From Octopus bimaculoides (lineage: Eukaryota), in contig NC_068994.1 in NCBI RefSeq assembly GCF_001194135.2, positions 41,044,814 through 41,108,813 on the forward strand: DNA of 64,000 bases. The letters are read 5' to 3'. A program made the position numbers and the translations under genes. Shown here in pieces: positions 1 through 64,000 of this stretch. The notes beneath the pieces were generated by a model, which had not been told where the DNA came from, searched no databases, and saw nothing but the letters and a program-made list of their open reading frames with translations. The first letter of the stretch is position 1. The number at the start of each line of letters is the position of its first letter.

Positions 1-1518
1 ATATAGTAATAATAATATTAGGGAATAAAAAATTTATTCCAACCTACAGGCAAAAATCGGTATAATATTATACCGGGTTTCCTAATATATAATATATATG
101 TATATTGCCAATTTAGAGACGAACCACCACACTACAACTCAGTCAACGATGAACGTAATATTAAATGCAGGCATAAATTAAATTACTTATATAATAAGTT
201 TAGATAACTAGCTTATTTATTTAAACCTAGGATTAGGTACCAACTTATAGTTATGATCAGTAGCGTGAAATACATCAAATTAGCTTTAGAATACACTTTA
301 ATCATATCAATATTATACAAATTGGAACATATAACTACCTTTACTTTAAGTATTCAACGATAATATGTGCAGTCCTTTACAATGTTTCATAACATTTTTT
401 AAGTAATGCATAACTTTCGTATTTGGTATAGTTATTATTCTGCGTAAATCTGAGATGTTGAAGTATTTTAGTATTATTAATCTTCAATAGACTTCTTATT
501 TTAGGTAGATTTTCTTTTTCGATATTTTCGTTATTATTTTAGTAATTATAACACGTACTTACCTCTGGTAATGGACGCCATGTTTATCACGTGACTTTTC
601 AGTATTAATCTTCATAGCATTATTTACGTAATATAGAATTTTCGTATGTGTATAGTTATTACTCTGCGTTAATTTGCAAGTTTAAGTATTTTAGTATTTC
701 TAATCCTCAAGTAACGTTCTATTTTAGGTAGATTTTCTTTTTCGATATTTTCGTTATTATTTTAATAATTATAATACGCATGTACTTCTGTGTAATAGAC
801 GCCATATCACGTGACCTTTTAGTATAAATTCTATAGCACAGCCATTTTGTTTTAATTATACAGTTACCAGCCGGCAGAAAGTCATGTTTTCTTATTTTGA
901 TTTTATAAACAATATTGACATCCGTCTTTTAGTAACTTTATACACTAAGACATTGTTTTACTATTATCTACTTATTCCATAATGTTTTAACCTTGTTTAC
1001 TATAATACTCTTTTTCAATATTTTAGATTGTAACTCTTAATAATTATATTAATACCGTTAATGTAGGGTTTAGTTTACAGATTTTGTCTCTTTATATATA
1101 TTTTTTTATTTCTCATGTTTATGTTTATTCTTTGAATGATTTTAGGGATTTGACCTGAAGAGTGACTAATTTTGGGAGTAAAATCATTTCCCCATTCTAA
1201 TGAACTCGGATAGAACTTGCTTATGATTTTATATGGTCTTATTTCAGCCATGGAACACGCGTAATCTATATACTAGCACTAACTTTTTGCATCTATACTT
1301 CTATACTGTATATTATCGTATTAATTTTTACTGTCCAATTTATAATTTTAACTTTAAATTTTTTTAAAATTAATATTTCTATAATTTATATGATTTACTT
1401 ATGTAATATATTATCTAATTCAAATTTTTAGATTAAAATCTTAGACATATTAAGATGGTGTATGCGTCACAGCATGGATTTGGACGGGTTCTGAGTTGTA
1501 GAGTGGTGGTTCGTCTCT

Positions 1519-1523
<5 letters not shown>
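1..1523. mobile_element. AT-rich non-autonomous element with asymmetric 33-bp inverted repeats and palindromes (Helentron/HINE-like or MITE-like), copy 1
   Basis: The IR at 110-142 (aatttagagacgaaccaccacactacaactcag) matches 1491-1523 with 1 mismatch. There is a perfect 18-bp palindrome cggtataatattataccg at 58-75 and an internal diverged tandem duplication with period about 225 bp (from 415 and 640). A second copy lies at 33511-34553. Confidence 0.8.
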
Positions 1524-1576
<53 letters not shown>

Positions 1577-1578
1577 TA

Positions 1579-2053
1579 CAGGGTGTGATGGGTAAATTGT
1601 TGCCATTTTATATTTCTAATTTCGTGCATCTGCATTGTTTGTTTTTGATCTTGTCCACTACACAGTATAGTAGGGTTAGTTGGGCACCGTCTGTGAAAAA
1701 AATAGCAGCATGATGCAATTCGCACTGCCAGAAATTTGGAAAAGACAAGCTGTACTGCTCAGTATTTGCGTTGGAATCTCCAAAACGAACATTTCTGAGT
1801 GCTTGTGTGTCAATCTGAGAACAGTGCAGTCTAAGGACATATTCCGAGAGTGACAAAAATCAAACATCCAGTCAACATTATGGTGCTTGGATTGATCACT
1901 TGTGATGGCAACGTTATGCCCCCATTCATCTTCTCACACAGCCTCACACTCAACATGGAGGCTTACATCAAGTGCCTGGATGAGGTAGTGCTGCCCTTGG
2001 TCAAGAGTGTGGCTGCTGGAAGACCCTATGCCTGGCAACAGGACTCTCCACCA
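1579..2053 (+). mobile_element. Tc1/mariner-superfamily (maT/DD37D-like) remnant: left terminus plus a transposase fragment
   Basis: TA|CAGGGTG terminus at 1579. The fragment KHPVNIMVLGLITCDGNVMPPFIF...AYIKCLDEVVLP...GRPYAWQQDS contains the second catalytic Asp (QQD). The element is internally deleted and truncated on the right. Confidence 0.8.
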
Positions 2054-2084
2054 TACAATTATTATATGTTTCCCTGGTGTATAT

Positions 2085-2270
2085 ATTCCTCCCAGGATAG
2101 GACGCTGGTCCCTTGCAGGATTATTCATTTTTACCAGCTGAATGAACTGGAGCAATGTGAAATGCAGTGCTTTACTTAAGAACACAATGTATCATTCAAT
2201 CCAGGAATCAAATCCACAAATTTGCAGTCATGAGTCAAATACCCTAACCACTAAGCCATGCACCTCCATT
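2085..2270 (-). mobile_element. tRNA-derived SINE, 5' part (family E)
   Basis: The minus strand reads ggtgcatggcttagtggttagggtatttgactcatgact...gatttgattcctgg, with A-box and B-box-like motifs. Related copies at ~32325-32480, ~47095-47200, ~50045-50375 and ~56855-57000. Confidence 0.65.
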
Positions 2271-2593
2271 CTTAATTACATGGTTAAATTTCAAAATGTA
2301 ACCATGAAATTCATAAGTGTTAATTAGCTGCTTTCCCCAGGCCTTACTCCTTGCCTATCTATCTTCCTAATTTTATTCCTCTTTTCCATTGTTTTTTTTT
2401 TGTTTCTACATTTTTCATCTCACTCTTCTATGTATCAGTTCTCATGGTCAAATGTATACCTTCATGAACTACAATCCTCAAAGGTAAGTGGCTGTTTCCA
2501 CCTCTGTTTTTTTTTTTATTTTTGTAACATTTTTGAATAGATGTAGCTCAAAATTCATACCACCAATGGGCAGAAGGACAAAAAATGTGTCCC

Positions 2594-2637
<44 letters not shown>

Positions 2638-3062
2638 TTTGTAGAAAAAATATTCTAGAATCATAAATTTCTGGTTATGAAATACACAGACACACACAAT
2701 AATAATAATAATAAATCAAGGTACGGGATTTCATGGAACCAAAACTGCCTGAATTTGGAAAGAGTCTAGCAAAGAACAAAAGTCTATCTCAGAAAAGTAG
2801 TCATCTATTCCGTCACACCAGTTAACCAAACTATAAAGATGTAAGTTTCCTGCATACAAATACTAATATTACAGATGTTATGACTTATATGATCTTGGGA
2901 AAATTTGATCTGGAATTGAACCCTTATATCCATTCAGCTATTTCACAATGTAGAATGTTTTCACCAGGTAAAAATTAATCAAGTTTCCTTCTCTTTTTTT
3001 GGTTTGCTTTTGTCTGTGTGTGGGTGTGTGAGAGAAAGTGACAGAGAGAGTATGTATGTGTG

Positions 3063-3094
<32 letters not shown>

Positions 3095-5367
3095 AGTGTG
3101 TATGTTTGTGTGTGTATGAGCAAAAAGGTCTGTATAACAGAAATTTCTTTACAAAATTGGAAGCCTATCTTATAATTATCTGAAATTGAAGAGAGCAGAA
3201 ATAACAATTCACCATAGCAATCTAAAAAAAAATCACAAAATGTAATTTTAGTCTATGGGTTTTCCCCTTATCAAGTAATTTTTGCATAAAGACTTTCAGA
3301 AGCAATGTGAACTTTAATAGTTATGGAGAACAAAAGTTTGGTAGAAAGAAGCAGGACAAATTAATTTAGTAAGATAGAATAGAGTGTTTGTTGCAAAAAA
3401 TATTTGTCATAAAAGAAAGAAAAATGTGACAAAAGTACTGTTTTTTTTTTTTTTTTTACATAGATAAGACTAAAATGGAGAAACAAACCTGTTGGGTGAA
3501 AATGGCTGAGTGAAGAATTAGGCAGGGAAGCAAACATAAAGATTGATACAAACAAATATCGTGAAAGATATTCAACTCAATAGAATATGATAGCACAAGA
3601 AAAGACAGAAGCCATGTTGGTAGATTTTTGTTTCTAAAACTGAATACTATAGTTAGGGAGGTATGTAGTAGAGGAAAAAATAAAAAGATAGGAAAAGGGA
3701 AGCCATATTTTGTGAGAAATCATTCTGTTGGCGATGAGATGGAAAATAGGAGTGATGTGGAGAGTACAGAGAAAGGAAAAAAAGGAAGAAATATTAAAGC
3801 AATATTGTCGGATTATTGGCTGGCAATGAAGAAACAGAGTTGGTAGATTGTTGGGCAAAATACATATTGAGATATTGGTTTTGTCCTGTTCTGAGTTCAA
3901 ATGTCACAAAGTTTTGGGTTGACTTTTTGCTTTTTATGCATCAAAGATTGGTGAGATGAAAGTACTACCTAAGCATAGCAGGGGAAAGGGTGTCATCAGC
4001 TCACTCAAAGATCCCCTCCAATGCACTTTTATAAATTTTGTGACTATTTAATAATGCCGATAAAACAACAGCAAAAACATACCATCACAACTATTTCTTC
4101 AACTACAACCAGAATCACCACAATCATGATCACCAACACTTTCGCAGCCATTGCCACCACCACCACCACTACTACTATTATTATTAATGCTACTACTACT
4201 ACTACTTATCTATGATTTTTTGCATTGGTCTCATTGACGAAGACTAGACAACAAAATGGAAAGAATTTGGGGAGAAAGACTGAGAAATTGTGTATTTTAT
4301 GGTTGTTATACATTAAAATGAGAATGGGAAAAGAGAAAGATATAACGTAGGTAGATGATGAAGATGATACAGATGCGACAAATGAAGAAAAGAAAGTATG
4401 TATGGAGGGAAAGAGAAGATAATCAGAGACAGAGGAGGAGGAGGAGAAGAATTGGCAGAGGAGGTGGAGAAGAAAACTTTAGTGGAAAGTCTTTTGGTAC
4501 TGAACTACATTCCACCAATATTAATATGTCTTGAAAATATGAAAAAATATCAAAATGGAACAGAAATATGTGTGCATGTGAATGCATTTTTGTGTGCATA
4601 TGAAGATATGTATGGATGGATGTATATATATATATATGTATATTTAAGCATGTATGTATATATGTAATGTGTGTGTGTATGTATGTGGAGGAGGGGGTCA
4701 ACACACAAACATGAAGACACATACACACACTCACACATGTGTATGTATGTGTGTGTATATATATATATATATATATAGATAGATAGATAGATACATACAT
4801 ATATATGTGTGTGCTGGAGAGAGGAGGAGGAGGAGAAAAAGAAGTGAGAGATAGAGAAAGGAAGTGTGCCCCACCCCACCAAAAAGAAAGGAAAAGAAAG
4901 AAGATAAAGTACAATAAGACAATACTTTTCCCTTGGAAAATAAACCAAGAAAGCCATTTGAATTTCCGGATTATTTCTAGTGTTAAAGATCTATATTGTG
5001 ACTGTTTGTAATAAAGAAAACCTGAGGTGAAAGACAGATTAACTCTTCATTATTAAACTGGTTTTCTCAATTTCACAGCTATTTTCTTTAGTCAATAGAA
5101 GAGGAGAAGTTTTTGCATGTTACTTGCTGATAAATTTTTCTGTTTCTTTTTTTTTTGCTTTTGCTTTTTTTGCTTTTTGTTTTTTTTTTGTTTCACATGA
5201 CTAACAGAATTTATATATATACACACACACAAAGAGAGAGAGACATAGACATACAAATATATACATGTATGTGTATGTATATATATGCAAATATACATTG
5301 ATATATATGTGCATACTTATACAAATATACAAATACATTCATTTATACGTATACCTATATAGATACC

Positions 5368-5402
<35 letters not shown>

Positions 5403-6292
5403 NNNNNNNNNNCACACATGTACATATATATATATATATACACACACATATACATGTATATATACACATACATATATAAAAGAAAAATGAATTCATATGA
5501 AAAATTTACTGATATTTCTTCTTTTTCTTTCTTCTTTTAATATACGTGTGCAATCAAAGAATTATCTTCTATCACAATAACTTTAATAGAGAGAACGTAA
5601 TGTGTATCCGTAAGGAATGATAAAATGAAATGACTTTGGCTGAACAAAAATACATAGAAGCAGATTGATATATTAAATATAGTAATTTTTTTCCATAAGT
5701 TACTTTGCTTTTTTTTCTTTTTCTTTATCATATTTCTTTTATTTGCATATATATATTCATGTATTTATTTATCAATTTTTATTTTTATGTTGTGAAAATT
5801 CCTTATTATTTTTAGCTTATGACTAAATCAAGACTATGAAGAAAAATTATTTGCGATTCATTTATTACTAAATGTTGCAGAATTTCTTAAAAACATTGTT
5901 TTTGTATTCAACTAAATCAATGAAGCTGGAATTCTGGGAGAGAATAGGAAGATGTATTTTAATTGTTTCATGTTTGGTCTAAGAGATATTTCTTCTGCCA
6001 CATTACTGCTGTGTTAGTCTTCAATATTTTAAGCTTGCGTGGTTTTATTTGTATGTGACAAGAATTAATAAAAATCCATTTCCTTATATATCTCTAACAC
6101 ACAATGTCAATGATGTGTGTGTGTGTGTGCATGTATGTGAGTGTGTTTGCATACACAAATGAATATGTATCTCCCTCTCTCTCTCTGTATGTATATATAT
6201 ATATATGTGTGTGTGTGTGTATATGCATACATGTGTGTGTCTATATATATGCATATCTATCTATCTATCTATATATATATATACACACACAC

Positions 6293-6325
<33 letters not shown>

Positions 6326-6860
6326 ACATATGTAAATATATATGTGTGGGGTGTGTATATAAATATGTTATGTGCACATTCCTCGCACATACACATACAT
6401 TCAGAATATTCGTGTGTTATTACATTTATGTTTATGCTTTTTTGACTGGACAATTCTTAGGTTATTTGCTGCAATTTTCATTCAAACAATTAATTTTTAT
6501 GTTATCTACAAATTAATGATTCAATCATAACTACCTATAGTAACATTTTGTTTCTATAGTCTTCCATCCTAAATTGTTGCAATACTGACTCTTGTGGTCA
6601 AAATCTATAAGGATTCATAAAGCATTTTGAGCTGTCATGTGCTTAGATTGCTATTTTCTGTTTCTTTCTTTTAACTTGACTCTCTGAATTGGCTGGCTAA
6701 TTAACTGCATGAAATTAATCAAATAGTCATCCTACACACCACTGATTAATGTATTAAGAAATGCTTTATGTGTTAGTTTTCAAAATAAATCTCCTAACCA
6801 CGTCATTCCCAGATTATGAAATGAGCTTCTTAAATATTACCTTTTGAGTATGATATTATT

Positions 6861-7157
6861 CATCATCATCGTCGTTTAACGTCTGTTTTCCATGCTAGCA
6901 TGGGTTGGACGATTTGACTGAGGACTGGTGAACCAGGAGGCGACACCAGGCTCCAATCTGATTTGGCAGTGTTTCTACTGCTGGATGCCCTTCCTAACGC
7001 CAACCACTCCGGGAGTGTAGTGGGTGCTTTTATGTGCCACCGGCACGAAGGCCAGTCAGGCTGGTACTAGCAACGGCCACGCTCAAAATGGTGTATTTTA
7101 CATGCCACCTGCACAGGGCCAGTCCAGGGGCACTGGCAACGCTCTCGCTCGGATGTC
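6861..7157 (-). mobile_element. SINE/LINE-tail element with (ATG)n 3' end (family D)
   Basis: The plus strand begins catcatcatcgtcgtttaacgtc...ccatgctagcatgggttgg and contains ggatgcccttcctaacgccaacc. It is closely similar to 30743-31234. Confidence 0.8.
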
Positions 7158-7454
7158 TTCTTTTACTTAATTTCGTTATTAGACTGCAGCCATATTAGGG
7201 TACTGCCTTGGACAGTTTAATTGGACAAATTGACATGAGTAATTATTTTTTTGTTTTTAGAATATGTCTGGTACTTATTCTATTGGTCTCTGTTAGTGAA
7301 CTGCTAAGTAATAGGGATGTAATCAAACCAACACCAATTGTAAAGTAGTGTTGGTGGGGCTAAACACAGACAGAAAGACATCATACATGGGCTTCCACAC
7401 AGTCTTTTTGTCTTTCAAATTCACTCTACTACAGTGATTTGATCTAGGCTGGTC

Positions 7455-7715
7455 AAGCCCTAGGTCAGTGTCCACTGATCCTTTGGGTCAGTCCTTTTCA
7501 GTCAGACCTATTTAGATGGTTCCTCAGTAGCTTCTACATTGTTTGTATGGCTCTTCTACTAACTCCTGTAATGCCCTAGGTTCCATAGGCCTTACTCAGA
7601 GAATGACCTGCAAATCCTCAAGAACTCACCTCCACTGGCAAACACCTGGATTTTTCCACCCATTCTTGCAACAGTCTTCCACTAACTCCTAGTACTGAGT
7701 ACCCTTCCCATCTTA
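7455..7715 (-). mobile_element. Decayed non-LTR retrotransposon, restriction-like endonuclease C-terminus (HERO/NeSL-type)
   Basis: Frameshifted translation Y*ELVEDCCKNGWK / RCLPVEVSS*GFAGHSLSKAYGT*GITGVSRRAI / NNVEATEEPSK*V*LKRTDP. This matches the KY..L...C...GW....PVEVGCRGF pattern recalled for RLE-type elements. Confidence 0.7.
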
Positions 7716-8769
7716 TACTTCCTCCACCCTCTCCTCCCCAGGTATCGCTAAGTCCAGTAGGATTTATATACACATAAAAGTAATTAACATATGGTTCAAC
7801 CCACCATATAAACTTTAAAACCAACATAGTTAATATTTTTCTACCATTATTAGTTGTGCATTTTCCAGTAGGACATGCAGTAACGTCCTTCTCAACTGAA
7901 ATGCTTTAAAAAGCAACTAATAACACAACTAAAAAATACATAAGTGATCAATCTTAGTTCTTGCAGTCCCTATCCAAACAACCATCTTGTAATTTCAGAT
8001 GTGCCAGGAACTGCTTTTCTGATTGATCATTCTATCTTAAACAATGATACACAGAGCTCTATAACAACAAATGAAGGTATCCTGAGGAACAACACTGGAC
8101 TCATAGTGAACAATTAAAGGCATGTTCAAACAATACATATATATCTTGAGATATTGAGAAATAGCACCACTTCTCCTTGCAGTGTGTTTGATGGACGATT
8201 AAATTGAAAATATCCTAAAGCGTAAAATATGTTACAAACTGTAACCCATATGCCATACGAAAGGTGTGAGTGGAAATGGTTAGTGTTTTGTTTATTGATG
8301 GATTTTGTATCCTAACCTACAAATCAGTTTTAGAACAGCAAGTCCTTGTACCATTTCAAAGACAAGGACAACATTTCAAACAAAATGTATTCAATTACAA
8401 GGAGGTTAGTTGTCAATCTCTAAGTCATACTTGCCTTTGACCATCAGAAAATTATACTAGACACAGTAATTATGAACCAGCTTCTCTTGACACTATATAC
8501 ATTTTAAATGTATTCATGTTTCAACACATGTGGTGTGTGGGTTTTTTGCTTTTCTTTTCTCTTTTCCGCAGTTTGGTATTTATAAATGTGTAGTATTTAT
8601 TTATATTATTTTTAGGATGATATTAATACTGTTGTGATAGTATTTCTCATAGAAAATGATGCCCAGATGTTTCAATTGATATCAAATATATAAAAAATAT
8701 CAAAATTTTGGAGGGATTTTATTAAAATAACGTTTTTTCTGAAAAGGACTTTAGAAACATAGCTTAACA

Positions 8770-9007
8770 GTTTGGCGGTGAGCTGGCAGAAATATTAGCA
8801 CGTCGGGCAAAGTGCTTAGCGGTATTTCGCCCATCGCTATATTCTGAGTTCAAATTCTGCCGAGGTCGACTTTACCTTTCATCCTTTCGGGAGTCGATAA
8901 ATTAAGTACCAGTTACGCACTGGGATCGATGTAATTGACTTAATCCCTTTGTCTGTCCTTGTTTGTCCCCTCTATGTTTAGCCCCTTGTGGGCAATAAAG
9001 AAATAAA
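8770..9007 (+). mobile_element. Young full-length SINE (family A) with target-site duplication
   Basis: The head is ggcggtgagctggcagaa, with B-box-like gagttcaaattc and core ctttcatcctttcgggagtcgataaattaagtaccag. The 15-bp TSD has one mismatch: aaacatagcttaaca (8755-8769) versus aaacataacttaaca (9008-9022). Confidence 0.9.
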
Positions 9008-11319
9008 AAACATAACTTAACAAAAGGTTCTTATGTAAAATTATGGTGGACAGTTTTAATTTAAATACAAACACTTCAAAATGAAAGATTTTGAATTGTT
9101 AAGTCAAAGACAACAGTGTTAAGACAAATTGGTATCAAAAGATTTAAAGTTTGTTTCTCTTTGTTTGTTCTTAGGTCCACAAAGTATTCCACTCAAATAC
9201 ACAAAAAGTCATTATCTTCCACACATTCTGTAAAATCCTAACTGGTGCATTGCTGTCTCTTTTAGTTTTCCTAAATCAATCATGACATCATGAAAACCAA
9301 AGCAAAAGAGGGGAAGAATGTTAAAAAGAATGGCATCAAGTGTCTTCATTACTGTGATTACCTTTTCAATGTCCCTTTGAATGGTCTATTGTATATATTT
9401 TTTATAGTTTGGAAACAACACTACCTATGCATACATGTATGTATGTATATACATATACATGTATATATATTCAGGTGGTATATCACTTGAATAATGGGGT
9501 ATAAACATTTAAAATTAAATAAATATTCACTTAAAAAAAAAAACTACCCCAAGATTGGAGCTATGCACCATCAATTTCTGACAAAATCAAGCTCAAAGGA
9601 TAAAAAAAACACTTAAGAGGATAATGTTATCACATCAAATGGAATCAATTTAATCAGCATGTTGCTCTCTTAAAACATAAAGGAGCACAAAAAAATTTAG
9701 ATTGTATAAAAGAAATGCCAGTAAACAATACATAACAAACTTGTCTATGTGCTATATTTAGGCCAAATTTACTACTTGTCTGAATAGACAATAAAGGCCA
9801 TTTATACTTATTGAAACTAGGTACTGCTTTCAAGTCATGTGTGTGCATGTTGTGATCTGAAAGATTGCACATAGCAGGAAACTCTGAGTAGCAATGGAGT
9901 AAAATTAATAAACTCCACGATATGTATCAAGAATGTTTCTTATGTATCAAACTTTTGTCTGGTCATAGGCAAATATTACGAATCTTGTAAACAAGTGAGA
10001 TTTGGTAATAAGAAGGGCAGCTGGCCATAGAAAATCTGGCTCAGTAAGCACTGTCCTACCCATACAAACATGGAAAAGCGGATGTTAAAACAATGATGGC
10101 AACTATGACAACAACAACGATGATGATGATGACGACGATGATGAAGATAATGGATACTATTGATCTTTTTTCATTCATCATTTAGTCAAGAGAAAGGGAG
10201 TACGTGCAACCTTTCACAGGGCTTCCATGTCTGGTTGGAGGCGTGAGCTATACATCCTCAAAGCAGAGATCTAGCCTCATTGCTTGCTTCAGGATGAATG
10301 TAGCTAAAGGCAACCAAGGCCTGGGTGGTGATGATGCTAAACTGGGTGATAGATTAATTGTACTTCCCAATTAGGCCACTGTAGGATTTGAACTCAGAAT
10401 GCAATGACTCATAGCAAACGATACAAGGTAACTCATCTAATACTCTAATGATTCAGCAAGTCAACTCCTCTGTACTAGTACTTTGTTTATTGACCTAGGA
10501 AGTGTGAAAGTCAAAACTGATCTCAGCAGGGTTTGAACTTAGAGGACAAAGAGCCAAGTAGGATAAATAACAAGATACTTCTACTAATCGTCTGAAGATT
10601 TTGCTACTTTGCTGCCAATTGGCAAAAGATTCAGTGGTGTAGCAAGAGTGCATGCCACCTGGGATAGCCATTGAGTTTGCCACCTCATCCCACTGGGCCT
10701 CCACATGCCTATAGCAGACTTATACAGCAGAGCCAAAAGTGCAACCCCAATAAAAATATCACCTGGGGTAGTCCCTTCCCTCATCCCCCCACCCAGCTGT
10801 ACTACTGAATAGGTTGGCTGAATCAGTAGACCATCTGACTAAATAGCATGTCGTATTTAGCAACATCCCTTTTCATTCTAAATTCAAATACCTATGTGGT
10901 TGACTATATTTCCAGAATAAATAAAATACCAGTTAGTTACTGGGTTTGACATATCAGAGGAATGACAGAATAGTTAGAGCAATAGAAAAATTGTACTGTG
11001 ATATTTAGTTTTGGCTCTTCCCATTCTGAATTCAAATGACATTAGGTTCAACTTTACATTTTTCTGAGCTTGGTAAAATAAAGTACTAGTCAAATCTTGA
11101 GGTTGATGTAATCCACAGTATTTCTCACCAAACAAAATGTGGAACCACATGCAAATCCTACAAATCATTGCATTTTTAAACAAAACTGAAACTGAATCAT
11201 TGTCTTTGCTCATTGAGGAATATCTACTTTGAAACAACAGTGGCACCCCACTGTGGGGTCACTAAACCTAAAGGCTGAATGTCCTTCACATTACACCCTA
11301 TTCTCTGAAACAAACAACG

Positions 11320-11354
11320 CTACCTTTGATAATCTAGTCTTAGATGAAATTTTC
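11320..11354 (-). CDS. Candidate terminal Pcdh coding exon: (G)KFHLRLDYQR*
   Basis: Very strong acceptor gtttctttttgtttttccttttctttttttcAG|GAAAA. It is phase-1 compatible with the 14827 donor and gives 11 codons then TAG at 11322-11320. Supported by splice signals only, with no homology evidence. Confidence 0.4.
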
Positions 11355-12620
11355 CTGAAAAAAAGAAAAGGAAAAACAAAAAGAAACTTCAGTGAAGGAG
11401 CTCTCCACCTCAAAGAACAAGAACTGGAATCAGCATTGGGTCAAAGAACTTGTAGAAAGATGGCTTTAGATGGTGCAACAGAATGGCCTCTGCTTTGAAT
11501 GCAAAGCTGCTTCTGTTGTAACTTGACGAATAAAATAAATAAGTTAAGAAAAATTTTCAAAATATAATATAATTGATTTCTATGAGCAAAATTTGCAATA
11601 GATTAGCATCCATAGCCACTGGTGGTGATGCCTCTCAGCTGTTTAATGCTGTAAATGAAGTGGGACAAGCCATACATGAGCAACTAGACAGTATATGTCC
11701 AAGATAAAGAGAATATAGAGACAAGAAACTATGATTATGATGAGCCCGCACAAATTGAACTCAGTCTTCTAATACTCACCCATGCACCTTCATTTAACCA
11801 AGCATTCAACATTCTATCAGTTGGATGATGGAGGAAAAAAATGACTAATGACATTAGTAAAATAAATATTTAGAAAGTTTAATTAAAAATAAATGCAAAT
11901 TAAATTGATTGCAGCCGATATTTTGTAAATGTTTGTGATTCTCACTTCTTAAGAAAATTCAGTGGTGAATAACTGAAATACAATTGTAATGTAATACTGT
12001 ATAGGCTGTTTTGTGTACACCACTCAGCTGATGTAACTTATAGTATCAAATCAATTAAAATCCATTTAAAATCATTACTAGTTGATATCCTTACAATCAA
12101 AAGTTGTTTACATAATAACTGTTTGTAATTGGTCTGTATACAATTTGTTTACAGAAAATTGTTATTTTTCATAATTGGCGTCTAATAAATTTTAAACATC
12201 TATTTGTATATAAAATCGCTTAACTACAGAATTTATTCAAATAATTATAATTATTTCCTGCACAAACATAATTACTTCCTTTCTTTCCAGTATTAGTTTC
12301 TAATGGTTTATGCAATTAGTAACTTATACACTATGACTCAAATATGAATTTCCCATTGATGATACAAGCTCCCGAGAGAATTGTCACTTGAGCCTGTCTT
12401 CCATAATAATAATGATAATAATAATAAGAAGAAAAATGATAAACTTAAAAGCAACAACAAAATAAAGGGACATTTCATACCAAATTTCACACCAGTTAAC
12501 AAAAAGAAAACAAAGAAAAACGAAACTGTTACAACATTAACAATGACAACAAAGGTGAAAACAGTCACAATCCTTTTCTAATAACTACAATATACTCATA
12601 TATATGTATATGTGTGTGTG

Positions 12621-12651
<31 letters not shown>

Positions 12652-12663
12652 ATATGTATATAT

Positions 12664-12892
12664 ATCTCTTTTATATCTCTTTTACTTGTTTCAGTCATTT
12701 GACTGCGGCCATGCTGGAGCACCGCCTTTAGTCGAGAGAAAATCGACCCCAGGACTTATTCTTTTGTAAGCCTAGTACTTATTCTATCGGTCTCTTTTGC
12801 CGAACCGGTAAGTTACGGGGACGTAAACACACCAGCATCGGTTGTCAAGCGATGTTGTGGGGACAAACACAGACACACAAACACACACACAG

Positions 12893-12905
<13 letters not shown>
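12664..12905 (-). mobile_element. 3' half of a microsatellite-containing SINE (family C), young copy running into a gap
   Basis: The plus strand reads ttttacttgtttcagtcatttgactgcggccatgctggagcaccgcc...gacaaacacagacacac, with CpGs retained. Homologs at ~7150-7410, ~31290-31570, ~39685-39925, ~44690-44975 and ~56450-56650. Confidence 0.85.
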
Positions 12906-12945
<40 letters not shown>

Positions 12946-13244
12946 NNNNNNNNNNNNNNNNNNNNNNNNNNNNNNNNNNNNNNNNNNNNNNNNNNNNNNN
13001 NNNNNNNNNNNNNNNNNNNNNNNNNNNNNNNNNNNNNNNNNNNNNNNNNNNNNNNNNNNNNNNNNNNNNNNNNNNNNNNNNNNNNNNNNNNNNNNNNNNN
13101 NNNNNNNNNNNNNNNNNNNNNNNNNNNNNNNNNNNNNNNNNNNNNNNNNNNNNNNNNNNNNNNNNNNNNNNNNNNNNNNNNNNNNNNNNNNNNNNNNNNN
13201 NNNNNNNNNNNNNNNNNNNNNNNNNNNNNNNNNNNNNNNNNNNN
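12946..13244. other. Assembly gap; others at 5403-5412, 34596-34605, 39926-40243 and 58614-58781
   Basis: Runs of N, each bounded by TA, CA or GA microsatellites. Confidence 0.99.
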
Positions 13245-13293
<49 letters not shown>

Positions 13294-13650
13294 CATATAT
13301 ATACGATATGTATATAAGATATATGCTATATATATAATGTATACTATAAATATTTATATATATATATATATACTATATATACATAGATATGTGTATGTAT
13401 GCAAGCATACATACATATATGCATTCATACATACACATATATAGTTATAGAGTAATGAAAAGAAAGTTCTAGGTACAGTATTACATATTTGAAAAATGAG
13501 TAGGGGTGGGGTTTGGGGGAATAATTTTTATTTTATTAATCATGTTTACAGTGTGTAAACATTATTTCAGTGAGTAAACATTAGAAACTCACTATAAACA
13601 TTATTATCAAAATAAAAAAAAATCCCCACCAAAAGCCATCTCTACTCATT

Positions 13651-13688
<38 letters not shown>

Positions 13689-14826
13689 TGATGTATACAT
13701 ATATGTATACATGTATGTACATATATGTATATTTATATGTACACACACATATATATATATATATATAGATTTATATACACATGTATATGTGTGTGTGTGT
13801 GTGTGTATGCATGTACGTGTATGTATATACAATTGAGACATCTTATTTTGTTTGGGGAACTTGTCATACAATCAATATAAGGACAATATTATTGAACAAC
13901 TTGGACAACACACAAGAAAACACACCAACATACGTTCTGCAATAGCAATGGGTAGTTAGTTAGATATAGAATGAAATTACGGTGCTGACTATTTGTGTAA
14001 GTCAAGGCATTACCAATTTGTCTAAAGTTCAAACATTTATTCTCTTCATTTAATAATAGATTCACAATTGGCGGTTGTCCAGTCTTGATTTACAAGAAGA
14101 CAGTTGTCTCTTTTGGTAAATCCCTTCAATACTCTAATACCATGTTGTTTGATTAATAGAAGGCTTTTCCCAAATAAATTAATCACTGTTTCAGCCAAAA
14201 TGCTACTATGCAATGCTATGCTCTCGAGGCAATAGAATTCTGATCTTTTATATTGTCCAACCAACTAATTAGGTAGCCTTGTATTTGACTACTTTTAGCT
14301 GACACAAAGAAACTCTGCACAATAGATTTTGGTAGTTTAATAGTAGGTTATACGACTTGAATAGGAAATATATAATAATAAGTGGTTGTAGTTAACTAAA
14401 GAACATAACACTAATTAACAGTCAGAAAATTTATATTTCTAAATTGTTGCTTTGTCCACATCAAGATTTTTGATTTTCCACATAATAAACAAACTCACAT
14501 AACAAAACCAAAATGATAATAATGATAATTGTAATAATAATAATAATAATAATAATAATGACAATAAATAAAAAATAAGACAAAAAAAAAAAATCAATCA
14601 TTGATGATGACAGCGGCTAGAAATGTTTATGATAAGAGCTGATTAATGAGATTTTTGGAACTGAATTTAAGTGATTTGTGATAATAGCATTAAGTATCCA
14701 TGATATTTCATGCTATTGTTAAGCAAGTTCATCTAATATGAAAGAAATTAATTCACCTACAAATATCATTTATAATTGTTAATGAATACTTTTTCTAGCA
14801 TCTCATTTTTTTCCCTCATTACATAC

Positions 14827-14986
14827 CTGGAAGTTCTTCATAGTATCCTGTGTCTCCCTCACTCCAGCCATGTCTACCATCAGCACAAGATACCGTAGAC
14901 ATTTCACTAGAGCGGTAAGGGGAATTAACTGCAGTTTTCCTATCTTTCAGACTGCCTGATATCCCAGCTGTCTTTTTAACACTCAT
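14827..14986 (-). CDS. Pcdh: Protocadherin cytoplasmic-tail exon (160 nt): MSVKKTAGISGSLKDRKTAVNSPYRSSEMSTVSCADGRHGWSEGDTGYYEELP(G)
   Basis: Translated by hand. The acceptor is ttttttgtaatggacAG|ATG (phase 0, matching the upstream donor) and the donor is CCAG|GTATGT (phase 1). The frame is open and ends in a motif resembling the D-S-G-x-G-W-S-E-x-D...Y-E-E-L-P tail I recall from cephalopod Pcdhs. Read-through of the donor gives GGT ATG TAA (stop 14821-14819). Confidence 0.85.
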
Positions 14987-15567
14987 CTGTCCATTACAAA
15001 AAAGAATTTAAAAAAAAGTGAAATGTGAGATGCCAAATGCATAATATTTTCTTCTTGCAGTTAAATATTTTAGTTGTGCTATTTACAAAACAACTGATTT
15101 TAATTATCATTTTATTACTAAAATCACTATTACTGCTAAAACTTACTATTACTGTTCCCGCTCTTTAAGCAACTAAGATAATATTTAAAATCAGGTTCAT
15201 GCAATGATATCTAAATTAGAGCTTTTAATTCATATTTTGTAGAATTTCTACTTTAAGCTGTGTTGACATTTTCACTTCTAGTGCTTGCAGAAGTTTATAT
15301 ATTTTATAGCTAACAGTTTATACTTTGAATAATCAGAAGTAACTACCTGATGTAAATTTTTATTCATATATTCTTTGTGTTTTCATCCATGCTTACTTTA
15401 AAATATAAACATGTAGATTTACTTAATATTAGATTAAGCAACAAAATACTTAATCAGTAATTGAAGAATGAATTTAATCTACCAACAATGTGCAAATTGT
15501 AACGATAGAATACTAATATTATTGGAAGGTAATATCTATCTATCTATTCATCTATCTATCTGTCTAT

Positions 15568-15603
<36 letters not shown>

Positions 15604-15714
15604 TTGGGGTTTATACTGTTGATACACACACACATATGTACTCCACAGCAGAAGTGTTAAGGCCACTCTCCCAAGAGTTCTGTACTGGTAGCATAGAAAA
15701 AACACTCATATGGT

Positions 15715-15895
15715 GCCATGTTAAACCACCCAGCATATTTTATAAATTGGTTGGTGTGAGGAAGAGTCTCCATCTAAAGAAACCATGCCAAATCAGACCG
15801 AAACCTAGTTCAGCTCTCCAGCTTGCCAGCCCTGGTCAAACCATCCAACCCATGCCAGCATGGAAAACGGACATTAAATGATGATGATGATGATA
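15715..15895 (+). mobile_element. Family D 3' fragment
   Basis: Ends ccatccaacccatgccagcatggaaaacggacattaaatgatgatgatg. Similar copies at ~46545-46730 (+), ~10000-10140 (+) and ~21395-21510 (-). Confidence 0.75.
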
Positions 15896-16198
15896 TATAC
15901 TGAGATATTCCAAACATAAACTTACTCTGAGCCTGCACCTGTAGGCTGGGGGCAACAAATGGCACAAGAGTGCTTCCCTGGTGTGTTCTTGGTGATTGGG
16001 TCCATCCAAGACTGGTGAGGTTCCTTGGCTGGTACCCCCTCCTATTTGGGACTTCTGTTGTTATCAGTTTTTTTGTTAGCTTCTTCTGTTTTTATTGTTT
16101 ACACTTGATATGTGAATCCCTTTTTTCTTTTGTATTTGTATTGTTCTAAATGCTTTTTTAGCACTTATAAACCAATAAAGCAACTATTATTATTATTA

Positions 16199-16445
16199 CT
16201 GAGTGAGAGAGTAGTGCATGCCATCAAAGTGACACTGGGGTACAATTATACAAAGCCCAATATACCCATCATGACTACCCGTCTGATATGGGTACACCAG
16301 GCATATGCATCACAACCATATATGCACGACATGATGATCTTATATCAAGGTAAACAGCACATGACCTAGCAGGTGGGGTCCAGTTAGAATTTTCTTCAGG
16401 TTGTGTAGCCCATCCCACTCAAAAGGTCCCTGAAGAAGGTTTGTT
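16199..16445 (-). mobile_element. Family B retroposon 3' fragment with (AAT)n tail
   Basis: High identity to 60930-61175 (gagtgagagagtagtgcatgccatcaaagtgacactgggg...). Confidence 0.8.
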
Positions 16446-16492
16446 TATGATTATTATTATTATTGTTATTATTATTATTATTATTATTATTA

Positions 16493-18465
16493 AAAGATGG
16501 TGAACTGACAAAATTGGTAGTACACAGGATGAAATGCTTAGTGGTATTTCCCCTGGTGCTTCAATCTGAGTTCAAATTCTGCTGAGGTTGACTTTGCCTT
16601 TCATCCTTTCAGGGTCGATAAATTAAGTACCAGTGAAACACTGGGGTCGAAGCAATTTACTCGTCCCCTCCCCAAAAATGGCTGTCCTGGTGGCAAAATT
16701 TGAAACCATTAATACTATTATTACTATGGTGATGGAATGGTTGAATCATTGGTCCATTGGACAAAATACCTGTGGTATTTGCTGCAGATCTTTGCATTCT
16801 CAGTTCAAATCTCACCTTATATCCCTTTGGCATCCATAAACTAGAGTACCATTCAAGGACTGGGGTTGATTTAATTGATTTATTCTCAACCTATAAATTT
16901 CTTGTGTCAGAGGGTTCAATTAACAAGTGCTACCTTAGTCTGTAGGCTGTGGGCAGCTGACCCACCAAAATAAGCTGAGAGTTTTCATGAAATAATAATA
17001 ATAATAATAATAATAATAGTAGTAGTAGTAAAAATGATAATCTCATGACTTCTGATCTTAACTGATTTGAATGTTATCATGTACATCGCTTTGTCTTGGT
17101 ATAAAAGATGGGCTACAGCAAATACTCTGCTCAGTACCACAGCTTTATCATTACTATCGTTATTATTAGAATTAAGGTGTTGAGCTGGCAGAATCGTTAG
17201 AGTGCTGGACGAAATGCTTAGAGGTATTTTGTCCGTCTTTATAGTTTGAGTTTAAATTCCTCCAAAGTTGACTTTGCCTTTCATCCTTTCAGGGTCGATA
17301 AATTAAGGGCCAGTGAAACACTGGAGTTCAATGTAATTAACTTATCCACTCCCCAAACATTTCAGGCCTTGTACCTATAGTAGAAAGGATTATTATTATT
17401 ATTATTATCATTATTAAGGCAGTGGGTTGGTAGAATTGTTATCACACCAGACAAATTATTTCACTGCATTTTGTCCATCTTTATGTTTTGAGTTCAAATT
17501 CTGCTGAGGTCAACTTCGCCTTTCATTCTTTTGAGGTTGATGAAATAAATATCAGTTGAGCACTGGGGTTGATATAATTGACTGTCTCCCTCCCATTAAA
17601 TTTCAAGACTTTTGCCTATAGTAGAAAGGATCATCATCATTATCATCTTCATAATCATTATTATCATCCTCCTATAGAGTGATAAAATGGCAGAATCAAT
17701 AGAGAATTGGACAGAACGGCTTAGGGTATTTTTTTATTCTTCATATTCTGTATTCACATCCTACAGGTTTAACTTACCTTCCATCCCTCCAATATTTATA
17801 AAATAAAGTACCTATCTGCTACTGGGTTTGATGTAATCAATTAAACATGCCTTCAAAATTACTGGGCTAAGTCAGAAATCAGAATTATTGTTCTAAAGAC
17901 AGTGGTTTGACATCAGACAAAATGCTTTGTAGTATTTGCTCCAAATATTTACATTTTGAGACCACTGATAATCATAAAGTTCTACTCAAGAATTGCTGAT
18001 GATGTTAACAATTAACCCAATTCCTCAAAACTGCTGGCCTTGGACCTTGAGTATAAACAATTATTATTATTTCAATATTTTTTCTGATTCGTTAAGTTCT
18101 GAGTTCAAATCCTGCTGAGGTCAACTTTATCTTTCATCCTTTCAGGGTTTATAATATAAAGTACGGAGCAAGTATTGGAGATGATGGTATTGACTTATCC
18201 CTCCCATTAACACTGTTGGCCTTGTGCCCAAATTAAAAACTACATTTTTATTAGTCACATTTATTTGCAGTCTGGCAAAATCATTAGAACATTACAAAAA
18301 ATATTTTGCAGTGTTTTTCTCTGCTCTTTAGATTCTGAGTTCAATTCCCACTGAGATCAACATTGCTTTTCATCTCCCTGGGTTTCATAATAAAATAGTA
18401 GTCTAGTGCTGGGATCCTTGGTATTGACAGAGTCCTCCTCTTAGCCTTGTACCTTAAATTAGGGA
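16493..18465 (+). mobile_element. Head-to-tail array of about 8 family-A SINE copies of different ages
   Basis: The core (gagttcaaatt...gactttgcctttcatcc...gataaa) recurs in units starting near 16493, 16728, 17172, 17416, 17676, 17896, 18075 and 18268. All are in the same orientation, and many are separated by (ATT)n or (ATC)n. Confidence 0.8.
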
Positions 18466-20886
18466 CACCATGATGTAGATGTTTATATTGACTTGACTTT
18501 TTTCTCTGACAATAAAACATATCATTCTTCATAGATTTTTTTGTTTTGTTTATTTTCTTTTCTTTCTAGAATGTAGCCTAAAGGCTTGGAAATTACAGAG
18601 TAAAAAGGAAAAAGATATTTTTTGTTTTATTTTCTTTGAATATTGGAAGTGAGAAGGAATTCTGGTCATCTTAGCCAACCAATATAGTTTTTAAAGAAAG
18701 AAAAGATTTTTCTATTTATAAATATCTTAAATTGTTCTTGAGAGAATTAAATAAATTTTAATTTTTTAATTTTTTGTTTGTCCAAATTTAATAAATCCTA
18801 CAGATGACTTCTGGAATAAAATATTTTAAATTAAATTGCAACTGAAATTCTTCATTTTACTCACAAAACTTTGTTAAAGTCTCTAACACTCTCTTCAAAT
18901 ATTTTATTCTTTATATATTTTCTAGCGGCTATCTTGGTGAGATAGTGTTTGACAATTAGCAGATAATAATATTGCTTCAAAAGTTAGTTTTATATTTGCA
19001 TACACTTTCTAATGCTAATCACTTATTCGTGAAATTTTAGTGGACTCTGTCACCAACCAGGTACACTAAAGTAAGTAAAAATGCATATTCTGTTCACACA
19101 AACAGCACAATATTTATGATTATAAGATTTGAACTCAGAAATCTATTGTAGTTATCTTAACCTCAAAACTATTGTGCTTCATAGGCTCATAAAATAACAT
19201 TAATTTGAAAAAAATGCTTAAGCTACTATATATTCTGTGAATAGATTATGTCATATTTATAAAATTAAAGCACCATTTTGAAGGTTTATTTATATTTTTT
19301 ACTTCAGAGTGTTAATTATACATGGAATAAGAATGGGTGTTTACATAGCTGGTTGGTTAAGAAGTTCCCTATACAAATGTGCAGGTTTGGTTTCAGTCCC
19401 ACTGCACAGCACCTTGAGAGAGTACTTTTTACTATAGCCTTTGGCCAACCTATCTTATAAAGGAAATTCTCTTTTATCTTTTAGTCAAGAAATTTAGTGT
19501 TGATGATCCATTACAGGGACTCTAAGACTTTTAAATGTATTCTTAAACTGGAGGCTTTGCTCAAATGTTTGTAAGAGAGTGTTGCTGAAGGGGGCCAGGT
19601 GGCGATGTTAAAACTAGGTCATGGATTAAGCCTACTATCCATGTAAGCCAAAGCAGGATTTGAACTCAGAACAGAATGTGCCAAAATAAATATCACAAGG
19701 CATCTGGTCTGATATTCTTATTGTTCTGCCAATCTGGCTCAGTACATTTTAAAGGATCCCAAAAAGATGAAGGGTACTTAAACTTAGAGCACAGCCAGAA
19801 TAAATATTGTAATTTATTCTACTTGTTCATTTAATGCCCCAGCCAGTCTACCGTTTTAATATATGGAAACTGGGGAAGACTGCTAGAAGTGTCTCTTAAC
19901 TTAATGCTAGCACCTGGCTATTGAATGCTTTTAGTAGATTGTACTTTGTTTCAAGCATTTGGGTAAGATCTCCAGTCTGGGAATAATTCTTTACTTTGTC
20001 CCACCAGTCTTAAAGGTTTTGGAAATGTTATGGGATTGCTCTTTATCTTCTGATACTCAATCATATGGGAACTTTTTCCAATGGTTAAGAAATATTAGCC
20101 AATTAAGTGATTTTCCAAAGACAATAAAGTACTAGCGGGGTATTTGAAGCCCTGTCTTTTAAAACAAGTAATCCAACCTCTTACCACTTTATCAGCTCAA
20201 ACATTTTATCTCTGCCTATATATTTACTGACTCGTGGTAGGATTAGTAAGTTAAGTTGTCATTTACTTTCCCTTGACTGTTTTCTCAAACCAGTTTATTC
20301 AATAGATTATCACATGAGAAAGAAAGAAATCTAAAGAAATTAGATATTTGCATTTGAAATAATACCATGTCTATATGCATTGAATGAGATTAAATCTATT
20401 GATTTTAGATAACATTTTACAAATTCTACTGGGTAACATGGTAAATTTTGTCATTGATGTTAAATATCAAAGTAAAAATAAAGGGAAAAGCTTTGTCCAA
20501 ATGTTACTCAGTCTACTCGAAGATGAGCACTTGAAGAAAACACATGAATACTTTCAGAAGGAAAAAAAAATCAATGAATTCCATTTCGAAATATCTAATA
20601 ATAAATTGTAATATTTAATTAAAGCTAACTGAAGAATTTGTCATTGAAAGGAATCTTGTTCAATACATTTACATTTGAATTCATCTTTTAGATTCACAAC
20701 CTAAATGTTTTGGCAGTGTTTCTATAGTATGAAAGCCAAGGACGATCAGGAAGGTACTGAATGAGCAAACGTTAATGGTTTATACATCTCCTCACCAATC
20801 TTGGGTAATGTTTTGGGATGAAGGCACTTGAAACCTTAATTCTGTAAACAGTAAAACCACTGCATACATATATTCGTACGTATACC

Positions 20887-20952
<66 letters not shown>

Positions 20953-21668
20953 CATACATATATGTATTATGCAAAGAGAGAGAAAGCGAGAGAAAGAGAG
21001 AGAGAGAGATGTATGTGCTTGTGTGTATGTGTGTATACATATATATGTGTATGAATATAGATGTGTGTGTGAGTTTAAGATCTCTTATGAAACAAGAGAT
21101 GGTAATAGAACACTACTATATTTTCTCCTGAAAACTTTGTAGATATTTTATCTGCAGGCTTAGTAGAAGTTAGCCATCTATATCATTGCAGTAATTTTTT
21201 AACTGTACAAACTGAGACAGGTTTATATTTATTGAAGGTGTAGATGACTAAGCCAGAGTTTCCCATACAGGGAGGCCGTGAAGATTTAAAATGGGTGAAC
21301 ATATTGAAGCTTCATATAATTAAGATGGTTTCAAACAATTTAAGTCAATGCCATGGCAAAGAAAGAAAAGTTGTTTGGATGCAAACTCCAGTTTGTCTTC
21401 ATCATCGTTATTTAATGTCCACGTTTCCAAGCTTGCCTGGGTTGGATGGAATTGACTGAGGCAGATTTTCTACGGCCAGATACCCTTCTTGTTGCCAGCC
21501 CTTACCTGTTTCTGAGCATGTTTATATATCCCCGTTGTCAGACATCTTTTTGCAGAATATTAGACCGATTATGTGATGTCAAGACAAGAAGACAGAAACA
21601 TATACACACATGCACATACATATACATACACGCACACATGTGCAGACACACACACACACACATACATA

Positions 21669-22569
21669 TAGGGTCATCCCATAAATAATGCGAGTTTTTC
21701 AATTGCATAAACTAAAAGTCGGAGGTGGATGGAATAAACTACTTGCATCAACTTGCCATAAAAGCAGATAGTAATTTTACCTTGTGCTTATTCTTAGTGC
21801 AAGTTTTGAAGAGTGCAATTCGATTTTAACAGTTATTTTTTCAAAGCTTTAATGGAAGTGACAAAGGAGTGCATTCAGCATATTTTGCTTTATGAGTTCA
21901 ATAAGGGCAACAATACAATGGAAAGTATGAGAAATATTAATGCAGTATATGGGAATCGGATAATGAGCATAAGCCAGTGTCAACAGTGGTTCCAGAAATT
22001 CTGAGTCAGAAACTACAGCCTAGAAGATGAGCCTCAGTGAGGACATCTTGCAAAGCCTGGTGGAACAAAATGCCAATGTAACCGCTGAGGAACTGGCAAA
22101 GAAGCTTCGATTTGGTCGTTCAACCATTCATCGACACCTGCGTGCCATCTGAAAATGACCATCTTTGCTTTCAAGACAAAAGGTGTTCTTCCATCAGGAT
22201 AATGCTTGGCCACATACAGCAAGGATGACATTCCAAAGGCTGGAGCAGTTTGAATGGGAAACGATATCCTACCCATCATATTCGCTGGACATTGCCTCAT
22301 CTGATTATCATTTATTCCACAGTCTTCAAAATCATTTGGACAGAAAAAATATGAAATCTGTAGATGAGGTTAGAAGAGTACTGGAGGAGTATTTTTCGTC
22401 ATAGACAAGTGAATTTTGGAAGTGGGGCCTTGCAAGTCTATCAAATAGATGGAAGAGCATTGTAGAAAATGAAGGAGAGTATATTTTAGATGAAAAAGAA
22501 CTTTGTTTATCTTAATTTTGAAAAATAAAAGAGGTATTAAAAAAATGCATTTTTTATAGGATGACCCAA
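21669..22569 (+). mobile_element. Mariner (DD34D-type) element, internally deleted, with a pseudogenised transposase
   Basis: TIRs are tagggtcatcccataaataatgcg and tgcatttttttataggatgacccaa, flanked by TA. N-terminal HTH fragment MEVTKECIQHILLYEFNKGNN...QWFQKF. C-terminal FHQDNAWPH...YPSYSLDIASSDYHLF...NRWKSIVENEGEY. In-frame stops are present and the central region is missing. Confidence 0.92.
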
Positions 22570-22764
22570 TATATATGACAAAATTTCTTTCAGATTCCAT
22601 TTAGCCTGGAGCTATAGTAGAAGACACCTGAATGAGGTGTCTGAATGTGAAACCATGTAGTTGGGAAGCAAACTTCTTAATCATACAACTATGTTGGTGT
22701 CTTTGTCTTCTTATTAATATCAAGAAATCAAGATAATTTCTCAAAGACATTCATGTGGGTTTAA

Positions 22765-22985
22765 TCCTTCAGCATTCAAATTTCTCTGTTAAATGTAAAG
22801 CCTATTTATACTCATTGTTTTTAATTTATCCTGCAATACTTTGTAGCTTTGAGATTTCAATGATGTAGTTGCTTATTTTCAAAATAATATTGTAGGGTAA
22901 GTGTGAGAGGCCAGATCTGGTTGGTTTGATGATAAAACACGTAGATTATTTTTGCCGGATATGGTCAGTTTAAATGTTACAAGGG
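22765..22985. mobile_element. piggyBac-type MITE (diverged copy)
   Basis: Reads TTAA|tccttcagcatt ... aatgttacaaggg|TTCA. It is a reverse-orientation homolog of 41430-41645. Confidence 0.7.
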
Positions 22986-23599
22986 TTCAAAGTTATTATT
23001 TGGTTGTTCGAGAAATGCTGTATAAGGCCATATATAGTTTTGTATGGCCTAGTATCTCCACTATTGTAACACACCTATTCTTGTCCCTCAAACATACTTT
23101 AACCCTCATTACCCAGCATAGGTCACCTCCTTCAAAACTACATCCCAGCTCAGCTGAGAGGGATTGTCTTAAAAGTCACTTGGTGGTTTCATTTGCATGT
23201 AAAAAGCACTCAGTGTCCTCTTTAAAGTGATTAGCCATTGGGAAGGACATCAAGCTGTGGAAACCATGCTAAAGCAGACGCTGGAGCTTGGCATAGTCCT
23301 CTGGTTCTATTTTCAACTGTGAGAATCAAGTGTCTTCATCCCAAATCACTACCTTAATATTGATTAGGAGACAAGCTTGAGAATCTAAAAGATGAATTCA
23401 AGTGTAAATGTACTGAAGGAGATTGAGAAATTCTTGAGTTACTTTTATGAAAATATTACAATTTGTTATTAGACGTTTTAAAATGAAATTCATTGACTTT
23501 TTTTTCTAAAAATATTCTTGGGTTTTCTTCTAGAGCTCATTATAAAGCAGAATAAAAGAAGGAAAATGACCATTAAATGGTGACAATGATAATAATATT

Positions 23600-23922
23600 A
23601 CTTTTTAAGTTAGCACGCCAGGTGAAAAGCTTAGTGGTATTTCGTCTGTCTTTATGTTCTGATTGACTGGCCCTCTCCCCCAAAATTTTGGGCCTTGTGC
23701 CTAGAGTAGGGAAGATTTTAAGGTGGCAAGCTGGCAGAAATGTTAGCATGTAAGGTGAAATGCTTATGTCTTTATGTTCTGAGTTCAAATTCTGCCGAGG
23801 TTGACTTTGCATTTCATCCTTTCGGGGTCGATAAATTAAGTACCAGTTGCATACTGGGGTCGATCTAATCGACTGGCCCCTCCTCCCAAAATTTTGAACC
23901 TTGTGCCTTGAGTAGAAAAGGA
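23600..23922 (+). mobile_element. Two tandem family-A SINEs, the first lacking its central core
   Basis: Copy 1 jumps from gttctga directly to ttgactggccc. Copy 2 (~23718-23922) is nearly complete. Confidence 0.8.
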
Positions 23923-24624
23923 GAGAATATTACTTGTTAAGGTTATTTCTACTGATATCCTATAGAAATTATAGCCAGCACTGATTTTTGTTATGATATT
24001 TTGTATACAAGAAGTCAGATGTAAACAAACAATGAGATCAAAGATGAAAAATGGGTAATGGACGTATAGGCCTTTTTCTTTTTGGTGGTGGTGGTAGGGG
24101 TTACTCTTTCATCAGCACTCATCTAAGCCTTAAACCGTTAATCATCCTCGAATATGTTGCTTAAATAGTCACTATATACAGAGGTGTATGGTTATTGAAT
24201 ATACCAGTTTTACATATTAAACACATTCTTGGAAGCTGGTACATAAATACTAATGACTTGTTACCTACAAGTCATTAATGATAATAATGATAATATTGCC
24301 TAACTGGTGGACTGAAATGATTCAAGGAAATATTTGTGCTTTCAGAAACTACTTGACACCAGTTATCTCAATACCAATCTATCACAGTGATCAGCTTTGG
24401 GGTAACAGGCCTAAATTCTGCCTGGTTTTCATACCATGACTTGTTTGTTTAGTAGAGTTTACTCTGTAGCAAGCATGTGGATTAAATTGCTGATGTCTCT
24501 AGCCAACTGCAATATGCTGAGTTTGGGCATCAGCTGAATTAGTGTCTCCAGCATGGAAAGGCCTGCTGTGAAGGTCATGGCCAAACTTTCTTCATCACTG
24601 ACTAATAAAAATATTATTCTTTTT

Positions 24625-24820
24625 TTCTATAGGCACAAGATTGCAATTTTGGGGGTAGGGTTAGTCAATTATATCAACCCTTGTGTGTAATTGGTACTTA
24701 TTTCATGGACCCCAAAAGCTGAGTCGACCTTGGTGGAAGTTGAACTCAGAATGTGAAGACAGATGAGATGCCGTTAAGCATTTTGTCCAGCACAGTAACA
24801 ATTCTGCCAGCTTATCACCT
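24625..24820 (-). mobile_element. Family-A SINE
   Basis: Reverse complement of the family-A head and core (gagtcgaccttggtggaagttgaactcagaatgt...ttctgccagcttatcacctt). Confidence 0.75.
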
Positions 24821-25338
24821 TAATTGAAAATATAATTACGTAGTCTACTTATACTTGCATTTAAATTTTTTAAATTACAAAATGTTAAATCAACATAGAA
24901 GTTGAATCAGAATTTTAAAACTTCGATGAAATATGGCTTTACCATCAAATTATTCTTCAAATAATTTTGAAAATTATGGCTGCACAAATCCAATTACAAT
25001 GGCTCTTCCAAAGTGAAAATTCATTTAAAAGGACCAGTGCTAAGCTCTTGGTTTGTTCCAGGTTTTTCAAAGCTGATCAGAAATAAGCCTCTCTGTCTTC
25101 TATTAAATAATATCTTGAATTAAATTAATATTGCTTACATTCCTTACAAGTAAACTCAGAATCATAGAACTAACTACATTGCTTGAACACACAAAAAGCC
25201 AATAAGGGAGCCTTTATGCGGTTATTTGAGTGACTAGAAATAGCAATAAAATCTACCTAAAATACCACCTTGCTTGCTTAAAAAAGACAGGACATGTTAA
25301 ATAATGTAGTCCTTTGAAAATGACGAAAGTTAAATAAT

Positions 25339-25556
25339 CCTTTCTGCTATAGGCACAAGACCCAAAATTTGGGGGGAGGAGGCCAGTCGATTAGATCGAC
25401 CCCAGTACGCAACTGTTACTTAATTTATCGACCCCAAAAGGATAAAGGCAAAGTCGACCTCAGCAGAATTTGAACTCAGACTGTAAAGACAGACGAAATA
25501 CTGCTAAGCATTTCGCCCAGCATGCTAACAATTCTGCCAGCTCACTGCCTTCACAG
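25339..25556 (-). mobile_element. Young family-A SINE with TSD
   Basis: Near-consensus reverse copy. The direct repeat aagttaaataat occurs at 25327-25338 and 25557-25568. Confidence 0.85.
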
Positions 25557-27536
25557 AAGTTAAATAATGTAAGGATGAGTTGATCATAGTTGGAATTACT
25601 ATGATCAGTTGGTCTTTTTGATCAGGGTTTACCTGTGACTAAACTCTAAAATATTTGCAGCAAATCTCACCTCAAGACCTACGAATTGGATAGTCCAGTA
25701 ATTTTTCCATCTGGAAATATAAGTGCTGGTTATTTACCAATTTGGGAGTTGCCATTTTCATGGTTAAATTTCTCAAAATAGCAGTAGAAAAGAAATTATA
25801 TGTATATTTATTTGTTTACATTAATTAGTATCAAATTTTACACTGGGTATAATTATATTTTCCATTTGATATTTATTCTGTAATAATGTCTTTTCATGTG
25901 TATGAAAGATAATAATCACTAGTTATTCTATGAAGTTTGAACATTTCACAACATATTCCAGAAAATATTTTTATGAAAAACATTTTATTGTCAAAATATA
26001 ATTAACATGAATTTCTACACTTATTCAATTGGTTGGCTAAGATTCCATCCTAATCCTATTCAAAAGATGTTTTTCAATTACGGGTTTTCGGGTTAATGGG
26101 AAAAGAAAGCTACTCTCTACGTAAATAGCTTCTCAGATATCTTACTTTCCTTGTACCTGCTTAATTCTCAGCTTGAAATTTAAAAGAATATTTCTGAAAT
26201 TCTGTATCTACCAATCAACAGCATTCTTCATTGAGCTATAACTTCCTTAATATTTCTATCCAAAATGGATGATAATCAATATTCTAAAGTCATAGAATTA
26301 TTTAGATATTTGAATACATTCTATCATTTCATTGAAACTATTTTCAATTCCTATGTAAGACTTTGATTTAAAAAAAAAATAATAAAAAGTACACATCAAC
26401 ATCAATTACAATAACATCAAAAACAACCACAATCACAATAATAGCAACGAATGAACCATTTCTTTTTTTTTTTTTTTTGCAACTTTCTATATTTCCATAT
26501 TATTATTGCTTAACTAATTTCTTTTCAAAACTGTTTTCTATGTTCATCAGGAGAATTTGAGGAGTTTTAACACATAAACACTACAACAAATAAGCAACAT
26601 AACTTCATGCAAAATTTCAGCCGTTTGTCATCAATCTTTCAAAATTCACAAAATTATTCAAATTGTAAGAATATATTCCCTTGAAATTTACCTGTTGTTA
26701 ACTAAAAGGTTAAAAGGTAACATGTAGCAAAATCACGAGTTATTTTCATACTTCACTTATGCAGTTGCTTTATATAACTCATATCCTCTCTTTTCATTTT
26801 TTAATTAAGTAATTAATTACATTTTTAATGTTTATTAACATATCCCCCCCCCTTTTTTTCTTCTTTTTTGGTCTTGACAATTGGAACTAGTAATTGCAGT
26901 AACAGACATTATGTATTTCATAAACTTCAGTGTGGAATAAATTAGAATTAGTTGTAAGAAGCAAAAACAAATACTGGTTAAATATATTTTTCAGTAGCCT
27001 CCACATTAAATCTTGCTTCATACATAGTTTGGCAGAAAAACAAAATATATCCTGTTTACTAGTTCTTACAGTTTAAATTTCCAAGTTTGAGAAAAACTGG
27101 AAAATTACACAGTTTATTTAATCAAATTGTTTTCTGTTTTTCGTTTCACTGCAGTTATTTTTTAATGCTTAATTAAAATTTTGTAAAATATTTTTATCAT
27201 ATAATGTAATGATGTCTTCTGTTTGCTATGAAAGATTTGAAAGATAGTCATGTACTTTTGGTTTTCATTTTTTTTTTTTTTAATGCAAAAACTTTCAAAA
27301 GAATCATCTTAATCACAGAAAGTACATTTTCATTTCAGCCATAAAAAAATAATGCACCATGGTTAAGATAGTGTCAATTTTCATGTTTAAAGCCTCCATA
27401 ATTATTTTACATCAATAATCTTAAGTAAAAAAAATGAAAAATAATAGTATGAAATTGTAAATATTTAATTGTTTCCAAACAAGATATATTTCTGAATAAA
27501 TTAAATTAAAAATAGAGAAAATAAACAATATTTTAC

Positions 27537-29945
27537 CTGTTGTGTCATCTCTGAAGTATCTTGACAAGGTATTCCAAGTGGAGCTTCTAATCTATTATGA
27601 TTTGTCTCATATCTTGATGGCAACTCTTCACTTGGGCGTATTGGCATATGACTCCTGCTCTTGCTTACGTCTACTATAGCAATTGAGGGATCTGATTGAG
27701 GAGTTAACTTTTCACAAAAATATTTTAGCTGATTTGATTCATTCAAAATTTTATTTGAAGGGTCAATTTCTGCACAGAATTCTGTATGTCTTTCATTGTT
27801 CCTTCGTAAAATACAAATTGTAATTGATATCACCATAACAACTGACACAGTAACTGCAGCAAGAACAATTATGATCACTAAATTGATATGTATGCGATCA
27901 GTTGGTTCTGTATCAAGTGCAGTTAGCATAGTAGCTGTTTTATTACTGACAGACAATGTCAAAGATAAAGTAGTGGTGGCTGACAAAACTGGAGTACCAC
28001 TGTCCCTGACAACAAACACAATATTATAGGCTCCTGCATCTCTTTGGAAGATCACACGTGAGAATGAAACAGCTCCAGTATAAGTATTAATTGTAAATAG
28101 CTGTCTGTCATTACCTTCTAATATTCCATATCGAAGAAAGGCATTTTCCTGATTATCTTTATCAGAGGCTCGCAAAACTGTAATATTGTTTTTATTCCGT
28201 GGATGGTAGTGGACATCAAGGCGGAATGGATTAACTTGAGGGAAAATAAAATATGGAGCATTATCATTTTCGTCCATTACTTCCACCATGATATTTGCAG
28301 TGTTGTTTAATGATGGTGTTCCATTGTCTTTGACTAAAACTTTAAATCTATAGACACTTTGAAGTTCACGATCTAATGTCTGAGTAGTTGAAATAAAACC
28401 AAAATCTGTTATTGAAAATGGAAGTTTATTTTTATTATTAGCAAATAAAGAATATGATAATTGACCACCAGAGTCAAGATCAGGGTCAGTAGCATTGATT
28501 AAACCAACAGGAAAGTTTGGCTTCTCATTCTCATAAATCAAAAATCTAAATGTATCTTTAGAAAACTGAGGTTTTACATCATTAATATCCATCACTTGGA
28601 TAGAGACATTTGTCTTAGTCTGTAATGGTGGTAAACCTCTGTCTTGACATGTAATTGTTATGTCAATTTGTCTCTCAGTTTCTCTATCAACCAGGCTTTT
28701 TATTGTTAATTTATATTTCTTTCCACCAAGACTTTGAAGCCTGAATTTATCATGATGTAGCTCACAGCTGACCTCTCCATTAGGGCCAATATCGTTATCT
28801 GTAACTTTCACAAATGCAACAAAGCTACCAATTTCTGTTTCTTCTGAAATAGCTGCTGCATTTTTTGATGATGCAGACACAAAGCTTACATCTATTTTAG
28901 GTGCTATGTTCATCTGGTCATTTATCGTTAATATAACCATTGTAGTTGAACTTAAAGGTGGCATCCCTTCATCTTTGGCTTCAATAAACAATTTATATGT
29001 CTGTTTTTTAACTGGAGTGAAGTTTTCATGTAAAAATAATTCACCAGTGAGTTTATTTAATTCAAAAGGAATATTAGAAGTATCCGAAGATTTTGAACTA
29101 AATGTATACAATATTCGGCCATTTTTACCTGCATCTAAGTCTTTTGCAGATACAACCACAACTGGGATGTTTTTCCGGTGAGAACTTTTAATTGAAACAT
29201 TATAGATATCTTGATTGAACACAGGTGAATTGTCATTGACATCTGTGACAAATATTTGAACATTTAAAACACTCTGTTTTGTTGGGGTTCCCCCATCTTT
29301 AGCAATAACTTGAACATGGTATGTGTCTTTGACTTCTCGATTAAGTTTCTCTTCCAAAATGATTCCAAGTTTTGCTGTGCCATCAACTTTTTTTGATTCT
29401 GACAACATAAATGGCTCATTTGAATGCTTTTTTAGTTGATAGGTAATTTGTGAATTAAGAACGCCAACGTCTTCATCAATGGCATTTGGTATTGAAATAC
29501 TAGAACCTTTGCTGTCTCTCTCAGAAAATTCTATGTCAACTTGTTTTTCTGAAAATATTGGGGTATGATCATTGACATCTTGTATAATTACTCTTATCTC
29601 CAAGATCTTGAGAAATGTCTTCTGCTTCTGTACAGCAACATCTAATGTTTTGTAACAGTCAGTGTTATATTTGCAGAGGCTCTCTGCATCCAATGTTCTA
29701 GCAGTGAAAAGTTTACCATTCCGAGATATATTGAATAACTGGTGGTCACTTGCTGTATCATGTTGAAGAAGACTAAACCAAGTTGAACTAATGTCTGTGG
29801 CAGGAACACTGTCCATTAGTTGCATTTTCATTGAAACGTCTCCAATGAATGTATTTGGTCGTCTGCCCTCTTTTACATAGAATGTAAAGTCTACACACTT
29901 CGAGGTGTGTAAAAGTGCAAAAACCACACAAATCTGTGCAAACAT
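27537..29945 (-). CDS. Pcdh: Protocadherin, large coding exon (signal peptide, EC1-EC6, TM helix, proximal cytoplasmic tail; 803 codons)
   Basis: Open frame with signal peptide MFAQICVVFALLHTSKC and six cadherin repeats (DAE/NRE/DRE, AxDxD, DxNDxxP motifs, e.g. DVNDHTPIF, DVNDNSPVF, DENDNAPYF). TM is INLVIIIVLAAVTVSVVMVISITICIL. A polypyrimidine tract plus AG acceptor (29982-29981) lies 35 nt before the ATG at 29945. The phase-0 donor CAG|GTAAAA follows 27537. The symbol is family-level only. Confidence 0.96.
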
Positions 29946-30742
29946 TTTCTTGTCGATGTTTCTCAGAATAATTATGAATCCTTTGAATGAAAAATAAAAA
30001 AAAGAAATATATACATACACACGTACATACATATCTACATGTTTACATACACATAAGTATATGTTTACAGGCATACAAACATGCAAAAGTATGAACAAAT
30101 GGATAATATTAAATAAAGAAAAAAAGTATTTTGCAAATCATCTTATTTTACATAAAGACATCAGAACATCAATAAATATAATGCACAAATTGTATTGAAA
30201 GTATTTAAGAGCATTAATGATAATAAATCATAGTTTCAAAAAATGCTATTGAATTACATTAAAACATTATGCCAAAGGGAATTAATTAAATATGAAACAT
30301 GACAGAATTGATTTCTGTTTAAAAATCAATAGATGCAATAAATAAATAAATAAATAAATAGCTGAAATGTTATGAATGGACACATCATTGTCTTAAGACT
30401 AGATAAATAACAGCTTTGAATATATTTATAACAGTTTGGATAGATTTATAAGGTTTGCAAATAACAATAACTTGTGAATAATATTATTACTGCACACCCG
30501 TCAAAGTTAAGATATTTTCAAATAAAACTATACAGGAAGAATTAGTCAAAGAAATGACTGTTAAAAATAAAATGTATGCCTCAGGCTTACAGCCTCATGG
30601 GTATAAAGCTTATCTGGATTTTCAAGGTAATTTTAGGCTGAGAGTACAAGTCTACCCATGTCTGAATGGGATACTAGTCCATCATAGGGTTGACCCCAAA
30701 TTCATACTGATGTTAATTTTCAGCTGAGTGTAATCCTCCTCC

Positions 30743-31234
30743 TCATCATCGTTTAATGTCCGCTTCCCATGCTAGCATGGGTTGGACGATTTGGCTGAGG
30801 ACCAGCGAACCAGATAGCTGCACCAGGCTCTAATCTGATCTGGCAGAGTTTCTACAGCTGGCTGCCATTCCTAATGCCAACCACTCCAAGAGTGTAGTGG
30901 GTGCTTTTACGTGCCACCAGCATGAGGGCCAGTCTGGCGGTACTGGCAATGGCCACGCTCAAATGGTGTTTTTACGTGCCACCTGCACAGGAGTCAGTCC
31001 AGTGGCACTGGCAACGACCTCGCTTGAATGTTTTGTTCACATGCCACCAGCACAAGTGCCAGTAAGGTGACGCTCGTAATGATCATGCTCAAATGGTGCT
31101 TTTTACGTGATCCCACTTGGATGGTGCTGTTAGCGCTCCACTGCCATGGGTGTCAGTCATAGAATTTGGTTCAGTTACGATTTCACTTGCCCCAACAGAT
31201 CTTCGCAAGCAGAGTTTAGTGTCCAATGAAGGAA
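30743..31234 (-). mobile_element. Family D element, long copy with internal ~75-bp repeated modules
   Basis: Same 3' tail as 6861-7157. The module tttacgtgccacc...tggcaa is repeated 3-4 times. Confidence 0.8.
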
Positions 31235-32977
31235 TATACTTAATACCACACAAGCACACCAGCACCTATGTTAACATTTTATATATCTTTACTTGTTTTA
31301 GACATTAGACCATGACCATGGTGAGGCACCACCTTGGAGAGTATTTGTCAAACTCATTGATCTCAGTATCCTTTGCCTAAACAGAAGAATACAGGGACAT
31401 GAACAAACAACTATCGGTTGTTAAATGGTGGTGGTGGGGGGGGGACAACAAACACACATGCATATATACAACAGACTTTCACAGAGTTTCTGTCTATCAC
31501 AGCCAATTGCAAGACATTGGTTGGTCCAGGACTATAGCAGAAGACACTTGCCCAAGGTGTCACACAGTGTATCCATACTTAGTTAATTGACCTTGGAATA
31601 ATGAAAAGCAAAACCAGCTGTCATTATTATTTGACTCAGAAATATCGAAGAATGTGATTAACCCTCTTAGGCTGGGATTTCTGAGCAAAAAATAAATTGT
31701 TGCCTATACAGCTCAAGAGTAATGGTTACAGGCAAACTAATAGACATAATAGGCCTTTCTCTCAACTACTATTTGTTGACCCGAATTACTACTTTCCTCA
31801 TTTCTTCAACAGTTTGATTGTCTGCATCACTCTCATTGCCTGTGTGAGGGTAAACATTTTGTATGAAGAATAAATATCATTAATAATTTCCTGAACTGCA
31901 AAGTGTCTGGACCTTGCTAATTTACCAGATAAAGTGCTAGGTATGTTACATGCTTGTTTCATTGTAAAAACAGCCCATTTTTTTCCTAATTAAAAACAAA
32001 AGTAAACAACAGCTATGGAAGACATCATTAACAATGAATCATAAACACACTTGACTACAAAGGTGCAATGTGATCATTTGTCTATTTTTAGTATTTTATC
32101 TTCTTTTTTTTTTACTTGAGTTGTTCATTACTACTTTTATGGGAAACCGGTCGAGATTACATTTAGGACATTCCCATTATACTGGGAACATGGTAAGACA
32201 GGGTTAAATATCCATAGAGCCATCACATGCAAGTAGGTTTGATTTAGTATGATGTGCCACTATTTTGCTAACTATTCCTTCTTCCACTCTTCTCAGCAGA
32301 ATTTCTAGTATGTGACTACTGGGCAGAGCGAGGGCTGCACCAGCACTTAGCTAACTATCATTTCAGGAATGCAGACTGGAACAACATGAACTGAAGTGCC
32401 TCGCTGAAGGACATTATGCACAGCCCAGTCCAAGAGTTTAACTCATGATCTTGAGATGGTAAGCGTAATATATTATCCATTAGGACATATTTGTTCACAG
32501 TCTGTCAACAAAAATATCTCTCCATTACGGTTATAAAATTTTCATAAATTAGTAAGTCTTAAGAAAATCAGTCACATTTCTCTTAAAAAATAAGCACACA
32601 ATCAGTATCATTCTTATCTTATCGAGCAGAATTAAGCTTAAGCTGAAAGATGTACATCCATTTATCAAAGTCGAAGATTATCATATAGTTTCACATTTTT
32701 TGTAATGAAATGATATCACAGTTTTATATATCAGCAAATGTACAGAGTCTACAAAACTTTGTTAATTATGTATATTGAATCTAGCCTCTAAAACAAAATA
32801 AGTAGGTAGCTGAGTAGATGTAGATTATTTATGAAGATGATGGACACCTAATGTATAGAATTGCCAGACTCTCTTCTCTTCTGTTCTTTATGAATACATG
32901 TATAAATGTGTTTGTATGTGTGTGGATATCTCTTTATGCACACATGCATGTTTGTATATATGTATGAATGGATGGAC

Positions 32978-33061
<84 letters not shown>

Positions 33062-33510
33062 GGATGAATGGCTGGCTGGTTGGATGGATGGATTTGCATA
33101 TGAATGTTTGTATGTATCCATGCAAGTATGTATATTTGTATAGGTATATGTGCATGTTCTGTCTTCCTGATTATGATTTCCCCCTCCTCTTCCTCCATTT
33201 TCCTTCCCCTCCCCTTCTTCATCATCATCATCATCTTAATATCCATTTCTCCATGCTTTCATAGATCAGATGGAGCTTCTTGAAGCAAAATTTCTTCCAA
33301 ACGGATACCCTCCTGCTGCCAAATCTCACCTGTTTTGAAGTAAGATACTGTTTCTCCATCACCAAATATGTTTACACAAAATATTGGGAATGAACCACAC
33401 TGCCTGTATGAGAGTGACACTTATTTACGACTATCATGCAATGTCAAGACAATGAGATACACAAACACATACATACATATATACACACACATACGTATAT
33501 ATATACACAC

Positions 33511-34553
33511 ATAGTAATAATATTAGGGAATAAAAAAATTATTCCAACCTTACAGGCAAAAATCGGTATAATATTATACTGGGTTTCCTAATATATAATA
33601 TATATGTATATAACTGATTTAGAGACGAACTACCACCCTACGCCATGTTTATCACGTGACTTTTCAGCATTAATTTTCATGGCATTATTTACGTAATATA
33701 GAATTTTCGTATGTGTATAGTTATTACACTGCGTTAATCCTCAAGAAACGTTTTATTTTAGGTAGATTTTCTTTTTCGATATTTTCGTTATTATTTTAGT
33801 AATTATAATACGCATGGACTTCTGGGTAATAGACGCCATATTTATCACGTGGCCTTTTAGTATAAATTCTATAGAACAGCCATTTTGTTTTAATTCTACA
33901 GTCACCAGCCGGCAGATAAGTCATGTTTTCTTATCTTAATTTTATAAACAATATTGACATCCGTCTTTTAGTAACTTTGTACACTAACACATTCTTTTAC
34001 TATTATCTACGTATTCCATAATGTTTTAACCTTGTTTACTATAATATTTTTAGATTGTAACTCTTAATAATTATATTGATAACGTTGATGTAGGGATTAG
34101 TTTACAGATTTTGTCTCTTTATATATATTTTTATTTCTCATGTTTATGTTTATTCCTTGGATGATTTTAGGTATTTTCTTAGGGATTTGACCTGAAGAGT
34201 GACTGATTTTGGGAGTAAAATCATCTCCCCGTTCTAATGAACTGGGATAAAATTTGATTATGATTTTATATATTCTTATTTCAGCCATGAAAAGCGCGTA
34301 GTCTATGTACTAGCACTAACTTTTTAGATTTATACTTCCATACTGTATATTATCGTATTAATTTTTACTGTCCAATTTATAAATTTGACTTTTAAATTAA
34401 TATTTCTATGATTTATTTATATGATTTATTTATGTAATATGTTATTTAATTTAAATTTTTAGATTAAAATATTAGATATATTAAGATGGTATATGCCTCA
34501 CAGCATGGATTTGGACGGGTTCTGAGTTGTAGAGTGGTGGTTCGTCTCTAAAA
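33511..34553. mobile_element. Copy 2 of the asymmetric-IR element, internally deleted
   Basis: Collinear with 1-1523 including the ~110-bp segment outside the left IR. It lacks copy-1 positions ~136-576, joined at an 'ac' microhomology (ctac|gccatg). Confidence 0.8.
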
Positions 34554-34605
34554 TAATTATATATATATGTATATATATATATATACATACATACANNNNN
34601 NNNNN

Positions 34606-34638
<33 letters not shown>

Positions 34639-34840
34639 GCACATGAGAAAAACAGAAAATGGAATTTACGATGTATATTAATCACAACGGTCGTTTCAAC
34701 ACATCTCGCATTAATCCCTCGCAGGTTAGATACAATACAACTGGTTGTGGTGCATTCTTCAGTGTATTTGTGTCTTGTATATGTATGTGTGTGTCTGTGT
34801 ATTTACATATAAACATATATATATATGAAAAAATATGCAT

Positions 34841-35015
34841 ATTTTTACTGTCCAATTTATAAATTTGACTTTTAAATTAATATTTCTGATTTATTTATAT
34901 GATTTATTTATGTAATATGTTATTTAATTTAAATTTTTAGATTAAAATATTAGATATATTAAGATGGTATATGCCTCACAGCATGGATCTGGACGGGTTC
35001 TAAGTTGACTGAGTT
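34841..35015. repeat. Local duplicate of the right end of the asymmetric-IR element
   Basis: Near-identical to ~34361-34530 (atttttactgtccaatttataaatttgac...gcatggat(c/t)tggacgggttct). The two copies are separated by a 10-N gap. Confidence 0.75.
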
Positions 35016-35040
35016 GTATATATATATATATATATAAATA

Positions 35041-35849
35041 AATTAGTGTACATTTTTATACACAAAAGAGGTGACCTTTAACAGGACACCTTGCATGCTA
35101 GAAAGGGCAGTTAAAGCCCAACTCACGGATAAGAGTAATTTCAAGGAGAATGAAAAATAAAAACATTTCAATAGTTACCTTGATACTCGAGTTTCTGCAT
35201 TAATGTACACATAAATTAATTTGCCACCCATGCTTCTTCAGTTAAGGTGCATGAAATTAATGCATATTTATGCAACACTGAAGACAAATAATAATAAGAA
35301 TTAAAACTGTGTACCAAAGGTACTACGAAAATAATAAGGGTAGGAAATTTAGAGAAATAATCCACCAGTGGCCAGCATGCATAATATAGTCAATAGAGAA
35401 TATATTTTTCATATAGATTAGTGTACGTTTTTATACACAAAAGAGGTACACAGTTTTAATTCTAATTATTTGCTGCTGATTGCAGCTGCACTTGCGTGGT
35501 GGATTTGAAATATTAGAATATATATATGGATGGAACACATGTCTCTTCAGTGTTCAATAAATATGCATTAGCACCCTTACTAAAGAAGCACGAATGGTAA
35601 ATAAAATTTATTTGCACATTGATGCAGAAACTCGAGTACAAGGGTAACTTTTGAAATGTTTTTATTTTTCATTCCTTTGAAATTGCTCTTATTCGTGGTT
35701 TGGGCTTTTATTACCCCTGTTAAAGGTCACCTCTTTTGTGTATAAAAACGTACACTAATTCATATGAAAAATATGTTGTCTTTTGACTTTATTACGCATA
35801 CCGGCCACTGGTAGAATATTTCTCTAAATTTTCTACCCTTATTATTTTC
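35041..35849. repeat. Permuted plus inverted repeat structure X-Y-X'-Y'
   Basis: X (35041-35315) matches the reverse complement of 35445-35760. Y (35327-35447) matches the reverse complement of 35729-35849. The motif ttagtgtac(a/g)tttttatacacaaaagaggt occurs at 35043 (+), 35418 (+) and 35729-35758 (-). Confidence 0.8.
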
Positions 35850-35907
35850 ATATATTTATACACACACACGGATGTATATTATATGTGTGTGTGTGTGTGT
35901 GTGTATG

Positions 35908-35938
<31 letters not shown>

Positions 35939-36087
35939 GTACATTATATATATATATATGTGTGTGTGTGTGTATATATATTGTTGTATTTGGGGATGGT
36001 CATGTTGCCAGTTTAACCAATAAAAACACTCACACTATATATTTGGTGTTAATTTGCTTCACCTTTATATTACATTAATCATATTTC

Positions 36088-36132
36088 GGCCAGAGTTCTT
36101 TCGTCAATCTTCTGTGACCTCATCAGTGGTCC
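36088..36132 (-). ncRNA. Minimal type-I hammerhead ribozyme motif with intact core
   Basis: The minus strand reads ggacca CUGAUGA G GUCA cagaagau UGAC GAAA g aa c UC uggcc. Both conserved boxes are present, with a 4-bp stem II, a tiny stem III, a CUC triplet and a stem I carrying one bulge. There is one extra G after A9. Confidence 0.7.
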
Positions 36133-37105
36133 TTTGCTTTCTTCTTTCTTATATGTGTCCCTCCTTGCTAACGATCAGCCATTTTGTATTCCTATTGTAT
36201 GTGTCTATATTTGTGCATGTGTATCCCTCTGTGTATCCCTATGTTTGTCTGTTTTGTAAGTGCATGCATGTGAATGGGGAGTGCCTGTATTATCTGTATC
36301 CCCTGTTTATACATGTTCATTTAATTTGTTTTTATTTATGTTCATGTGTTTATACCTACTTTTTTTTTTTTAGGCCAGGCAACCCTATCAAATCCCTTAT
36401 CAGTAGAACCCCCTGTACTGATAGGAACTGTACTGTATGTAGATTTAGCCCACAAACAAACTGTAAAGCCAGAAATGTGGTCTATAGTATAAGATGTACA
36501 GAGGGATGATGCAGTAACAAGACAACGACGTACGTAGAGGAAACAGCATGGAGCATTGGAGGGAACTTAAGGAAGAGAAGAGCTCATCAGTTCTGTACCA
36601 GCATGCTGAGCAGGAACACGGAGGTTCACTCAACAACACAGAAATAAAAATCTTGTCCATACATAGAACAGACGCAGTGCTTAGACAAATTACAGAAGCT
36701 ACACACATAATAGAAGATAAACCTAGCCTGAATAGGAAACTGGAATGGAACACTAGCACACTCCCCACAACATATGACAAAAAAATCCCCATAACTGATA
36801 ACTATATGAACAAAATATAATACAATACATAGATAAACAAATGGAATTAAATAACTACATATGTTAACAAAATTAAATTAAATACAAGAAAAAGTAGGTA
36901 TAAACACATGAATATATAAATAAAAACAAATTAAACGAACATGTATAAACAGGGGATGCAGATAATACAGGTACTCCCCATACACACACATGCACTTACA
37001 AAACATAGATATACATAGAGGGATACGCATGCGCAAATATAGACACATACAAAAAGGGTGATCGTTAGTAAGGAGGGACACACAAATAAGAAAGAAGAAA
37101 GCAAA

Positions 37106-37150
37106 GGACCACTGATGAGGTCACAGAAGTGTGACAAAAGAACTCTGGCC
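37106..37150 (+). ncRNA. Hammerhead motif, mutated copy (GAAA to AAAA)
   Basis: Reads ggacca CTGATGA G GTCACA gaag TGTGAC AAAA g aa c TC tggcc. Stem II is a perfect 6 bp, but G12 is replaced by A. Confidence 0.65.
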
Positions 37151-37489
37151 GAAATATGATTAATATAATGTAATGTAATATAAAGCTGAAGCAAATTAAC
37201 ACCAAATATATAGTGTGTGTGTTTTTATTGGCTAGACTGGCAACATGACCATCTCCAAATACAACAATATCTGTTTCAACACACAATTTCAGATCAAGAA
37301 TCTTGCAAAACAAATATATAAACGGAACAATGTGTATATATATACATGTATGCATGTGTGTGTGAAGAACGGACAGAGTTTTAAGATGATAAAATAAGTT
37401 ATCAGAAATCCTTCAGTTTTGCATGGGCTTCTTGATGATATTTTCTTATATCTTTTGTTTCAAATACAAACACATGTTTGGGAAGGTGG

Positions 37490-38130
37490 AGATGTGATAA
37501 TTGGTCAGTCATGATTATCAATGTTAATTTATCTACATGTCTTTATTTGCACCACTAGTGGTGGTGGTGGTGTTGATGGTCGTGGTGATAGTGGTGATGT
37601 TGATGGAAGTACTAGAAGTTGGATGTAACCATCATCACCACGGCCACCACTTTAGGAAATGCAGTCCATGATAAAGTAATCAAGATGGTCATAGACGGAA
37701 TGCCTTTGATCATAAGAATAACAATAGACAACAGAGCAAAAGTTGCTGTTTCTTTCATATCTTAGTATAGTCAAGATGTGTAAATATAGATAACAAAGCA
37801 TTACTGTTGCTACTACTATTGCTGCAATTACTACTACTACTACTACTATGATGATATGATGATCAACATTACTAGTATAACTACCACTACTACAACCATT
37901 ATCAGTTGTATAACTACCCCTATGACCATTACTTTTACTACTCCTACTACTGGTACCACTACCAACAACAACTCTATCGCTACTACATCCATTACTATCA
38001 GCAACCTCTGTAGAGCTATAACCATCACCACAATTACCACTAGTACTGTGGTGATAATAATTGCTGCACTACTACTTCTACCACTAGTACCAACACCACA
38101 ACTACAACAACTATCATCATCACCAAAAAC
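37490..38130. repeat. Degenerate trinucleotide low-complexity tracts (GGT/GAT, then ACT/ACC/ACA)
   Basis: Runs of ctactactac, accaccac and ggtggtggt. A similar tract lies at ~4060-4210. Confidence 0.8.
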
Positions 38131-40243
38131 ATAAACCCAGAATCGTTGAATGGACCGTAAGGATTGTATGGTAATGTCATAACTTGAAAAATTTGTTGCG
38201 GTGGTAGCATTAATGAAAGCATACCAGGACTTGTCTTATGTCTTCAGATATATTTCTCTTTTCTTTATTCTCCCATACTGTATTTTCCTCTCATACACAC
38301 TACCACAAATGTGTGTGTGTGTGCAAACTTTGAGACTCTCCATCATTCTATATGCATAAGAGATACAGACTATTACTACAGAAAAAATATAGGCACTAAT
38401 AATGAGACGTTGCTAAATAACTTAGGCCCTACACACTATTACCACATCATATATGAGCAGTCTTGCAAAACTACCCGACATCACATTGAACCCCATGGAC
38501 ATTTTCTCATAACAGTTAAGGAAAGACAGCTGAGATGAGATGTGGCCATGTTGCAACTTCCTGTGTTCTTGCAAAGTCCATTCCTCAAGGAACCTTGAAC
38601 AAGGAAGAAAGAGATTAGGTAAAGAAATGGACTAGTAAATCTTTTGTGGAAATTTGAACTCTGGCACAATTAGTTACAATCAGGCATGGATTCATACATG
38701 CACACATTCAGGCATGGATTCATACATAAATAGACTTATAAATGTATATATTCACACACACACACAATTATGTGTGAATAGTCTGGATTATTTCCTCATA
38801 TTAACGTTTCTTGTGAACAGCAATCATCAAGCATACAAAACAATTATGTGTGAGTAAAACGTTTAGTTTACCAAGATCTCTGACATAGATGTGTACAATA
38901 TACACAAATATATACATTCACAAGTATACACACTCTCTGTCTTCCACTTTCTCTCTCTTTCATATTGCACACACAAATAGACATGCCTACAGAATCACAC
39001 ATGCACTTCACATTTGAATATACAGTATATATTTGCCTTTGCCAACTCACACTGACACACAAACCTAAACACAGATCATTTATAAACTACAAACTAAATA
39101 TGAAAATTATTTGATAAATTATTAGAAAAATCCAAAACATTCCAGGATTCCATATTTTCTGAATTGGTTGCTACCTGGCTTCATATTTACTCCCATCAGT
39201 AATATTTTCCTGTCTGTTTTCCTGAAGCTAAATGCAGAAATATGTCATGTAATTTGTGTATCATGCAGTACCAAAACTCTTATAGAGGCCATTAACATGT
39301 CTGGCTTCAGTGAAATACTCCATGTAGCCATTAGCTTTGATGAGAGAGCAAATATGTTTTGTTCCAAATTTGTGCAAATTTCTGACAGATATTACAAGAT
39401 CCTCATCCATTCACTATTCTGTTCTGTTTACTTGAGTAGAAACTTGGAACAAAATGCATTTCTGAATTACAAATAATATTTAGAGTTCTGAGGACTTGTG
39501 TGATATAACTATCAACATATACCAGGCATCTGATATTAAATTGATGCAAACATGGCAACATGATAAAGAATTTTGGTTTAAAATCACGTATTTTCTACTC
39601 GTAGTATCAGGTTGACTAACGACTTGGAACTATTTGATAGAAACTGTGTGGAAGCCTATAATGTACATATGAATGCCTATGTCTTCTTTCTTTTATCTCT
39701 TGCTTGTTTCAGTCATTGGTTTGTAGCCAAGATGGGGACACAGCTTAGAAGGGTTTAGTTGAACAAATAAATCCCAGTACTTATTTTTAAGTCTTGTACT
39801 TTTCTATTGGTTTCATTTGCCAAATTGCTAGGTTACAGGAATGTAAACAAACCAACTTGTCATTGTCAAGTGGAGGAGGGGCCGAACACAAGCATGAAGA
39901 CACATACTCACACATATATGTGTGTNNNNNNNNNNNNNNNNNNNNNNNNNNNNNNNNNNNNNNNNNNNNNNNNNNNNNNNNNNNNNNNNNNNNNNNNNNN
40001 NNNNNNNNNNNNNNNNNNNNNNNNNNNNNNNNNNNNNNNNNNNNNNNNNNNNNNNNNNNNNNNNNNNNNNNNNNNNNNNNNNNNNNNNNNNNNNNNNNNN
40101 NNNNNNNNNNNNNNNNNNNNNNNNNNNNNNNNNNNNNNNNNNNNNNNNNNNNNNNNNNNNNNNNNNNNNNNNNNNNNNNNNNNNNNNNNNNNNNNNNNNN
40201 NNNNNNNNNNNNNNNNNNNNNNNNNNNNNNNNNNNNNNNNNNN

Positions 40244-40276
<33 letters not shown>

Positions 40277-40329
40277 TTATGTAAATAGAGGAATTTATCT
40301 GTAAAAATATGTGACACTTATTCAGTAGC

Positions 40330-40600
40330 CATGATAAACTCTGAGTTTCGGATGCCGGGTTGGGAACCCATGCGAACATCTCTTCCGTTATCCAGCCATT
40401 GAAAATTCCTGTGAAAAATGACCATTAAACAAAGGGAAATCACTGTGTGATTGACCGTTATTAAGACAAAAGAGCTATAGACAGCTAAGTAAGGGGAGGG
40501 AGTAAAAAAAGTCTATAGTGTTCGATTAAGCGCACCGATCCGTACATTCGCCTATATGTATATACTAAACCACCCTCGCTTGAAACACACATGCTCACCC
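40330..40600. promoter_or_regulatory. CpG-retaining non-repeat patch; candidate promoter or 5' exon region of the Pcdh
   Basis: About 11 CpGs in ~270 bp, against very few in most flanking unique DNA. It matches no repeat seen elsewhere in the window and lies ~10 kb 5' of the Pcdh acceptor on the gene's strand. Confidence 0.35.
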
Positions 40601-40699
40601 ACATATTAGACAAAAATTATACATATATGTACATATATATATGCGCATACACACCCACGTGTGTATGGGTGCAAAGTTATTTTGAGTGCGTGTGTGTGT

Positions 40700-42110
40700 G
40701 TGCATAATAAGGTGTTTTATGCAGCAGATATAAATTTTGGCAGTATAGATGAATGGCTTCTAGATTTGGAAGGAGTTGTTAGGTCTGATAAGGGTATTGT
40801 TGATAAAGAAAGGGCAAATGTAGAAATGGATATGGGAACACTTAAAAGAGAAGAGAGAAAATTAAGGAATAAGAGGGAAGTAGTGAGGTCAGATTGGAAG
40901 GATCATAAGTGTCTTGAGATGGTACCTTGTGGAGTTAGTGTTGAAAGATGGTGAGTGGAAAGAGGAGCTGATTGTTCATGAGCCAGGCACAGTGTGAGAA
41001 GGTTGTAGTATGATTGACTTCAAGAGTGCAGGCAAAGACAGCATAAACTAAGCAAGTATCCAAATCATGTGAAGCAACACAACTTATGTAAAGACTGGGT
41101 ACGAAAGTCATCATTATGGTTGCAGAGGTGAACGAATTGGGAGTAGAAGATAATGCCTTTGGTATGAGAGAAGGAGTTGAGGGAAGAGGGGGAATTCTAC
41201 TGGTTTGCAGCAGTCAGATGTAACGAAGGTGGGCTGAGGATGATTGATGAAAATAAAGATGTCAAGGTTGTTGACAAATGTGTTAGAGATGGAAGAAGTA
41301 AATTCAAGAGAAGGGTAAAAGAGTTGAAAATGGAGATGAATGAGTTTAGTTGTTCAAGGATTAGAGAAGTGTTATTGGTAAAATCATCTGTATGGGGGTG
41401 GGTCCAGTGAACTGGAATATGCATTTTAATCCTTTACCATTTAAATCATACATATCTGGCTGGAATATTCTACCTATTTAATGTTCAAATTGGCAAGGGT
41501 CTGGCCACTCACACTTACCCTACAATGTCATTCTAAAAATAAACAAGCAAATCAACGAAATCTCAAAGAGATACTGTTTGATTAATACAAAACAATGTGA
41601 ATAAATAAGCAATACATTTGCCAGAGTAATCTGAATGCTAAAGGGTTAACATAATCAAGAAATAGGCTCAAACAGTTGGGGACCTGTTCTGCTTTCTATA
41701 ACCATCCAAGAGATTTGCTGGTTTGTTTCACTGGAAAAGAGAAGTAACTGAGAGTGTTGATGAGTTAAACAAGGTGGAATAGGTTGGTTGTAGTGTGGTC
41801 TAGAATGTGCAACAGAAAATATAGTTGCACAAAAGCATGTGGGATGACAGCATAAACATATTTAATGTCTGTAGTGATGAGCTACCAAGAGGGGCCAGGA
41901 AGAAAAAAATGGGTCAACAATATAGTGGATATGGCTGGCTTTGTGAATATGGTGAGAGAGAAGTAAGGCAATACAAGGATGAGAATGAAATCAAGATATT
42001 TAGAATGAAATTCAGTGGTGCACTTGCAGCTTGGAATGGTGGCAGGGTTTATAAATATTTTAGATGTATTGTGGAGGTGCAGGGTGTGAGGATGAGGTTG
42101 AAGTCCTCCT
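40700..42110 (-). mobile_element. Highly decayed CR1-group (Rex1/L2-like) LINE remnant, interrupted by a MITE
   Basis: The minus strand is C/T-rich and coding-like, with traces such as NHNDDFRTQSL, QYPY/RPNNS and IKYVYAVIPHAF that resemble RT-entry and APE motifs. Many stops are present. Confidence 0.4.
41430..41645. mobile_element. piggyBac-type MITE, 216 bp, with TTAA target duplication
   Basis: TTAA (41426-41429) | tcctttaccatt ... aatgctaaaggg | TTAA (41646-41649). The termini are CCCT-like inverted repeats. Confidence 0.8.
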
Positions 42111-42313
42111 CCTCATTTAATATCCATGTTCCATGCTTGCATGGGTAGATACACACACATATAGAGATACAGGAAAATCCTTTGTTTCATTTATGGGAAA
42201 CGTTTTTAAGCTTGCGTATAAAAGCTTCTATTCTATTATGCCAGCTACAGTCTAATGATACCAACTAGCAATAGCAGTTTTATGGGGTTGTACTGAGCTG
42301 TGCCGATAGAAAT

Positions 42314-42349
<36 letters not shown>

Positions 42350-42689
42350 GCACAAATAAATATATACAACATTGTACTAAAATACATATCATTGAACCGG
42401 TATTGTGAAAATTATATGAATGTGATCATGTTTAATGAGTAAAAATAATTTATGTCTGACAGAATAAAGAATTGTGCTAAACATGTAAAATATTTTCGAA
42501 TTTTGCGAGAGTACCATCAATTTTAGAGGAAGGCGTTTGTTCATCACATTGACCTCAGTGTTCTCTAGGTGCTTATTCTATTGACTCCCAAAAGGATGAA
42601 AGGCAAAGTCAACCTTGGCAGAATTTGAACTCAGGACATAAAGAGCCAGCAAAATATGTCCAACAGAATAAAGAACTGTACAAAACATG

Positions 42690-42730
<41 letters not shown>

Positions 42731-43780
42731 GGCTTCAGATTTTGGCACAATACCAGCAATTTTAAGGAAAGGGGGTTTGTCAGTTGCATTGAACCTAGTG
42801 CAAAACTGGTACTTATTTTATCAACCCCATAGGATGAAAGGCTATGTTGAGCTCAACAGAATTTGAACTCTGAACATAGAGAGCCAGAAGAAATGCTGCT
42901 TAATAATTTGTCATGTGTACTGGAGTTCTGGTACTGACAAACTGCTATAAATATAAAGGGAATGATTAATGGTGAGTGAATAAACTGCAGTGAATGACTA
43001 CTCATTTTATTGACACTAAAGAATGTCAATGTTGATAAGATATAAACTCAAAATATAAACAGTGAAACTAAATACTGAAAAACTATTAACATAATATTCT
43101 TGTATTTTTTTATATGATCCACCAACTGAAAATTATTAAATAAACTGATCTACTAATGATACCTATATATAGTTGTGTGATTGCTAAAAATAGCCTTAAA
43201 ATCTCTCAAAATCACATTTTACTAGCTATGGGGAAAGAAATGGACATATTAAATAATAGTCTGTGATATGCTAAGTATAAAAGTAATACTCTTGATTAGG
43301 ATATTTTTTATCAGAGTTCAACTGCAGCTAAAATAAAACCAGCAATAAAAACAAAAATAGAATTAAATGAAATGCTAAAAGAAAATAAATTAGAAAGAAA
43401 AGAGACAAATGTAAAGGATTAGAAAAAAAATTATAGATAAGTAAAATACTTCAATTGCATGCCAGTTAATCATTTGTCAGAAATAATTCAAAAATATCCT
43501 TTCAAGTATTCTTAAACAACTTAGGATTCTTCTATCAGTCTTTCTTCTTTTTTGTTTGTCAATAAGTTTTAGTTTTAATCTATGCAATGCTGTGAGTATC
43601 AAAAATTTAATTAGAAACAGCTATGCTGTAATGAAAAGGTTTAATTACCTCAATGACTATAGTTATCTTAATCATTTTGTAAAGTATGGGAGACAACTCT
43701 TGACATATTTTGCTCTTATAAGGCCTCTTCAATGAAGTATAGACTTCACTAGATTTGTTGATGAGAGAATTAGGGAACAG

Positions 43781-46243
43781 ATATTTTACATAAGCAAACA
43801 GGAAAAATTAACATATTGTTTTATTTTTTAAAAATCAATCAATGAGATTGATTGTTGAGACATAACGATCTCATGAAAAGCAATAGTTAAGTTAGAGTTG
43901 ATCTACTTAGAATACCAAGCATCAAATATGTTATTACAAATACTAATGTGATGGAAGGAGGAGGGTGACATACAGTCATATCTGAAAGAATTTTAACACA
44001 TTTTGAGATAATATAATAAAAACACTATCAATACAAATAACTTTATTATTACAGTTATCATTAGCAAAGATAGAAACATTTTTATTTCTATATTTGCATA
44101 CATTTTATATTATGATATTGAATAATTTGTGTCGACATGAATGTTGATTTAGAAAATTACATTGAATTTTTCACCTGATGTGAGAAATATTATGTTTGGT
44201 GATCATTATTCAGATTTGTCTCAACTAAAACAAATTTGTGTATTATTTTCATTTTAAACACAAATATTGCAACTTCACCATTTTAGGTATGCTTTCAAAA
44301 TACAAGCAAATATATTCAATGTAAAAGATATGTTTATTAATTATCTCACATGTACTCTAAATTATTAGGAGACACAGATAAATAATAATTTATAATTTCA
44401 ATACATAAAACACTAAGTCCATATGTATAAGTTTTTTTTTTTTTACATGTCGTGCTAGAAGAAAAAAAAAAACAACAGATGTATTGAGTGAGATGTGAGA
44501 GAGAAGCATAGAAAGTTTTTTTAATGGGTAGTAGATTAGGTAAATAGATAAATGGAAATTTAACACAAAGGAAAGGAGAAATAAGGAAATAAGCAGGCAG
44601 TAGCTTGTGGAACAGGTAAGCATGCAAGCAGACAGTAAAATGTAGGAATGGCTAAGAAAATGCAACGCACACACACACGTTTTATTTTTATTTAATTGCT
44701 TCAGTCATTTGACTGCAGCCATGCAGGAGCACCACCTTGAAGGGCTTTAGTCAAACAAATTGATCCCAGGACTTATTTTTGTAAACCTAGTACTTATTCT
44801 ATTGGTATCTTTTTGCTGAACTGCTAAGTTACAGGGATGTAAACACATCAACACCGGTTGCCAAGCAGTGATGATGGGGACAAACACAGACACAAAGACA
44901 CACACACATAGATATATTCATATATTTACATATATACAATGGGATTCTTTCAGTTTCTGTCAAGCAAATCCACTCACAATATATATATATATATATATAT
45001 ATGCACATTTTTACATGTATGTATACATAATAAAGTAGTGAGATTCAAAATTATCATGACACAGACAGGTGGTCAGCCTCTACAGTTGCTTGTAATGAAA
45101 GTATTTCATTGGTTGCTTGAGGAAGCCATGCATCCACTCGCCATTTGACTTGAAACTGTAGAAATGTTTTCATGGTTTCATGTAATGAATACTTTTTGAC
45201 AATGATCTTGTACATAAAAGGTAGAAAACTACCTGAAGACAAGGAACTCTGAACATCTTGAAGTTACATAACTTCTGTTTGTTGATTCCTTTGAAACATA
45301 AACAGTTTGTAATTATTTACTCTTTTCCTTTTATTTATTGTCATATATATATATATATATATATCAAGCAGAGGAGGAGGCAGGTTAAGGAGGGGATCGA
45401 CACCTTTGAGAGAGCACGTATTCTGCATGAAGAATTTAAGTGTGCTGCTCAAAAGCGCACTGCTAGTGTAGTGAATGGGAAAGCTTGGTTTGCAATGTTT
45501 TCAGTTGTGTATGCCTGTCAAGAGCGGGGCTCATTAGCCACCAACAGAGCCACAAATACAAAATATAAGTTAGTCCTAGAGCACACAATGTTCCTAAAGG
45601 TCAGTAATGGTCTTCCTCAGTCACAAGTGGATGGCCATCATATATATATATGTGTGTGTTTGTGTATATGTGTATATGTATGTATGTACATATGTGTGTG
45701 TGTATATGTAAAAACTCACCATACTGAATATGGTTTTGAAAGCATATCCTGAATAGTGAGGTGGCAATATGTGTATTTAAAATAAATATAATATATCACA
45801 AACTTGTTTTAGTTGGGGCAAATCTGTATTATGATCACCAAACACAATATTTTTCACATCAGGTAAAAATTCAATGCAATTTGCTAAATCAACATTCGTT
45901 TCAACACAAATAATTCAATATCATATAATAAAATAAATGCAAATATTGAATTAAAGTTGTTTCTATCTGTACTAATGATAGTTGCAATAATAAAGTTATT
46001 TGTGTTACTAGTGTCATTATTATGTTATCTCAAAATGAGTTAAACTTCCTGCAGGCATGAATTCCTCCTCCACCTAAGAGGTATTTATAATACAATATTT
46101 GGTGCTTGCTTCATTAAATTGATTGACTCTAACTCAACTATTGCTTTTCTTGTGATTGTTATGTCTTGCCAATCAATCTCATTGATTGATTTTTAAAAAA
46201 TATAACAATATGCTAATTTTTCATGTCGGCTTATGTACAACAT
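43781..46243. repeat. Diverged ~500-bp inverted repeat pair (43781-44280 and 45754-46243)
   Basis: For example, aaaaatcaatcaatgagattgatt pairs with aatcaatctcattgattgattttt, and gatcattattcagatttgtctcaactaaaacaa pairs with ttgttttagttggggcaaatctgtattatgatc. Confidence 0.8.
45363..45632 (+). mobile_element. RTE-clade LINE 3' end with a decayed C2H2-like finger
   Basis: VKEGIDTFERARILHEEFKCAAQKRTAS, then after a frameshift CNVFSCVCLSRAGLISHQQSHK, followed by a short 3' UTR. Confidence 0.7.
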
Positions 46244-47512
46244 TGTACATCTTCTTAATGATTCATTCATCACTATACCACAAAGTACATTGAAGTCTAA
46301 TCTTCATTGAAAAGGTCTTATAAGTTATCTCCCATATATGAAGAAATGGTTGAAAGAACCATATTTTTATATATGGGAGATAATGCTGTCTTTTCTCACC
46401 ACATAAATATTTTAAATTAAATTTTTGACATGGAGGCAATGACAAATGACTGAGACTTTTAGCAATATGCTGTGCTTGAGAAGAAGACCCATCAAGCCAA
46501 GTGAAATCTTAGTCGTGGTAGATACTAGTGTCATGCAATTAGCATCCATGCTAGTGACATGTAAAAGCATCTATTACACACCTGGAGTGGTTGGCATTAA
46601 GTAGTCCATCCAAGTGTAGAAACCATACCAAATCAGACAGGAGTCTGATGCAGCCCCCTCAGTTTTCAAGCCTTGGTCAAACCGACCAACCCATGCCAGC
46701 ATAGACAACATACATTAAATGATGATGATGTTACATGAAATACACTAAAGTTAACACACCAATAATGGCATGCAAGCACAATTCAGGCCAAGTTTCTGGT
46801 CTGAGAATGACTTCATCTCACCAGCCTCAGAAACTCTGAAAAATATCACGTGCTCTACCTTTCTCATGTGGATAAAATTTTAAAATGAAAATGATGACTA
46901 TAATGATGTAAGAAGGGGAAAAAACGGTAAGTCAATCAGTATAAACATGCAGGTGAGCATGGCTGTGTGGTTAAGAATTGCACTTTGCAGCCATGTGGTT
47001 TCAGGCTTAGTCTCACTGCTCAGAATTTTGGGTATCTTTTACTATAACCCTAGGCCAACGAATATCTTGCATGTGAAATTTAGTTGATGGAAGCTAGTGG
47101 CTAGAGTGCCGCACTCACAATTGGTAGATTGAGTGCTGTGTTTTGTTGTTGGGCAAAATACTTCATTTTACATTGTTCTGTGATCATTTTGACATCACAC
47201 TTGTGCATGTGTACAAGCAAGAAGGAGAAGAAAAGAAGGAAATGAATAGGGTAGAGGAGAAGAATGAAGAGGAAAGGAGGAGGAGAAGGCTAGTGTAAAC
47301 TTAGTTTGACTGATAAGGAAGGGGAGTGAAGTTAACTTGATTAATGTTGTGGTTTGTATTTAGATTGATGGAGTTGTACAATACAGTATTAACTGGAACC
47401 AGAGGTAAGAGTCTGTATAGGTCATTAATAGAACGACGAAGTGCATGGCACCTTGGAAAAGTGTCTTCTACTACAGCCCCAGGCCAACCAAAACCTTATT
47501 CATTTATTTATA

Positions 47513-47925
47513 GGTGCTGATGTGTCATTGTAGTAGGAAGTTTGCTTCTTAATTGCATGGTTCTGGGTTCATCCCTACTGCAAGGATCCTTGGACAAGGG
47601 TTTTCTACTATAGCCCTAGACCATCTAAAAAGCCTTGTGAGTAGATTTGGTTGACAGAAACTGAAAGAAGCCCATCATGATAAGGCATATATCTATATGT
47701 ATGTGTCTTTGTGTTTCTGCTTGTCCCCCACCACTGCTCAACTACTGGTTTTGGTTTACATATGTCCTGGTAATTTAGCTGTTTGGCAAAAGAATATGAT
47801 TTGTTAAGTACCAGACTTTAAAAAAATTGAGTAGTCAGGGTTAGTTTGTTTGACTAGACCATTTAAGGTAATGCTCCAGTATGGCTACAGTGGAATGATT
47901 GAAACAAATAAAAGATTGAAGATTA
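47513..47925 (+). mobile_element. Full-length diverged family-C SINE (tRNA-like head, microsatellite, 3' domain)
   Basis: The head runs ...catggttctgggttcatccc... to gaaactgaaagaagccc, followed by a short (TA/TG) tract and the tail atgattgaaacaaataaaaga. Confidence 0.75.
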
Positions 47926-48224
47926 TAATTGTCTTATTACATGCATGAATCAAGGTGAAAAATTGGATTACATACTCATAAGTGACATATATACACTGTA
48001 AGAGCAAAGATATCTTTGGAACTTTATGTCTGAAGAAGTCTAATAATACCAAAACATATATTGGTTTATCTCCCTTAGTTTACTAAAATTATTATTTATG
48101 CAATATAAACCATTTGGTTTATTTTTATTTCCTACTATTCAAAAGTATATTAAGTTAGACATTCGAAACTGGAGACAACAAATACATTCAGTTCCAGAAT
48201 AAGGCTAATATATAATCAGAGGAA

Positions 48225-48600
48225 GGTAGTGGGCTTGTAGAGTTGTTAGTGTGCCAAGCGACATGCTTAGTGGCATTTTGCCTGTCTTTACATTCTGAGT
48301 TCAAATGCCACCAGGGTCGACTTTGTCTTTTATCCTTTTAGGATCAATAAAATAAATACCAGTTGAGCACTGGGGATGATATAATCAACTTAGTTCCTTC
48401 CGCAAAACTACTGGCCTTGTGCCCAAATTTGAAGCCAGTAAATTGGCAGAGGCATGGCTGAGTGGTTAAGAAATTTGCTTTCCATCCATATGGTTTTCAG
48501 TTCAATCCCACTGTGTGGAACCTTAAGGAAGAGCTGCAAGCAGATGAAAGCCTTGTAAGCAGATCAAATTGATGAAGACTGAAAGAAGTCCATCATATAT
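48225..48600 (+). mobile_element. Family-A SINE followed directly by a family-C head
   Basis: The A core is gagttcaaatgccaccagggtcgactttgtc. It is followed by ggcatggctgagtggttaagaaatttgc...gaagactgaaagaagtccatc. Confidence 0.75.
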
Positions 48601-50504
48601 GTGTATCTATACATAGATGTTCGTTTAATCGTTTAACGTCCGCTTTCCATGCTAGCATGGGTTGGATATATGTATAATTACATATGTGTGTGTGTGTGCA
48701 TATATATATTTATATATAGCTATATAAATATATATCTGTGTGTTTGTGTGTGCTTGTGTATGTGTCTCCTTGCCTTGATGCTCTGTCATAATTGTAATTA
48801 AGAATCACCATCATACAAACAGTGTCCTTCATTTCCAATCTTTTGTGTAAACATGTCCATCACGGGCAAATATTACCCTACTTGAAAACAGGTGAGAGTT
48901 GGCAACAGGAAAGGCATCCAGCCAAAGAAAATTCTGTTTCAGTGAATTCCATGTGAGTATAGAACCAGAAATAACTTTTGTGTGTAGTGGTTCCACTTGT
49001 AATGGAGTGTCACTGGAAACGACTCCACGAAGCATCCTATTCTTTAGATATTAACTCAATGTTCTAAACTTAACCCTGAGCAGTTCAGAGGGTTCTTGCA
49101 TAAGCTAAACATACTTTGGCAGGGCTAAATGCATGTAATATAAAGAGTAAACCGAGTGCCTAGAAGCACATGAATGCGTAACGAACTTGAATGAATGAAA
49201 AAAATAATGTGCCATCCCAACTGCACTGTGTGTTTTTGTATTCTGTTTACAAACTAACTTGAATACACCGTGATAGGATCCATTATAATAAATATCCAGC
49301 ATTGACAACAGATTCAGTCATATTCTTTGAATAATGAGTCCCTTTTACATTGAACAAATTAATCAGGGGAAAGCAATGGAAGAAAAAAGAAGAGAAAAAT
49401 AAAAGGAAAGGAAACAAAACAGATGAAAATACTTGTTTCTTTTCAGATAAAGATCTAATGGAGTTTGGCAATAATATGCTTTTCTTCTCATCTTTAATTG
49501 TTTTTATAACATATTTTCTTCTCCTAATGTCTTAAGGTTTTTAACACATGCAAATAAAGACACAAATACAATTATTTCGAGCATAATCACAGTAAAACTC
49601 TATCAGTGAATACGAAAGATAACAAAAATTAATTCTCATTCACTATTCTTGACAATAAGAATCAACCTGAAGAAAGATAGGATCTTACCATATTCTAATT
49701 CCTTTCTCTTTCCATTCCTCTCTCCCTGTTTCTTTTGTTCCCCTTTTCCTCCACTTTGTTTATAATTTCCTCTTTTCTCCCTCTATTTTTTCAACTTTTC
49801 TACCTTCTTTCTGCTGCTTTGCTTTTCTTATTGTTCTCCTTACCCATCTCTTTTTCTCATTCTCTCTCTCTCCCTCTCTCTCTCTCCCCCTCTCTCTCTC
49901 TCTCTCTCTCTACTTTCAGATTGTCTCCATCATTTTCCTATCTTTTCATCTGTTCTCATTTCCCCCCCACTTACTCCCTTCTTTTCCTCTCTTCCCTCTT
50001 TTTCTGCCTACATACACACACACACACACACACACACATACATTAATTGGCACTCCATTGGTTATGATGACGTGTGTTCCAGTCGAGCCATTCAACAGAA
50101 CAACCTGCTCATGAAATTAACATGCAAATGGCTGAGCACTCCAGAAACACATGGATGCTTAATGTAGTTCACCAGAAGATTTAGCGTTTCACAGAATGTG
50201 ACAATGTTGGCCTTTTGAAATAGAAGTACAGCTCAGTCTTACCAACTACATGGATTAGAGCAAGGTGAAACAGACTGCTTTGCACAAAGACACAATGTGC
50301 CACCAGGAATCGAAGTCATGACCTTGTGATTCTGAACTGAATACGCACTCCACTAAGCCACATGCCTTTGTGTATGTATACTGTATAAGCACACACACAC
50401 ATACACACACATATATATATAGTTTGAGGTCATTCCAAAATGTAACTACATGTGGATTGTTGGCAATTTTTTTTTCCTCCATCTTCCTTTTCTTTTGGAC
50501 TTTC

Positions 50505-50540
50505 CTCTAAAGAAGAGCTTTGCTCGAAACATAAAACATC
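50505..50540 (+). ncRNA. Inactivated hammerhead-like relic
   Basis: Reads CTAAAGA A GAGC ttt GCTC GAAA cataaaa. Stem II and GAAA are intact, but the first box has A in place of G5. Confidence 0.4.
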
Positions 50541-51107
50541 CTTTCCTTCCTTCCCTGAATGTCTATTAATACTTTGCATGTAGCACGCCCTCACGTTATT
50601 GTTTTACTTGTCTTTTTTCTCCATTTTTTTAATTAATTATATATATATATACATACATATACTTATCCTGCTTGAAAATTACAATAAGTGTATGAGTGTC
50701 AATGCAACATTCAGCCATTTGGTACACTATTCAATGAGTAGATCATCCAATTTGATTGAACAACTAACTGTACAATTTGGCTTGAGGGAAATTGTCAAAA
50801 GAATCTATCACTCCTACACATGCGTCTTTATATTCTTTGTTCATTATTTCAAATTAGTTCTTTACCTTTTGCTGAGCTCAATCAATGCTGTTTTAGTCAG
50901 AAACTGCTTTCGAATGGAATTTAAAACTATCATATATATTGATAAAAGTGAAATTCTGTCTGTCTGGGACACCTGTATCCCAGTCTACATGTGCTCTACA
51001 TAGACATATGGTATCTTTTTTGTCCAACAACAAATCCTATCAACAAAATTCTCAATGATTATTTGATTTTGATGTTCACCTTGTTTTCTAAAGAGTTTAT
51101 TTAAAAT

Positions 51108-51217
51108 TAGACAAAAAGTCGTTGGACAAAAATATTATTGGACAAAAAAATCATTGGAAAAAAGACGTCAGACCAAAAGGCATGGACGAAATGACATTGG
51201 ACGAAAAGTCGGGTCAC
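51108..51217. repeat. Seven ~15-bp tandem units (tggacaaaaagtcgt-like) ending in gggtcac
   Basis: Units are tagacaaaaagtcgt, tggacaaaaatattat, tggacaaaaaaatcat, tggaaaaaagacgt, cagaccaaaaggca, tggacgaaatgacat and tggacgaaaagtcgg. Confidence 0.75.
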
Positions 51218-52259
51218 AGTAATCTAAGTATACTGTGATTTATTGCCAATACATAAATACTGTAAGTATTTATGAATTGATTTGCTCAAGGGCCCGTTAT
51301 ATTGATAAGATGATCCTTCTTTTAGCCAAACAGTGAGCTTTTGTGAGATCATTCCACTTGCTAGAAATAGCAACAGAATCTCTCTGAAATCTCATTCTTC
51401 TGTCTAAAGAAAAATAAATAAAAAAGAAAATAGGATGGACACGTTGGGTGTTCTTGACTGAATTAAACTCCCAATAAAGACGAGATGGGGATAGCTGGAA
51501 TGCCTTTGATCACACCTTTGCTTAATCAAGACTGACTTAGGCTGATGCATTGACAACAACAGAAATGGTAACTTTTGTCCAAAACATTTTGAAATTACAA
51601 AGAACTTTTACATTAGATATCTAATTTCATGAACACAGAACCCCATTGCGATCACTGCAGTGATAGACTATTTTGTTATATTAAGGGACAGTAAAATTCC
51701 ATGACTGGGGCCAGGACACACACACACACATACATATACACATACATACATGCATGCATACATGTATGCATACATAACACACATACACACATTCATACAT
51801 GCATACACACATATACATGCATACATACACACATACATACATATACCTGAACCCCAATAGCTCTGAGTAATGATTTTATCTTAAGGCACAAAACAACCTG
51901 GAGAAGCTCAAAAAGAAGAAATAGACAAATAAAACAAGGTCATGAAAGAAAATTCCTGATAGAATTCAGTACCAATAATTATTTCCAGAAAACTAGATGA
52001 CTAAATTAAGTCCCAGGGGGGGAAAAAATGACAGGTGTTATTGATAAGTTTGTGGTATAGTCCAATGACCTAGTATCAGCAAGAATTCAGTACTAATAAT
52101 TTATTCTCGTCCCTTAAAGCATAATTAATGGATCTTCCTGACAGGAATGTGGTCTAATCTTATGACCCACTTGCCAGCAAGGATTTGGTGCTGATGAAAT
52201 ATTCTCAGCAAAATAGGTGACTAAAAGAAGGTCTTGAGGTGAAATTAATAGATGTTATT

Positions 52260-53228
52260 GGCGGCGAGCTGGCAGAAAACTTAACACGTTGGGTGAAATG
52301 CTTAGTGGTATTTTCATCTGTCTTTACATTCTGAGTTCACATTCTGCCGGTTTTTTGGTTATTTTTATTATATCCATATATGGTTATTTTCTCTATATGT
52401 TGGCAATTTTTACTAACTAAAATATGGTAGTAAAATAACTAACATGGTTATTTCCCTCTCCATGTTAGTAAAATTACAAAAGGTAAAAAATTTTGTTATT
52501 TTTATTTAACCATATTTTGGTTATTTTTACTATTTTATTATATTAATAATATGGTTGATTTTAACTCTTATACTGCAGGGGTTGATGAGAGCAATACAAG
52601 TAATATGTTGATGTTAATTCTATTAATTTTCACCTTCTCTTCCATTCGTTAAGGTCAACTTTGCCTTTCATCCTTTCGGGTTTGATAAATTAAATACCAG
52701 CTGCATATTGGGCACGATCTACTCGACTGGCCCCCTCCCCCAAAATTTTGGGCCTTGTGCCTAGAGTGGAAAAGAAATATGGTATAATCCCAAAACTCAG
52801 TATCAGAAAGGATTCAATGCTCTTAATAATTGTTTTATAATTAAAGCTCAGCATTAGCAGTTTGTGGAGAGGTTAATTTATTTTATTTATCTTTATTTTA
52901 TCAATCTGAAAGGATGAATGACAAAGCTGACCTTAACAAATGGAAGAGAATGTGAAAATTAATAGATTCAACATCATCATATTACTTGATTTCATCAACC
53001 TCTGTGGTATAACAGTTAAAACCAACCATATTATTAATATAAGAAAATAGTAAAAATGACCAAAATACGGTTATAATAAAAATAAAATAATTTTTGCATT
53101 TTGTAATTTTACTAACAGGAGGAGTAAAAATACCATATTAGTTATTTTACTAACTATATTTTGGTTAGTAAAAATTGCTAACATGGTTATAGTGAAAATA
53201 ACTGTATATGGTTATCATAAAAATAAAA
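52260..53228. mobile_element. Family-A SINE split by an AT-rich insert, plus an inverted copy of the insert and SINE-core junction
   Basis: The SINE head (52260-52350) resumes at aaggtcaactttgcc (52651). The arms 52352-52690 and 52897-53228 are reverse complements. Confidence 0.8.
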
Positions 53229-54163
53229 TTGTTTTCATATTTTATATTTTGATTAGTAAAAATAATCAAAAACATATTTTGGTTGTTTTCCTCACCAAAA
53301 TATGACTAATATATTTATTTTACTCACCATATTCGTAAAATAACAAAATGCGAAAAGGATTTTGTTATTTTTCAAAAAAATCCTTTATGCGTTTCCCTTA
53401 CAATGGCAAAAAGAAAAAAGTGAAAATGTTTATATTTTTCAGGCAAAGAAATGTGACTGAATGCAGTATTGGCCATGGTAATCATTGTATGGCCTGTACT
53501 ATATAGACTATCATTACTTATGATGAAGGATTTTTGTGCCTGTGATATATAACGGTTATAAAGCTTTTTCCTGTTTGCATTGTAAGAAGCTCCTCATCTT
53601 CACTATTTTTGTTTTTTTAACTTCTTTATTACAATGCTTCGAGCAGGCTATAAATGCTCTTAACCATATCAGTATGTAAAATCAGAATAGAGAGGGATAA
53701 AACTAAATACTGTAAAACGCGCAGAAAGTAATGACAGGTTCATGTGCATTTTCAATTGCACCATCCTCTGATAATTATCTCTCTCCGCTTTGACTGTTGT
53801 CCACTCCCAGCATGTGTTTCAACTTGTGATGTTCTCCTCCTCCTCTCATGCAATGTTCACTACAAGAGGGCAATTTTGCTGGAGGGTGCTGGCACCAAAC
53901 ATAGTTGAAGATGTTGATATATCATGGAATAATATTGTTTTTTGATAAGTTCTCAAAAAAGGTTAGTAAGAGATCAAACTTTTTTTCCCACGTGCAAACT
54001 GTGTACATCTGTCATTAAGACAACTTGAATGGACAAGAATTTGGGAAAAGTTTTTGAGCTGTGTGTGTCTGTGCAGGTATATGCAATGCATGCATGTATG
54101 TAGGCATTTGTGTTGTATGTTTATGTATATGTGTGTATGTGCATATATCTATGTATATATGCT

Positions 54164-54583
54164 TTACATGCTTCCTGTTATTAGCCTGTAGCCAAGCTGG
54201 GACACTGCTTTGAAGAATTTTTAGTCGAATGAATAAACCACAGGACTTATTTTATTAAACCTGGTACTTATTCTATCAGTCTTTTTTACCAAACCATTAA
54301 GACATGGGGACATAAATACACCAACACTTGTCATCAAGTGGTAGTGGTGGTGGAAAAACACAGACACAAAGACACACACAGGTGCAAAGACGTACACACC
54401 ACACACACACACACATATTTGACAGGCTTCTTTTAGTTTCTGTTTACCAAATCCACTCACAGGGCTTTGGCTGGTCTGAGGTTATAATAGAAGATACTTG
54501 CCCAGAGCGCTGCACAGTGAGATTGAACCCAGAACCATATGGTTGGGAAGCAAACTTCTTACCATGCAGCCAAGCCTGTGCCT
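54164..54583 (-). mobile_element. Full-length family-C SINE
   Basis: The tail, CA microsatellite and tRNA-like head (gaacccagaaccatatggttgggaagcaaacttcttaccatgcagcc) are all present in reverse. Confidence 0.8.
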
Positions 54584-57500
54584 ATATGAGCATGTATATG
54601 CATGTACATATGAATGCATGCTAATATGTGCATATGTCATATGTATGCATATATATTTACACGTGTATGTTGAAAGCCAGTGGCTGTTAATATAAATACT
54701 CAGTGTGATATTTGTGTCACCCAAATTAAACAACCTCTTATTTCATTCAATATCAAAAATGCAAATGAACCAGTGACTGACCTTTGGAAACATATAACCG
54801 ATGATTCTATTTTTCACCTGATATGGTACAAAATAAACAAGAATAAAATCTGATTGGCTTATTTTGGATTTTGTGCTTTGTAGCTTTCTCTTCTGGTCAT
54901 TTTCTGGGGAAAATGTTAAAGCTAAGATTAATAAGAATTGAGTTCTGAATTGTAAGCCAAAAAAACCTCTGTTGCCAGACATCATTACACTTTCAGGTTT
55001 TCTAATACCTTTTTATGTCTTCCTGTATTTTGTTTCTTCTTATTAAGGCTACCAAGAAAAAAATAAGAACAATCTATTTGTTGAGCTCCCATGCAGTTTC
55101 TTCACAAACCAAATTTCACTCACAAAGTTTTAGGCAACCTGAGATGCTGTACAATACAGTTAAACTTGAAACCAGGTACTCATGGTTGTATGTATCCTGA
55201 TTGTGGAGTTGCTGAGATATTACTGCCTTGTCCTCATCATTGATGATACTAGATACTGATAAGTATCTAGCATCATCTGTGGACAGCTAAACATTCCCAA
55301 AGTGACTATCAGTTGGCCTCTAAATAAAATATCTAGCATCAGATATTTTAACGCTTATGTTATCAGAACCACTGTGGCTAGTTAAAGCAAAAGGATAATA
55401 ATGATAAAAATGATAACGATGATGATGATGATGATAAAGATGATTTATCCTAATACATATTTTGATAAAACAAAACTAAAAGGGAAAGATAGTCCTTTGT
55501 TTTTTTTTGTTGTTTGTTTTTGTTCTTTTTATTTAAATGTCAACGTAACCAGAGAGGTGTGAAAACCATAGCAAATGCTTATCAACATCTGAAATGATAC
55601 ATTTCCTCTGACTAATCATTTTCATAGCAGAGATATCAGTAAGTGAAAGGAAAATTGGACAACCATCAAGCCAGCCAGCCAACCGTGGTCATGTGTATAT
55701 ATTTCACCACTTACAGGATGAGGCAATTTTCAGTGTTTGAGGGCAAGACATTTCTCAGTTTACCTAGCTAAGCTGTGAAAAACAATATAGGGTAGATGGT
55801 ATAGATTTCTAAGTTGAGCATGTAGTTAATTGATTATAGCTCTATCCAGGAAGAATTGTTCTACATCTCTAAAATGAAATTAAACACTGCTGCTTAGAAC
55901 CCATGTCTTTCCTTCATCTTGAAAAAAGACTCTTTTTTCCATCTATTTTTCTGCCTATGATAGCAAATTAGTTGACTGACACAATGCTTATAAATAAAAT
56001 GGTTAAATTTTAAACTATCTCCTCTATATAGATGACATAAATATATTTATAAAAGACAATAACAGCTACAGTACCCACGAAAAAATATCACTAATGAATT
56101 CACTTGGAATATGATAATGTGTAGGGGGATTAAAAAAAAAGCCAAAACTACTATAAGAAGCAGTAAATAATTATTTTGCCTAGCTCTGACCATATTAGCA
56201 ATGGTTATAAATAATATGGCTCAATTATTACATAAACATATTTGTAAAAAGCAATAACAAATAAAGCACCCCTAAAAAATCACTAATGAATTCACTTGGA
56301 ATATAATAATATAATAATATAATAATGTATAAGGGGAAAAAAATTCAGCAAAACAGTAAATTATTGAAAATGAAAATTTTGAATTAGATCCAAACGCTGA
56401 AATCAGGGAATTGCTACAGAAATTGAACTACAGTAATGCATTTTTTATCTTTGATTTTTTACTTGCTTCAGTCACTGGACAGCGGCCATGCTGGGGCACC
56501 ACATCAAAGGATTTTAATCAAATGAATCAACCCCAGTACTTATTTTATTAAGCTTGGTACTTTCTTGATATCTTTTGCTGAATAGCTAAGTTACAAGGTT
56601 ATAAACAAACCAACACTGGTTGTCAAGCACAATGGCACACACACACACACACATAGACACAAAAACATATGAAAGCAAAATAAACAAAAGGCTAACTGCA
56701 AGTTATACAATCTTCAGAAAGAAACAATTAACAACAGCAATTTTTGGTACTCAATCTTTACAAAGACAGAACATGTGTACAGATATGATTAGCTTGGCAG
56801 ATTTGCTCATTGGGCAAAATAAAAACTGAGAAATGGTATAGGCATTTAGTCAAGGCATGTAGCCAGATAGTCAGTGTGTTGTACTTGTGATTGCAAGACC
56901 GTGGTTTCCATTCATGGAGTGGGTGGTGTATTGTGTTCTTGAGCAAAACACTTTATTTCACATTACTCCAGTCCATTCACTTATTAATAAATTAATCTGA
57001 GACAGGCTAGTTTTCCTGTTCAGGGAGAAAGTTGTAATCTTGATCAGATATACACCTGGCCCTATTAGGCCTCAAACACATGATAGTAATGTTAAGGCAT
57101 CGATGAGTATGATAATGATAAGCATGTGCCAGACTTTGTTCATTGACTACTACCTGGTTACAATAATCTAGCACATGCTTGACTAGATTGAGAAAGAAAT
57201 CAAGGTGAAATACTCAGATATAGACAGGAATGAGAATCTTTAGACTCTAATAGACGTTTTAACTTCTGACAAAACATTACACAAAAAGAAGTCTAAACAA
57301 TATTAAAGTACAAGTATTTTGAAATAGAAATAAAACAGAAGTAGGCTTTGAAATAAAACACAGTGATCCATTCAAGGGTTGATCTTGCACTTTGAGTCAC
57401 TCAAATGTCATGGAAAATAGGACAAGCTCTAGCCAAAAACGTTTAAGACAGAGAAGCATAATATATATTCTATATAATTGAGATCTTTATCATAATAATG

Positions 57501-57833
57501 CACACCCAGATAGCTCATGAACAATAACAATCTGCATAGTAGATATTCTGTATAACTAACACCTACAACTATAACACAACTTAGACAGAATATAAACTTA
57601 TACAATCATCAACAACAACCTAGACAACACATATCCAATATAACCAATATTCATCACTGTAGCAAAACCCACACAACTCATAACATATACAGTTAACAAT
57701 AACAACCCCCACAAGATATATTCTATATATCTGACACACATCACTGTAATGCAACCAATATAGCCCATAGTATATACAATTACAAATAACAACCCACCCC
57801 TAAACTATAACTTCATTGAGAACTTACAGTATA

Positions 57834-58028
57834 TAAGGGGATGCTGAAAAGTTCCTGGCTTTAAGGGTATCGCAAAAGGCTTGGTTCTTTTACAAGGCTT
57901 AGAAAAACTGAAGGAGTACAGGAATAAATGTGTGAATCTGAGCGGGGAATGCGTTGAATAAAATCATAATTAACTGATCTTTTGGTATTTTCTTTCACCT
58001 AAAGCCAGGAACTTTCAGTACCTCTCAT
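57834..58028 (+). mobile_element. Mariner-derived MITE (~195 bp)
   Basis: TIRs are ggggatgctgaaaagttcctggcttt and aaagccaggaactttcagtacctc. The interior retains a transposase C-terminus, GLEKLKEYRNKCVNLSGECVE*. Confidence 0.8.
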
Positions 58029-58781
58029 TGATGTCATATTTTAATTTTTTTCCATAATTTAATCAAAAGAGGAAGGGCAGAAGCCTGTTATTGAGTGTCT
58101 ATGACTGGTGTGAGTAAGGGAGGCAGTTATCCCTAAACTTGAGGCATGAACTTGAATGCTTGCAACAGAATGGCACTCTAATGGTTTTAAACTGAACTTC
58201 AGATGAAGTCTAGCACTCAAGAAGGACACTCCATACAGCTTCTGTCAATTTGTCTAATAAGCACCACACTGATTTTTGTGTCCGTTTTTTTATAAGATGG
58301 TAGAGTGTGATTAGAGAGAAATTCAGCTGCTATTTCTAGTATTTCAAGCAACCACATGAGAGTCCTCCAACAAGTTTAATTTTTGTATGTATTCTTTCAA
58401 ATATATTTGTGAATGCATGTATGGCTATGCTTTTGTAAATTCTGTTTCATTTAACAATCCTCTGGTTACAGAGTTGGTCTCAGTGTGTTGCCTTGACCAA
58501 TAGTTTCAGACTGAGCAATGACTCATGAATAAAGTTTAAGAAATGGAAACTGTTCAGAAGCCTGTTGTATATGAACCAAGTGCATATGTATGTCTGCACA
58601 TGTGTGCATGTATNNNNNNNNNNNNNNNNNNNNNNNNNNNNNNNNNNNNNNNNNNNNNNNNNNNNNNNNNNNNNNNNNNNNNNNNNNNNNNNNNNNNNNN
58701 NNNNNNNNNNNNNNNNNNNNNNNNNNNNNNNNNNNNNNNNNNNNNNNNNNNNNNNNNNNNNNNNNNNNNNNNNNNNNNNNN

Positions 58782-58823
<42 letters not shown>

Positions 58824-59720
58824 GTCTCTTGCAACAAACTATATTGGTAAAAGACGGAAGCATCAGTGAGAAAATTAATAACTTTGGTGCCTTTGAAGTA
58901 AGTTCACCATAGTATTTGTTCTGCACAAGTTTTACAGACACTCCCTTTCAACCATTATAGATGCAGTGAATCAATGGCTGGTTCCTTGAAATCTAGTAAC
59001 CGATGATGTCATTGTTCACAAATATATAAAATACCATAAACAAAATAAATATTTTTAATTGTTAGTAATGAGCAGATGTTACAAAGTGACTTAAGGGCAA
59101 AGATATTCATGCATTGGTATTTATCAAAATGTTTTCAGATCTAGAGGATTACATTTTTATAACAGCCATAATGATAATTCTTTGGATTGTTCTAGTCTAA
59201 ATTACAAAAATATCGTTTTTACATAAGGTTATGTAGATAAAGTATATAAATAAATATAAATAAGGTTTCATTGAAATCTCATAGCAAAGCTTGTATATAC
59301 TCTTGGAAACACTATTTAATAGAATGTCAATGCTTTCATTTGATAACTCACAGCAGTTATTTTATATGCAACAAAACAAAATAAAAACATCCATTTTTGA
59401 AGTATTTCATTGAGGTGCAAGTAGAATCAAGCACAGATATAGTCAGGTGCAGGCATAGCTGTGCAGTTAAGAAGACTGCTTTACTGTCTTGTGGGTTCTT
59501 TTGATCTCAAAGTGCAGCACTTCAGGCAAGTGTTTTTCTCTTGTGGCCTTGCAACAAGTGTAATTAGATAGTTATACAGGAGCCAGTCCTCTGCGTGTGT
59601 GTGTGTGTGTATTTACTTTCACATGCACAACTGGTTTCCATTTCAATAAGTCTATAAGTATGCATATACATACATATATATGTGTGAGTGTATATACAAA
59701 CATACATACATGTATATATG

Positions 59721-59752
<32 letters not shown>

Positions 59753-60381
59753 CAATGAATCATACATCCAAAAAAGAAACACACTCTAAAACTTAGAGTA
59801 GTAAAGTATTTGCATGAACTTACTTATATGTGCTGTCACAGATTGACCAATGGTCTCATGGCCAGACATGTTTTTCATCGTTGACTGGAATAAAATGACA
59901 TTACTTGTATGTCTCATTTGCAACCATCATGACAAGAGTACACACATACATATGTACATTTATGTATAAATATCCGTATACAACAGGCTTCCTTCAGTTT
60001 TCATTTGTCACAAGGCTTTGATCAGCAGAAGGTTATAGGAGAAGGCACTTTGCACAAGATGTCGCACTGTAAATCACAGTGTTGGGAAGCAGTATTTTTA
60101 ATTACTCAGCCACACCTGTACCTAACTACCTACCTACCTACCTACCTACCTATATACATACATACATATATACATACATGGGCTACTCAACCTGAAAGAA
60201 ATTCTAACTGGGCCTTACCTTAAAGATCATGTACTGTTTATTTTGATATGAGGTCACCATGTTGTGCTCATATGGTTGTGATATTTGTGCTGATGGACCC
60301 ATATCAGATGGGTAGTCTGATGGGTATATTGATCTCTGTATGTTTGTACCTCAGCATCACTTTGATGGCATGTGCTGCTCT

Positions 60382-60415
<34 letters not shown>

Positions 60416-60647
60416 CATACATACATTCATACATGCATATTTACATTCATACATACTTACACATATTTTATGTAGACATAAATTATTTTTCTAAAACGTT
60501 AATTGATAAAAGAAAAATAAATAGATCAATGAGTAAGCAAGTTCCCTTTTCCTTGTCTATTATTGTTATATTTGGTTTATGTTCTATCTTAACTTTTTGA
60601 ATTAGAATGCCTTATAAAATTTTTGCCTTTTTCTGACTCAAGTACTC

Positions 60648-60649
<2 letters not shown>

Positions 60650-60721
<72 letters not shown>

Positions 60722-60886
60722 CGATTTTATGTTCTGAGCTCAGATTCTGCCAAGGTTGGTTTTGCCTTTCATCCTTTTAGGGTCAATAAAATAAGAACCT
60801 GTTGAGCACTGGAGTTGATGTAATCAACTTGCACCCTTTCCTGGAATTGCTGGCCTTGTGCCAAAATTTAAAATCATCACGGTCAA

Positions 60887-60929
<43 letters not shown>

Positions 60930-60930
60930 G
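60650..60930 (+). mobile_element. Headless family-A SINE between two (ATT)n tracts
   Basis: (ATT)n at ~60650-60718, the core ttgcctttcatccttttagggtcaataaa, then (ATT)n at ~60890-60929, which is the tail of the adjacent family-B element. Confidence 0.7.
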
Positions 60931-61470
60931 AGTGATAGAGCAGTGCATGCCATCAAAGTGACACTGGGGTAAAATATACGAAGCCCATTATACCCATCAT
61001 GACTACCCGTCTGATAAGGGTACACGAGGCACAGGCATCACAACCATATGTGCGTGACATGGTGATCTCATATCAAGATAAACAGCGCATGACCTCGCAG
61101 GTGGGGCCAAGTTAGAATTTTCTTCAAGTTGAGTAGCCCATCCTGCTCAAGAGGTCCCTGAATAAGGTTTGTTTAACGATGTTGAGCAAAACACCCATGT
61201 TTCCAAAGGTGGATTATTCAAACCCGAAAGAATTCCTCTCAACACTAGGCTATGATGCTCCCCCACTACTTCTGCTCATGATCAGAGATGCACATATCAT
61301 CAGCCACCAAGAGACATGCTCAACTGGTTAAGGTCAAACAACTGACAAGCAAATCTGTGGTATTAAGCAGAATATTTGCTGTAGCCCATCTTTTATACCA
61401 AGGCAAAACAATGTACATGATAACACTTCCAATCAGTTAAGATCAGAAGCCATGAGAGCCATTTCCTGGT
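60930..61470 (-). mobile_element. Family B retroposon, longest copy (~540 bp, (AAT)n tail)
   Basis: Homologous pieces lie at 16199-16445 (same orientation), and at 17040-17141 and 60245-60385 (opposite orientation). Confidence 0.8.
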
Positions 61471-61644
61471 ACAACTGTTTCCCATATGTACTACCCATCA
61501 TTGAAGCTTCTTTGTAATAGGGATGAAAGTTGAAGTAAAACTACTTAAGAAATGGTGGTAAGAAGGAGACAGAGGTATATTTTTTAAACATTTCTTGTTA
61601 TTTATTTGTTTTTCAGTATAGACACTTAATCAATGTTTATGCAA

Positions 61645-61767
61645 CTTTGGTTCTAATTACATAACTTAAGAGCTAGTTTCATAATCTCAGTCCTAGTTGC
61701 ATAATTTTGGGACCTAATTACATAAATTTGGTCTTAAATTGCATAACTTTTGGGGCTAATTAAATAA
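61645..61767. repeat. Degenerate 20-21-bp minisatellite, 6 units
   Basis: Units are ctttggttctaattacataa, cttaagagctagtttcataa, tctcagtcctagttgcataa, ttttgggacctaattacataa, atttggtcttaaattgcataa and cttttggggctaattaaataa. Confidence 0.7.
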
Positions 61768-62429
61768 CCTCTAATCATATTTTTGAACAATGAAACTTAC
61801 TCAATTCTAACAATTAACAGTAAGAAAAGTATTTAATTGCTAATTTAAAAACAAATTTTAAATTACTCTACAAGTACACCGCCTTACTTTTACAGCAGTA
61901 TTATCTTCCCACCCTTAGAAAAACTGTGCTGGGTTGTAGATGACTTGAAATAATTGTCAGAGAGAGAGACAACTGTTGCACTTCTCCCAGATTGTGTCAC
62001 TCAACTGAAGTGGCCACCACAAAGATGTTATGGATATACAAGAACAGAATGGACAGTTTAGGAAATTCATGATAGTTAGATTTTTACACTGAAGCTAAAC
62101 AATATATACCACCATAGAGACAAGTGCAGAGTGTCGATTCTAGATTTATGCAATATACCACAATATGACAAAGTACACAGTGATATCCAGTGTGTTGTTC
62201 TACAAGTCATACCCAGGTATCTGATAAGCCACTTATATGCTACTATGCTGCTCAACCAGGGCTAACCAAGAGCTACAAAAAATGAATACAGCTCTACCTA
62301 TACAAACATGTAAAGAACACAATCTATATACAAAATTGACATTAGCAAGATTTGAACTCAGAGTATGAAGGGCCATGACTAAATATTTCCATACATTTTG
62401 TCTGACACTCTAAATATAAGAAAGAGATT

Positions 62430-62640
62430 AAGGCAGTGACCTGGTAGAAATGTTAGCACGGCAGGCAAAATGCTTAGTGGCATTTCATCCATCTTAACAT
62501 TCTGTGTTTGAATTCTGCTGAGGTTGACTTTGCTTTTCATTCCTTTGGGGTTAATAAAATAAATACCAGTTGAGTATTGTGGTCAATGTAATCGACTTAC
62601 ATTTCCCCTGAAGTCCCCTGTGCCAAGATTTGAAACCAAT
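62430..62640 (+). mobile_element. Family-A SINE
   Basis: Reads aaggcagtgacctggtagaaatgttagcac...gaggttgactttgcttttcattcc...aaatttgaaacc-like tail. Confidence 0.75.
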
Positions 62641-63414
62641 ATAAGAAGGATTAAAATAACCTTAAATGCATTCTGAAGGGAATCAAACAATAAGGAGAGA
62701 TTATTATAATTAATGATTCAGAATATGGTAAGATATATAATAAATTTTCCTTTTAAAATGATGTTGAACAAAATGTCTCATTTTGTGCAGAACTTAATAA
62801 AAGAATGGAAATGATAGAGAGGTTAACATTTCTTATGTGTTCATCATGTTATGAGATATTAAAGCAATCAGAGGTAGTCATTGATGTATCACACAAGAAA
62901 AGAAAATACTGAAATTGTTCTGATGTTGTTGTTTAGATCTAATCTAGCTGATCTTTCATTAAAGATGTTTCAGCCATGATAGCCCTATCTTTTATTCAGA
63001 TATGGCATATGTAGGACATGAGTAGATAAAAGTCATACAAATAAAACAGAATTATAAAGCGAGGAGGAAACAAACTAACAAATAAGACATGGTGTCAAGG
63101 AAGCAAAAATATGACTGTAATCTATATTTTCTATCACAGAAACCATAATGACATCCATGGGGCAGCTGATGATGGAGTTATGTTGGATTTTTGGTATGGC
63201 TGTTTTTGTATATGTGGAATAGTGTTATAACACATCCTTTTGATATATATATATATACATATTAATCAAAGTGTACTGTATTATATATCCATCACATCTA
63301 ATTTTACCAAACAGTTTCATACTGGGTATTAACCAGTTGTTAGATAACAATACAGTTACATAATATCAAATGCTTATCAAAGGTGGAAGGTATGGAAAAA
63401 AGTATATGGTATAT

Positions 63415-63504
63415 GAGTTCCAGATTATCTTTGCAATTTTGGCTGGTTATACTCAAGATTGCTCCAATCTGGCCAGCCAAAATTGCAAAGATAATCTGGA
63501 ACTC
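63415..63504. repeat. Perfect 32-bp inverted repeat with a 26-nt spacer
   Basis: gagttccagattatctttgcaattttggctgg (63415-63446) is the exact reverse complement of 63473-63504. Confidence 0.95.
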
Positions 63505-64000
63505 GACTGAGGAAAGAAAACTCTGAATGGCTCATCCTTGTTTCCTTTGTATTGTCTATCTGGATGTTTTGTTGCCCCTTTCTTGTATCACCTGTCTGGA
63601 TATTTTGCGTTCTTGTCCCATTTTGTATTTATATGTATATATATATATCTATATCTATATATCTATATATATATATTTATCTATATATAATATGGATAGA
63701 TAAATAAATGGAGTTAAATGCAGATGTTATTCAAAGAATTTGAATAACACCTGAGCTTAACACTATTTATTTATTAATCTATATAATACAAAACATTTCA
63801 CTTAAACCTGGAATTTCTACCTTTATAAATAGGGTGTTACATCCTTGTTACTTGTGTGATTTTTGCTGCCCTGGTAACTGCTTATTTATTTTTTCAGTGT
63901 TAATTGTAAACACTGGCAAAAACACACATACATTTATATATAGTATATATACATACATAATATATATATATACATATTTATATATATATATATATATATA

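What the first reader, a model, noticed from the sequence alone, without database searches (positions are those of the whole stretch)
14827..14986. Hidden protocadherin tail exon 12.5 kb from the ectodomain exon, possibly a shared 'constant' exon
Seen: a 160-nt exon absent from the ORF track, with a phase-0 acceptor that fits the phase-0 donor at 27537 and an open frame ending ADGRHGWSEGDTGYYEELP. Established: vertebrate clustered Pcdhs splice variable ectodomain exons to constant tail exons, and shared tail exons have been reported for some coleoid Pcdh arrays. Inference: any other phase-0 ectodomain exon beyond the right window edge could use this exon too. Only one variable exon is visible here, so sharing is not shown. 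The motif has GRHG where I recall DSGHG.
Basis: partly seen in the sequence, partly recalled or inferred. Interest (0 to 1): 0.72.

Follow-up and report, generated by a model that had tools for sequence, protein, structure and literature searches.

The report
Octopus protocadherin's own second exon
The 160-base segment is a real coding exon, but it is the already-annotated, gene-specific second exon of one Octopus bimaculoides protocadherin gene and not a vertebrate-style "constant" exon shared by many genes.

Summary
Window 14986..14827 (minus strand) is a 160-nt exon with a phase-0 acceptor that joins the phase-0 donor at 27537. The spliced product is 100% identical to RefSeq XP_014783554.1 (Octopus bimaculoides "protocadherin beta-15 isoform X1", 939 aa).

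It is not the last exon. It ends in a phase-1 GT donor, and an 83-aa terminal exon lies 19.1 kb further on, 4.3 kb beyond the left edge of the window.

The exon is strongly conserved. It is 94% identical in Argonauta hians with only in-frame indels, against about 60% identity in the flanking intron.

It encodes a module found across octopod protocadherins (consensus SEMSTxSSxxDSGHGWSExxTxHYE[ET]LP). Each paralogue carries its own diverged copy in its own locus: one ectodomain exon, one exon 2 and at most one exon 3 in all five loci examined. No two proteins of one species with clearly different ectodomains share an identical tail. Albertin et al. 2022 state explicitly that cephalopods do not splice first exons to shared final exons. 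Sharing is therefore not supported.

One addition: the exon is 3n+1 long. Skipping it (annotated isoform X2, 815 aa, in three Octopus species) shifts the frame of exon 3 and removes the whole conserved tail.

Verdict: already known, low interest.

The parts
27537..29945 (-). Coding exon 1 of the protocadherin gene. It runs from the ATG at 29945 and encodes residues 1-803: signal peptide, six cadherin repeats, transmembrane helix and about 100 aa of juxtamembrane cytoplasmic sequence. It ends in the phase-0 donor CAG|GTAAAA.
   Evidence: Pfam Cadherin matches six stretches, E = 8e-74. 100% identical to P0001.
14987..27536 (-). Intron 1, 12,550 nt. It contains a 299-N assembly gap and microsatellites.
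14987..15046 (-). Acceptor region of exon 2: polypyrimidine tract and ...GGACAG. This is the roughly 60-nt intronic stretch next to the exon that still aligns with Argonauta hians.
14827..14986 (-). Coding exon 2, the finding itself. It is 160 nt, with a phase-0 acceptor and a phase-1 donor, and encodes residues 804-856 plus the first base of codon 857. It carries the family module ...SEMSTVSCADGRHGWSEGDTGYYEELP. It behaves as a cassette exon: skipping it shifts the reading frame of exon 3.
14821..14826 (-). Donor GTATGT of intron 2. It is conserved in O. sinensis, in A. hians and in the paralogue P0002.
1..14820 (-). The proximal 14.8 kb of intron 2, which is 19,102 nt in total. The terminal coding exon 3 (83 aa, ...WNLPMRNSFTSYTKPLPAVPKLPYS*) lies outside the window, about 4.3 kb beyond position 1, at L001 44222-44472.

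Best explanation
Window 14827-14986 (minus strand) is the second of three coding exons of a single, complete Octopus bimaculoides protocadherin gene (RefSeq XP_014783554.1/XP_014783555.1; CM046614.1 about 41.04-41.07 Mb). The gene is a member of the tandemly duplicated octopod protocadherin supercluster.

Shown: exon 1 (ectodomain, transmembrane helix and juxtamembrane region) splices from its phase-0 donor at 27537 to the phase-0 acceptor at 14986. Exon 2 ends in a phase-1 donor and splices 19.1 kb further on to a terminal exon outside the window. The exon belongs to this gene alone, and each paralogue has its own diverged copy.

Exon 2 encodes the first half of a disordered cytoplasmic tail confined to octopods. 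Its most conserved feature is the Y-E-[E/T]-[L/I]-P motif at the 3' end of the exon.

Inferred: that motif fits a tyrosine-based YxxPhi sorting signal or a pYEEL-type SH2 docking site, and the PLPAVPK motif of exon 3 fits an SH3 ligand. The long tail would therefore couple the adhesion receptor to trafficking or kinase signalling.

Shown at annotation level, with function inferred: exon 2 is 3n+1 nt long, so skipping it makes exon 3 read as MSIPANFNIFKM-stop. This yields an 815-aa receptor with an intact ectodomain but none of the conserved tail. The stop lies in the last coding exon found here, so the message should escape nonsense-mediated decay. This is a long-tail/short-tail switch comparable to the cytoplasmic isoforms of vertebrate delta- and alpha-protocadherins.
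For: The spliced product is 100% identical at 100% coverage to P0001. The three exons were located in L001. In O. sinensis exon 2 is 159/160 identical. In A. hians it is 151/160 identical with +3 and +9 nt in-frame insertions and conserved AG and GTATGT sites, against 168/282 (60%) identity in the flanks. A profile that excludes this gene finds only this frame in the window, E = 5e-21. The exon-2 module was detected in 50 of 127 cephalopod protocadherins, all but one of them octopod, and the copies differ between paralogues; Y46/E46/[ET]46/[LI]45/P36 of 50 are conserved. The paralogue P0002 has its own exon 2 (142 nt, the same 0/1 phases) and its own exon 3 in its own 65-kb locus. All five loci show one ectodomain exon, one exon 2 and at most one exon 3. 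No identical tails occur on clearly different ectodomains within a species. Isoform X2 equals exon 1 joined to exon 3 in the shifted frame. Truncated isoforms ending at the same junction occur in two other genes (P0163, P0081). The tail has no Pfam match. AlphaFold2 predicts no secondary structure (pLDDT 58, pTM 0.12). The tail profile finds only 30 representatives among 1.84 billion proteins, and all ten whose names were looked up are octopod. The literature describes multi-exonic whole-gene duplicates with no shared final exons.
Against: No RNA reads were examined. The junctions rest on RefSeq Gnomon models, on orthologous models in three other species and on sequence conservation. The roles proposed for the motifs (YxxPhi/SH2, SH3) are pattern matches from general knowledge and were not tested. 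P0002 lacks the Tyr (RKEELP). The exon-skipped isoform could be splicing noise: its conservation among the three Octopus species says little, because O. bimaculoides and O. sinensis are about 97% identical at the DNA level around this exon (O. vulgaris DNA was not examined). Out-of-frame stops are also frequent in AT-rich DNA.
Confidence: 0.92

Rival explanations
1. One reading: the exon is a vertebrate-style constant exon that is also used by other phase-0 ectodomain exons lying upstream, beyond the right edge of the window.
For: Phase-0 donors at the end of exon 1 and phase-0 exon-2 acceptors occur in both genes checked at the DNA level, so cross-splicing would keep the frame. Introns of 12-34 kb are normal here. 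At least one other O. bimaculoides protocadherin gene model spans 135 kb and overlaps its neighbour's range.
Against: There is no second ectodomain exon within 34 kb upstream. Among the 120 best database relatives, only the orthologues (P0127, P0125) carry this peptide. All paralogues have their own diverged exon 2 and exon 3. No pair from one species with clearly different ectodomains has an identical tail. Published chromosome-scale analysis denies shared final exons in cephalopods.
Confidence: 0.03
2. Exon 2 is simply constitutive. The exon-skipped 815-aa 'isoform X2' is low-level mis-splicing or an annotation by-product with no function.
For: The splice sites of exon 2 are strong (polypyrimidine tract, CAG|GTATGT). 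The 12-aa shifted-frame peptide has no independent conservation signal. Its early stop is what an AT-rich sequence would give by chance.
Against: The same skipped product is annotated in O. bimaculoides and O. sinensis. It is also the only form on record for O. vulgaris, including a GenBank entry (QBA31119.1) that appears to come from a transcriptome study. Equivalent truncated isoforms exist for at least two other paralogues. The stop lies in the last coding exon found here, so the mRNA should be stable.
Confidence: 0.3
3. The open frame is a chance AG...GT-bounded ORF, or a gene-prediction artefact copied between related annotations.
For: A 53-codon open frame is not rare in itself. All supporting protein models are computational predictions.
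Against: The exon is 94% identical to Argonauta hians with only in-frame indels, inside an otherwise unalignable intron, and both splice sites are conserved. A profile excluding this gene scores 71.8 bits. Homologous modules occur at the same position in 50 proteins.
Confidence: 0.01

Closest known systems
Octopod/coleoid expanded protocadherin genes (Albertin et al. 2015, 2022; Styfhals et al. 2019), specifically RefSeq XP_014783554.1 of O. bimaculoides and its 1:1 orthologues in O. sinensis (XP_029645512.1) and Argonauta hians (GAB1603907.1)
   Same: It is this gene. The protein is identical. The architecture is a large first exon plus small cytoplasmic exons, and the gene sits on the protocadherin-rich chromosome among paralogues lying 1.4-2.6 Mb away.
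   Different: Nothing differs at the gene level. The papers read here list motifs for EC1, EC5, EC6, the transmembrane helix and a PP1 site, but not the exon-2/exon-3 tail motifs or the frameshifting cassette.
Vertebrate clustered protocadherin (alpha/gamma) constant exons
   Same: A large variable-type exon encodes six cadherin repeats, the transmembrane helix and a short cytoplasmic stub, and ends in a donor. The rest of the cytoplasmic domain is encoded by small distal exons reached across long introns (for the vertebrate layout).
   Different: In vertebrates many first exons share one set of three constant exons. Here each first exon has its own diverged pair of tail exons. The tail also has no sequence similarity to any Pfam family, including the vertebrate constant region.
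Cytoplasmic-tail splice isoforms of vertebrate delta-protocadherins and the alpha-protocadherin A/B/O isoforms
   Same: One ectodomain is paired with long or truncated cytoplasmic tails by alternative splicing of 3' exons (review PMC7339444). Here exon-2 inclusion gives 939 aa and skipping gives 815 aa.
   Different: The tails show no detectable sequence similarity. Published work found no CM1/CM2/CM3 motifs in octopus protocadherins. The mechanism here is a frameshift caused by skipping a 3n+1 exon.

Membership tests
Vertebrate-type clustered Pcdh constant (shared) exon | Several tandem variable first exons lie upstream of one set of tail exons | tested here: not met
   The 64-kb window holds one ectodomain exon and one exon-2 module, with none in the 34 kb upstream. 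The ratio is 1:1(:1) in all five loci.
Vertebrate-type clustered Pcdh constant (shared) exon | An identical tail peptide is found on proteins with different ectodomains in the same species | tested here: not met
   Among 24 O. bimaculoides, 17 O. sinensis, 16 O. vulgaris and 34 A. hians proteins, no pair with clearly different ectodomains shares an identical exon-2/3 tail. The only long identical blocks lie inside exon 1 (EC6, transmembrane helix, juxtamembrane region) or between A. hians copies that are 90% identical.
Vertebrate-type clustered Pcdh constant (shared) exon | The tail is homologous to the vertebrate alpha/gamma constant region | tested here: not met
   The 226-aa cytoplasmic region has no Pfam match at E <= 10. 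The tail profile found only octopod proteins among the hits whose names were looked up.
Vertebrate-type clustered Pcdh constant (shared) exon | RNA junctions link multiple donors to the one acceptor | not testable with these tools
   No RNA-seq mapping tool was available.
Octopod expanded protocadherin gene (multi-exonic whole-gene duplicate) | A large first exon encodes signal peptide, six cadherin repeats and transmembrane helix | tested here: met
   (six Cadherin stretches, E = 8e-74).
Octopod expanded protocadherin gene (multi-exonic whole-gene duplicate) | The gene has its own downstream cytoplasmic exons, diverged between paralogues | tested here: met
Octopod expanded protocadherin gene (multi-exonic whole-gene duplicate) | Identity to an annotated octopus protocadherin and location on the protocadherin-rich chromosome | tested here: met
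   100% identical to XP_014783554.1 on CM046614.1. Paralogues lie at 39.6 and 43.7 Mb of the same record.
Alternatively spliced cassette exon | Both the included and the skipped products are on record, and the skipped product is explained exactly by an exon1-exon3 junction | tested here: met
   P0001 against P0124/P0123/P0126. MSIPANFNIFKM-stop is exon 3 read in frame 0.
Alternatively spliced cassette exon | Regulated inclusion, varying by tissue or stage | not testable with these tools
   This needs RNA-seq quantification.

The most novel reading that the evidence does not exclude
Octopod protocadherins share a clade-restricted, disordered cytoplasmic module that the papers read here do not describe. 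It is split over two gene-specific exons. Exon 2 carries ...DSGHGWSE...YE[ET][LI]P. Exon 3 carries NDVIDLKS...WNLPxRNSFTSYxKPLPAVPK. The 3n+1 length of exon 2, with the same phases in the one paralogue checked, makes it a built-in on/off cassette for the entire signalling tail. A neuron could then express the same recognition ectodomain with or without intracellular coupling.
Probability: 0.3. Interest if true: 0.4.

Novelty: already known. Interest (0 to 1): 0.13.

Why it matters
The result is mainly a negative control for an attractive idea. Octopus protocadherin diversity at this locus comes from whole-gene duplication, with private tail exons, and not from vertebrate-style splicing to constant exons. 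This agrees with published chromosome-scale analyses. Two minor practical points follow. First, tail exons lie 12-34 kb from their ectodomain exon, and annotations of octopod genomes contain orphan 'tail-only' and fused multi-ectodomain models, so counts of protocadherin genes and isoforms should be read with care. Second, the conserved YE[ET]LP and PLPAVPK motifs and the frameshifting cassette give concrete handles for testing how cephalopod protocadherins signal, about which nothing is known.

Tried and rejected
(1) A tblastn search of the remaining 83 aa of P0001 against the window found nothing. Exon 3 is outside the window and was found in L001.

(2) A word-index protein search with the 136-aa tail alone returned only two short fragments and not even P0001. 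It could not serve as a test of sharing. I replaced it with inspection of the 120 best full-length hits and with the exhaustive profile search.

(3) Apparent 'shared tails' between P0061/P0064 and between P0087/P0093 turned out to be identical EC6-transmembrane-juxtamembrane blocks inside exon 1, with diverged distal tails. That is the opposite of a constant exon.

(4) P0023/P0048 in A. hians have an identical exon-2 peptide, but their ectodomains are 90% identical. They are recent duplicates or near-identical copies, not different variable exons.

(5) A Pfam scan of the cytoplasmic tail found no family.

(6) Albertin et al. 2015 is not held in the library. I relied on Albertin 2022, Styfhals 2019 and reviews.

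(7) No gene with exactly the P0005 product is on record. The P0007 locus is too long to fetch.

(8) The 65-nt tandem repeat upstream of the gene has no further copies in the window or in the fetched loci.

Full report
**Observation.** On the minus strand the sequence reads ...tttttgtaatggacag|ATGAGTGTTAAA...GAAGAACTTCCAG|gtatgtaatg. The first exon base is 14986 and the last is 14827, giving 160 nt, which is 53 codons plus one base. The translation is MSVKKTAGISGSLKDRKTAVNSPYRSSEMSTVSCADGRHGWSEGDTGYYEELP.

The large open frame at 30098..27501 encodes a signal peptide, six cadherin repeats, a transmembrane helix and about 100 cytoplasmic residues. It runs into ...ACACAACAG|gtaaaa, so the donor after base 27537 is in phase 0. 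As a stop-to-stop ORF the small exon is only 55 aa, which explains its absence from an ORF track. The one thing it did not spell out is that the exon ends in a GT donor in phase 1, so it cannot be the end of the protein.

**Identity.** I joined exon 1 (from the ATG at 29945) to the 160-nt exon. The resulting 856-aa query is 100% identical over 100% of its length to P0001. P0001 is RefSeq XP_014783554.1/XP_014783555.1, 'protocadherin beta-15 isoform X1 [Octopus bimaculoides]', 939 aa. The window is therefore O. bimaculoides, record CM046614.1 at about 41,044,814-41,108,813. By accession order this is probably chromosome 14, the protocadherin chromosome of Albertin et al. 2022; that assignment is an inference.

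The remaining 83 aa of P0001 are not in the window. In the fetched locus L001 the gene has three coding exons: 10001-12409, 24960-25119 and 44222-44472. In window terms, intron 1 is 12,550 nt and intron 2 is 19,102 nt. The terminal exon lies about 4.3 kb beyond window position 1. The exon is thus already annotated. It is internal and not terminal.

**Is it real?** Three independent lines say yes.
- A profile HMM of the homologous segment was built from 47 paralogues, leaving out this gene and its two orthologues. Run against the six-frame translation of the window, it hits only 15007..14822 on the minus strand (71.8 bits, E = 5e-21). The next hit has E = 0.17.
- The orthologous loci of O. sinensis (L003) and Argonauta hians (L004) carry the same three-exon structure.
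- Against A. hians the exon is 151/160 identical, with two insertions of 3 and 9 nt that keep the length at 3n+1. The ...GGACAG| acceptor and |GTATGTAA donor are conserved. The flanking intron is only 168/282 (60%) identical and stops aligning within 60-80 nt of the exon.

I could not examine RNA reads. The junction itself rests on the RefSeq/GenBank models of four species plus this conservation.

**What it encodes.** An iterated profile search over the 127 cephalopod protocadherins retrieved found the exon-2 module in 50 of them, all but one of them octopod, always just after the end of exon 1. The consensus is roughly K-[DE]-x-E-x-M-V-x-x-P-x-x-F-S-E-M-S-T-x-S-S-x-x-D-S-G-H-G-W-S-E-x-x-T-x-H-Y-E-[ET]-[LI]-P.

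The best-conserved positions are Y (46/50), E (46/50), E/T (46/50), L/I (45/50) and P (36/50), at the 3' end of the exon. DSGHGW is present in about 55-60% of copies.

Exon 3 carries a second conserved block, WNLPxRNSFTSYxKPLPAVPK. The whole cytoplasmic region has no Pfam match even at E <= 10. AlphaFold2 on the tail alignment gives no secondary structure (pLDDT 58, pTM 0.12).

An exhaustive profile search of 1.84 billion representative proteins finds only 30 hits. All ten whose names were looked up are from Octopus or Argonauta. One cuttlefish protein shows a weak exon-2-like match (P0078).

The papers I could read list octopus-specific motifs only for EC1, EC5, EC6, the transmembrane helix and a PP1 site. 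They report no vertebrate CM1-3 motifs.

From general knowledge, YE[ET][LI] fits both a YxxPhi endocytic signal and a Src-family SH2 site (pYEEI-like), and PLPAVPK fits a PxxPxK SH3 ligand. These are pattern matches and remain untested.

**Shared constant exon?** No.
- The window has exactly one ectodomain exon and one exon-2 module. The 34 kb upstream of exon 1 contains no cadherin-coding sequence.
- All five loci examined have one ectodomain exon, one exon 2 and at most one exon 3. They are this gene, its two orthologues, and the paralogues P0002 and P0064.
- P0002 lies 1.4 Mb away on the same chromosome. It has its own exon 2 (142 nt, the same phase-0 acceptor and phase-1 CCAG|GTATGT donor) and its own exon 3, with introns of 34 and 29 kb.
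- The tails of paralogues are only about 26-40% identical to this one.
- Among the 120 best relatives of the full-length protein, only the orthologues carry this peptide. A different ectodomain joined to an identical 136-aa tail would have ranked near the top of that list.
- A systematic same-species comparison found no pair with clearly different ectodomains and an identical exon-2/3 tail. The two apparent exceptions are identical in the EC6-transmembrane-juxtamembrane part of exon 1 and diverge distally. That pattern points to gene conversion and not to a shared exon.
- Albertin et al. 2022 state that cephalopods do not splice multiple first exons to shared final exons and that their diversity arose by full gene duplication. 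I found no paper reporting shared tail exons in coleoids.

Only RNA-level cross-splicing remains formally open.

**An addition: a frameshifting cassette.** The 90%-identity cluster of P0001 also contains an 815-aa 'isoform X2' in O. bimaculoides (XP_014783556.1) and O. sinensis. The only O. vulgaris entries are likewise 815 aa, including QBA31119.1, which appears to derive from the transcriptome study of Styfhals et al..

These proteins end ...DTSEMTQQ-MSIPANFNIFKM. That peptide is exon 3 read in frame 0 (ATG TCT ATT CCT GCA AAT TTC AAC ATC TTC AAA ATG TAG), which means exon 1 is spliced directly to exon 3. Because exon 2 is 3n+1 nt long, skipping it removes both conserved tail blocks. The stop lies in the last coding exon found here, so the message should not be a target of nonsense-mediated decay (inference).

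Truncated isoforms ending 5-9 residues after the homologous exon-1 end are also on record for two other genes (P0163, P0081). Whether the skipping is regulated or noise cannot be decided here.

**Verdict.** The exon and the junction are correct but already annotated. 'Tail exon' should read 'internal cytoplasmic exon 2 of 3'. The constant-exon interpretation is not supported. Novelty: already known. The only mildly new points are the tail motifs, which the papers read here do not describe, and the frameshifting cassette.

Noticed in passing
Related proteins P0128, P0129, P0137, P0141, P0145, P0149; P0159, P0166: Octopod annotations contain 'tail-only' gene models of 110-220 aa that consist of exon-2/exon-3 modules. 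They also contain fused models with several ectodomains (6653 aa and 1785 aa). The long introns evidently cause protocadherin genes to be split or merged by annotation pipelines.
   Followed up: partly
O. bimaculoides CM046614.1, locus of P0007 (no DNA fetched): The gene model for P0007 spans 135 kb and overlaps the range of the next protocadherin gene on the same strand (830-aa product). The C-termini of P0007 and of the 830-aa protein P0015, which may be that neighbour's product, are not identical. This could be interleaved exons or a mis-joined model.
   Followed up: partly
Proteins P0061/P0064 (O. bimaculoides) and P0087/P0093 (A. hians): These paralogue pairs have ectodomains only 63-65% identical. 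They nevertheless share a near-identical block covering EC6, the transmembrane helix and the first ~60-70 cytoplasmic residues, all inside exon 1, and then diverge again. The pattern looks like gene conversion and is conserved between two genera.
   Followed up: partly
window 701-1568 and 33735-34595: Two inverted copies of an interspersed repeat of about 0.87 kb, 88.7% identical. One lies in intron 2 and the other upstream of the gene. Further repeat fragments at 60914-61453 match other parts of the locus.
   Followed up: no
window 12946-13244, 39926-40243, 58614-58781 (also 5403-5412, 34596-34605): Assembly gaps (runs of N) flanked by TA, CA or GA dinucleotide microsatellites. The long 'ORFs' listed there are artefacts of N-runs and simple repeats.
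   Followed up: yes
window 30906-31103: A degenerate 65-nt tandem repeat of three copies, 72-75% identical and relatively GC-rich, about 1 kb upstream of the protocadherin start codon at 29945. No further copies were found in the window or in the fetched loci.
   Followed up: partly
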